A stretch of DNA of 64,000 nt from Rhynchobatus australiae (lineage: Eukaryota): contig JAUZTB010000057.1 in assembly GCA_034780895.1 (NCBI GenBank), positions 26,599,030-26,663,029 on the forward strand. The letters are read 5' to 3'. Positions within the stretch are counted from its first letter, which is position 1; the number at the start of each line of letters is the position of its first letter. The notes under the pieces were generated by a model. It had not been told where the DNA came from. It searched no databases and was given only the letters and a program-made list of their open reading frames with translations. Positions 1 through 64,000 of this stretch are shown here, piece by piece. The position numbers and the translations under genes are program-made.

Positions 1-924
1 CAGTTCACCAACCACCATACAGCCAGTTCAGGGTCACATAAAGAAGACCTGGCTGGCACCAAGGGCTCATGTTTTGCAATGGCAGCACCAGAATCATCTT
101 TACCTACTAAAGTGACAGGAAATCCCAGGCACATGAGCAGGTTAGGTAGCTCCGTAACCAAGGAAAGAAGGAAGAGTGAAATCAGACATTTTCTCCTGAT
201 GTCAGAAACTGCTTTCATAAAATCCTTTCATAAAAAGCATAAGAATGATAACAGAGAGTGTTCTTTAAGGAAAGGAACTACATATTACAAGTGGAAGCAT
301 CCTTCTGTAACTCAATCTGCTTGCATCCTGGCACTTTACACCCACTCAGCACTGGGTCAGCAACAGCAGTTTGCAAGATCTAAAAACAGGAACAGGCAAG
401 CGTGCGTATTATTCATGCAGATATTTTTGCTCACACTGAGGCTACCTCTGAATGAAGAATGTGGCAGAAAGCAACTTAATATTTGAGTCTCAGCTACAAT
501 AGAAACATGCTAATGCCGGGGAAGGGGTCAGCAACAGAGATGCATTGATCAGGAAAGGGAATATCTGAAATAAAATTGGGGTTATTTAAAAACAATTTTT
601 AAAACTCTTTCATGATGAAATGTGGTAGACTACACAGCAGTGTATGCATGATTGGTGGGTAAATTAGAAATTTGGTTTGCAAATGTACTGCCAGGTTATG
701 TTGAAAACCTATCCAAGCTAATAGCTGTGCCAAATTGGAAGTAAATTTGAAGCTTGTAGCGATCCAAAATTAAATAAGTCAGAGGAAAATTCACCACTCA
801 TACATATCTCCATACATTTGTTGTAAATGATAAACTTTTTATTTACTTAAAGATCTCTCGTATTTCGGGATGGTGAGTTTCAAATTTCTATTCCACTCCC
901 TTCCAACAAACACATTGTAAGAGC

Positions 925-1150
925 CAATAAAAACAGAAAATGCTGGAAACACTCAGCAGGTCAAGCAGCACCTGTGGATAGAGGAACAGACTCAGTGCTT
1001 CAGGTTGAAAATCCTTCGTCAGATATGGACAAGTGGGAAAACAAGTTAGTTCTAAGTTGCAGAGAAGGTGGGGAAAGGTTGGAAGGAACAAAGGGTGAGC
1101 CTTGTGTTGCTGTGGTATGCTGTTGATGAAGCCATCTGGTTGATAGGGGC
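925..1150 (-). mobile_element. Penelope-like element 3' terminal (pLTR) fragment with decayed hammerhead core
   Basis: Minus strand: CTGACGAAGGATTTTCAACCTGAAGC...ccacaggtgctgcttgacctgctgagtgtttccagcattttctgtttttat. Similar to copies at 14790, 23105, 31155, 37110 and 41850. Confidence 0.6.
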
Positions 1151-1164
1151 AGGGCGAGCTGAAA

Positions 1165-1350
1165 GGGAGAGGCAGGAGGATCTGAGGGAGTGGCAAGGGA
1201 GAACAAGGGGAAGGGTGAATGAGGGAATGGTTAAAAGAAGAGGAGACTGAGAGAGAGGTATGAGGAATTAGGGGAAGGGTAAGCTGATGGGAGGAAGAAA
1301 AGATAGAGGGAGTTGAGGTAGAGGAGATAAGAAAGAAGGCATGAGGAAGA
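1165..1350 (+). repeat. Purine-rich (G/A) low-complexity tract
   Basis: Mostly G/A runs such as gggagaggcaggagga and gagagaggta. Confidence 0.6.
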
Positions 1351-3014
1351 GTGCATCTACATGTATAATTACGCTAAGCCCATGCGGCAGAGCCTTGTCC
1401 ACAATTAGGTTGGGTCTCTTTGCCATTAGACCAGGACCTTGCTGTGTTAAGACTGAGTGATAGTTGACATGCAACTGCAACCCCAAGTTAAAATAATTCA
1501 GGAACGTGCTTTTCCCATTCCTAAAAGTGAGGAATTGTAAGGATGACAGACACCAATAACTGCTGTACCAATCGTAAAATCCTATCTGTCATCTCCATTA
1601 ACTTAGGCACTCAATGGCAAAAGCAACAGAAATACTGCCATTGAAAAATCAATGTTGAAGGAGTAAAATTCCCCACAAATGAAGCTCCACTCAGTCAATG
1701 CCTCACTGATAACCTGAGAACATTCAGCCAACAGGAGCTGCAGTGTGTCCACAATGCCTATTCTGACCTAAAGTCCATTATAGTTATCACCCGAGAAGAG
1801 ACTCCTACCTTCTGTAACATAAAGCACTAAAACTAATTTGATGAGAATGCTCTGGAGATCGAGGAACTAACTGACCATAAGATCACAAGCCATCTTGAAT
1901 GAGAAACATCATCATATCTTAAGTGAAAAAAAAGATCTACAGGCATCTTGCCCTAAAGAACAGATGGTTGGTGGGAAGAGCAATGGAAATACAGCCAATA
2001 ATCATGACGTACAGATTCTTCAGCACAAGCAATGCCATCTATGGCCCCAGAATCTAGAGTCATACTGATGAGAGCCAAGAATGGAGAAGAATTCATTACG
2101 GATAAAAAAGCAGTCAGCAAAGACCTCCTTAGTCCAGGTTCTTACATAATGTGAGTGGCTTGACTCCATCCCATGATACATGATCTGCAACAACCTGAAT
2201 TACAGCCGCCTGGCAAGAGGTTGGGCAGCGCACTTGATAGCTGAAAGAGACCAAATCTTTGCTGGAGTACATGGTTAACAATAATATCTGACATAAACCC
2301 ACAATTTCATCTCCCTTATCTCAGAAGAGGCAGGTATGCCAGAACACCTTGGAGATGCCATTATTGAAAATGTTTGCAAGGGAGACAAATCCAATCGATG
2401 TCTGCCACAAGGAAACTTTGACCCACCTCAAATGCCTCCTTCCAGAGCTTATCCCAGCGTGGCAATGAGACTCTGACCACCAAGAGGTACCAGAGAAAAG
2501 ACCTTCATTAAACAACAAATTTAAGAAAACGTAAAGAGGAACACTGACCAATGTATGGGGCATTCATAACCTCACAAATGTCTCTGACTGCCAGCTGAAA
2601 AGGCATTATGAAGAAAGCTTCTCAAATTTGGTATTTCATTATCATTCTATGTCTGCTACATAATAACCTGCAAACTGTGATATTAACCTATTGATCCACT
2701 GCAGACCTAATCTTAACGCAGACTAGAGCTAATCAAGTTGTGTCATCACACCAGCCCCCTTCTCAATCTTTCTCACTGCTACACAGCACGTNNNNNNNNN
2801 NNNNNNNNNNNNNNNNNNNNNNNNNNNNNNNNNNNNNNNNNNNNNNNNNNNNNNNNNNNNNNNNNNNNNNNNNNNNNNNNNNNNNNNNNNNCACCTCCAA
2901 CAAATTTCCCACACACGCGGAGTGGAATTAATTCACAGAGTGAATGAGAAGCTCAACCCACATCATCTTCACTCAGAACTAAGACCCCGGGACCTGGAAA
3001 GCACAGACCAAGAG

Positions 3015-3185
3015 AGCGATTGAAGCTGGGTTGCTGACATTTAAGGAGGGTCTAAATGAGCCCTTGAATGGCTTAGGCACAGAGGGCTATGGACCAAGTG
3101 CTGGGCAATGGGACTAGTTATGGAAGGTGGCCCACTGATTGGCATGGACAAGTTGGGCTGAATAGCCTGTTTCCATGCTGTACAT
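3015..3185 (+). mobile_element. CR1-clade LINE 3' tail
   Basis: gagggctatggaccaagtgctgggcaatgggactag...catggacaagttgggctgaatagcctgtttccatgctgta matches the tail of the CR1 copy at 50740-50855. Confidence 0.7.
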
Positions 3186-3289
3186 GGTCACCACAACCTC
3201 AGTTGCAGAATTTTAGTATGCAGCTGACACCTGTGATATGTGTATATGGAGATTCTTTCACTGGAAAAGAAATAAATGATGGACCTTCC

Positions 3290-3693
3290 ACCAAACATCT
3301 GGAAGACAAAGGTCCTCCACTAAGATGCACCCATTGTGTGATACAAAACCCCCACCCCAAGGAATGAAGATGCACGGCAGGATCCTAGAAAACATGAATC
3401 ACTTTCCTTATCCTGGGAACCACCTCTCAACAAATGCAGACATCCATAACGAAATTAACACTACGGCCTTAAGCTGACTGGGGAAGAGTGTGTGTGATGA
3501 ACAAGAACTCAAACCCTGCTAAGCTATTATCTATGGAACAGCAGTGATCCCTGTCTGCCTATATACTTCAGAGACACGGACAAACAGTGTTTGGTATCTT
3601 AAAGCATTGGAGAAGAGGTACCAAAATCTCCAGAAAATCCTCCAAATTTGTTGGTGGAGGTGCACAAACCAATGTCAATGTTCCAGCTAACAG
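3290..3693 (+). mobile_element. Decayed RTE-clade LINE fragment
   Basis: cactttccttatcctgggaaccacctctcaacaaatgcagacatccataacgaaatt is an FPYLGSHLS..ADI..EI-like RT C-terminal segment, similar to 29265-29312. Confidence 0.55.
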
Positions 3694-6600
3694 NNNNNNN
3701 NNNNNNNNNNNNNNNNNNNNNNNNNNNNNNNNNNNNNNNNNNNNNNNNNNNNNNNNNNNNNNNNNNNNNNNNNNNNNNNNNNNNNNNNNNNNNNNNNNNN
3801 NNNNNNNNNNNNNNNNNNNNNNNNNNNNNNNNNNNNNNNNNNNNNNNNNNNNNNNNNNNNNNNNNNNNNNNNNNNNNNNNNNNNNNNNNNNNNNNNNNNN
3901 NNNNNNNNNNNNNNNNNNNNNNNNNNNNNNNNNNNNNNNNNNNNNNNNNNNNNNNNNNNNNNNNNNNNNNNNNNNNNNNNNNNNNNNNNNNNNNNNNNNN
4001 NNNNNNNNNNNNNNNNNNNNNNNNNNNNNNNNNNNNNNNNNNNNNNNNNNNNNNNNNNNNNNNNNNNNNNNNNNNNNNNNNNNNNNNNNNNNNNNNNNNN
4101 NNNNNNNNNNNNNNNNNNNNNNNNNNNNNNNNNNNNNNNNNNNNNNNNNNNNNNNNNNNNNNNNNNNNNNNNNNNNNNNNNNNNNNNNNNNNNNNNNNNN
4201 NNNNNNNNNNNNNNNNNNNNNNNNNNNNNNNNNNNNNNNNNNNNNNNNNNNNNNNNNNNNNNNNNNNNNNNNNNNNNNNNNNNNNNNNNNTACGATCTCT
4301 GGATCCCTTTTGTCAAAATAAATTGATAATACTTTTGGAATAAAGCACACTGAGGGATGAACTAGTGCTGTAATCAGAATAAGATTTTAGAAGCTGATGG
4401 CATCTTGAGATAAACATGAATCAAGTTGTTACTTGAGGAAAATAGCATTCACTGTCACTAACAAAAAATGAACTGTCACATAGCTGTTCTCCAGACAGAT
4501 CAAACTTCTCTCAAGATTGGCTTCTGAAAGCATAATAGAATAAAATGTCTGTACAAACTCCTTAAAAGCCAACATGGACCTGGTGCAACTGAGTGGGCTC
4601 CTGCGGCATTGTAGTTCTCAATACTGAAATTTCTCACTTGGGTTATCAGAGAATTGCATCAAATGATGAAGAGACAATTATCATGACAGAGAAGGGATAA
4701 ATCAGAACACATTAACCTGGACCACAAACTAGTAATCAGCAGTAATTCCACAGATCCTTTCAGACAATCACATGACACTGGGCAGAGCAGATCAACAGGC
4801 TCGTCCTCCACATCCCTGCCCTCAGTTCTACAACCCTGGCTTCAGGTAAAGAGACACCAGAATCAGAAAGCACANNNNNNNNNNNNNNNNNNNNNNNNNN
4901 NNNNNNNNNNNNNNNNNNNNNNNNNNNNNNNNNNNNNNNNNNNNNNNNNNNNNNNNNNNNNNNNNNNNNNNNNNNNNNNNNNNNNNNNNNNNNNNNNNNN
5001 NNNNNNNNNNNNNNNNNNNNNNNNNNNNNNNNNNNNNNNNNNNNCAACCACAAAATAGAACTTCCTAAAATCAAGCAGTTTATCTTCTCATTAAATTTAT
5101 GTGTCGATTATTACATAGTCGTCACTGCACAAAACTGTTTTGTTGATGCAACAGGTATACACCCGAAGCAGTTATGCTTCACTCGAGCTTTCTTCCACCT
5201 TCTTTTGACTCCAGCAACACATCTTTCTATACTTTAATCCTTCTTGCTGACTTTTCAATTTTACTTACATTTTCAATTTCTCAATTTTTTGAGTTTTTCA
5301 AGCATTTTCTGCTTTGTAATTTTAATCTTGAACATTTTTGGATATTATTTTCACTTCTGCCACCACCATTTAGCCTTACTAGTCTAATCACTTAATATTT
5401 CTACCATTTTGCTGATGCTGGTTATCATTTGTCGACCTTAGTGAACTCTTCCATACCCTGGCGTTTCTTCCATTATTTTCCTGCAGAATACTTTATTTCT
5501 TGTTTGTGTTCATTCTCCTTGACAATCTAATTGATTTTTGATGCATTTTTAACTTATTTTCTATTCATCTTTGTTATCTACTCCTCTTGCTTGTGTCCTT
5601 AACTCAATTTCAAATGTGCCCTTCATATATGCAAGGGGCATCAATGTGACTGCAGATTAGTTTGTACTATTTATTGNNNNNNNNNNNNNNNNNNNNNNNN
5701 NNNNNNNNNTGTGTTCTCCTGCCATTTTGTTTTTTTTGTACTGTTTTTTTCCCCATAATAATATTCTCTAGTCCCATTCTCATACACTTAAAAATAGATT
5801 TTTTCCCACTTCCTTATTGCAGGCTTTGTGTTTTGAGAAAAGTTTAAAAGCTGAAGGAAAAGTTTAACACAGATAATTGGCTCCTTGTGGCTTACAATAT
5901 ACACATAAACATAGACCATTTAGCCTGACAAACCTGTTTTACCACTTAATAAGATCATGGTTAATCAGTGACCTTACTTCATGCACCTGCATTGTTCCAA
6001 TTTTCAAAATGACCTATGGTTAACAAAATCCACCGATCTCGGATTTAAAATTAACAAGTGACCTTGCATTAATTGATGCCTTCAGAACAGTTCCAAACAA
6101 GCAAGCATTGACGTCAATTCACTTCTGAAAAGCCTGGCTCTAATTTTTGGATCTAGATTCCAAACTTAATGAAAATAGAATAATGACAAAGAATATATAT
6201 CTATTCATCTTGATATGTCATAGACACAAATAAAATCACTCCTTAACATTTTACATTCCATTAAATATAGCATTAAATAAATTGTGATAAAGGCAAATTC
6301 GATATTTGGTTTTCTATCTGAGTATTAAGTCCAAATCCCACTCCTTTCTTAATCAATTCAATAAGTTATCTTTAATTTAATGAACTTTAACTTGGAGAAC
6401 TTCTTATAATGGAAATCCAAGTGTCCTTGGTTGTTAATGACACTAGTGCATCATTGTTGATGGCAACATTAAAGTACAAAGAGAAATATTGGCAATTACT
6501 AGGTCCCTGCACCTCTCCAGTTAGATTTTGTTCCTCAAGCCTCATATGGTCATCAAGATCAAATGAAAATTTTCAAGCTGTTCAGTCAATCCACCCATTA

Positions 6601-8849
6601 TAGACCCGAGTAAATTTCCAACAACAGATGCTAAGCCACCTGGTCAATCCCTCTCATCTTCCAGAAAAAGCAGAATGATGTGTACCAGTTTAAAACCAGT
6701 TTCCAAATCAAGATCACACTGGAAAATTATAGTTAAGACATCTTCAATGGTATATACCCATGCATTTATCATACATTAGAGTCATTACTTCATTACAAGG
6801 TTTTGTGCTTATGTTAAGTTCATTGATTCAGTATCGATTTTCCTTGGACTGACCAGTATGCTATCCTCTTCCTCTTATTATCTGTTTTAAAGAGACTATT
6901 TTGCACCCAAGCACCCTCTCTTTCTCATACAAGTCAGCATAATTTTTACAGTTTTTTTTCCTATTTTCTTGTATTTATTGCTTTCTTTTCACCACCTTCT
7001 GCTGATCTGGGCAACCGTCCCAAATTTTTTAAATAAGATTTTCTTTTCAACTTTACACCATCCCTTTAGCTATCCATGTATATCATTTTCTGGCAATTAA
7101 AGCTTTCTCTCATTAATCCCCTCTTTCAATGCTTTGGGGATATATACCATCTCTATATTGCAGTAAATTATTCTAAACACCTCTTGCTGATCTGACTTAA
7201 CCCAGTAACAGATTTGTCTAATTTACTGTGCATTACTTCTTGCTTCACTGCATGGAAGTCACACTATCTCAGAAAGTGATTTGCTTATCTTTCTTTTGGG
7301 CACCATGTTGAAGTTGATCATATGCTTATTATTAGAGAAATACTCATGCACTGAAGACTTAACTAAATGTGGCTCATTACTCAATTCTAACTAATAGTAT
7401 GACCTCTTTTGTTGTTTTTTGGGATTTATGGTTGCAGAAAAATATTGTGAACGCACTCCAGAAAGTTCACTACTTTTCTGACATAGGTTTGTCTGTTTAT
7501 TCCCAGATTATATTTAAATTAAAATTGCCTGTTAAAACCTCCCTATTTTTGCTACATGCTTGCCTAATTCCTGTAATTATAGACACTTCACAGCTGCTGA
7601 TGGAAAGCCAAAGTACAACTCTACCTGGAGAACAAAATTCCTTTCAATTGCCTAAATTAACTCAAAAGTTTCCAATCCCTGCTTGTTTTCCATTAATCCT
7701 CTTGTATTTATAATACAATTTCACCTTTAATCACCAAAGATACTCATTTAAAAAAATAAACTTTATTCATAATAAAAGACAAACTATATACAATTATAAA
7801 ACAGCACAAACCTTTACATTCTTGTAGATCATTCGTTACTGTTACCTTTTTTTCTTTGGCTACTATGTTCCTTATCTTTACAATAAACTTAATAATCTGG
7901 TTCACGTAGTTCCCAGTCCTGGCTAAATTACAATCATATTTCAATTATAATGACCATGTCATACTCAAAATCGAACTTGGAGTTCATTCAAGTTCTTCTT
8001 CATACACTGTGTGTTTGTTTAAACAACCAGTTATTTGGCTGCACTACTCTAAGTCCTAATACATTGTCCACACACAACTTATTTCTCTACCTCATTTAAA
8101 TAATATTACATTCTTTAGTTTTATCTGTCATGTCAAAAGTACCATTAGCTTACACCCTTCCTTTTCATTTCAGAACTAGTGCTAACATTAGCTTTTCTCC
8201 CGAGCTAGTTATTCTGTNNNNNNNNNNNNNNNNNNNNNNNNNNNNNNNNNNNNNNNNNNNNNNNNNNNNNNNNNNNAGCTGTGCATCACACACATGCACT
8301 GAATACTCAGTGACTACCAAACAGGCCTATATTTATACATCAGTGATCTGCTGGGGTCCTTTTATTGGGCAAGGCCAGTAGAATGAGATTCTGCTCAGAA
8401 GTCTGGTTGTATACTATTGTGCCATAATTTAGTTTACTCAAACTGTAAGGCACTTCCAGTTCATGGGGCACTATTCTGTGGAATTAATTTAGGCTCCCAA
8501 GATTGAAGAAAAACTGGACTACAGTGTAAAACACAAGTATAGACATTGAAGTACATATGGGCAAAACAATTAGGTTGATCACAATATTGTTTTGAGTGTT
8601 ACTTACTCTGGTACTAATCTACCCAAAACATTTTCCTCTGAATGAGAGCCAAAAATAAAGAAGGTTTTTGTTCCACTTCATCACAGGTTTCATACATAAT
8701 ATTCACACAGGGATGTACTTCAAATTGAAACCATCACGTTTCTTTTGTCATTGACCATTTGTATTTTCAGTTCCTCCACAGGACCATTTCCTCAAAAGGT
8801 GCAAAGTTTTACTAACTTTTAATGTGTTGGGACTATGAATATCCAAAAA

Positions 8850-8957
8850 CAAGGTGCAGATGCTGGAAATCAGAAATAAAACCATAAGATAACAAAAATA
8901 TTTAGCATGTCAGGTAACATTTGAGAAGGAGAGAAAAAAAAATTAAAGTTTCACATC
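8850..8957 (-). mobile_element. Penelope-like terminal fragment, truncated by a gap
   Basis: tgcagatgctggaaatcagaaataaaa...agcatgtcaggtaacatttgagaaggagagaaa...aaagtttca resembles the same terminal family. Confidence 0.45.
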
Positions 8958-9496
8958 NNNNNNNNNNNNNNNNNNNNNNNNNNNNNNNNNNNNNNNNNNN
9001 NNNNNNNNNNNNNNNNNNNNNNNNNNNNNNNNNNNNNNNNNNNNNNNNNNNNNNNNNTTTCACATCAATGACTTTTCCTTGATAGATCATGTCTATGACT
9101 ATTCAATCCAGGACTCAAAACGTCTTCCCTGGTGGCCCTCTCTCCAAAAATTCATATATTTGAAAAAATGCTAAATATTTTTTCAATCCTAATACTATTG
9201 CTCAATGCTAGAAGCTGGACAATCCTCTGCCCTTCATTTGGCTGGGGTTTCTGTACTAGGACTCATGAGTAATCAATCTCATCTCACTGGAAAATTCACT
9301 TGAATTGCACTAGACATCAGGTTGTCTTAGGAGGGAAGATACATCATTTTCTAGTCCTGCTGAAGCTGATAAGCTTGGTGAGATGTAATTTTGAGACTTT
9401 AGTCCTTAGATAAGACATGTCCTTAACTAACCACACTTTACAACAGGAAGTTTAAATTTTAATGAAGCAAGGGAGAAGATTTGTACATGTGCGCGC

Positions 9497-9498
<2 letters not shown>

Positions 9499-9530
<32 letters not shown>
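9499..9530. repeat. (GA)n microsatellite
   Basis: About 16 uninterrupted GA units. Confidence 0.95.
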
Positions 9531-9533
<3 letters not shown>

Positions 9534-11000
9534 ATACAGGAGATTGAGGAGATTTTAAAACTGCAATGAATGGAGTGCAGTTAAACAAGAATGTCACTCT
9601 GTCACTGAACATCAGACAGTGCTTGAAAGCAGCTCAGAGCTTCTGGCTTTCTATTGTTTGCTAAGTAATTTGGGGCCTTATTATCTTTACATGCAGTAGT
9701 CTCTGCTGAAAAGTACCAAGGCAGGCAACACCTTCACTGCTTTTCATGCATATACTCATGTGACAGAAAACTACAGAAGCAAATTGAAAGGAAAGAGTCA
9801 GTATTAAAAACATTATGTTTACTTGAATGAAAAATACATTTTAACCAGAGAAGCTCAGATAGTCAATGCCTGGTCTAAGATCATACCAACAGAGACTTTC
9901 AGAGATAGACATCTTCCTGCAGAAACATAGCTCATGAATACCAAAGCACTGCTACGTATTCTTTCCCAAATGAGGAAACTGCACAGTGGTTTTAACTGCA
10001 ACTCAATCTTATCCATTCAGACACATTAGCAAGTACTGGAATAAATGATTCACAAGTCCTATTTACTGTTGATATTAATAAGCATGAACACAGTAACACT
10101 TGCAAAGATTAAAGGCACATTTGGGTGTAAATAAAGCAAAGTGAGACAAATATTTGCTTAAGACTTGTTGCTATTTTAGTGTGAAATTGTCAACATTATC
10201 AATATTCAGAGACCATTAAATGTTACTCTCTGCTTCTCCTCTTCCCCTCCCCTCCACTGCCACAATCCCATTAGCAGGTGCACGGATCCAAAGGCAACCT
10301 GCTCCCAGGAACTCAATGAGCTGATCACACTCAATGGTTAGCAATGCTCTTGTTGAGAAAAGTGCCAGTCCACATCTGACACTGTTAACAAGAAACTGGA
10401 ATCACCACTGCAAACATATAACTCCCTACCTATCCCAACAGCCTCGGTGAAATACTGTTGAGAATTAAAAAATTTTTAATCTTCTGAAGTGGAGCGCAGG
10501 ATGTGAAATTANNNNNNNNNNNNNNNNNNNNNNNNNNNNNNNNNNNNNNNNNNNNNNNNNNNNNNNNNNNNNNNNNNNNNNNNNNNNNNNNNNNNNNNNN
10601 NNNNNNNNNNNNNNNNNNNNNNNNNNNNNNNNNNNNNNNNNNNNNNNNNNNNNNNNNNNNNNNNNNNNNNNNNNNNNNNNNNNNNNNNNNNNNNNNNNNN
10701 NNNNNNNNNNNNNNNNNNNNNNNNNNNNNNNNNNNNNNNNNNNNNNNNNNNNNNNNNNNNNNNNNNNNNNNNNNNNNNNNNNNNNNNNNNNNNNNNNNNN
10801 NNNNNNNNNNNNNNNNNNNNNNNNNNNNNNNNNNNNNNNNNNNNNNNNNNNNNNNNNNNNNNNNNNNNNNNNNNNNNNNNNNNNNNNNNNNNNNNNNNNN
10901 NNNNNNNNNNNNNNNNNNNNNNNNNNNNNNNNNNNNNNNNNNNNNNNNNNNNNNNNNNNNNNNNNNNNNNNNNNNNNNNNNNNNNNNNNNNNNNNGTAAC

Positions 11001-11850
11001 CTTCAGAATCAGAATATTATCACTGACTTGTATGTTGTGAAATTTGTTGTTTTGCTGCAGCAGTACAGTGCAATACATAGAAAAATTACTATAAGGTATA
11101 AAATAAATAGTGTAAAAAATGGAATAACGAAGTGGTGTTCATGGGTTCGTGGACCATTAAGAAATCTGATGGCGGAGGGGAAGAAGCTGTTCCTAAATCA
11201 TTGAGTGAGAGTCTTCAGGCTCCTGTACCTCCTCCCTGATGGTAGTAATAAGAAGAGGGCCTGTCCCAGATGGTAAGGGTCCTCAGTGCTGGATGCTGCC
11301 TTCTTGAAGCACTGCCTCTTGAAGATGTCCTCAATGGTGGGGAGGGTTGTGCCCATGATGGAGCTGGCCAAGTCTAAAACCCTCTGTATTCTCTTGCAAT
11401 CCTGTTCATTGGGGCCTCCATACCAGGGTGTGATGCAACCAGTCAGAATGCTCTCCACCGTACATCTATAGAAATTTGTAAGAGTCTTTGGTGACATATC
11501 AAATCTCCTCAAACTCCTAATGAAATAGAGCCACTGGTGTGCCTTCTTTGTGATTGCATCAGTGTGTTGGGCCCAGGATAGATCCTCCGAGATGTTGATG
11601 CCCAGGAACTTGAAGCTGCTCTCACCCTTTCCACCCTGACTCCTCAATGAGGATTGGAGATTTCTCCCAACTTCTCCATCCTTAAGTCCATAACCAATTC
11701 CTCAGTCTTGATGACGTTGAGTGTGAGTTTGTTGTTGCAACACCACTCAACCAGCCAAACTAACCCACTCCTGTACACCTCACCACCATCTGTGATTTTA
11801 CCAACAACAGTGGTGTCATCTGCGAACTCATAGATGGCATTTGAGATTGA
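11001..11850 (-). mobile_element. 5'-truncated Rex1/Babar-type LINE (RT C-terminus and 3' tail)
   Basis: Translates to FADDTTVVGKIT...LNVIKTEELVMD...FKFLGINISEDLSW...LYFIRSLRRF...FYRCTVESILTGCITPWYG...LLPSGRRYRSLKT, with an (ATTCTG)n-type tail at ~11004-11016. Confidence 0.85.
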
Positions 11851-13214
11851 GCTCGAGTTTAATCTTGAGACTCTGATCACTGACACTGAAGTAATTGTGT
11901 AAATGAGACCCAAATAGGTCATGCTTTGGATTAGTTTGGGGCTTGAACTTCAGTTGCAAAGTTTATTCCCACCATCAGGACAATACGGCTTCACATCAAC
12001 AGAAATCCAGTTGTACAAGTCGTTAAAGTTGCATCAAGAAAGATCACTCAGCAAATAGAGTACAAGCGTGCACTAAGCAAGTATGTTAGTGGTCTTGTGG
12101 CCAGCTCATAGAAGACAGTGGTAATAATCTGAGATGGATGCCAATGAAGAAAAGTGAGATAAAATACAAAACAGAAAGCAAATCTGCCTAAAAAAAAATT
12201 AAAATGTAAAGCAGCATCTCTAAAATAGGTTTCAAAGAGCCTCTCAACATTGGAGGGAGCCATTTAGCCCATTGAGGGTGTATGAGCTCCTTGAAAGAGC
12301 TATTGCATTGTCCTACTATCTGTCCTAAGCTCCTCATCATAATGTTCCTGTTCAACTTCTTAAAACTATTTTTGGGATACGATTCCACCACCCTGGACCT
12401 TAATTGCAAAGTTTAGTCCCACTCTAGATCATGGCAATTCTCCAATGAAAGTTTCCTCTTCTCCCCTACACATCTTTGCCAATGAATTCCAGTTTGAGAT
12501 CTGGTTAACAACCTACTAAATGGAGGGAAAATTTTACTTCTGCTTGATCTAAACCTCTCATTATCTTGAGAACCTTTATTAACCTCTCACTGACTGTTCT
12601 TAACATTTCCAATCCTTTCTTATAATTGATGCCACTCAGCCAGCGTGAGCTTGACTTGGGAAGAAGACAGGTAGGAGGCGAGGAGGGTGGAGAGAGAGAG
12701 GGAGGGGCACAGTTGGATAAACATTAATGTTTTATTTTGCAATACAAAGTTGGCAACCCTGTAGCTCACTGGCAGGGCCTCGATTCAAAAATACTCTTCA
12801 TTGTGAAAGTCACTACCTCTGTCANNNNNNNNNNNNNNNNNNNNNNNNNNNNNNNNNNNNNNNNNNNNNNNNNNNNNNNNNNNNNNNNNNNNNNNNNNNN
12901 NNNNNNNNNNNNNNNNNNNNNNNNAGGAAAAAAAATATCAGAAAGCATTCCTGCTTTTATCACGTGATCTTTCTTTGTGCAGGTTACAGGTGAGGGTAGT
13001 ACTCTTATCTGTTCGAATGCCATTCACAGTTGATCAGACTGCTGATATTCACATAGCTGGCTCATTCAGGAAGAACAGTCATTTCATAAAATACCAGACA
13101 ACAATCAGGTCTAGAAGGGGCCAATGCATTTGGGGGTGGGGGGCAAGGCAGTGACATGAGGAGTGTGTGTTCCCATTTGCCTCCTCTTCAGTTTAAGAGG
13201 TTTTGCATGCCTCT

Positions 13215-13318
13215 CCTATATAGAGTCAGTGAGTTAACAGCACTGAAACAGGCCCTTTGGCCCAACTGGTCTATGCTGACCAAGAAGCCCCATATAAGCT
13301 AGTCCCATTTGCCAGCTT
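13215..13318 (-). mobile_element. CR1 LINE 3' tail fragment
   Basis: cagcactgaaacaggccctttggcccaactggtctatgctgacc...ctagtcccatttgcc is the reverse complement of the CR1 tail. Confidence 0.7.
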
Positions 13319-14789
13319 GGAGTAATATTGAGCTTCTAAAATTACCCAATTTATGTACAATACTAATTGAATGCATGAAATTTCATGTTTTGCAAGAGCC
13401 TTTTTGACAGTTTTGAATTTTGTTTTACATTTTGCTTCTCACATTATGAGACAAANNNNTCCTGCTCATTGTAATATATCCTGATTTGAAATACACATGA
13501 ATTATCTGGGCCAAATGACCTGTTTTTTCCCCCTGTGTATATTCTATACAATTCCATTCACATGGTGCTAATTAAATATTTGTTGGTTTTATATGTAGCT
13601 GAAACTTAAAGATCAAACCAATGTCAATGTCTGATGAATTGACTTCCAATGGTGCTATAATTGTTAGGGAATGACAAAGTGTTAGGACTTTTACAATGTC
13701 AGTGTCCAATCAAAACACAGCATTGTGTAGGGAAGGGTAATTTTTTTTGCATGGGGTTCCACCCACCTCATACAGAAACTTGTGGCAATGACGTCAATAG
13801 ATCAATAACTGATTGGCACGGCTGGCAAAGCAACCTGTACAAATGGAGCTAGCCTTTAACAAGTACCTGATCTGTTAGAAGCCTTGAATTTCCAAAAAGC
13901 AGCAGCTTCAACAATACTTGTCAGATAGCATCACAGGCCTTCAATTCTGAATTAGTGAGAGAGGCTGCTGACTGCCAGAGAATTACATTTGGCTCTTCAG
14001 CATCAAAAGAACCTTTGCTCATCAATTAAAACTGGTAATTCAAGTTCCTAAATTATAACATCACATTAGGAGCACATCCCAACCTTTCAACATTCTGTTT
14101 ACAGACTGGCCCAATTTGACCCTTTTACAATCTTCACTGCTAACAAAGTGACTCACGAACCACCACACCCGCTGTGAACGAGAGCTCAGTTTGAGACTAA
14201 AAAACCTCGACAAATTAGTTGAGACCAACAACTTCCCTCCCACCCCAAACAACTCCCACTACTCAAAACTCCTTTTACACAGGAACAGTACAAACTACAT
14301 TCAGATCTCAGTCTCAGGATTAAACTAGTAGGTGCAAAGTCAAAGTGTGAAATTGTAGCTTGACCTTTGCAGTTATCTTGAAGCTGTGCTTCAATAATAC
14401 AAATGCCAAGTAGCTGATGAACAATGATCAACCACAAAGTTGACAGATATTTTAGACATGTTTCCTGCACCTAAGAGGTTGACATTTCTAGCAAAAGTGG
14501 CCATATTATTGTGCTGCGCTATTCTCAAAATACAATTAGCACTATGATCGTATTGGCACTCAAGATAATGAACTCAAGTGCCGCTGACAGAAAGCACCAT
14601 TGCATAGAGTGAATACATAAACCTGTGCCTACTAAGCAATGGAACATCTCACTGAGGATGCCAATTGGTGGAAATAAAGGTGGGAAGCAAAGATACAAAA
14701 GTTTTCTATGCAGTCGTGATTGTAGGCTGGGAGAAAGAAGGTAGGAATAGGTTCAACAAAATGCCTCCATGCTCAAACCACCTGCCCAC

Positions 14790-14890
14790 ATAAAAACAGA
14801 AATTTTGGAAACACTCAGCAAGTCAAGCAGCATCTGTGGAAAGAGAAATATAGTTAACTTGTCAAGTCAAAGACCCTTTGGTAGAACAGT
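14790..14890 (-). mobile_element. Penelope-like terminal fragment
   Basis: ataaaaacagaaattttggaaacactcagcaagtcaagcagcatctgtggaaagagaaatatagttaac...gtcaaagaccctttggtagaac, close to 927-1023. Confidence 0.6.
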
Positions 14891-15984
14891 CTACATTCAA
14901 AATCTGCACTCAAACATTAGGAACGGCCATCAAGTACTAGTATCATGGATCCATGTACCGACACTCAAGGACCCATGTCCTACTCAGAGCTGTTATGAGT
15001 GAAGCTAAAATTGGAAAGGAAAGAATAAAATCACTAAATATATAATTTGTCCAGATGTGAGATGGCAGGAAGTGATGGCATATCATGTGTTCCTGGCCAG
15101 GAGGGNNNNNNNNNNNNNNNNNNNNNNNNNNNNNNNNNNNNNNNNNNNNNNNNNNNNNNNNNNNNNNNNNNNNNNNNNNNNNNNNNNNNNNNNNNNNNNN
15201 NNNNNNNNNNNNNNNNNNNNNNNNNNNNNNNNNNNNNNNNNNNGTAGCCCCTCACTAAAATCAGCTGAGCACTAATCGGGGATTGAAGATGGGACTTTAC
15301 GTTGAAAATAGTTGATTAATCCTCCTTTCCACTTCAATCTTACTCAACTCTTCTAATTTTACCAAGTTTGCCCACTGCACTCTGTTGTCCATAGGGTGGC
15401 AGCAGTGTTTGCAAGGCAACGCAGACACTAAGTTTCAAGTACATATCGTGGTGCAGATGACTGAAGGCATCAATCAAGAGCCAACCTCAGAAGTGAAAGA
15501 TATTCCTAATGTTTTACAACATTAAAAACCAGTAAGCAATACGAAAATAATTTTAAAAGGCCAACTGGAATACTGACCCTTATCTTCGGGTGGATCAAAT
15601 AGCAAGTTATAATTATACAGAGTTCTGGTTAGACTCCATCTGATGTGTCGCATTGAATTCCAGGCCCTTCAGATCAAGGCAGCCTTCAGTGGCTGTACTT
15701 TGCAGGGAAATACTGGTGTTTCCCCTTCTAAGTTCCATTGGTTTTGTATAAACATGCGCGAATGGGAAGCACCGAATTTGTTATCCAGTCTTTGCCTATT
15801 CCCAGCCATGATCTGACATTGGTTAAAGTTGCAAAGAAGGCCAAAGAAGGATGTTCTACTCAAGGACTGCGCAGTTCATATTGAAGGTCCATATTAAAAA
15901 GCAGAACCACAAACACATCTCCGGAATCCCACTCAAGCCAAATGCAAACTGGCAGGGTAAATAAGATCAGAGAAATGAATTTTT

Positions 15985-16255
15985 TAAGATCTCTTTATTA
16001 ATCACATATATATTGAAACATACAGTAAAATGCACCATTTTGCATAGAGTGTTCTGGGGGCAGCCCGCAAGTGTCGCCATGCTTCTGGTGCCAACATAGG
16101 ATTGTCCACAACTTCCTAACCCGTATGTCTTTGTGGGAGGAAACCAGAGCACCCAGAGGAAATTCATGCAATCATGGGGAGAACGTACAAACTCCTTACA
16201 GACAGCGGCTGGAATTGAACCTAGGTTGCTGGCACTGTAATAGTGTTGCGCTAAT
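15985..16255 (-). mobile_element. tRNA-derived V-SINE
   Basis: Reverse complement of the element at 42765. Contains the V-domain (ggagtttgtacgttctcc...ggtgctctggtttcctcccaca) and the same tail. Confidence 0.85.
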
Positions 16256-16309
16256 TTTGTAGCTCAAATAATGGCGTGGAATTAACGGATTCACTTCATG
16301 GGGCATTGC

Positions 16310-17240
16310 CATCAGTACTTTAAGCTACCTATGGACTGGGCAAACCAAATTAGCAATAATATTCTGGAGGATGAAATCATGTAGTGCATAAAAGAAGGTT
16401 TTCTTGATCAGTGTGTTGGGGAACCAACAAGGGTACAACCTATTTTAGATCCAGTAATGTGCAATGAGGAAGGGTTAGTTGATAATCTGGGCGTTATACG
16501 GCCTTTTGGGTAACAGTGATCTTAACTGGTGGAATTTCACATAAGAAATGAATTTGATTTAGTTTAATCAGAAACCAAGGTCTTAACTCTGAATGAAGCA
16601 AAGAATGAAGGGATGTGGTGTGAGCTGGCTATGGTAGATTGGGAAACCACTTTAAAAAGGTATGACTGTAAATAAGAAATGGCTAAAACTTGAAGAATAC
16701 CTAGGTTACAGCTAAGAAAAAGGACATTTGCTATTAAAGATCAGGCCAGCACTTTGCGCAACCGGCTGCTCTGAAGTTATATTGAGACCTACCAAGATGA
16801 ATGCTGTGCAGTAGCACCGAATGCAAATTCTGAGCCATTTTTGGAGTTAGTACAGTGTAAACTTACCAGACACCAGGGTTAAACGGAGGTTATTTTGCAC
16901 AGAGAATCTTGCATTCCCTTGAGAATATAAAGGGTGATAAAATTTTATTCAAGTGTTGAAGGATTTGTTAGAGAGCTGGAGAAAAACTATTTTCTCAGGT
17001 GTGAGAGTCAAGAACAAGTGGACATAACCTTAGATTTACATAGAGTTGGGCCATTCATGATGCTATCAGAAAACTTTCCTTCACACAAAAGTTAATGGAA
17101 TTCTGGGCTCCACTTCAGAAAAAACCTAAATAAGATTCAAAGTTTTTNNNNNNNNNNNNNNNNNNATTACAGATTTGAGGCGAGTCATGGAGTTAGGGTA
17201 CAGATCAGCTATGACCTCACTGAATAATGGAACAGGCTGA
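16310..17240 (+). mobile_element. Old CR1 LINE fragments (endonuclease-end region 16310-16700 and 3' end 16870-17240)
   Basis: Decayed GFLDQ.V.EPTR...ILD.V.CNE motif (ggttttcttgatcagtgtgttggggaaccaacaagg) and a CR1-like tail (cagatcagctatgacctcactgaataatggaacaggc). Confidence 0.6.
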
Positions 17241-17828
17241 ATTTTCAAAATGTTACATATTTTTAAATGTCCACTTCTCTTTTCTTACTCTCCCAGAAGC
17301 CAACAGCTCTCATTGCTAAATGGTGCAATGACTAAACATTAGGATCCAAGAGGAAACCTCATCCAGAAGACTGCATTATACTCAGTGCCTTGATCATTGA
17401 GTAAAGGCACCAAGTTGACTTACAGCAGCATTTTAATTGTGTGTGGTGCTGTCACTGTCCTATCTGTGCACAGATCCTTTCATCAAGAATCAGGAGTGAA
17501 AGGTTAACAGATCTTTCCATTTTTTATGGAAGTTCTATTCTCATATCTACCACAATCAACTCTTAATCTAGACAGGAAATGCAACCAGGAATTAAACAAG
17601 GATTATTCTAGACAATTACATTCCTGGCACTGCATGTACTAACTGAGCCTTTGGGTGTTCAATGATACACATCAGTTCCAGAACACTGCAGCTCTGAATT
17701 TCCCAATGGATTCTGACAGATTCCTATCATCTTCTTCTTAAAACTCTTTGTAACTACTACCCCAACTCAGCTAAACCATCTTCTTTCAGTGCTCAGAGGG
17801 ATAACGGACCTTTGTTATTTGCTTTCCA

Positions 17829-18245
17829 ATCAGAATCAGGTTTATTTGTTGTTTTGCGACAGCAGTACAGTGCAAGACAAAAAGATATAAAAATTATATC
17901 TTTTATATCTCACATCAAAACTCGTCATGTTCTCGATGGCACACACTCATCCACACAGGTCTTGATGAAGTCAGTTACGGCCATGAGATATTCATTCAGA
18001 TCCAAAGATGGTCCAGTCCACCAACTCAAAGCAGTCCTGTAAACATTCCTCCACCTCCCTTGACCAGACCTTCGCAGTCCTCACCACTGGGGCTGCAGTC
18101 TTCAGTCTCTGCCTATACATCAGGAATAGAAGTACAGCCAGGTGATCGGACCTGCCAAAGCGCGGGCACGGGACGGCACAGTAGGCGTTCTTGATGGTGG
18201 AGTAACAGTGTGTTGGCTCCTCTGGTTCTGCAGGTGACACGTTGG
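17829..18245 (-). mobile_element. Internally deleted Rex1/Babar LINE
   Basis: (ATTCTG)n tail at 17828-17840 joined to an internal segment translating HCYSTIKNAY..PCPRFGRSDHLAVLL...KVWSREVEECLQDCFELVDW. Confidence 0.75.
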
Positions 18246-19544
18246 GGGTAGTTCCAACTACTCTCAGCATTTTTACTCAACACTGTGTATCCTGATTCTA
18301 AATATCCTTTGACTATGGTCAAGCAACTCAGGAGGTAGCATGATCTTATGTTTGGATTGGAGTGGGTGTTTGCCAATGGTTAGGGACACTGAATTTAGCA
18401 ACTGATTCAAAGGAAGCCTGGACAAACTGGCAGATGTTGAGGGAATTTTTCAACATGGACTCCAAGAACACAGCAGCATTCCTTGTGAATTAAAGAGGAA
18501 AGAAGCTCAAAAATTAGTAAGGAAAAGGTTAAAAGCTCCAAATAATCTTTGTATAATGATAATAATAACTTTTTCAGATTTTAATGGACAATCACTGTTT
18601 GGCCACCAAGACAAAACAAGGTACATAGTTACAATCTGCACACATAAGTGGAACCCAAACCCTGTCTCCAGCACATCCAACTACCATCATTTACCTATTT
18701 GCTCATGCTAAGTTACTGCCAAGTGACGTTTGGTAATTATTTTCACTGAGCTACGCAACAGGCAGCCAGTGTAATGAGGTGAACTTGTTCTTCACCTTTG
18801 TGTTGATTTTCTAATCACTGGGAGTACCAGAGGCATAATTTTCAGCTACTCCATAACCTCCACTTCTCTACACTGAATTCATTGAAATACATGGAGATTC
18901 TGCAAACTGCTTCTGGGGGGATTTGAACTGGTTCTTGACTGGGTGCAGAGATCCAATCTCATGGAAGCTAGTGCCTTGTGCACTCTACTGGTTTTAATGG
19001 TCTAAGGGAGTCAAAGAAGAAATCTCAGGAGTACATTGTTCCTTGTTGCCTTTTACCTATCTTTGCCTTTCCCAGGAGATATCACAGATGCTTATACGCA
19101 CCTTACTAGCCATTGCTATGTCTGAATGATGAACCCGTTGGCATCTGGCTGTCTGTCAATTTCATGTTTGAATGTTCATATCCGATCTACAATTTTTTTT
19201 TCTCAGCTCATTCTCACAGAAAATATCTGCTTCATCTACATCTGATCCTCAAATTCCATAACCTATCCTTCAGCATGATACAAGTCTCCTCCACACACTG
19301 TACAGAACAGTCCATGTCTGTGCTGACTATGATGGCAATTTAAACTGCACATCTGCCTGCAAGTTGTCTATATTCCTCAATTCCCTGCCTGTTCATGTGT
19401 CTGTCTAAATGCCTCTCAATCCTTACTATTGTATCTGCTTCTACCACTTCCCCAGCAGCACATTCCAGGCACCTATCACTCACTCTATGTGAAAAAAAAC
19501 TTGCTATATAAATCACCTTTAAATGTTCCCCCCTCACTTTACAG

Positions 19545-19710
19545 ATAAGATATATTTATAGTCATATGTACATCGAAACACACAGCGAAATACATCTTTT
19601 GCGTAGAGTGTTCTGTGGGGAGCACGTACAAACTCACCGACAGTGGCCAGAATTGAACCTGGGTCGCTGGCGCTGTAATAGCATTATGCTAACAGCTACA
19701 CTTTCGTGCC
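19545..19710 (-). mobile_element. V-SINE with central deletion, nested in CR1
   Basis: tRNA-like head (ggcacgaaagtgtagctgttagcataatgctattacagcgccagcgacccaggttcaattc) joined almost directly to the tail. Most of the V-domain is missing. Confidence 0.8.
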
Positions 19711-20477
19711 TGTCCTCTAGTATTTGANNNNNNNNNNNNNNNNNNNNNNNNNNNNNNNNNNNNNNNNNNNNNNNNNNNNNNNNNNNNNNNNNNNNNNNNN
19801 NNNNNNNNNNNNNNNNNNNNNNNNNNNNNNNNNNNNNNNNNNNNNNNNNNNNNNNNNNNNNNNNNNNNNNNNNNNNNNNNNNNNNNNNNNNNNNNNNNCT
19901 CCAAAGCCTCCACATCCTTCCTGTAATGTGGTGACCAGAACTGCACACAATACTCCAAATGTGATCTAACCAAAGTTTTATACAGCTGCAACATGACTTG
20001 CCAATTTTTATAGTCAATGCTCCCAAACGATGAAGGCAAACATGCTGTATGCCTTCTTTATCACCCTATCCACTTGCATTGCCATGTTCAGGGAGCTACA
20101 GACTTGCACCCCAAGACCTCTCTGTACATCAATGCTCCTCAGGGTCCTGCCATTTACATTGTACTTTCCCCTTACATTTGACCTTACAAAGTGCAACCTC
20201 ACAATTGTCTGGATTAAACTAATCTGCCATTTCTCTGCCATTATTTCCATCTAGTCTAGATCCTGCTGAATCCTCAAACCACTGTCCTCACTATCCTCAA
20301 CTTCACCAATTTTTATCATCTGCAAACTACATTTTCGTCTAAATTATTTATACACATCACAAACAACAGGGGTCCCAGCACTGATCCTTGCGGAACACCA
20401 CTGGTCACAGACCTCCAGTGAGAGGAACATCCCTCCATCACTACCCTCCGTCTTCTATGGCCAAGCCAATTTTGATT

Positions 20478-20820
20478 CCAAGTCAAGCCGAGTTTATTGC
20501 CACATGCACAAGTACAGAAGTGGAGGTACAGCGAAAACCTTACTTGCAGCAACATCACAGGCATGTGGATTCAAGCAACAGACAGAATATGAATTACACA
20601 TAAATTCTACAAAACAGTGAAGAAAAAGATTGCAAAAAAAGACACTAGTGTAAAAAAATAATCAGAGATGAGTTCACTATAGTGCAAGAGGTGGTCTGTA
20701 GTGTTTCGTTGCTGAGATAGGATTATAATTGTGCAGGTGGGTTCAAGAACCCGATAGCTGTAGGAAAGTAGCTGTTCCTGAATCTGATGGTGTGGGATTT
20801 CAGGCTTCTGTACCTCCTGC
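20478..20820 (-). mobile_element. Rex1/Babar LINE 3' end nested in CR1
   Basis: ggcaggaggtacagaagcctgaaatcccacaccatcagattcaggaacagc (the GRRYRSLK segment) through aataaactcggcttgacttg. It splits the CR1 reading frame. Confidence 0.8.
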
Positions 20821-23039
20821 CAATCCACAAAGTCTCCATGGATCCCATGTGCCTTAATCTTCTGGATCAGCCAACCATGAAGGACCTTGTCGAAAGCTTT
20901 ATTAAAGTTCACGCATACAAGATCCACTGCTTTACCCTCATCAGTCACCTTTGTCACTTCCTTAAAAAGTTCAATCAAGTTTGTAAGACATGACCTCCGC
21001 CACACAAATCCACACTGACTATCCCTNNNNNNNNNNNNNNNNNNNNNNNNNNNNNNNNNNNNNNNNNNNNNNNNNNNNNNNNNNNNNNNNNNNNNNNNNN
21101 NNNNNNNNNNNNNNNNNNNNNNNNNNCAAGTCTATGCTTTTCCAGGTGCAAATAGATCCTATCCTTAAGAATCTTCTCCTATAATTTCCCAACCACTGAT
21201 GTAGATTCTACACCTACCTAATTCTGTCAGTCCACCCACTGCTGACAGCTTTATACACACTTTTTGACATTTCTAAATTTAATAACTCTCATCCTTCATT
21301 TCATGCTCAAATCACTTCCCATTTTTCACTAACTTATGATTTCCTACATCCAAAGCATTAATTTGGGATTCTGATCCTCATTTATCAAACTTTATCATCT
21401 CACCCTCCTTTGAGATGTCTCATTCTGTCTTATGTCCTTTTACATAATATTTTTGTCCTCTAACTCTCGGCTTCTGAGCAGCTTCTCCTCCCCATATCAA
21501 TGGCACAGTATATAGTTGCCTCATTTTCCCTTTCTTGCCCCAGCTTGAAAATCTGATCAAAACTTTTGGTTATCTCTCCTAACTCTTGTATCATGGCTCA
21601 ACAACTACTCTTAAGCTGCATTTATCTACCTATTTCATACCCCACCTTTTCACGTGAACAATAATGTAGGGAAGTCAGGTTAATTGTAATCTCATAGTTT
21701 CAGATCATATTCCTCTTTCATAATCGCAACAATGGAGCATTTCCTCTGAGCTGTTTAACCGAACTGTGCCACAATATATGTTGCCTTTCATTCCAATGAA
21801 GGCCTTGGATGGGTCACTTGCTTTCAAAGGATAACGTACTGGAACTGTGGCCTATATAGTTTTGCTGAGATCCTAGTGATTTGCTAGNNNNNNNNNNNNN
21901 NNNNNNNNNNNNNNNNNNNNNNNNNNNNNNNNNNNNNNNNNNNNNNNNNNNNNNNNNNNNNNNNNNNNNNNNNNNNNNNNNNNNNNNNNNNNNNNNNNNN
22001 NNNNNNNNNNNNNNNNNNNNNNNNNNNNNNNNNNNNNNNNNNNNNNNNNNNNNNNNNNNNNNNNNNNNNNNNNNNNNNNNNNNNNNNNNNNNNNNNNNNN
22101 NNNNNNNNNNNNNNNNNNNNNNNNNNNNNNNNNNNNNNNNNNNNNNNNNNNNNNNNNNNNNNNNNNNNNNNNNNNNNNNNNNNNNNNCAGCAGCCAGCTC
22201 AAAAACCCCTCTTCCAACAAATCCACCAGCAAGTCCCCTACTACCAACGGCCTCCGTAAAATCGTAGAATTGTGGAAGCTTTAGGGATTTTATTATCTTG
22301 AAGGTTTTTTTCTAATAGAATTATGTGCAGATAACTGCATCCACATCTCACCCCAATTGTTACTCATCACAGGAGTTGGCTCTGTTTTTTTGAGTGCCTC
22401 CATAATATTCAAACGGCTTTGAACTGTGCAGCCCATCCCTGGGTTATGAACTTATAGACATCTGTATGTTTGAACAAGCTCCCATAAATATTATATATTA
22501 AATTCAAAAGTCCACCATACATACATATATTCGTCCGTACGAATGGCAGAACTAGTTTCCTCCCTCTCTCCACTTATAGTCATTGTTCTTTCTTATCAAT
22601 CTTGTGTGTTTTGGATACCACTCATTATAATACTGTGTATTTTACATATTTTCTGACTTATGCACAAAATCAACTTAAGGAAGTCTGTAAAAACAGAACC
22701 CACTTGTTACCCAGGCAAGGCCTGTATACGGTTTGGTTACTTTATCTTTTCTAAAAGGGGAATCATTACCACAGCCTTCCCTCTACTCACTGTAATAATG
22801 TGATAATTCACACTACAAGAACAGATTGTCCAGAATACAAACTTGTGTCAGAATTCTTTCAGCCTCTTTCTGTTTCGGAAACAATAATGACTCGAGATTA
22901 ATTTTGTATCTTCCCTATTGCATTCCACATTTCAGTCATTTCCTGTTTCTCTCCTGCTTGCAGTCCTCTGCCAAAATTGTTCATTAACTAGCTGGTGTGC
23001 AACAGATGGGAATATAATGCACAGCACTGCACCCTTTAA

Positions 23040-23182
23040 TCCCTCCCCATGTAAATCACCTGTTCCTAAGTGAACATTCACCCTTTCCCATTTGCAACTT
23101 CGTGTGTTTCAATTCTAACCTTCCCCTCTACGCAAATGCTGCCTGACCTGCTGAGTATCTGCAACATTTTGTGTTTTTATTC
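23040..23182 (+). mobile_element. Penelope-like terminal fragment
   Basis: cccctctacgcaaatgctgcctgacctgctgagtatctgcaacattttgtgtttttatt. Confidence 0.55.
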
Positions 23183-23874
23183 TCCCCTCCCTGACATTTA
23201 GATTAGAAACAGAGCGAGAAAAAGCACAGAAGCTAATCTGTGCCAAATCTACATGCAGAGTCAACACGCCAGTCACATTCCACAGAACCTGCTAGGTAGA
23301 GAGAACTCTTCCCCTGTATTGATGCCTAATCTAATCAACATGGACTCAAAACATTTTACTAACTTCTGATTCATTGCTACATCTCAAGGCTGCTCGCTTA
23401 TTTGCGAAATAAGATGACATTGGATTGTGGTAAAATGATATCAGAAACAACTGTGAATCTTCGGGTTTCAGCCACTTACTCATTCACTCACTGACTCAGC
23501 AACCCAATGAAAACAAAGAAATAGCAACACTTCAAAGTATCCGGCAGTCATTACAATTCTGCTCTCTGAAATGAGATTATACTTTATTGTAGTCTTAAGA
23601 GTTAATGCACCAAAAACGATAAGTCTTGTTGAAATCTTTAATCCTTTGTTGAATATAATCTAATATTAATTTCCTACTTTGCACGATGTATTCAGGTGAT
23701 TAATTTTCTGCACCAAAATGACAATCTACTGTGAGGAATCAGACATCAGAATCCTGGACTTTATGACAAAGTCCCAGGATTAATACAACAGGTCTTCATT
23801 GCAAGTGCCCAAACATCAAACATCATAACATGCATTCTCCCTGTGCTGTATGGAGCTGGGCCTATATATAAAGC

Positions 23875-24249
23875 CTTCACTGTGAGTAACCTGATACTCT
23901 GTACGATGGTCTTCACTGTGAGGGCCCAGCCACACTACACCATGGTCTTCTTTGTCATGACCTAGGCACTCATGATCTTCACCATGAAGGTCCAGATAGT
24001 CTGTACCACTGTCTTCACTGTGAGTACCCAGGTGTCTAAGGCATCGTATTCACCATGAAGACCCAGGCAGTCCATACCAGGGACATCACTGTGAAGACCC
24101 AGCCACTCTATTCCATAGAGATCACCGTGAAGATCCAGCTACTTTACACCACGAAGATCCAACCACTTAACATCATGGTCTTCACTGTGAAGGTCCAGCC
24201 ACTCTGTACCACAGTCTTGACTGTGCACATCCAGGCACTCTCCACCACC
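23875..24249. repeat. Degenerate ~36-bp minisatellite, about 11 copies
   Basis: Recurring unit resembling cttcactgtgaagacccagccactctgtaccatggt, starting near 23875, 23911, 23947, 23977, 24013, 24048, 24084, 24120, 24180 and 24216. Confidence 0.85.
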
Positions 24250-27200
24250 NNNNNNNNNNTGATAAAGGCAGATCTGTGCACTGGGATTTAGACATCACAC
24301 TCAAAGGATTCGAGTTGCCATCAAATCTCATTGCAATTGACAGGATAGGCAAAAGACCCTCCCTTCTAAGCAACAAATCAATTTCACACTACTCAATCAG
24401 CAATGCATTCTCTTCGTGTTAGTCACGTCAGCTCACCGTCTCCAAAAGTGACCTGACACATCTGCGGTGGGATCAGCTTAAACCAGACAACTGGGCAAAC
24501 AACATAGTAAGGATCAAAAAAAAGCCAAGCAACACCAAGTGTCCTAAATCATAACAAAAACGTGGATCATTTATCAAAATTCTGAATTAAGAAGGTTCAA
24601 TTTGTAAATCCACAAGTTGATATTTTTACTCAATTTACTGTACAAATTTCCACCTTCCCCTTCAATACCTAATGCTTATCACAAATCATCAGTGCGCAGA
24701 CCACAACTATAAATTTAGCAATTAAATTGAAAGCTGTTTGACATGCACTTAGGGATTTTTAGAGAATCCCATTATCATATTGGCATCCTGACAATATTCT
24801 AATCAAGCCAAGAAATTTTCCCCTTTATTCTTTGTACTATTTAAGCGAACCTAACAGAATGTGCAGGAAAATATTACAAGTTTAACATAAACCTTCTGAG
24901 TAAACAAGTGGTCATTTTAAACAGTGCTTAAGCCACCTTGAGACGTACTTGTACATATAATCTCTCTCGTCAGGAACTCCAAAACAGGAGACTGGATTTG
25001 GTCCAGTGAAGTTGTGGGAAGCATTGGCACACTAAGGGTTAAGGTGAACATAATTATTTTTTAAAAAAAGAACCTTCTTCCTCACACATTTAGCAGCAAG
25101 ATAACATCTTGGAACTGACTAAAGTTTCCTGTGTATTTGAAGCAGAAAATACTATCATCTGCTGGGTGAAGCAACACTTGGAAAGCCACATTGACGGCAC
25201 AGGCAAATTCTGACTGCTACAACTCACTTACCCAGAAATATTGTAAAGTCCTGCGCAGCCATGGGCAATAATAGTAATCCATCTCCTCTGATGAGAATAT
25301 CTCTGTGTGTTTAAAAAGAAGTAGTTCAAATAAGCTCACACTGCCACATCCCCATTCACTTGCTATCCGTCAATTTCTGAGTTAAAAGTGAGCACTGGGG
25401 CAGGCTGAGCAAAGTTTCCCCTGATGTCACTTACTAAACCCAGCAGCTCGTGCACACGCACACTCATGTACTCAAAGTAGCTGCTGATTTGCAGTCTCTT
25501 CCCCACATTCAGCGCTGTCAGAGTATTCACTAGCTGAGAGTGAGAGAGACTAAGATCACATGATGCAGCAGCCAGGAAATGACTGTTGCTAAAATTGCTG
25601 CCTGGCCGTGCTTTTAAAATGCAGCAACTTTTTTTAAAAAAAAAACTAGTCTTACCTAAAATTTAAAAGAGACATTGTTCTTTTATATATGATGGTATAA
25701 AAGTCTCAATTGATGAGGAAGTCTCCAACAGCAGTGGGACACAAGAAATGAATTCTGCTGGTCAGTGTAGAGTTGGACAGCAGTGGAACAGATAAAGTTC
25801 CTGCCTCCTCAGCCACAAGCAGTTGTTTACTATATATGGTATTTTGATATAAAATGCCAACAGACATACTTGTACACTGACAGGAATGCAAGGGAATGAT
25901 ATTTAAACACACTGTTCCCCCACACCCTGATATTGTAAAGGACCATGATACTTTTACATTTAATGTGTGAACGATATTCAAGCCTTGCTTATGCTATAGA
26001 TAACATCTGTTTGGGTGGGAAGTTAGATATGATGTAATTGACTTCAACGTGACCCCAGTTGTGAATTATTCTGTTAATATAATTTATCAAATTCTGGATG
26101 AAAGATCCTTTAATATATGGTGGCTGCATAGAGGTGGTTAAAGGATAATTGAGTCAGCATGCAACCTGGTAACAGTCAACTTGGGTACAAGGAACTGTAA
26201 AAATCAACATGGGACTGAAATCTCTCTACTGACAGGTGAAAGCTTTTCACACTGAACAGCCCTGGAAAATTGTCACCTCTCCATCTTCAGAAAATAATAG
26301 ACTCGTTTTTACCTTGCACTTTAAATAGCCCCCAGAAGTGAAGTTACTTTTAGGCCAGTTTTGTAGTTTTTGATTGTTGTAATGCAGGGAATACTCCAGT
26401 CAAATTGCACACAAAAAAAATAAACCCCATGGTTATGGTGAGGATATAATCTCTTTCAGTGATGTGGGGTTTGGGGTAATTATTGTCCAGGATGTCAAGG
26501 TGATTGTTTATAGCTGTCACATGGGACTTTTGATCTGAAAAATGGCATCTCTTGCAGTGCAATAATTAGACTTGCACCAGAGTGTCAGCCTAGATTGTGT
26601 TGAAGTCTCTGATATAGGACTGGATGCACAGCTCCCTGACTCTGTTAAGTGGTGACTGACACAGTGCTCTTCCAAAACTGTGTTTGTGCCTGCGATCTCC
26701 ATCCAGACTACATAGCTGCTGACCCGATAGTGCTGAGCATGGACGGTACCCGAGGAGCTATCCACTGAAACAAACACAAAGAGGGACTCCTCAGTTTTTC
26801 ATAGAACATTTGCTCGCAAAGTCCAATGCAAGCCTTTGGGAATTATTAATTCCAGTGTAATTTGCCTGATTTGCTGACTTCAAGAAAGAATGGGGATAAA
26901 AAAGGGAATTTATTTTGAAAATTTTTAACAAAAATTCCATTCTGTAATATTAGCACACAATACAGTCCTTCCCAGGTTATATAAACACCTGAATTACGGA
27001 CAGCTCGTACACATGAATGAGCGTTTGAGAGACTGGCGGGATGGATGGGGATGGATTTGCTGGCTGCTGCAGGGCTGCGGGATTCTTTTACTGGGTGGGA
27101 ATGGGGCATTTCCATGTTCCTTCTCTTCCCAATACCTGCCCTCCCAACCCCACCCTGCAGCGCCACAACAATCAGCAGTTGTTCCATTCTCCCTGTATTT

Positions 27201-27899
27201 TATGAATCATCCCCGTTCTAATATACATTTAATACCTAACTCCTTAAATGACCCAAATCTAGTCAGACTGATCAAGATTGTACTGTTTAAAATGCATAAT
27301 GCATTTTATCACAAAATGCTGGGTGATCACCACTGCTAAAAATCTTAGCTGGACCAGACATGTCAGCAATGTTATTACAAGAGCATGATAGAATCCAAAT
27401 AATCTGGCATGTGTGGCTCACCTCTTGACCTTCAAAGCCTCTCCACCATCCACAAGGTTCAGATCAGGAGCATGTTTGACTGCTAACAGCTGTCTGGATG
27501 GGTGCAGAAGAGTAACACTGAATAATGTTGGCATCAATTAAATTGATAGCACCACTGTCAACATTGCAACAGGACCTACACTTCAAAAGTACCCCAGTAG
27601 CTATGAACTACCCTGAGACACTCTGTGATTGTAAACCCTGCTATAAAATTCCTGCACTGTCTTTATTTCTTTCCTTCACTCCTGCGTCTCGAAGGTATTT
27701 CAAACTATGTTTATTGTCATTCCTAGCACTCTTTAAGTTTCATCGTTTGTAATTTCAACACCATCCNNNNNNNNNNNNNNNNNNNNNNNNNNNNNNNNNN
27801 NNNNNNNNNNNNNNNNNNNNNNNNNNNNNNNNNNNNNNNNNNNNNNNNNNNNNNNNNNNNNNNNNNCATGTTCCTTCTCTTAACCCCCCCCCCCCCCAC

Positions 27900-28158
27900 C
27901 AACTTCCCAACTCACAACAATCGGGGGCTGGGTCAAGATGAGCAGAGCTGGGAGTGCTGAGCAGACTCACTCGCTCACTCACCGAGTCAGTGAGGCTGGC
28001 TGGTGGCCACACTTCCTGCTCCTGCTCGCCCTCCCATCATGACTGTTCCCGCGATCCTCTCCCGCATGCTCTTTTTGTTCATTTCTGACTTAGGAACAGT
28101 TCAGATTATGAACTGTTCTCATGAACAGAACCCTGTCATGACCTGGGGACTGCCTGTA
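27900..28158. mobile_element. Tc1/mariner-pogo (Tigger-like) non-autonomous DNA transposon end
   Basis: Ends ...catgacctggggactgcctg+ta, i.e. a TIR CAGGCAGTCCCC next to TA. Similar in reverse to 35780-35865. Confidence 0.55.
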
Positions 28159-28449
28159 TGCACTTATATAAAAGGATAAGTGACCCTGCTGTGTGGGATT
28201 GTGGTCACATGCTGAAAAGGAGACCTATGTCAGGTGCCTGCTCTTAGGCAAACCTTCACTGCCGATCACTTGAGTGTAAACTGAGCACATCCTACAAAGA
28301 TTAAGAGAAGGAAACATTTTGCAATGGCAAGCAATGCAATTGCTTCACAATTCTATCCAACCAAACCTCCCAGACACCTTGCGAATTTACTTCCTTTTCT
28401 TGTATTTTACCTACTTCAGTGCTCCTTTCAAGTTAATCTGGTGTAATAT

Positions 28450-30256
28450 TCAATTAGTAAGGGCAGAAATATAGTGGCCTACAGGAGGCTCCTCTTCAAA
28501 AATACGTTTTATTTCCCACGGTGCCACTCACACTGTGTCAGAAGATATGGTGATCTATGCCGTAGAGCACGCCATGTACCATTAGGGTCATTTGGAGGCT
28601 GGACTTATCATAGCCAGCAGCATTTCATCAGAGAGACAAGCCCAAGATTTTATGACATCGTCACTGAACCAGGTACTGGCACCTGTTCAGATTACACTTT
28701 CATCCAAGCAAGACACCTGCCACTTGATGTACGCTAACATTGGACTGACCACTGCCCAATCAACTTTCTTTCCTCCATCAGAACAATGATTTTCAGTAAT
28801 GTGCCTATATTCTTGAGTGTTTGGAATGGGATTGTAACTGACATAACAACTGACATAATCCCAACACAAAATGGTGTCAAGCAAGGCTGTGTCATTGCCC
28901 TAACACTTATTACAATCTTTTACAGCAAAATGCTGCATACAGCCTCCCAATACATTTCCTGCTAGAGTGCACCTAATCTACTAAACAAATGGGAAAGAGT
29001 TAAACCCACGTCATCTCCATTCCAAAACCAAGTTATTTTATCCTCAGTTGTTATGTTGGAGTTTAGACAATAGTTGTGTCTGGACACGTTCAGAGAGAAA
29101 GCTCCAAGGCAGTAAAGACCTGTTCACTGAAGTATATAAAAAGTGGGTTTTACACCTAACATGTGTAGAACAACTGTCCTCTTCCAACTTGACTTGAACT
29201 GTACAACACAATCCCTCGTCAATTAAAGTCACTGTTTGACAAGACCCTGGAAAGCACCCTGGGCCACTTCCCATTTCTTGAGAGCAATGAAAGCAGACAT
29301 CCATGATAAAGTTNNNNNNNNNNNNNNNNNNNNNNNNNNNNNNNNNNNNNNNNNNNNNNNNNNNNNNNNNNNNNNNNNNNNNNNNNNNNNNNNNNNNNNN
29401 NNNNNNNNNNNNNACCACTACCTTCATTACCCCAGCACCTTTGGAAAAGAGTATTTGAAGAATAAGATCACAAATGCATAACTAAGCTCATGGTCAACCA
29501 GGAAACAGATCCTTGCTCTTCTATATGCTTCTCAGATGAAGACTGCAGATGTTTCCATGCACTGGAGAGGTACCAACAATACTGTCTCTGCAAACTCCTC
29601 CTAATCCAGGATAAGTGAAGTAATATCAGCATCCTCTCCCAGACCAACAACCCCAGCGTCAGGGCCACAATTACATTCAGTCAGCACCAACACCAGGACT
29701 TATTGTTTGCATGCCTAACACCAGACTCCAAAGACAAACAATTTGTGTAACACTCGATGAACAAATATTCTTCTCCAAGCCGTGTTGGCAATGGAATACA
29801 GGGTGACCAGAGAAAACTTCCTCGAAAGAGTGTAATATGATTGCTGAGCCATGGGAATCCCTGTCTCATTACTGGTCAAGGTGGGGAAGAAGCATTTAGG
29901 ATGGCATTGAGAACCTGGAGTCCCTTCATTGGGAGCACACACAAGCCCAGTTTACACAGAAGCAGGGCACAGCCTCCCAAGCTACGTACCTGCCCACCCA
30001 TCTGCTGAACACTTCCTACCCCATCTGGGGCAGGATCCACATTGGCCTCATCATTTCTGTTGGTTCTGAGGTCGTTGAAGAGGAAACAAGTCATCCCTGA
30101 GCNNNNNNNNNNNNNNNNNNNNNNNNNNNNNNNNNNNNNNNNNNNNNNNNNNNNNNNNNNNNNNNNNNNNNNNNNNNNNNNNNNNNNNNNNNNNNNNNNN
30201 NNGAAGAGGAAACAAGTCATCCCTGAGCCCGAGGAAATGCACAAGAAGAAGAAGAT
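28450..30256 (+). mobile_element. Decayed RTE-clade LINE with (GAA)n tail
   Basis: aatggtgtcaagcaaggctgtgtcattgcc encodes NGVKQGCVIA, an RTE RT motif. The element ends cacattggcctcatc...aagtcatccctgagcccgaggaaatgcacaagaagaagaaga. Confidence 0.7.
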
Positions 30257-31154
30257 CCTATCAGAGTTTCCCAAGTTACTGCAGCAGAACAGATCAAATT
30301 GTGTTCTCTTTAAATTGTACAAAAAATTTAAGGTTATGCTATGGAGTCAGAGACAGGTACTGATTTATTCCATTTCTACTTCTGCAGACAATGAATTTCA
30401 AACCTTAACCACATTGAAAATCATCACATCTCCCTTGTATCTTTTGCCTAACATTTGAAATCTGTGCTCCTTAGTTCTTAAACAATCTGCCAATGGGAAC
30501 AGCTTTGTCTGATACCACCTCTGAACTAATCATGACTGTGAACACATCTATCAAATCTTCTCTCAATCTTCCTTATTCCAAGGAGAAAAATACCAGCTTC
30601 TCCAGTCTAACTGTAAAACTGAAATCTTCACCCCTGGAACCAATCTAATAAATACTTCCTGCAGCTTCTCTATGGGCTTTTTATGCTCTCTCTTGCATAA
30701 TGGACACAATACTTCAAAGTAACAACATTTAATCTGGATGCATAACCCATGGGTACACTGTCCAGTAACTAATTAAAAACAGAAGACTGATTTAACAATA
30801 TGTAACCAAATACATTACCACGTGTTATATCTAAATAAATTTTCAAACAAGTACTGCGAATTGCAAAAGGACAAATTTTGTGAACTGATGCATTATATTA
30901 ACATAAAAGGAAAATGCTTGATCTGTGCTCTGTCACATGTGTAAAGGTGGCATGAAGGAAACTCAGATTAGTGTCAGAAATAACAACTATTTTTTGCACA
31001 ATATTTCACCATTCAGCAGTTCTCAGTCAAACTGAGAAATGATCCATTATTGTTGTCCCCTTCCACCTCCATATATTGCAATTTTAGAAATAGAAATGCA
31101 CTTAGACTGAAGCTGTGCAATAAATTTTCAGCTATTATAGAATCATTGAACTTG

Positions 31155-31245
31155 GAATAAAAACAGGAACATTCAACTCACCAGAACCCGTGGAAAGAGA
31201 AATAGAATTAATGTTTCGGGTCAACGATCCTTCATCAGAACTGTT
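31155..31245 (-). mobile_element. Penelope-like terminal fragment with the best-preserved hammerhead-like motif
   Basis: Minus strand: cAGTT CTGATGA A GGATC gtt GACCC GAAA CA TT AATT ctatttctctttccac. Confidence 0.6.
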
Positions 31246-32039
31246 CCACTTTCCAGCCTGACATAATGAACTGCATCATTATGCATTACACTCTAAGATA
31301 AAAGATGCAAAATGTGCTTGAACAAACATGCATTATAATAGCTCTGGCCAATCTGAAGCTCTTGCATGTTTTTAAATGTTTATTAATGAACGTTTAAAGG
31401 TTTGTGCTAATTTTGTTATCTTTGTATTCTTTTAGCTAGACTCTCATTTTCCGGAAGGACTGGTAATTCATGACATGCTGTGGGAGCTGTACGAAAGCTT
31501 TGAAGAATCCTGATGCCTCCTAGGCTCTCCTGCACATTTCAGCATTACACTGAGATCAAGTGCAGGCAAATCAATGGTTACCACAGTCATCAATTAAATA
31601 TTTACCCGTTCTCATGTGTAGAAAGAAGACCAGAAGTGGCACCAAGTGCCCTCTCAAATGTTATTAAGCTAAATGACTGCAGGTTCTGGTGAGATTTATA
31701 AGAACTATGTACAAACAAGTGCAGGAACACATAGAGAAACTTCACATAAATCAGAAAGTGACTCATGGCTAGAGCTTTTATGAGCAAACAGCTATATCAC
31801 AAAGTGTGATTTATTGATTGCTAAGCTAATGGAATTGCAGTGGCAGGTTTTAAAACAATATCAATTATATAATGAACATATGAAAACAAAAAGGAACAGT
31901 GAGTTCAAATAAGCCCTCATTCCAACCCTCAATCCATACAAAAAAAAGTCCTTTCCCGTATTCAATATCATGCAGAATAATGATAAATTCTATGGATGGG
32001 AACAGGAGTCACAGAGTCATTGACAGGCAGACTAAGTAG

Positions 32040-32705
32040 CCACAAAGTTCAGAACGGAGACATCCAAGGTTATTAAATCAGAACCAAGAAAGGAGAGTTC
32101 AAAATAGTGAGAGATTTGGAACTCAGGAGGAGCTAGGGTGCATGGGGTTCCATGAACAAAAATCATGAAAAACTGGTGGATGAGTTCAAAAATAAATAAA
32201 AGTGATAATTCAATGTTGTTTATTTCAGGGAGCTGGAATATAAGAGTGAGGAACTGATCTTTCAATTATACTGGGTCTTAGTCAGACTTCATCTGGAGCA
32301 GTGGGTTTGGTTTTGAGCACTACACCATGGGGATGATATGTTGGCATTGTGATGGGCACAGCACAGATTTATCAGCATGATATCAGGTTCAAGGTTTGAA
32401 CAATATCAAATCAGTTGCATTGACTGGATTTGTAGTTCTTTCTGTTGAACAGTTAGTGGGGTGATTTCAAGGGAAGAGTTTAAAATTTAAAGATAATCTG
32501 ACACAGAAACTCTTTCTTCTGAGAAGGAAATACAAACCAAACAAGTGTAATTTTAAACCTGAAATTTTCAAAGCTGAGATAATAGTTTTCTCATTGAGGA
32601 AGTTTGTACAGAATAAAGGCAGTTCAATGGATATGGCTTCAATAGCAATGATTTAACAGAATGACAAAGGCTATATTGTGATTGAATGGCCTATACTGTT
32701 CCCCT
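32040..32705 (+). mobile_element. Old CR1 LINE 3' region
   Basis: gggagctggaatataagagtgagg...gtcagacttcatctggagcagtgggtttggttttgagcac is a decayed VRPHLEYCVQFW region. Confidence 0.55.
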
Positions 32706-33939
32706 AACAGATAAGGAATCATTAATTGAGTTCTGGCTTTTGTTCTGATGCTGAAGAGCACAATAAATGGGAAAAGCCACACAACCCTTCATAATTTGAC
32801 AAGTTCTTCATCAATCTTTCTCCTCACCTCCACTTTCCAGCCCAATCACCATACCCCATGGTTTCCCTGGGTTCCAAAAATGTCTCACCCAACAGAGCCA
32901 AAGTGGATGCCCAAGGATTTCAATGCTGGGGATGTTAGCCTGGGAGTGGACACTGCCATTGGTTCAATACTCCTTTTAGTGGATTAGGAGGATTTTGTGG
33001 AGACAGCTATGGTAGTATCTCTCCAGAACATGAGGTGCCTGCTGTGGGTACTCCACATCTCTGCACTGAAGATAGGCTCTATTGTAGATCCACGAGTTAG
33101 GACCCTGGCTTGCATGCTATCAGAAAGCAAGTGCAAGATAGAGATGAATTCGATGAGCAGCTGAACTTGAGGAGAGTGCTCCAGAGTTCCTCCCAGTTGA
33201 CAGAATCAAAGGCTCTTGTGAGGTTGAGAAAGGCCATACTGCTACCGGCACCTCTCTTAGAATTGTCATGTGGAGAAGATCATGCCCACTAATGCCTCAA
33301 GATGAATGAAATTCAGCAATTTGGGGAGTCAGTCACTAACGAATCAGCAGTTACAGCACCCTGGGGCAGAAAATTCTGAAAACCCTCAGGTCAAGAATTT
33401 TGCTCCGATTTCAATCCTAAATGTCTGAGCCCCAGTTATTCTGAGACTATGCTCTTGAGTTCTGGATTCTCCATCCATGGGAGACAAAATTTCAGCACAA
33501 GTTAATCCCTTAATTGCATTCTAAATGCTAGGGAATCAAAAACAGTATTACTAATCAACTGAAAGTGAAATCTCTTGACTGAGTTGAGATGCTATTTTTT
33601 GCTTAAAGTGGACTTCTGTTGTATGATTTACATTCAGAAGCATCCCTTCAAAATTAGGCCTTGTTTTCTGAAACTGGGTCTCAGAAACCTGTAGGTTACC
33701 TGCAGATTGGGGACATTACATTTTATAGAATCAGATTTATGAAGAATGTATGGAAAACATTCAAGGCCATTCAGGATCTGCTGGGTCTAAGACTTTATCC
33801 AATCAGTCCCACTCCCCTGCTCTTTTCCCACAGCTCCACAAATGTTTCCGCTCATGTATTTACAATATTTCCCATAGAGAGCAGAATATGCACTCATGAC
33901 CATTCAAGACAGAGCAGGATAAATCAGAACTAGAATACT

Positions 33940-34480
33940 GAGGTCACAACTAGAATACTGTGCACAGTTATGGACCCTTTCTGGAAAAAGCATATAGTAG
34001 CTTTGGAGACAGTTCAAAGGAGATTCACCAGCTAATTCCTGGTACAAGAGGGTTGTCCTATCAAGAGAGGCTGATGGTTTGGGCTTAAAAGAATGAGGGA
34101 AGACTTCATTCAAACATAAGATCCTAAGGGGGCTTGACAGGATAGACGTTGGGATATTTCAACTGGTAGGAGAGTCTTGAACCAGGGGACAGAGCTACTT
34201 AATAAAGGGCAGGTCATCGAAAACTGAAATGCGTAGAAATTTCTTCTCCCAGAGGGAGGTGAAGCTCTGGAATTTTCTGCCCCTGAAGGTGATGGAAGCC
34301 AGATGATTTGAGATATTTAAGGTGCAGATGGATAAATATTTGAATGATCAGGAACTGAGTTAAGAGAAACTGACACAGAAGAGGAGTTGAGGTCAGCATA
34401 GATCAGCTATGACCCTACTGAATGGAGGGACAGATGTGAGGGGCCAAGTGGCCAACTTCTGCTCCACTTTCTTTTGTTCT
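33940..34480 (+). mobile_element. CR1 LINE 3' end
   Basis: gaggtcacaactagaatactgtgcacagttatggacc...aggagattcaccagctaattcctgg...gatcagctatgaccctactgaatggaggg. Confidence 0.75.
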
Positions 34481-35779
34481 TTGTGTCTGCCCATGCTCCA
34501 CTCTACTGGGTAACCCAGGTCTTGTATTTAGGGTGTTAAAAGCTTGCATATGCCTTTGAATAACTATCTAAAATCTCCTTCTATCCTTCTCTGCTTGAAG
34601 GACAGCCCCAATTTCCCTCGTCTTCCCAACCGAAACCAATTGCATCCTTGAGGTACAACATTTTCAAACACTGAACATCACATTACCATTCACTGATCTT
34701 AACAATCTCATCCAAACGGGACATTTCTCCTGCTGAAAGACAAGAGCCCCGCTTGTCATGGAGTTTATGAGCAGCATATGTCTGTTTGCAAGCTGGGAGA
34801 CAATGGCTGTGAAATGTTACAAAACACAGCTGCCATTAGCAGGCTGCTAATACTAAATTTTCCATGCAGGGGTACAAAATGCTGCTTTAAACAAAGCACT
34901 GTGGAAATATTTTTACTGAATGGACCTATGTGAGAAACATGGAGTGACAAAACAAAACCCATCAGTCCCATTTCTCACCACAGGAGCACTCAGATCTGCT
35001 GCATTAAACTCTCAGAGCAAATGCACCTTGCTGTCAGATTTTAAATACCTTTCAGACAATTAAATGGAATTGAAGAGGGTTGTCATCGAAAAGCACAAAT
35101 CATTCAAACAAACCAGAAGCCCTTGTGGAGCCACCTCAAACTGCGGGACCTTAAAGTCATAAATTCGCTCATCATAACTGGACAAGCATGTTGTCAATTT
35201 CACATCAAGGCCTCAGGAGGCAAATTGCTGTTAACATTCCAGTGCTGGAGGTAAAGGGAACTAAGTATGGAAGCTGTAAAATTTATTTCTGCCTCTATTG
35301 GGTGACCCAGATCGTGATCCAACATTACAGAAGATCACTGTTTAAAAGGATGGCTTTACAGTCAGAGAACAAGGTGAAGTCAGTATTAAGTAAATTTAAC
35401 TTTTATTACAGTCTAATTTGTCAGCACTGTGTTAAAAGTAGCAAAGCCTTGGACAGTGCAGACTGGAGATGACACAAGACGTTATTGTTTGTAGTACTGA
35501 GCTAAAGCTGTGTTGGAGCAACTCCCTCCCCAAGTACCATCCAGGTGTGTCAGTGTGCTGTCCCACCAAAGCCAGAAACGTAGTTGTTCCCACATCTCCA
35601 GCAGCATAGTGCTTTGTGGCTTCATGTTGGACTTGAAGTGGGTGAGACTCTCAGGGGAGTATAATTAATCCAAGCCTGGCTGCCATGAACGTTCACGTAC
35701 ACATCAATGAGGAATTGAGAGCAGACCTCTTGCTCACCCTCTCAGCCAGTGATTGGCAGGAGGAGGAATTAAAATGATA

Positions 35780-35985
35780 TGCAGGTCATCTCCAAATTAC
35801 GGCAGGGTTCAGTTCCTGTGAACTATTCGTAACTCAAACAGTTCACGTGTCAGAAATGCAGCCGCGAACCAAGTTTCTAAGCAGCAGAAGTTGCCTGCAG
35901 CTTTGTAGCAGCTGAAAATCAATACCACCAGTCTCACAAACAAGCCAGGTGTTGGTAAGCTGGGGAGGCAGTTTCCTCCTTAGTA
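35780..35985. mobile_element. Older copy of the Tigger-like MITE
   Basis: caggtcatctccaaattacggcagggttcagttcctgtgaactattcgtaactcaaacagttcacgtgtcagaaatg aligns by eye with the reverse complement of 28080-28156. Confidence 0.45.
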
Positions 35986-36000
35986 ATGCTCCTGACTTTA

Positions 36001-36462
36001 ATGGTATTGGTTTATTATTATCACTTGTGTTACGGACTAGGACTATTAGGTTCCTTTAAGATAGTGTGTGTGTGTGTGTGTGTGTGTGTGGCGTGCTTAC
36101 ATCAACAGAAGATAAAGAACGTCATGACGTTGTTGTTGAANNNNNNNNNNTACATTAAGTTAGCACAGAGTGCATTGAGGTAGTACAGGTAAAAACAATA
36201 ACAATACAGAGTGAAGTGTCACAGCTACAAAGAAAGTGCAGTGCAGGTAGACAATAAGGTGCAAGATCACAAGGGAGATCATGAGGTCAGAGTCCACCTC
36301 ATCGTATAAGGGAACCATTTAATAGTCTTCACCAGGGGATAGAAACTATCCCTAAACCTGGTGGTATGTGCCCTCAGGCTCCTATATCTTCTACCTGATG
36401 GAAGAGGAGAGAAGGGAGACTGACTCGGGTGGTGGGGTTTTTGATTATACTGGCTGCTTCAT
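36001..36462 (-). mobile_element. Rex1/Babar LINE 3' end
   Basis: ggtattggtttattattatcacttgt tail and ctcaggctcctatatcttctacctgatggaagagg (reverse strand LLPSGRRYRSL). Same family as 38095-38290. Confidence 0.75.
36064..36090. repeat. (GT)n microsatellite
   Basis: About 13 GT units. Confidence 0.9.
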
Positions 36463-37109
36463 ACAGAACGATAAGGGAGTCCTCTGTAACAAGTATTAGA
36501 TTCAAGGCCCAGATGCTAATAGTTGGATGCCCAGCTGTAAACCTTGGCTATTTTTTGCTCATATCTGCAACCCATACAAACAAAAAGAATACATAGGTAC
36601 AATCAAAGGATCACTGCATCCATGTGCTAAAGGGGTTTATTAATAGACATGTTTTAATCGAGGAACCTGGACGAAGAGCCCACAGGTGATTGTGCAAAAC
36701 ACCACCCAGTTTTCAGAATGGTAGTGATCAGGTAGANNNNNNNNNNNNNNNNNNNNNNNNNNNNNNNNNNNNNNNNNNNNNNNNNNNNNNNNNNNNNNNN
36801 NNNNNNNNNNNNNNNNNNCATGGGATTACATGAGGTAATGTATCTGAATCCAAGGATCAAGAAATTTTTAATGCCAGTATATAATTATTACAGCAAATTT
36901 AACTTACTAAACTTTTCATTCGGTGAATGTTGCTCAGGAGGCACAATCCATTTTTATGTTGATCAAGGTTACATCAGTTTTCCTCGTTTATCCTCTGAAT
37001 GAAACCTGGGAGATGAAGTGCCACATCATAGAAAATATCGAAAATCTCAGATTCTTAAATAATAAATAGTTCAAATGTTTTTGTCACCGAGGCAGACTCA
37101 ATCGTCTAT

Positions 37110-37232
37110 TATAAAAACAGGAAATATTAGAAACACCCAGCAAGTCCACAGATGCTGCCCAACCTGCTGAGGTTTCCAGCGTTTTCTATGTTTATTTCAG
37201 ATTTCCATCATCTGCAAGTTTTATGATTTTCA
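37110..37232. mobile_element. Palindromic pair of Penelope-like termini
   Basis: ataaaaacaggaaatattagaaacacccagcaagt is followed by ccacagatgctgcccaacctgctgaggtttccagcgttttctatgtttatttcagatttccatcatctgca, so the two arms are in opposite orientation. Confidence 0.55.
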
Positions 37233-37904
37233 ATAATCTGGTAAGTGAACCAGAGGAGTTCTCAGCCCTGCAGAACACTGATGGTATTAAACCACCCAGC
37301 TCGTGGAATCCAGAGGCAGATTTTTTTTATATATAAAAGGTACCTGCCCTGTGGCCATCAGTGGCAAGGCTGATCATTATTGTCCTGAGGTGAGGCTGCA
37401 CCAGGCCAATTCAGTTAAAAATGCTGGAGTAGGACTGAGGTCACACAAAGACCATGGACCATGTAACATCAGATTTCCTTCCCTAAAGAAGAGGGCCAGA
37501 AAAGTTGGGATTCTGTGACAACCGCACAACATCATGGCAACGTCCACTGACAGCAACTTCTTTTCCTCCCATAACTTTTTTTGAGCTAAATTTAAATTCT
37601 CTAATGGAATGTGAGCTTGAAATTTAAATTTCAGATTCAGGCTTCAGGCCAACTGGACAGCAGGTTCAGTGTGAAGCTCCAGCACTGTCTCACACAGCTG
37701 GATTTCATCCATTTAACTACTTATATTCTTGCACTCAGTGGTTCAACACGTAGGCAATCCTGGCTGGACACTTTACAAATGTTCTGTACCTTGAGACTGT
37801 GAAACACAATTACTCCTGAGAATTTCCACTTCTTGACTATGTCAGCCTTTAAAGTTCAAAACATGAACTCTCTCTGGAACAACTTTAATTTATATACTAG
37901 CTTT

Positions 37905-38075
37905 AAGAAGCTAAAACAATGGCAAGGTGTAATTAAACAAAATCTGACACCATGTCACATAAGGAGATATTTGGTCAAATGACCAAAGCTTAATGAAGGG
38001 AGAGGCTTTAAGAAGCATTTTGAGGAGGAGAGAGAGAAGTGGAGACCTATGAGGGGTAAATTTGTGCTGTGGTCG
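37905..38075 (-). mobile_element. L2-like LINE 3' fragment (related pieces at 41250-41460 and 43630-43960)
   Basis: aaaatctgacaccatgtcacataaggagatatttggtcaaatgaccaaagctt...ttttgaggaggagagagagaagtggag. The reverse complement resembles 41300-41400. Confidence 0.5.
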
Positions 38076-38092
38076 CAGGCATGGACACCAAT

Positions 38093-38470
38093 GATGGTAT
38101 TGGCATTGGTTTATTATTGCCACTTGTACTGAGGTACAGTGAAAAGCTTGTCTTACAAACCAAACGTACAGGTCAATTCATTACACAGTGCAGTTACATC
38201 GAGTCAGTAGAGCCCATTGATGTAGTACAGGTAAAAACAATAACAGTACAGAGTAAAGTGTCACAGCTACAGAGAAAGTGCAGTGCAATANNNNNNNNNN
38301 NNNNNNNNNNNNNNNNNNNNNNNNNNNNNNNNNNNNNNNNNNNNNNNNNNNNNNNNNNNNNNNNNNNNNNNNNNNNNNNNNNNNNNNNNNGTTTGTTAGA
38401 AAGTCCAGGATCCAGTTACAGAGGGAGGCGTTGACTCTTAGGTCTCGGAGTTTGGTAACGAGCTTACTTG
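38093..38470 (-). mobile_element. Rex1/Babar LINE fragment spanning a gap
   Basis: ggtattggcattggtttattattgccacttgtactgaggtacagtgaaaagc tail, and internal tccaggatccagttacagagggagg (reverse strand SLCNWILDFLTN). Confidence 0.75.
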
Positions 38471-39454
38471 CTCAATCCTGAAAACCAGGATTGCCTTAAG
38501 GCTAGATTTCGAGAAATTCAGAAATTTCAGGATGGTCATAAGGCTGGAGGAGGCGAGAGAAATTAAAAGAGGTATGGCCAGCAAAGGCTTCTGAAAAAAA
38601 TGGGAGTGTTAAAATGGAAGCACTGCTTCACCAGGTTATAGGGCACATGTGTGATTGAGTGGGGATATGGGCAACAGAGCACAAGGCAATGCAAGTTAAG
38701 GGGGGTTGAGAAAGGACACATTCAACTCTAGTTCAGCTTGGGGATGGGATGTGCCATAAATATAGCCAACTAAATCAGAATATTCACACAGAAAATCTGA
38801 AAATGACATGAGGGAAAAAGGCAAAATTAAGAAGAAAGGGATGGAAGGAGAAATTGAGAGTGAGAATGGAAGAGGTAAAATGGTGAGGGTACTTAATATC
38901 TCACTTTGATATTGCTAAAGCAGTTTGAAGAGAATAAACAAGGATGAGCAAGATATGTAAAAATGAATTTTTAAAAATAAACAAATTCTTCAAAAAAATG
39001 AGCACTAATGCCTCTTCAGGAACTGAAAAAAAAAGTAGACTCTGCAGAGACTGGTATTTTTCTTGCAGTTGTTCACATTTGGAAGGTTATTCATTTGGAC
39101 ATTGTATTCCAATTATTTTTTCAAAATGTAGTAATTCACCTTAAACACAGTTTTTGGCCAACTCCAAGTCAAAGATCTGAACACACTGGAACTCAACCAA
39201 CACAAAGCTTTCAAAACTTGAAGCATTTTCCAGCACTCAACAAAGGCTTAATGTGGGGATGGGGGGGGCGGAGAATGTAAAATCAAATTAACTTGTACCA
39301 CGGAAGCTTTTCTTTTCAGTTTACAACAATCAACTTGACCAGCAGGACTGTAATTTTCCATCAGGTCACTAATTTTATACCTTGAGACAGGAAGGACTGG
39401 TGTGTCGACTTCTGGTGTGAACCTTATAATCCAATGAATGGAAGGCTAAACAGG

Positions 39455-39750
39455 AGGCTGCAAAATCATTCTTCCCCTCTGCCATCAGATTTTTGAATGG
39501 TCCATGAACCCTACCTCGTTTTTCCTTTTTTGCACAGTTTCATTTGTAATTTATAGTAATTNNNNNNNNNNNNNNNNNNNNNNNNNNNNNNNNNNNNNNN
39601 NNNNNNNNNNNNNNNNNNNNNNNNNNNNNNNNNNNNNNNNNNNNNNNNNNNNNNNNNNNNNTAATTTTACATGTTTGCACTGTACTGCTGCCGTAAAATA
39701 ACAAATTTCACGACATACAAGTCAGTGAAAATAAATCTGATCCTGATTCA
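39455..39750 (+). mobile_element. Rex1/Babar LINE 3' tail
   Basis: cttcccctctgccatcagatttttgaatggtccatgaacc...gcactgtactgctgccgtaaaataacaaatttcacgacatac...aataaatctgatcctgatt is the reverse complement of 11005-11190. Confidence 0.8.
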
Positions 39751-41489
39751 TAGATTGATAGCCCAATTTGGGCAATAATTCATTCCTGAATACAGCTGTC
39801 TGAAGGTTCATTGAGGAGAGCTGGAAACATATATCCAACCGGAGTGATACTGATGCATGTGAACTAAAACACAGAATAATAGATTCTCCTTTCAAATTAA
39901 ATTACAAATAAAAATTTTTTCCATCTGTCAGTTCATTCGGCAGAGGATTATGATCCAGGGAATTAGAGCCAGTGGTCTTTACTCATACCTTAGGCTGAGT
40001 TGCTGATTTCCATGCAAGATTCTGTGATTCAGAAGTTACGAACCTGGTTTCCCAGTGCAAGTTCCTACAGTAATACGTAAAGGTGCCTCCATGAATGGAG
40101 ATGGTGGTTTAATGAACTATTAATGTGAACTGATGTAATTTCATTGTCTTTGTGATGTCACAGTTACACCTCTGAGCTCATTGGGATGACAGTGCAACTT
40201 AATACGTCTCAGTGTTTCACACAAACAATAAAAGGAAAATAAGCATCAACATTTTTATATTTTACTGTCCTTTCTAAAAGGGAAACAAACATGGCATAAG
40301 TATCAGGAATATACTATTATATATTAATTTATTNNNNNCTTCTTCCATGTTAATTTCTAATCACATGATTTGATCTTTCACAGCTAATACAACACAAATG
40401 CTCATTTTCAGTCTTGTGAATACATACATCAAAAAAAAAGTACATGCTGAAACAAAAGCAAGCGTTTGTAAGTCAGCATTTAAAAACAAACCAGTTCATG
40501 TTTCAGGTCTGATCCTTTCACCATTTCTGATGCAGGGTTAATACTGGTAACACTGATTTGCCTTCCCTTTTCAGAGACTCTGAGAAACCTGTTGAGTTTT
40601 GCTGCATTTTGTGTGTGTGTCTGACCCCATGAATGACTTTGAATACTCTCTTGTTCTTGTCCATAATTGAAATTGAAAAATAAGGAACGTCACAAGTACT
40701 TAGTAGATTTGCTCAAGAAGGTCACTTGAATCTACTTTGCAATACACCTATAAAAGTGTACGTGAAATCCAAGGCCTTTCTGAAATGTTCACCTTCAAAC
40801 ATGGTGCTCACCATAAAGATGGTCCAAGACCTTTAATCTCCAATNNNNNNNNNNNNNNNNNNNNNNNNNNNNNNNNNNNNNNNNNNNNNNNNNNNNNNNN
40901 NNNNNNNNNNNNNNNNNNNNNNNNNNNNNNNNNNNNNNNNNNNNCTTTAATCTGCAATTGGAATCATAACAAAGTAAATTCCAGCAGAGGAGACACTTTT
41001 CACTGAAAGCAAATAGAGTTTCTCAAACTCACGACAGGATCCACCAACTTCTTGGGATTCAAACTGGAAACCCTGGCAACACAGCAGGTCAATAAACTTT
41101 TTTTAAAAAACATGGGCTGTGCTCAGATGGAGTCTAGACTAAAATCATCGGAATTCAGTGAATTCTTAGGCTCCTTTGAGAGGCTGAGTTGTCACAGGGC
41201 ATATCTCAATGCACTGATCTATTCTGCAGCATTCTCTCTCTTTGTTGTTGCAACTTATACAAGCTGAAATAACTTCATCAGCCAAGCCTCTAAGCTCTGT
41301 AATTTCCTGCTTAACCTCTGGTTCTCCAACCTGCTTTAAGATGTGACTGAAAAGTGACCTCTTCACAGAGATTTTGCTCATCTGCCCTCATTTCTTTTTA
41401 TAAGGCTCAGTATTTTCTTTCTTTGATAATAATACTGTCAAGTACCCCGGGGTGCTTCTGAAGTTTTTTGCGTTTTACATTCCATGGGC

Positions 41490-42370
41490 AGTGTAGCTCG
41501 AAACACCTGAAATGAAGCTGAGAAGCAGCACCTCTTTTTTTTCCCTATTATACACTTCACAGTCTTCCGCACTTGGCACTGAATTCAACAACAAACACTC
41601 TGCTGGAGGGTCTCAGCAGCATCTAATGNNNNNNNNNNNNNNNNNNNNNNNNNNNNNNNNNNNNNNNNNNNNNNNNNNNNNNNNNNNNNNNNNNNNNNNN
41701 NNNNNNNNNNNNNNNNNNNNNNNNNNNNGGGAGGGGTGGGGGAAGGCAGTGGAAAGAGGAATTGTCAATGTTTCAGGTTGAAACCCTGCATCAGACATCA
41801 TTCCTGATGCAGGATTTTGAACCAAAACATCAGCAATTCCTCTCCCCCAACAGATGCTGGAGGAACTCAGCAGGCCAGGCAGCATCTGTGGAGAAAAGCA
41901 GGCGGTCAACATTTCAGGTCAGGACCCTTCTTCAGTGTTTTTCATCTAGACTTGAGCATCTGCAGTCCTTTGTTTCTCCTCCAGCAGATTGTTTGTTGCT
42001 CCAGAATCCAGCAACTGCAGTCTCTTGTGTATTCACTGAATTCAACAAATTCAGCTCACAATCTATATCTCCATTGTTTTAGACTCTGTTAGTGATGACT
42101 TGGATGTCACTATTTATACCTATTCTAGATCAATTTTATGTTTCTTGTCCCTTCAACACTCCTTTTTACCATCCACTATCATTCGTTTTGATATCTAACT
42201 ACTTCTGCCTTCAAAGATCAGCCCTCTCATTCTTTCCTCCCCACTTTTCCCATCCTCTGTACTAGCTTAAAAGCTGTATGACATCTAATTTGAGAGACTA
42301 AGCTGTTTCAATGCCCACACATGCTATTAGATCTATCAAATATTCACAGAAATGTTTGTTTTTAATTGCA
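41490..42370 (+). mobile_element. Old Penelope-like element (GIY-YIG C-terminal end and 3' region) with a nested insertion
   Basis: gaagcagcacctctttttt...acacttcacagtcttccgcacttggcactgaattcaacaa|attcag is a decayed QHL.F.L.TLQP.GL..EFNNF segment similar to 49830-49903. It continues after the insertion into sequence resembling the reverse complement of 925-1110. Confidence 0.55.
41592..42033. mobile_element. Palindromic composite of Penelope-like termini flanked by a 15-bp direct repeat
   Basis: CACTGAATTCAACAA at 41577-41591 and 42034-42048. Inverted repeats at 41589-41609 / 41978-41998 (20 of 21 match), plus a central hairpin at 41756-41842. Confidence 0.7.
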
Positions 42371-42764
42371 CATTTTTTTTTGCTAAGAGTGGTGCCCTGA
42401 GTTACACTCAGTTGCTTGCTCCGACCAGCTCCTCCTCAAGGGGACAGAGGGGTATTGTTTGGGGGCATGTGGGGTGAGGGGAAAGGGGGATTCTGGACAG
42501 GAAATCTCCACTGGACTACAGGCAATCGCTATGTTACGGGGAAATTGTGTGTCCCTGCAAAACTGCTCATATTGTGAATTTCCATAACACAAAGCTGACT
42601 CATCAGTGCAGGCGTCAAGAATCACAAATTACTTATTTAGTTTTGTTTGTCACATCAATTCTGTGAAAGCAAATTTTACTCCTTATGCCAAATTTTAGGG
42701 TAGTGATTTATGAATTCCGTAAATATGAATTTGACCAGAATCCTTGTCAATTTGCTCTCATTGG

Positions 42765-43068
42765 CAGGCAGGGTAGTGTAGCAGTTAGCGTAACACTCTT
42801 ACAGCGCCAGTGACCCAGGTTCATTTCCGACGCTGCCTGTAAGGAGTTTGTACATTCTCCCTGTGTCTGCGTGGGTTCCCTCCGGGTGCTCCGGTTTCCT
42901 CCCACATTCCAAAGACGTAGGGGTTAGGAGTTCTGGGCGTGCTACGTTGGCGTCGGAAGAGTGGCAACACTTGCGGGCTGCCCCCGGCACATTGTCAGTG
43001 ACGCAAAAGTACGCATTTCACTGTGTGTTTCAATGTACGTGACGAATAAATAAATATCTTATCTTTTC
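42765..43068 (+). mobile_element. Full-length tRNA-derived V-SINE
   Basis: A-box-like gtagtgtagcagttag, B-box-like ggttcatttcc, V-domain gtttgtacattctccctgtgtctgcgtgggttccctccgggtgctccggtttcctcccacattccaaagac, and tail aataaatatcttatctt. Confidence 0.9.
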
Positions 43069-45551
43069 AATATCTTATCATTTCCACCAGTTATATATAA
43101 ACAATACTTTGTTATCTCTAATATCATCAGATTTCAACTTGACAAACAAGGTATATTTGTGAAGAAAAAAATGTGACATGCAACATTCAAACCATTTTCA
43201 TCCCCACTTGCTTTGTTCAGACAATCTTGTTTAGGCCACACTTGGTACACTGTGTATAGGTGTCGGCACCACATCATAATAAGGATGCAGAAGGTCTGGA
43301 GAAGGTACAACAAAATGGTATGAGGTACAAGGGATGATACTAGAAAAACACTTGATCACCAAGGTAAAGATGACCAATTGAAGCGTGGAGCTAAAAGTCA
43401 AGAGAATGAAATCAAAAGGAAAAACATCACTAAACTGCCAGACCACTGCACATCACATTCTGGTCTACCTGACAAATCAGGAGCTCTGCATATTCTGGCT
43501 AAAATGAAGGTCTCTCAATCCGCATATTCTGTTAGACAGCAAGTGAGAGTTTGCTGATAAGATAAAGCAAATTTTAATTATTTATTTTTCAACCATCAAA
43601 ACAATTGCTTGCAGTTACATGGATGGCATCTTTAACATAGGAAAGTGTCTCATGGAGTGCAATTGGACAAAAGCTCAGCAATGCTCAGAAAAGAATGATA
43701 CAGAGATAGAAATTTATTAACAGGAGACAATTTGGCTCATTGACTCCCATGTCAGCTGTACTAACTTGGACCAATACCTTAGTTAGAGATTGACTGTATA
43801 AGTTGTCTCGAAGGAGAGAGGATTGGAAAGGTAGAGATGTTACAGAGGGAATTCCAGATTTCGGAACTGAAGATATGGCCAATGTAGGATAAAAGTGGGA
43901 GACTTCTTGATGCAAGCTGTGGCTCTGAAAGAGTCTGTAAAAATAACTAGTAGGACACAGGATATGATTCAAGGATGTTCGCAATGGGTGCTGGAACATA
44001 TCCACTGACCCATGGGAATCACTGGCCCATAACCAATCAAAATGGAGCAGATTCAGAATGGCACTGNNNNNNNNNNNNNNNNNNNNNNNNNNNNNNNNNN
44101 NNNNNNNNNNNNNNNNNNNNNNNNNNNNNNNNNNNNNNNNNNNNNNNNNNNNNNNNNNNNNNNNNNNNNNNNNNNNNNNNNNNNNNNNNNNNNNNNNNNN
44201 NNNNNNNNNNNNNNNNNNNNNNNNNNNNNNNNNNNNNNNNNNNNNNNNNNNNNNNNNNNNNNNNNNNNNNNNNNNNNNNNNNNNNNNNNNNNNNNNNNNN
44301 NNNNNNNNNNNNNTGAGACTAAGGAAGGATTTGAGGCAAGAGGATATCTATCTCATGAACAGGCACAATAACTGTGTTGATGGGACTCACCTATGTGCCT
44401 TTTACTGAAGCTGAACCCTTTCTACTAGCTGGTTGAAAATTGACCTGGCTGGATGGCCTTTCCATTTCATCCTGCCATCTGTTGGTAGAGATATGCACTG
44501 CAGCATGTAGAAAGAGGCAATCAGGAGCTGGCAGACAACAGGTTCAGTCCTCCAGCTTACAAGCTTACTATTGCAGTCATATTGGGACAGGGTTACAGAA
44601 ATAAGCATGAGTCAAGCTCTTATGCATAGTGAGAGAATGAGCAAAGAAAGATAATGACCTAAATCAATCTTTGAAATCCACTGCAGCTGATTTAGAGCAA
44701 GTAAAAGCATTCTGTGATGCATTTTATCAGGTCAATTTGTGAATATGACAGAACGTTGGGAACTACAGAGTACCTTTACGCCTGTTCCTGTTGATGGGCC
44801 AATATCGCAAACTCTGGACCACAGGTATCTTGATGTTTTAAATAGCTCCCAAACTGCCAAGCCCAAAAGCCTCAAACTGGTTATGAGCATACCAATTGCG
44901 AGCAAGAGTAGGTCACCCACTGCACAGCCCACTCCCCATTCAATAAGATCATCGCTGGTTTGATTGTAGCCTCAACTCTGTATTCTTCCCTATCTTGTCT
45001 GCTTTTACCTCTTTGCTTACCAAACTCTGCCTTAAAAATATTCCTAGGTTCTGCTTGCACCACCCTTTGCGGAACAGAGCTCTGAAGACCGACAACACTC
45101 AGAAATAATTTGAGCTCATCTCAGTAACACAACTCCCACCTTTCCTCACAAGCTAACCCACTCNNNNNNNNNNNNNNNNNNNNNNNNGTCAGAACTGCTT
45201 CTAGTGCATTTTCAAACTTCCTCATACAACTCCAGATGTGGTCACACCAATGCTCTATATAACTGAAACATAAACTCCCTACTTTGTTTTAAATTTCCTG
45301 AGCAGCAGTACATTAGTAAATTGTAAAACTAAATACAATCAAGACCAAACTCCAGACCATGAGGCCTGTAGTTTGGATCTCTCTGCTCTGGGCCACGATC
45401 AGCTTTTGGACAACAGTGAGAGATAATCAAAAGGTAAATGACGAGGGAGTTGACCTTAGAATAATAATGGTCCCTGGCAGTTTTCTACCCCTTACCAGAA
45501 TCTCTACCTCCAGCCTCCAACCTAAGGGGTGTGGTGGCACAATGGTTAAGT

Positions 45552-46052
45552 AACACAGAGTCATAGAGTAATGCAGCATGGAAGCAGGCCCTTCGACCCA
45601 TCTCGTCCATGTTGACCGTGGTGCCCACCAAGCTTCTTCCATTTGTCTATGTTTGGCCCATATCCCTCGAGAGCCCTCCTATCCATGTACTTATNNNNNN
45701 NNNNNNNNNNNNNNNNNNNNNNNNNNNNNNNNNNNNNNNNNNNNNNNNNNNNNNNNNNNNNNNNNNNNNNNNNNNNNNNNNNNNNNNNNNNNNNNNNNNN
45801 NNNNNNNNNNNNNNNNNNNNNNNNNNNNNNNNNNNNNNNNNNNNNNNNNNNNNNNNNNNNNNNNNNNNNNNNNNNNNNNNNNNNNNNNNNNNNNNNNNNN
45901 NNNNNNNTTTATACACCGCTATAAGGTCACCCCTCAGTATCCTGTCTTCCAAGGAATAAAGTCCTAGCCTGTCCAACCTCTCCCCATATCTCAGGCCCTC
46001 GAGTACTGGTAGCATTCTCGTAGATCTTCTCTGCACTCTTTCCAGTTTAATG
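45552..46052 (-). mobile_element. CR1 LINE 3' end
   Basis: Translates [42 protein letters not shown], followed by the CR1 tail. Confidence 0.85.
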
Positions 46053-48090
46053 ATCCTACCTAATGATCCAGACTTAGGAGTTAGATTCTCCAGCTTTCTT
46101 TATGGGATTTGAGATTGAATTAGTGAAATAATCAGGAATCTAATACTGGAAACAGTTAAAGTGAAATTCAGCCGGCCTTAAAAACTAATGGCTTTCAGGA
46201 AGGAAACTTTCATCCTTAACCAATCTGGAATATATGTGACTCCATGCCCAAAGCAATGTGGTCAATTCTCAGCTGACATGACTCCAGTTGCAAAGATGCA
46301 GCACCCCACCATACTCTCATGGGAAAACTCTATTCTTTTTTTTTAATTCATGAGCTGGGAAGGCAACATTTATTGCCCAACCTACAGTGCGTCAAGAACC
46401 TGCTGGTTTCTTGAACCACCCAATTCAGTGTGATAATTCACTCTGAATCAAAATATCCTCAAACAACGGTAAAATGTACACACAACCTCCAGCAACCTGG
46501 GTTCCGGTGAGAACTGTTTAAAACAGCAAAAGTACATGGAATGGAGGTTTACACAACATTATCTACAAAGCTAGACCCTATTCATTTGACTACAAATTTA
46601 CATTACTGCTTATTCTCTTTAATCTACTAATTCTGATGCATCCTGTCATCTCTTTAAAAAAAACTGAGCCTAAGCTAATGATCTCAAATTTGCATCAGCT
46701 AGATGTATTCTCTCTTGGTTCAAATGCAGGGAGGGACAGGGGGAGGGAGGCAGGGACAGAGTAAAAAAAATACTGCATCTGATAATGTTGGAGCTAAGCT
46801 TTAGACTGTACCAATGGGGAGATCCAACTACAAAAACTAAATCAATACTTCATTTGCATTAAGTGAGTACATTAACATATTCAACAAGAAAGATGATATA
46901 CACAATATAAAATGATCTTTTAGCTCCTACATATGTTGAGAATGAAGTCCCATTCTACATGAACTTTGCAAGCTTACATGAATGATAAAAGCTTTCCACA
47001 CTGCAGACAGAATATGATACATCACATGGACAGTCCAAACTGAGGTAGAGAACTATAATCAAATTTTGATTGTTGCACTGGAGTTACAATTATTAGTGGC
47101 CAAATTGTTTCCTAATTCATAACCTGACAGAGACAGAATTGATTTTGAACAATGACTGACAGTATTGTAGAGAGGGTCTGCGATTCACTGGGTTCCCCCA
47201 CTGAACCAAAACCATCCAAAGCATCCTAACAACACTCATTGACTCAACAATGACAAATATGACAATACCAATGTGCAAGGCTGAATTTCCCACTCAATTA
47301 TCTTAACGAAAAAGACAAAGTCTCCCACCCATTTCAGACCAGCCTCCTTCACATTAGCAAATGGATGAGAACACCTGCCTTGCACCAGCAACAACTCTGA
47401 CTAAAAACTCAGGACAACTGCAAGACCTACTTGATTTATTTTAGTCAAAGTCCTCAAAATTTGACACAAAACAGAGCGTGACATTTTTTGGGACCAAATG
47501 GGAGTTATCGCAACCTCCATGCACTTTGGTGGGAAACAAGTTAAAAAAATTACTTTTTGAACTCTTTAATAGCGCCTGTTAAGTCTACTTTAAACATATT
47601 CTGTGCTGGAAAAGAATCCTTCTCCTTTAACTCATTTACTCTCCTCTCCAAATGACATGAATCTCTTTCTTGCTCTCAAACTGTGTAGTTCTACTTACAT
47701 TTGATGATATTGGGTACCTCATTCAGCTGTCAACAGTCAAGTAATAATGTTGGCAGACTTCTCCACAAGACACACATTACTGCCAATCCCAATCCTGTCC
47801 CAAACAACATCCACAAGATACATTTCGACAATGGTTCCACTGGGCATTACAGTTGGCTACACTAATCTGTCATTGGTGCATGTAGTTGCACATCAGTAAT
47901 GAACTACCCAGGACTCAGTTGTAACACCTTCCATCATGGGTTAGCCCACAGCAAATAAACAAAACTCATCCAGGATCATCACCTCAGTTGAATAGAAGAT
48001 AGGACATAATACCCATGAAGCCAGGTCCTGGCTCGGAAGGAATTTACACCATAAATAGACTTATCATTGTCAACACTACCAGGATTATTG

Positions 48091-48232
48091 ACCGTCTGCC
48101 CCGTCAACAGCCGCACCGACCGCCTGCCCCGTCAACAGCCGCACCAACATCATGTATATCTACAGCTGCACCAACAGTCTGCCTGTCAACAGTGACACCC
48201 ACTGCCTGTCTCTCAACAGCAGCACCAACAAC
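48091..48232. repeat. 27/28-bp minisatellite, 5 copies
   Basis: accgtctgccccgtcaacagccgcaccg, accgcctgccccgtcaacagccgcacca, acatcatgtatatctacagctgcacca, acagtctgcctgtcaacagtgacaccc, actgcctgtctctcaacagcagcacca. Confidence 0.85.
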
Positions 48233-48291
48233 ACAGTCCATTTCCATCACAGACACCAGTATCACGCCAAACTGTGAAATCTGTTTCTTAC

Positions 48292-48456
48292 TGCTTTGTG
48301 GACTTGACATTTCCCTTGCTGTACTTCACGTCTGGAGTAGGTTTTCTTCTCATCTTGTTTCTTGGCCTTTAAAGGCAACTGAATCATATCCCCAATTTTC
48401 CACCTCATGCTCTTTTGGAAATCCACACTTTGCTCCTTTTCCACAGGTTGGGAATC
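48292..48456 (-). CDS. KIAA1671: Probable KIAA1671 coding exon 4 (165 bp, phase 0 to 0)
   Basis: ttctttatatgtgatag|GAT TCC CAA ... CAC AAA GCA|gtaaga. Stop-free, charged peptide DSQPVEKEQSVDFQKSMRWKIGDMIQLPLKAKKQDEKKTYSRREVQQGKCQVHKA in non-repetitive sequence, in phase with exon 3. Protein similarity to human is weak. Confidence 0.62.
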
Positions 48457-49732
48457 CTATCACATATAAAGAAGGCTATGGTAAGCGACAAAAGAAAAAT
48501 CACATTTAAACTTTCCATTTTAAAGCAAATCCTGATGAGCAAACAGGATGTACGGCTCAACTGTTAAATGGAAAAAGTCAGGCAAATGCAGATGTCACTT
48601 ATACATCAATACTTTGTCCTCACTAACTGCTCCTCACTGCTTACAGTGTCAGATCCTCTGGTAAAGCAGTGATATTCGAAACTGCACAATCATGTGGTGA
48701 TTAATTAAACCAGCAGTCCATCCAAACCTTCATCTCTTTGCTATGGGAAGATGTACAATTTAAGATGGAATGCCATTTCTGAATAAAACATCATCCGGTA
48801 TCCTCTGCTGATGTAGGAGATGCCTGATTTGGCAGTGGTTGTAAGCAAACCATCCCTCTTAAGCTGAGCAACAGCAGCCAGACTCTTCTGCTTACAATAC
48901 ATTCACAAAAACACCCAACTGGACTTTATGATGACACTGTGGTAAATAGATTCTTGAATGACTTGGCACTGATGCATGCTATTGCACAAGGGGTGTCAAA
49001 ACCAATACGCAAATCATTCNNNNNNNNNNNNNNNNNNNNNNNNNNNNNNNNNNNNNNNNNNNNNNNNNNNNNNNNNNNNNNNNNNNNNNNNNNNNNNNNN
49101 NNNNNNNNNNNNNNNNNNNCTCTTCTTCCTCTGTCCTTTGAGAAGTTTCAAAGACTTGTGGCCATCAGAGAAGAAATTTCACCTCATTTGCCTTAAATCA
49201 GCACCCCATATTTTTAGAAAGTCACCCCTGCTTCCAGATCCTCCCAGAAGAGAAAATATCCTCTAGTCAACACCCTCATGACCTTGTTTTGATCATTTAC
49301 CTTCACCTTTCTAAACTCCAGGAGATGCAATCCTTTCCTGTCCAATCTTTTTTCATCAAGGCTACCCATCCATCCATTTTGGGCATCATGTCAGTAAACC
49401 TTCTCTGAAATGCTTCAAAGAAAGAGAACATGGGTAGGAGTAGCCAATTCTCAAAACCCAGCTAAACCCTTTCATGCTCCTGGTAGGTGTGTTTCCCTGG
49501 AACGAATCTATGTAATTCCTTCCCAGAGGGTTGTGGAAACTCGAACACTGGAAGTACTTAAAAGAAAAGGTGGAAAAAAATTGAAAGTGGGGAATTGAGG
49601 GCTATGTGGAAAAGAAGACTGAGGCCTGGGGCACATCAGGCATGATTGTATTGAAGGGTAAGGCAGGCTTGAGAGGCGAGGTGGCCTTACCCTGGTGACA
49701 GGTGTGCCTAGAATCTCGCTCTGTTCACCATG

Positions 49733-49903
49733 CCTGCCAACCATTTTAATCCCCCTCCCAATTCCCATACTGAATTGTCTATCCACTGCCTCCTCCACTG
49801 CCAGGGTGAGGCTAAACTCAAACAAAAGGAAGAGTACCTCATATTCCACCTGGGTAGTCTACAACCCAACGGCATCAATAATGAATACCCCAATTTCAGA
49901 TAA
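49733..49903 (+). mobile_element. Penelope-like element ORF C-terminus (GIY-YIG endonuclease end)
   Basis: Translates PANHFNPPPNSHTELSIHCLLHCQGEAKLKQKEEYLIFHLGSLQPNGINNEYPNFR*, with the typical ..HF...H ... E...I..L....P.G.N terminus of Penelope-like elements. Confidence 0.75.
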
Positions 49904-49904
49904 G

Positions 49905-50860
49905 TTGCTCCCTCTCTTGTTGTTTGTAATTTATATAAACAATTTGGATGTGAATGTACAAGACATGATTGGTAAGTTTGCGGATGATACTAAAAAAAAA
50001 AGTGGTATTATAGACAGTGTAGGAGGTTATGAAACAATACAGAGGTAGCTTGATCAGCTAGGTATGTGGGCTGAGGACTGGCAAATGGATTTCAATCCAG
50101 ATAAATGTGATGTATTGTATTTTGGGTGATCAAAACAGGGTAGGACTTGTTCAGTAAATGGTAGGGCCTTGGGAAGTATTATGGAACAGAAGGACCTAGG
50201 AGTGCAAGTGCATAGTTCACTAAAAGCGGCATCACAGGTCGATAGGGTGGTGAAGAAGGCCTTTGGCACACTGGCCTTAACCAGCCGGGGCACTGAGTAC
50301 AGGAGTTGGGAAGTTATGTTNNNNNNNNNNNNNNNNNNNNNNNNNNNATTGTGTACAGTTTTGGTCACCCTGTTATAGGAAAGATGTTATTAAACTAGAA
50401 AGAGTTCAGAAAAGATTTACCAGGATGTTGCCTGGACTTGGGGGCCTGAGTTACAAGGAGAGGTTGTGTAAACTAGGACTTTATTCCCAAGCACGTAGGA
50501 GATTGAGGGGTGACCTGATAGAGGTAAGTATGGTCATGAGGAGCATAGATAGGGTGAAAGCACATAGTCTTTTTCCCAGGGAGGGGGTGCTAAGAACAAG
50601 AGGGCATAGGTTTAGGATCAGGGGCAGCTTCTTCATGCAAAGGATGGTGCGTATTTGGAATGAGCTGCCAGAATTATTGGTTGAGGCGGACACATTAGCA
50701 ACATTTAAAAGCCATCTCGATAAGTTCATGGATAGGAGAGGTTTAGAGGGCTACTGGCAAATGCAGGCAGATGGGACAACACAGCTCACTGGGCAACACA
50801 GTCAGCACGAATGAGTTGGGCCGAAGGACCTGTTTCCATGCTGTGTGATTCTTTGACTCT
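49905..50860 (+). mobile_element. CR1 LINE, RT C-terminal half and 3' UTR
   Basis: Translates PLLFVIYINNLD...KFADDTK...WQMDFNPDKC...DLGVQVHSSLK...RMLPGLGGLSYKERL...RRLRGDLIEV...RTRGH. Confidence 0.9.
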
Positions 50861-50995
50861 AAAGAGAGAAGAGGAAGGTAATAAAGGAGAAAAGGAGAAG
50901 GAAGGGAAATAGATAGTGGGGGAGAGGTGAAGTGAGGGAGATACAGAAGAATGAGAAGAAAGTGGGAGAGGGAGGGGAGGGGACGAGAAAAAAGA
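50860..50995 (+). repeat. Polypurine low-complexity tract
   Basis: Almost exclusively G/A for about 135 bp. Confidence 0.75.
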
Positions 50996-51493
50996 CCACC
51001 ACTGTCCACATTCACCTTTCTCTGATTCAGTCTCATGTGCAGAAACTATGCAAGACACACTACGCCGCAATGAAAACCTTGCCTCTTCACCCCAGTCTTT
51101 CCTGTGGCTTGGCATTTGCTCCCTCTGATTTTTTTCTCAATATGCATGTGGAAGCAGTTCATGCCAGAATTGTAGCACATACTGATTTTGAAACCTCCAG
51201 GATGATAATTTAACCAGACTATTGCGGGGAAGCTAGTTCGCAATGTAAAGACATTGAAAAGTTATAGGTTTTGCAAAATTTTAATTTATTTATACTACAT
51301 ACAGTGATTATGGTAGATTGCTAAATTTTATACCAGTTGCAGAATCAGCCAAGGTCAATCAAAAATAATATTACTACCACTAACAATATTTTAACATCCT
51401 GGTCCCTTCAATTGATGATGTTAAAATAATGGATTTAGCTGCCTACTTTGCCTAAATAATTAATATTCCAAATACATTAGCCAATGCACTTAC

Positions 51494-54400
51494 CTTCTTA
51501 ACATCCACTGTTGACGACAATCCATGCTTTGAAATCTCTGTGCCCCGGCTTTGAACTCTGTCAGTTGAGTAGCTCCTTCTTCCTCCATGATTCTTGTGAT
51601 CTGCTGATGTGCCTTCCTGGTTCATTAACAGCCTATCGACTGCTTTTTGTGTCTTCTTGTGAATTTCAAAAGGCCTTGACATCTTAACCTCTGAAAGAGA
51701 ATGTTGTGGCTCTTTAGGATGATCCCTTACTATTCGAGGAGAATTCTGGCCAGAATGTTCTCCACGGCCTATTGGTCTGGTTTCCACTTTTACGTGTTGT
51801 TCATCATCAACTGACATCTCAATATACTTTTCTTTCTCCAATACAACATATGAAGAACCATAAAGAGGCCTTCTTGAACTAGCCAAGTCATCCAAGATGC
51901 TGGGTTTGGCATCCACGTAATGACCTTCCAATGATTGGTTTGAATAGTCCATCGCCACAGGAGTTACAAACCTTGCCTCTTCACCCCAGTCCTTCCTGTG
52001 GCTTGGCATTATCTCCCTCTGATCATCTTTTCTAGATTTTCCTCTGTCTCTGCCAGCATCAGTTTTTTGTCCATCTACAAGAAGCTCAGACTGTTGCAAT
52101 TCACTGCACCCTGTATAGGCTGAAGATGGTCGGCTTTTCCTTTTTTCACGCTTGTGCCGTCTGATTACATTGGCCACTGAGCTGGTGTCACCATCCATTT
52201 CTCTGCTTCTTTCACCCTCTGACTTCTGGCTAGTTGAATAAACCTCATATTCACTGTAGAATGAGGATGGTCTGCTTTTCTTCTCTTCTTTGGAGCGTCT
52301 TTTCAAATCAGTGTATGTACCATCATAAACATCTCTTTTAAATTCTGCATCATGATATTTCTTGAGTTGATCATTTCTCCCAGAGGTCTTTCCTTCTTCA
52401 GAAAAAGGTGATAAGGGATTTTCTATTTTCACAACAGGAGATATGCCACTGATTGGTTTTGAACCAGATATCTTTTGGAGAATATCTGCAGGTCTTGATG
52501 GTTCTTTTGAGTAATCAGCCATCAAAGCATCTAGGTCAAGGATATTGTGATGCAAAGCCTTTTTATTACGCTTATCAGAAGTACCTTTCCTTTNNNNNNN
52601 NNNNNNNNNNNNNNNNNNNNNNNNNNNNNNNNNNNNNNNNNNNNNNNNNNNNNNNNNNNNNNNNNNNNNNNNNNNNNNNNNNNNNNNNNNNNNTACCTGA
52701 AGGGGATGATTTTTCAAGTTCTGTATCAGCAGATATTGTCAACTTTGGGGTTCTGTGTTCTTCATAATCTTTTTGAAGAGTTTTGGAAAGATAGCTATCC
52801 TTTTTATTGTCATAATGAAAAATCTTTGACTCTTCTTCAACTTTTCTTTCGGAACTTTCTTTTCTGTATTCTGCCATCAAAACATCGAGGTCTAATACAC
52901 TGTGGCTTTTATGTTGCAAACTGCTCCTGGTCTTTCTTGACTTCTCAACATCTGCTGTTTTAGATTTTTTCACCGTTGGTGTTGCATGGGTTTCCTCTGC
53001 ATTATCCATTCTACTTGTCCACGGCCTGGAAAGAAACTCTTCAGACAACAAAGTTGATTTGGGCTTTTCTGTGGTGGAAATTTTGGAATAACCTTTGGAG
53101 TACTCTTCAAAGAGACCGTCCAACTTTCTACCAGCTGAAATGTATCTGTGTTTTTGGTAGCTAGCCTCAGTTGAAGAATCAGACACTTGATCAGCTGCAG
53201 AGTTGGCTCCTGAAGAAACCACCTTGCTTTTCTCATTCCTTCCTGCCTTTGGAATTTTCTTCCAACATANNNNNNNNNNNNNNNNNNNNNNNNNNNNNNN
53301 NNNNNNNNNNNNNNNNNNNNNNNNNNNNNNNNNNNNNNNNNNNNNNNNNNNNNNNNNNNNNNNNNNNNNTCCAACATAACTCTAAAGTTGTGTCATCTTC
53401 AAACCAATGTTTAGTTTCCTTCCCTGCCTCAGTATCATCCTTACTCTTCAGATCTTTCATATCCTTGGATCCAGCAGAGGGCAGCAGCTCCCGAGTGGCT
53501 GAATCATCGTATTTTCTCAAGTCAAAATATCGAGAGCTGCCTTTTGAAACAACTGCGTCTGAGTTACTGAAAGAACTATGCCGAGTCACTTTCACCTGTT
53601 TCTTTCCAACTATATCTGAGCCCAGTATTGCTGAGTTTAGCACCTTTTCACGAGGTTGCGGAATTTGAACAGTGTTCAGCATGTCAGCTCCTTTGATCTT
53701 AGAATTTGGTGCAGTTGAGGGTGTCTCTAATGAAGAGGTGATCTCAGTTGGATGTGGCTGATTCCAGCGTCTCCTTAAACTGCAAACTTTTTCTTCAAGT
53801 TTTATTTGATTAGCCATAACATGCGACTTCCTCGTGCTCTGTGTCTCAGCCTTGACTTCAGATGTTGCAGGAAGTGAGGAACTAACTGCTTTTTCACTTA
53901 CTTTTTGCAAGACGTCAACCTCACCATCACTTGCAGATAACAGCAAACTGGAAACATTCTGTTCTGCAATTTTTGAGGAAGAATGCCCAGAATCAGTCTT
54001 TTCTTTCCCCTCTAAAGAGGTAGTTTCAAGCTGCAGAGATTTTGTTTGCTTGGTCTCTTGTTCACTATACGTTACGTCAACTGCTGCTTTCACTGCTGTG
54101 TAACTCTTCAATCTGGACTGTGAAGTTTGTTCTGGTCTTTTCTCTTTATCAAAGCAGGGATTTACGGAGTCAGAGGAACCATTCAACTCAACTAAATCTG
54201 CTACCTTATGGCGTTGGATCTCATTATNNNNNNNNNNNNNNNNNAGAGATTTTACAAGTGAGTCAGAGTCCAGTGGTTCAGGGACACTTTTCCGCCCATC
54301 TGAACTTTGGGAACCAGTTTTGCTCATTGAGGCAACATTATCAGGTGCAATGGTCTCATTTACTTGGGCCTTCATCTCCTCCTTCCTGCCAAAACTGCTT

Positions 54401-54540
54401 CGCCTGCTAATTTTCTCAGAGCAGGTCTTCTCATCTGTGGTCCCTTTAACCAAACCTTTGCTCATTTTCTTCATTGATTTATGCCTGCTCCAACTAAATT
54501 CGGTGTCAGCCTCCATCAGGTGCAATCGGCCTTTTTCTGC
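51494..54540 (-). CDS. KIAA1671: KIAA1671 large coding exon 3 (~2.8 kb after gap collapse)
   Basis: tgtatttcag|GCA GAA AAA ... GTT AAG AAG|gtaagt. Three long Ser/Lys/Glu-rich ORFs (53233-54525, 52575-53222, 51452-52717) are separated only by N gaps. Includes EEKVCSLRRR, SVLDLDVLMAEY and RRSYS, similar to recalled human EEKAVTLRS, SVLDIDALMAEY and KRAYS. Confidence 0.9.
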
Positions 54541-56153
54541 CTGAAATACATATAGAGATCAAGAAAAGAACTGGNNNNNNNNNNTGATGCTGTCTGATGC
54601 TTTCCCATAGGCATTTGATAAGATTACACAGTACAGATTTTCGAGAGCTGATGAAACTAGAAGAAACCTTTGAGTTTAGACAATAAAGTGGTGAGAAATG
54701 TAGAGTAAAGATGCTGGCTATCTTGTTAAGGAGGAGTTGTGTCTCCCAGGGATCACAAGCGTTTAGTTATATAAATGCTCTGATGAAGGACCACCTAAAA
54801 AAATCTAGCTAATAATGTGTATGGGAAAGAAAAAATATAGAAGGATGTTGAGAATGATGTTGGGAAAAAGCTGTGTCACATGGAAGCCAACATAAGAAAA
54901 TGAGAAGTTATCCACAAATGAACAAAAAACTTTGATCAGTCCACTTTCTAAATGATGAGTGCAATGAATGAACAAAGGGATTTCCATTTAACTCGCTCAC
55001 AAGACGTGTACAGGACAAAATACGGAGCCCATCCTCAAATGCCCTTGCTGCAGTGTTTGTGGCTCCAACAACAATGAGGATCAAGTAATCTATTTCCAGC
55101 TCAGGAAGGCACGTAATTTGTAAGGGAACATGTGGGTGGAGTCCTTTCCAAGTATTGCTGATCTTGTTCAAAACAGATAGGAAAGGCAAAGAGGAATTAA
55201 TTCTGCTGAAGGAGGAAACTGGAGCAAAAGAAAAGGGTTATATTTAGAACACTCTGAATGACATGATTCTAAATGATTTAATTAGGCTACTCAACTGTCA
55301 ACGAGCATCACAGCAACCTATTCACCTCCACACCCAATATTTATTATACGCACTGCCTATCTGAGCTCTCCAGATTCTTATCTGGCAAAAAAATATCTTT
55401 CCCATCCTTGCCTAGAGGCATCATGACCAATTCAGTGCTTGAACCATCACCCTGACAGTTAACACATCACAGACTATCAATGAAATTTAGACCTTTTTGA
55501 TATGGTACTTCATTCCCACATTAGGTGTCGACTCCAACAAGTGATCTCTTAGACCTGTAATTAACAGATACTGAAAACAAATAAAGATGAGAAGTGAATT
55601 CATGATAAAACACGGAAAACCCACCTGTAACATCACATCTATGACTATCCAAGTTATGAGAAATTTTTTGGTGATGAATTCAACTAAGTCTTCAAATTAA
55701 ATATACAGAGTTAATTACCCATATATGTTTAGGAACAGTAAGATCTACTATTTAAATTATGACTTTCAATGATTCAGAAGGTGACAAATACTTGGTTCTG
55801 TTGCAATTGCTTCCCTCATAAACATGAAAAATTTTTTGTGATGACGAAGCAATTGATTTTCCTGTTGTGTGTCATGCTTCAAGGTCTATGGATTCAACCT
55901 GATCTGATACTAAGAACACTCACTGCCACTGCTGCTGGGCATTCAGGAAATTTTCAGTTCTATTGGCAAGTTCACTGAGGCCATCTTGGCTGGGGATGAA
56001 TCTAAATTGCTGTAATCTGCAAATAAATTTGGGCAGGGCTGTATCAATATACCATCCAGACATCAAACTCAAGATTTTATTGCCTTACTGACACAGAGCT
56101 GGGTTTACTTTGGAGTCACAGTCAAATGAAAAGCACAATGTACAAGTCATTAC

Positions 56154-56307
56154 CAGGTCTCTTTCAATGTCTTTTCCTTTTCCCAGGCTTTCCCTCCCTC
56201 TCTGTTCTTGAGTGTTCTGCATATATGAGCGTTCTGGAGATGAAAAGACAGTCATATCCACCTGCTTCTCAAAGCGACCTTCGTCACCAACTCCTCGAGC
56301 CTCAAAC
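56154..56307 (-). CDS. KIAA1671: KIAA1671 coding exon 2 (154 bp, phase 2 to 0)
   Basis: gtttttccaatag|G TTT GAG ... GAC CTG|gtaatg. Open frame (L)FEARGVGDEGRFEKQVDMTVFSSPERSYMQNTQEQRGRESLGKGKDIERDL, with phases that bridge exons 1 and 3 exactly. Gives TKLF at the junction, as recalled for human. Confidence 0.85.
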
Positions 56308-56574
56308 CTATTGGAAAAACGTTCAGGCCATCATGAATCAAACAAACTTAAACGAAGAGATTTATCTGTAAGGCAATAGCCCTTGGAAATAAGAAGCTAA
56401 AGAGCTTTTGCTCAATAACTGAGAGAAATGGCCAACACAGAATTTCTGGTAAAGCAGAATCCGTGCTATTGTTGAGGAAAAAAAAGTACATTTTTCACAG
56501 TTTTCTTTTAACTACCAGGGTTTGGAGGCACAAGATTGGCACAAAATGTGACAATCTCAGTAATTGGACATATT

Positions 56575-57545
56575 CTGGATCTGGATGAAGTAATTGATGA
56601 CATTGTGGCCAAGTTTGCCGATGATACCAAGGTATCAAGAACCGTAGGAGGCGAGAGGTATTATTGCAGCTATGTAGGACCCTGGTCAGACCCCACTGTG
56701 CTCAGTTCTGGTCATTTCACTACAGGAAGAATGTGGAAGCCATGGAAAGGGTACAGAGGAGATTTACAAGGTTGCTGCCTGGAATGCAGAGCATGCCTTA
56801 TGAAAGCAGGTTGAGGGAACTCGGCCTTTTCTCCTTGGAGAGACAGAGGATGAGGGGGGACCTGANNNNNNNNNNNNNNNNNNNNNNNNNNNNNNNNNNN
56901 NNNNNNNNNNNNNNNNNNNNNNNNNNNNNNNNNNNNNNNNNNNNNNNNNNNNNNNNNNNNNNNNNNNNNNNNNNNNNNNNNNNNNNNNNNNNNNNNNNNN
57001 NNNNNNNNNNNNNNNNNNNNNNNNNNNNNNNNNNNNNNNNNNNNNNNNNNNNNNNNNNNNNNNNNNNNNNNNNNNNNNNNNNNNNNNNNNNNNNNNNNNN
57101 NNNNNNNNNNNNNNNNNNNNNNNNNNNNNNNNNNNNNNNNNNNNNNNNNNNNNNNNNNNNNNNNNNNNNNNNNNNNNNNNNNNNNNNNNNNNNNNNNNNN
57201 NNNNNNNNNNNNNNNNNNNNNNNNNNNNNNNNNNNNNNNNNNNNNNNNNNNNNNNNNNNNNNNNNNNNNNNNNNNNNNNNNNNNNNNNNNNNNNNNNNNN
57301 NNNNNNNNNNNNNNNNNNNNNNNNNNNNNNNNNNNNNNNNNNNNNNNNNNNNNNNNNNNNNNNNNNNNNNNNNNNNNNNNNNNNAAGGCAGAGATTGATA
57401 GGTTATTGATTGGTAAGGAGGTTAAGGGTTACAGGGAAAAAGCAGGAGAATGGGGTTGAGAAAAAAAAAATCAGCCATGAGCAGTGGAGCAGTCTCAATG
57501 GGCCGAGTGACCTAATTCTGCTCCTATATCTTATGGTTTTGTATG
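56575..57545 (+). mobile_element. CR1 LINE 3' part (internally deleted, gapped)
   Basis: Translates VAKFADDTKV, then LCRTLVRPH..QFWSFHYRKNVEAMERVQRRFTRLLPG...RQRMRGDL. Tail: tcagccatga...ctaattctgctcctatatcttatgg. Confidence 0.85.
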
Positions 57546-58999
57546 TTTGCAACTCACATTTCTCAATACACAAAACCTCTGCTCTACAACATGCTGTTAT
57601 AAGAATAGGCTAAGAGTGAATAAAGGCAGGAATATTCTAGTTACTACCACACCAATCTGAGTGCTTACTTGTACATAAGAGTAACTAGGTACTGTTGTAA
57701 CATGGAAGGTTACTGCTGAGCAAGTCTGAACATGAGGAAAAACTACTGACAAGGAAACTCGATAAAAGGTCATTTAGAAAAAGTGAGGGAAAGCAGCAGA
57801 ATGAGTGACTTAGAGGAAGTCAGTAACGTGTATATGTGTGACTCAGTAATGATCTATCCTATTTGCTTTGTTGAGACACAATAACCAAAATGAGGTATCT
57901 AGTGTAGGATCTGAAGGGTATCCAAGTTTGAAGAGCACTTGACTATACATATTTGTGTTCCACATACAACTTCCCTTCATATCAAGTATAACGATGGGAA
58001 AATAAGAAAACTGGCATCATCTAAGACTTAATTCAAATTTATAGTTAATAATTAATTATACACTGGCACAAGAGACTGTGCAAATTGATTATAGGGGGTA
58101 GTTATCCAAAAGAACATGGGAGGGGGTATTGGTTATTCAAATGGTATTAAATATGCCAATTCAATGAGTAAAGGCATTCCTTCACCCATACAAATGATTC
58201 AACAACCACGGCCAGAATTTTATGTAGACAAATGTTCACCCAATAGACTGTTATACAGATAATAAAAAGTGATAATTATTACACAACACTGGCTACAATG
58301 CAACAGCTCTGCCAGTTGCTTGGAGTGAAATAACATTTTGTATCTCACAGAAACCACTGGAGACATCTACCCACACCCTAAAGACAGGCTTAAAAGCTGT
58401 CATGAAACTGACGGACAAAATCAGCACCAACTGGGTTACCATTTTATCTGAAGTGTTGTTGAAAACAAACAATACCTGTAAAGACCAATGAGTCACAGTC
58501 CACTTCAACTCGTGTTAGCTGGAAGGTCCCCAAAATCCCCATTAGCACCAGGACCATTTTCTCCAAAACCTCTGACAAACCTTGGACTCCTCCCTGCTGC
58601 AGGCAGCAGAGGAACTTTGAGTTACTCATCTCAACACTTCCAGCTGGTTATAAGATGAGAAATATAATTTTGAATAGAGTGCCTGGAAGCCTGGTGGGGA
58701 AGATCCTGATGGTTAAACTGAGAAAGACCAATCTGAAACAGGCCATTCAAGACACTTGGCCTTGGAGACACAGGTAAACAACACGTGGAAGGCATAAAGG
58801 AAAATGTATGTGGCAATGAGAGAGGTCTGATACCTCCCACTAATTTAAAAATAAATAAATAGCATTACGGAACCAGAAAGAGAAAGTCACCAGTACATTC
58901 CAAATAAGTGTTCATAGGGCTGGAATAATGTGCTGAAGTAATAGAACATAATGACTTGTGCTTTCAGGTGCTATCTATTGTTGTTAAATGCAAGGGACG

Positions 59000-59350
59000 T
59001 TGGTGACGCAGGTGAAGTTATCAGACTGGTAACTCAGAGGCCTGGACTAACAATCTAGAGACCTGACTTCAAATCCCACCATGGGACCTGAGAAACCAAA
59101 AATCAGTTAATAATCGGGAATATAAAAAGAACAGTCAACAGTAACAATTGTAGTTAAAGTCCATCAAGTTCACTAATGCCCTACAGGGAAAGAAATATGC
59201 CATCTTATGTATAAAAGGTCTATGTATACAGGCCCCAGTCAGGCCAATGTATACGTGTGAGTCCAGACCCACCAGTATGGTTGGCTCATCAATGCCCTCT
59301 GAAATGGCCCAGTGAGTGCATGTGCAATAAATGCTGACCCTGCCTAAAAT
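59000..59350 (+). mobile_element. tRNA-derived SINE (second family; related copy at ~46060-46330)
   Basis: B-box-like cttcaaatcccaccatgg, then gttcactaatgccctacagggaaagaaatatgccatctt...gtgagtccagacccaccagtatggttggctc..aatgccctctgaaatggccc. Confidence 0.55.
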
Positions 59351-59811
59351 GTATCTATAAATAAAACTTGGNNNNNNNNNNNNNNNNNNNNNNNNNNNNN
59401 NNNNNNNNNNNNNNNNNNNNNNNNNNNNNNNNNNNNNNNNNNNNNNNNNNNNNNNNNNNNNNNNNNNNNNNCGTGGACATGTCAATAATTATCGAGGGAA
59501 TTATTCGTGCCTAATAGAAAGAAAACAGAGAATGACGAAGAGCTGCTTGTAAAATGGAAATCAATGGCTTTGAAAGAATGTGAGAAATCAAGTTTGACAG
59601 AATAGTTGGGAACAGGAGTCATGGGAGGGATGAAAGGAGTAAATAGGAGGGATGTGGAAACATGATAACCAAATGAAGGAATTGCTTCAAAGATGGTTGG
59701 CAAAAGCAAATTAGTCAGGGTCAGCTGAAGGGAGCTTCAGAACATGTTGCTGTCTGCCAATAAGTTGTTAAAGAACCATGCAGGTATTTAAGATATATTA
59801 AGTGGGTAAAC

Positions 59812-60805
59812 AAGAACACAGAACAGTACAGCACAGTACAGGTCCTTCGGCCCACGATGTTGTGCCAACCTATATAAACCTACTCCACGATCAATCTAAA
59901 CTTTCCCTCCTACACAGCTCATAACCCTCCATTTTTCTTACATCCATGTGCTTATCTAAGAGTTTCTTAAATGTCCCCATTGTATCAGCGTCTACCACCA
60001 CCCCCAGAGTGCATTCCAGGCAAGTTTCCATGGATCCCATGCCTCATGACTTTCTGGATAAGCCTACCAAGGGGAACCTTGTCAAATGCCTTACTAAAGT
60101 CCATATACACCACACCCACTGCTCTACCTTGATCAATTTGGTTTGTCACCTCCTCACAAAACTCAATTAAGCTAGTGAGGCACACACCTGCCCCTCACAA
60201 AACCATGCTGTCTATNNNNNNNNNNNNNNNNNNNNNNNNNNNNNNNNNNNNNNNNNNNNNNNNNNNNNNNNNNNNNNNNNNNNNNNNNNNNNNNNNNNNN
60301 NNNNNNNNNNNNNNNACCTGCCCCTCACAAAACCATGCTGTCTATCCCTAATAAGTCGATGCTTCTCCAAATGCTCATAAATCCTGTCCTTAAGAATCCT
60401 CTCCAAAAGCTTGCCTACTACTGAGGCAAGACTCATTGGTCTCTAATTCCCAAGATTATCTCTTGTTACCTTTTGTGAACAATGAAACAACATTGGCCAT
60501 TCTCCAATCCTCTGGTACCTATCCTCTGGCCAGGAAGGACACAAAGATCATCATCAACGCCCCAGCAATCTCTTCCCTTGTTTCCTGTAATAACCTGGGG
60601 TATATCCCATCCGGTCCCGGGAACTTATCTATCCTAACGTTTCTCAGAAGCTCCAACACTGCCTCTTTCTTAACCTCGACATACACATTAGTTTGTTCTA
60701 TGCTGACCTCACATTCATCTAAGTCCCCCTCCCTGGTGAACACTGAAGCAAAGTGTTCATTAAGGACCTCCCCTACCTCCTTCGCCTCCAGGCACATTTC
60801 CCCCT
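59812..60805 (-). mobile_element. CR1 LINE with a large internal deletion
   Basis: Translates EVLNEHFASVFTRE...DKFPGPDGIYPRLLQE...VGKLLERILKDRIYEHLE...QHGFVRGR.CLTSLIEF...VYMDFSKAFDKVP, fused at ~60020 to the CR1 3' UTR. Confidence 0.88.
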
Positions 60806-61213
60806 TTATCCCCAGGTTATGCAGAATCAAAATCTTGCTGTGCCAGCAGAGAAGTTACAGTGATGAAATCATTATACAAGGTAACTGGGCAAAAGAAAGC
60901 CAATGGAGAGAACAAGGGACTTGTTCTTGGGCATAACTCACTGCTGGAGTTTCTGGTGTAAACCTTGAAGGATATCTGAATCTGAATAGTGCACATCTGC
61001 ACTTGATTGTATGTTTCCTGGATAATTTCTCTTCACTCTGAACTTAATAGAGAAGAAATACTTGGCGCTAAGATTCAACTCTGTAATTAGCAATTAATTC
61101 AACGTGCAGATATCAAGATCCTGAAAACAACTGAATGACATGGGATGCATTTTTAAAAAATTCACATTTGTACCTGTTTAACACCAAAGACCAAAAACTA
61201 AAATTCAACATAC

Positions 61214-63214
61214 AGTTTTGTTATATCTGAAGAGAGAGGTCTCGGCTGGAAAAGTCGCCTTTGGGAACTCTGGATTTGTTCTTTGTTCTCTGAAGTAAAG
61301 CTTTGGATTTGCTGCTTAACACATATGTTTATCTTTTCCTTCTCAACAGTTGTCTGTGGACTGTCTGCCTTTACCGTGCTGATACTGGCAGAATCTAACA
61401 GGAGGCTGATGCGTCTCTTAATTATCCCACCAGAAATTGGCGTTCTGCTTCCTTTTCGCCCTCGATCATCCGAACCTAAACAGGAATTTTCATCGTTTGA
61501 TGCTGGCTCCAGATTAGAACAATTTTTATCCAATTCCCTGTCTGTCAAATTTTTATGTTGTTCCTGGTCACTTTCTAATTTCTCCTTTTTATTTTTTAAT
61601 GAGGTAGTGAACGTTCTTTCTTCCTTTTCCTCCTTTCTGGGTCCTGAAATGGTTTTATTGGCATTATTATAAACATTTTGCCACAGTGTTTTGCTTTCTG
61701 ATGAACTAGTTTCTTCTTTATTATCTGTCTTGACATCTTTTTTACTGACATCCATCTTTGGAATGCTATTAAACGTTTCTTTAACCACAAAATAACTCCT
61801 TCCCCTGTTTTCACAGTCATCGGGAGAAGTTGGAGACCTGGATTGCTCTCTTTCTGCTGCTGATTCTTCTGGTTGAAGTGGTGTCTTGTGTTCAGTCCCT
61901 GAGAACAAAGCACCAGCTGCTTGTATAATGGGGACATTTTCTTTGCTCTCCTCTGATAGGCAACTATTTCTCTTGTAAACTGTGGACCTTGCTGGTTCAA
62001 ATCTGGCTGTTAGGTCCATTGACACAGGCCTGGGTTTTTTAAGCCAAGGTTTTTCAGAAATAGAAGCATTTTCATCATGTTTTACAGTGGTTTCTGATTT
62101 TTGGTCATTTGTAGCTCCAGAAAGCCAAGCAGATAATGGTCTGGATTTCCTTACATGGGCCCTGTGAGAAACTGGGCTCTCAACAACATCCTTTTCCTTA
62201 TCTGTTTTGTCTTTGTCTTCTTCTGCAGTGTGATCCCACTTTCCTAAAGGATCCAAAGAAAGCAACGTAGGATTTGATACCCTAATCCCTTCAGTGGCAT
62301 TTGGGCTGCACTTCCTCANNNNNNNNNNNNNNNNNNNNNNNNNNNNNNNNNNNNNNNNNNNNNNNNNNNNNNNNNNNNNNNNNNNNNNNNNNNNNNNNNN
62401 NNNNNNNNNNNNNNNNNNTCCTCAACTGAATGGATGGCTTAGGCAATGTAAAAGGTCTTGTGGTCCTTTGCATCTCTTGATCCTGTGAACTATCCATGCT
62501 TGTCCATTTCTCTGCTTTATGATCCTCTTCACTGGACTTCTTAGATTTTAATGTCTCTGTAGAAGTTTCCAAAATAACCAATGTAGTTGGTTTCGCTTTG
62601 GAACAGTCTCTATCCTCTTCTGTCATTCTTTCCAAACTCAAGACTACATTTGAAGAGGAGGCTGCAACATTGTGAAGTTTTGGTGTCAAAGGCAAATCAA
62701 GCACGTTTTCATCACCCTGAGAATCACCCGTCGCAATTGAACTGGTACCATCCGATCCTAATGAAGAACTTGGAGCAGAAGACAATACTGACGAAGCAGC
62801 CCCAGTTGATGCTTGCGTGGCCTCTGTGCGCCTGAAGTTTGCTTCCTCATCACCTGTGGCTGTCGGCAGCTTCCCTGATGGAGTTACACTCTTGGGCTCT
62901 GTTGCTGCAAGTGATCCTTGTGTGATCCCAAGTGATGAGAATGGCACAGAAGCCTTTTCCGCAGAAAATGGTCTTGGAAAAGCTCTTGGTTTTGGTGCTA
63001 TTAGAGTCTTGGTTACTGAACCCAAATTATAATTCAGTTTGCCGTCATCAAATATATGAGAAGTTGGAGTTGTTGATTCAAGGGCTTTATTGCTTGCATC
63101 TGAAAGAGGGCTTACACGAGGCCAGGGAGTCTTTGTTTCACTGACAATATTATTTACATCGCTCAAAGTATTCTTTTGGGGTGGGATAGGCTTCCCCTCC
63201 ACCCATGTTGCCAT
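61214..63214 (-). CDS. KIAA1671: KIAA1671 orthologue, first coding exon
   Basis: Starts MATWVEG (human, from recall: MATRVEVG) and contains APKPRAFPRPFS, TLVILET, RKSRPLSAW, EKPWLKKPRPVSMDLTARFE, IKRRISL and RRLFQPRPLSSDITKL, which match recalled human KIAA1671 motifs in order. Ends CT|GTATGT (phase 2). ORFs 62291-63214 and 61198-62265 join in frame when the 62319-62418 gap is collapsed on its TCCTCA overlap. Confidence 0.93.
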
Positions 63215-63275
63215 GACAAGCCTTCTATTTTAAACATTCACCATCCTGCATGACTCAACACTCTGGAGTCTTGCC
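63215..63275 (-). other. KIAA1671: 5' UTR portion of the first coding exon, preceded by a splice acceptor
   Basis: Minus strand reads ttaattttctctctctctctcgtag|GGCAAG: a (CT)n polypyrimidine tract and AG at 63277-63276. This implies non-coding exon(s) further upstream. Confidence 0.7.
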
Positions 63276-64000
63276 CTACGAGAGAGAGAGAGAAAATTAA
63301 TGGTGGGCAGAGTTATAAAATAAAGTTCACGTGGTTAGCATGCTATCAGTCTTACTTGGAGCACATGGTAATTCAAACATTCAAGTTCTCTCATGTACAA
63401 GTTTTAAAAAAAACAAGACTTATTTAGTAAGAGTCAGTATTGGTTTGAACACGATTCTATCCCTAGATTTTGGGTGTGAAGTCTAGCTGATCTCTTGTGG
63501 GGCTGCCTAGAGATAGAATATCACAGCAGGAAACAGCGACAATAAATGTCTGCTGTGTNNNNNNNNNNNNNNNNNNNNNNNNNNNNNNNNNNNNNNNNNN
63601 NNNNNNNNNNNNNNNNNNNNNNNNNNNNNNNNNNNNNNNNNNNNNNNNNNNNNNNNNNAGGAAACAGCGACAATAAATGTCTGCTGTGTGGTAATGTAAG
63701 CTATTTACAATGGGGCTTAGTAAAGATTTGTTTAACTATTTACAACTTGTATTATTTTTCCATCTAATGAAGAGAAAATAATTGAGCAATTTTATAGTTC
63801 GTATTTTCCCCCCAATATTAATGCATTCTCCATGAAGACATAATGATAAAGAGCAATACTGACACTGGGAAGGTCAAACTACATGCTGTGGTTTTATGCT
63901 AACTAACTCATGTAGCGATAGGATGATACTCTGTATGGTAGAATCTTTCCCCAGATTCTACCCCTCAGTTACTCACTAGGGATAATTTACTGTTGCCAAT

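Follow-up and report, generated by a model that had tools for sequence, protein, structure and literature searches.

A probable Penelope-like element terminus with a minimal hammerhead motif in a KIAA1671 intron of a ray-like genome, and its sister lineages with altered hammerhead cores

The window, i.e., the whole stretch of 64,000 nucleotides that was analysed, is largely occupied by part of a homolog of KIAA1671, whose large minus-strand open reading frames (ORFs) show 65-72% identity to the KIAA1671 homologs of rays. The coding exons of the window (Table 1) are separated by a ~98.6-kb intron from the next coding exon, located ~50 kb to the left of the window, and exon mapping places the focal copy of a dispersed repeat, with its minimal hammerhead motif, on the sense strand of this intron. 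The original prediction of a cartilaginous-fish repeat with copies in sense orientation in the KIAA1671 pre-mRNA is thus supported by both the homolog matches and the exon mapping. Across the gene span, the repeat has 14 termini in sense and 10 in antisense orientation (P=0.54), with no depletion of the former, and the sense orientation shows no sign of consequence. A co-option of the repeat by KIAA1671 was considered and rejected, with neither strand bias nor conservation in its favor. The introns of the window also contain several LINE reverse transcriptase (RT) fragments (11198-11949, 19634-21131, 45647-46099, 50281-50814, 56512-57398 and 60519-60854), which we take to be CR1/L2-like.

Table 1. 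Features of the window, and members of the lineages with an altered core
Position	Strand	Feature	Basis or remark
1..48285	-	Portion of the ~98.6-kb KIAA1671 intron	tblastn of P0001 and P0003
928..1026	-	Old terminus with disrupted GAAA	profile match
14793..14888	-	Old terminus, CUGA box broken	profile match
23121..23179	+	3' flank of terminus alone, no hammerhead	profile match
31182..31244	-	Whole recognisable 3' terminus remnant of a Penelope-like element (PLE), old subfamily C, holding the focal motif	nhmmer E 2.7e-15; alignment to L058
31204..31243	-	Minimal type I hammerhead motif of the focal copy	CA in place of the CG palindrome through decay; single mismatch in helix II
31241..31263	+	Weak candidate for a short remnant of the same terminus in inverted (head-to-head) orientation	local alignment to 3' flank
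37145..37197	+	3' flank of terminus alone, no hammerhead	profile match
40474..40517	-	Partial terminus, CUGA box missing	profile E 0.0096
40521..40616	+	Degenerate terminus whose box is of the A9C type, facing 40474-40517 head-to-head	profile E 0.0017
41748..41796	-	A9C-lineage terminus, one arm of head-to-head pair	profile match
41798..41864	+	A9C-lineage inverted partner of 41748..41796, G12 lost	profile match
41848..41936	-	Terminus of young subfamily A with a canonical core; TG in place of the palindrome through decay, 5' strand of helix I lost	
48286-63214	-	KIAA1671 coding exons	PF15327 exons; homolog names
49718..49900	+	PLE GIY-YIG C-terminus remnant	tblastn E 1.5e-11
genome-wide		U4A lineage members: L260-L285, L321-L346	own GIY-YIG clade
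		A9C lineage members: L229-L256; window 41748-41864 and 40521-40616	

Read on the minus strand from 31243 to 31204, a letter-by-letter reading already given in the original prediction and confirmed by re-reading the sequence, the focal copy consists of the 5' strand of helix I (31242-31239), a CUGAUGA box of the CUGANGA type starting at 31238 and followed by one extra A, and a helix II opening with G10.1-C11.1, which is interrupted by a single A-C mismatch, is capped by a 3-nt loop and leads to a GAAA box ending at 31214. The dinucleotide CA (31213-31212), U16.1/H17 (31211-31210) and the 3' strand of helix I (31209-31206) complete the motif. Helix I comprises four pairs, including one G-U, the type I fold being closed at NUH, and the predicted cut site would lie between 31210 and 31209. 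Both the CUGAUGA and the GAAA boxes are intact. The palindrome at 15.2-16.2 that allows a dimer to build helix III is absent from the focal copy (CA); because the CG palindrome has decayed to CA, helix III of a homodimer (A-U, C.A, A.C, U-A) is unable to pair, with two mismatches in four pairs, and the predicted fold of the monomer is not a hammerhead. Having lost its CpG and one pair of helix II, the focal copy is therefore predicted not to cleave the pre-mRNA and, from the CG to CA loss and the helix II mismatch, is likely inert. The short inverted remnant next to it aligns to the 3' flank of the terminus with a score equalled or exceeded in 42 of 500 shuffles. In a related organism, an orthologous contig contains the ortholog, with nine differences over 31198-31500; seven of them are placed outside the motif and about two likely fall in or beside it, a count that is indirect, the repeat depth masking single differences.

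A pattern of the hammerhead architecture, drawn up after the copies had been seen, matches two places of the window (31214-31238 and 41912-41935) versus 0.01 expected from 100 shuffles, and loose CUGANGA...GAAA patterns match seven unrelated places. With a profile built from 78 genomic copies, ten termini are recovered, six on the minus and four on the plus strand. The comparison with the Rfam hammerhead models, proposed in the original prediction as a check, turned out negative, with no hammerhead family matched in the window at E<=10. The other cores it had cited all belong to one repeat family, although the strand or the integrity of several of them had to be corrected: the core at 41804-41831 is on the plus strand, as is the second of the copies near 40500 (40521-40616), both being inverted partners of minus-strand copies, GAAA is lost at 997-1022, and the CUGA box is lost at 14855-14887. 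The C that follows CUGAUG at 41768-41794, 41804-41831 and 40521-40616 corresponds to a lineage trait (A9C) and not to private decay. Inverted neighbouring copies are found at window positions 41748-41864 and at loci L100 and L105. The head-to-head pair at 41755-41843, which is intronic, folds into a hairpin of -55 kcal/mol (z -9.1) and is a possible editing substrate. No terminus was found behind the GIY-YIG remnant at 49718..49900.

Beyond the window, a strict core pattern occurs 3,047 times in the 2.2-Gb assembly, compared with a single match in the reversed control. The profile was also applied to 72 regions of 10 kb, placed at round positions of large contigs and amounting to 620 kb once gaps are removed. 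It identified 122 termini there, versus zero in the reversed sequence, a density that scales to an estimate of about 3.8e5 termini genome-wide. Among the 113 termini with a readable hammerhead region, the palindrome reads CA in 35, TG in 32 and CG in 26, the latter, able to build the helix III of a dimer, being the source state of the family. This split agrees with the earlier view of CA as a decayed palindromic CG; it is what CpG decay predicts. Within subfamilies, the divergence of the core (0.04-0.21) about equals that of the flank (0.06-0.18), and the full set of six structural features is found together in 0 of 88 random termini and in 2 of 213 termini of a wider set; from these results, neutral decay is inferred. 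In principle, complementation between decayed CA and TG copies is conceivable. At L065, two intact motifs (1501 and 1577) occur in direct tandem, 76 nt apart, and could dimerise in cis.

With respect to the structure of the motif, an alignment of 26 copies chosen by hand, namely the focal one and 25 that are young or resemble it, shows pairing in 88.4% of the cells, with 93.8% of cells paired in helix II and 85.4% in helix I. The covariation called for in the original prediction amounts to a single two-sided change, from C-G to U-A in helix I, which occurs in nine rows and likely represents one event; none occurs in helix II among these chosen, related copies, so that covariation remains thin. 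RNAalifold applied to the 26 copies returned an unrelated helix of five pairs and did not recover the hammerhead fold. Another hairpin, located in the 3' flank, is 84% paired, but its two-sided changes are confined to single rows and it is not claimed here. Across lineages, the flank extending about 46-82 nt behind C3 is as conserved as the core in all termini. Many of its columns reach a conservation of 0.9-0.98, it contains a short inverted repeat, and it perhaps represents a recognition signal for the RT.

The association of the repeat with a coding parent was approached by choosing 29 loci by endonuclease protein alone, the query locus itself being excluded. In 13 of them, two loose matches being left uncounted, the motif is located 233-366 nt behind the end of a GIY-YIG ORF, on the same strand, another 13 are interrupted by gaps or contig ends, and 3 have no motif at that place. 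The upstream sequence common to copies is of graded length, from a few nt to 669 nt, and translates into a GIY-YIG-like C-terminus. Locus L136 displays RT, GIY-YIG and motif in order, and the arrangement of an RT followed by a C-terminal GIY-YIG is found in both L136 and L101, with broken frames. The RT of L136 shows 27-30% identity (E about 1e-36) to two intact PLE ORFs of the same assembly. No Pfam RT family matched the broken frames of L136, the Pfam GIY-YIG score of L023 (18.8 bits) lies under the cut-off of 22.6, and the Pfam GIY-YIG search of the genome gave seven matches, mostly from other PLE families on small contigs, which served as RT references. Focal-type copies have 50-100 nt of upstream sequence in common with the GIY-YIG-linked copies L204 and L155, which ties the focal subfamily to the PLE ORF. 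No full-length element with two pLTRs around an ORF was found among 20 longer regions. The linkage to GIY-YIG and RT coding sequence supports the Penelope terminus of the original prediction. Neptune EN+ PLEs are characterized by a C-terminal GIY-YIG domain, a CX2-5CxxC linker and a DKG motif before the RT core (PMC8557442). The element has in common with them the C-terminal GIY-YIG, the linker, whose C-x2/4-C-x2-C cysteines fit the Neptune pattern, the DKG motif, 5' truncation and adjacent inverted copies (PMC8557442). It likely belongs to the Neptune clade, an assignment based on the linker motif, which Nematis also has.

Minimal hammerheads (min-HHRs) were described by Cervera and De la Peña (2014) in the pLTRs of metazoan PLEs, mostly as single motifs of truncated copies, with a consensus comprising CUGANGA, one extra nucleotide, G10.1-C11.1, a palindromic 15.2-16.2 and a short helix I; their monomers display no cleavage and their dimers low cleavage (PMC4209133). 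The minimal type I hammerhead of the original prediction agrees feature by feature with this consensus, since the ray motif is of type I, with CUGANGA and the extra nucleotide, G10.1-C11.1, a short helix I and the palindromic 15.2-16.2, is devoid of a real helix III, and occurs behind an ORF as dispersed single motifs (PMC4209133). It differs in a helix II of 5 bp with a 2-3-nt loop, and in its host, a cartilaginous fish, none of which was found among the hosts of the motifs in Fig S3 and Table S1 of that paper (PMC4209133). If decayed copies count, its abundance is far above the 4,000-9,000 descriptor hits reported there, which are best compared with the 3,047 matches of the strict pattern (PMC4209133). 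The core variant described in the same work is U3-A8, and neither U4A nor A9C was found there (PMC4209133). The arrangement of a hammerhead with a PLE is therefore already published for metazoan PLEs, and is extended here to a ray-like genome. A literature search found no shark or ray PLE hammerhead and no U4A or A9C variants; outside its scope is the article of Lunse, Weinberg and Breaker (RNA Biol 14:1499), which reportedly deals with small dimeric hammerhead variants of PLEs and, by its title, with the same class.

Taken together, the focal 40 bases are very probably the hammerhead-bearing 3' end of a 5'-truncated PLE, likely of the Neptune clade, lying in sense orientation in a KIAA1671 intron and likely inert. 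In the parent element, the RT, the zinc linker and the GIY-YIG endonuclease would be followed, after about 0.2-0.4 kb, by the hammerhead. By analogy with the literature, helix III would arise in trans, through pairing between the ACGU palindromes of two motifs of a tandem transcript, and the resulting dimer would cut weakly at the GUH site, releasing the unit RNA. Reverse transcription would usually be halted early, so that several hundred thousand short ends would remain and decay neutrally, the CpG of the palindrome first; from the focal copy, with this CpG and one helix II pair gone, no cleavage of the pre-mRNA would be expected. Speaking against this reading are the low Pfam scores, the failure to find a full-length element, the thin covariation, the RNAalifold outcome, and the complementarity of the focal CA to the TG of the copy at 41906.

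The role of hammerheads in endonuclease-bearing PLEs has been stated as unclear (PMC8557442), and in this respect the variant lineages of the family matter more than the focal copy, which is ordinary. The 3' flank served to collect termini, and flank tags to sort them, with 120 termini that had been selected by their core left out. Of the 213 termini obtained, 113 possess a readable hammerhead region, and 45 of these are unassigned to a subfamily. Subfamilies A (25), B (9) and C (9) have a canonical core by majority, with the CUGANGA box and the extra nucleotide, whereas subfamilies F and E depart from it, F by U4A in 11 of 12 copies and E by A9C in 9 of 10. In the random regions alone, U4A and A9C each account for 10 of 42 copies, or about 3e4 copies each if scaled. 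Genome-wide, the exact-pattern canonical cores (3,047) compare with 1,039 matches with a non-U at position 4 and 848 with a non-A at position 9; among the first 100 listed of each, counted by eye, 70 have A at position 4 and 82 have C at position 9. Transversions exceed transitions by 18:7 at the U4 place and 20:5 at the A9 place. Alternatively, A9C may be read as a C inserted before A9. Position 9 is a conserved core position in the published hammerhead consensus; the literature searched yielded no statement on how A9C affects activity. The natural core variants named in an earlier paper comprise U3-A8, A6C, insertions and U15.1-A16.1, with U4C in its Discussion, U4A and A9C not being among those named (PMC3088659).

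A selection by endonuclease DNA alone retrieved 29 loci with 15 readable termini, of which 13 are U4A and none canonical. From the majority ORFs, dN/dS amounts to 0.12 (A-F), 0.17 (B-F) and 0.24 (A-B), and the changes private to the F ORF, 48 of whose 172 codons are undetermined, are 9 synonymous versus 2 non-synonymous. Because of its own endonuclease clade, the dN/dS of 0.12-0.17 and these private changes, the U4A lineage is read as descending from a protein-coding parent under purifying selection, the timing of U4A on the branch being left free. For the A9C lineage, a link to an ORF is seen at few loci. A search seeded with the protein of a U4A copy returned mostly the canonical lineage B (10 of 12 readable termini) and another, seeded with the DNA of an A9C copy, returned mostly U4A termini, so that the A9C lineage is devoid of an ORF set of its own here. 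In trees, the variant labels need 3-4 changes, with many open forks, and the number of origins is not fixed. Lineage A, which has the shortest branches and looks youngest, is canonical, and every lineage retains the palindrome, the two stems and the majority of the core positions.

It is tentatively proposed that autonomous PLE lineages of the ray, of ~3e4 copies each, have spread with a U4A or an A9C core while keeping stems and palindrome, which would mean either that cleavage is dispensable and the motif a structural signal, or that U4A and A9C represent two new active core variants. The former possibility, in which the Neptune motif acts as a folding or recognition signal, would account for the multiplication of both lineages and is compatible with the PLE-terminus reading of the focal copy, from which it differs on the role of the motif in the parent. 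We consider it a serious contender, somewhat short of evenly balanced. The proportions of U4A and A9C among termini sorted by flank alone, the excess of transversions, the genome counts, the outcome of the endonuclease-DNA selection and the constraint on the U4A-lineage ORF all argue for it. So do the low activity of CUGA-turn mutants, except the C3-G8 swap, found when a type III hammerhead was mutated at every position (PMC9901934), and the Naiad PLEs, which have multiplied without canonical hammerheads (PMC8557442). Against it, the youngest-looking lineage is canonical and most of the core, the stems and the palindrome are kept everywhere. Moreover, the ORF constraint may be older than the core change, and the variant cores may retain enough activity, as U4C does in a viroid (PMC3088659). 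Canonical lineages may also mobilise the variants in trans, the A9C-ORF tie concerns few loci, and the majority ORF F is incomplete. Lineages spreading with an altered core would suggest that cutting is unnecessary for jumping, and the canonical, U4A and A9C sister lineages of one genome offer a natural comparison, readable by a simple cleavage assay.

That the repeat represents a non-LTR retrozyme or SINE-like element in its own right, and not the end of a PLE, is improbable. Most copies are short with little upstream sequence in common, one near-tandem pair exists (L065), and retrozymes have been reported in one chondrichthyan (bioRxiv 10.64898/2026.07.22.740005). Like the ray repeat, non-LTR retrozymes have a type I hammerhead and are PLE-related, and their dimeric cleavage is described in vertebrates (PMC7229834; bioRxiv 10.64898/2026.07.22.740005). 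However, retrozymes consist of canonical motifs in tandem repeats (PMC7229834), whereas the ray copies are minimal, dispersed single or inverted ends, not arrayed, and their graded upstream extents run into the GIY-YIG ORF.

Still less probable, and in our opinion very unlikely, is a mixed hammerhead formed by the focal copy and the copy at 41906, 10.7 kb upstream in the transcript, that would cut the KIAA1671 pre-mRNA. The two copies have undergone opposite CpG decays (CA at 31212-31213, TG at 41910-41911) that make their helix III strands complementary, ACAU and AUGU pairing at four of four positions. Both are sense in one intron, the boxes of the focal copy are intact, and, judged by eye, the 5' strand of its helix I could make three pairs with the 3' strand of its partner. 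Only 4+3 pairs would nevertheless have to span 10.7 kb, with a mismatched helix II, a focal monomer whose fold is not a hammerhead, and a different structure upon free cofolding of both copies. The gene shows no strand bias, and about two of the nine differences of the related organism's ortholog likely lie in or next to the motif, by indirect count.

Finally, a chance resemblance to a hammerhead has a negligible probability: although loose patterns match seven unrelated places of the window and Rfam none, the strict pattern far exceeds its reversed control (3,047 vs 1), the position and features agree with the published PLE motif, and a distant PLE of the same assembly (L090) contains the same core with different stems. 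The minimal hammerhead of L090 is located about 1.15 kb behind its ORF. L090 belongs, with L089, L091 and L093, to a distant PLE family on small contigs with long stop-free ORFs (595 aa in L090 and L091), which may be young, transferred from elsewhere or derived from foreign DNA.
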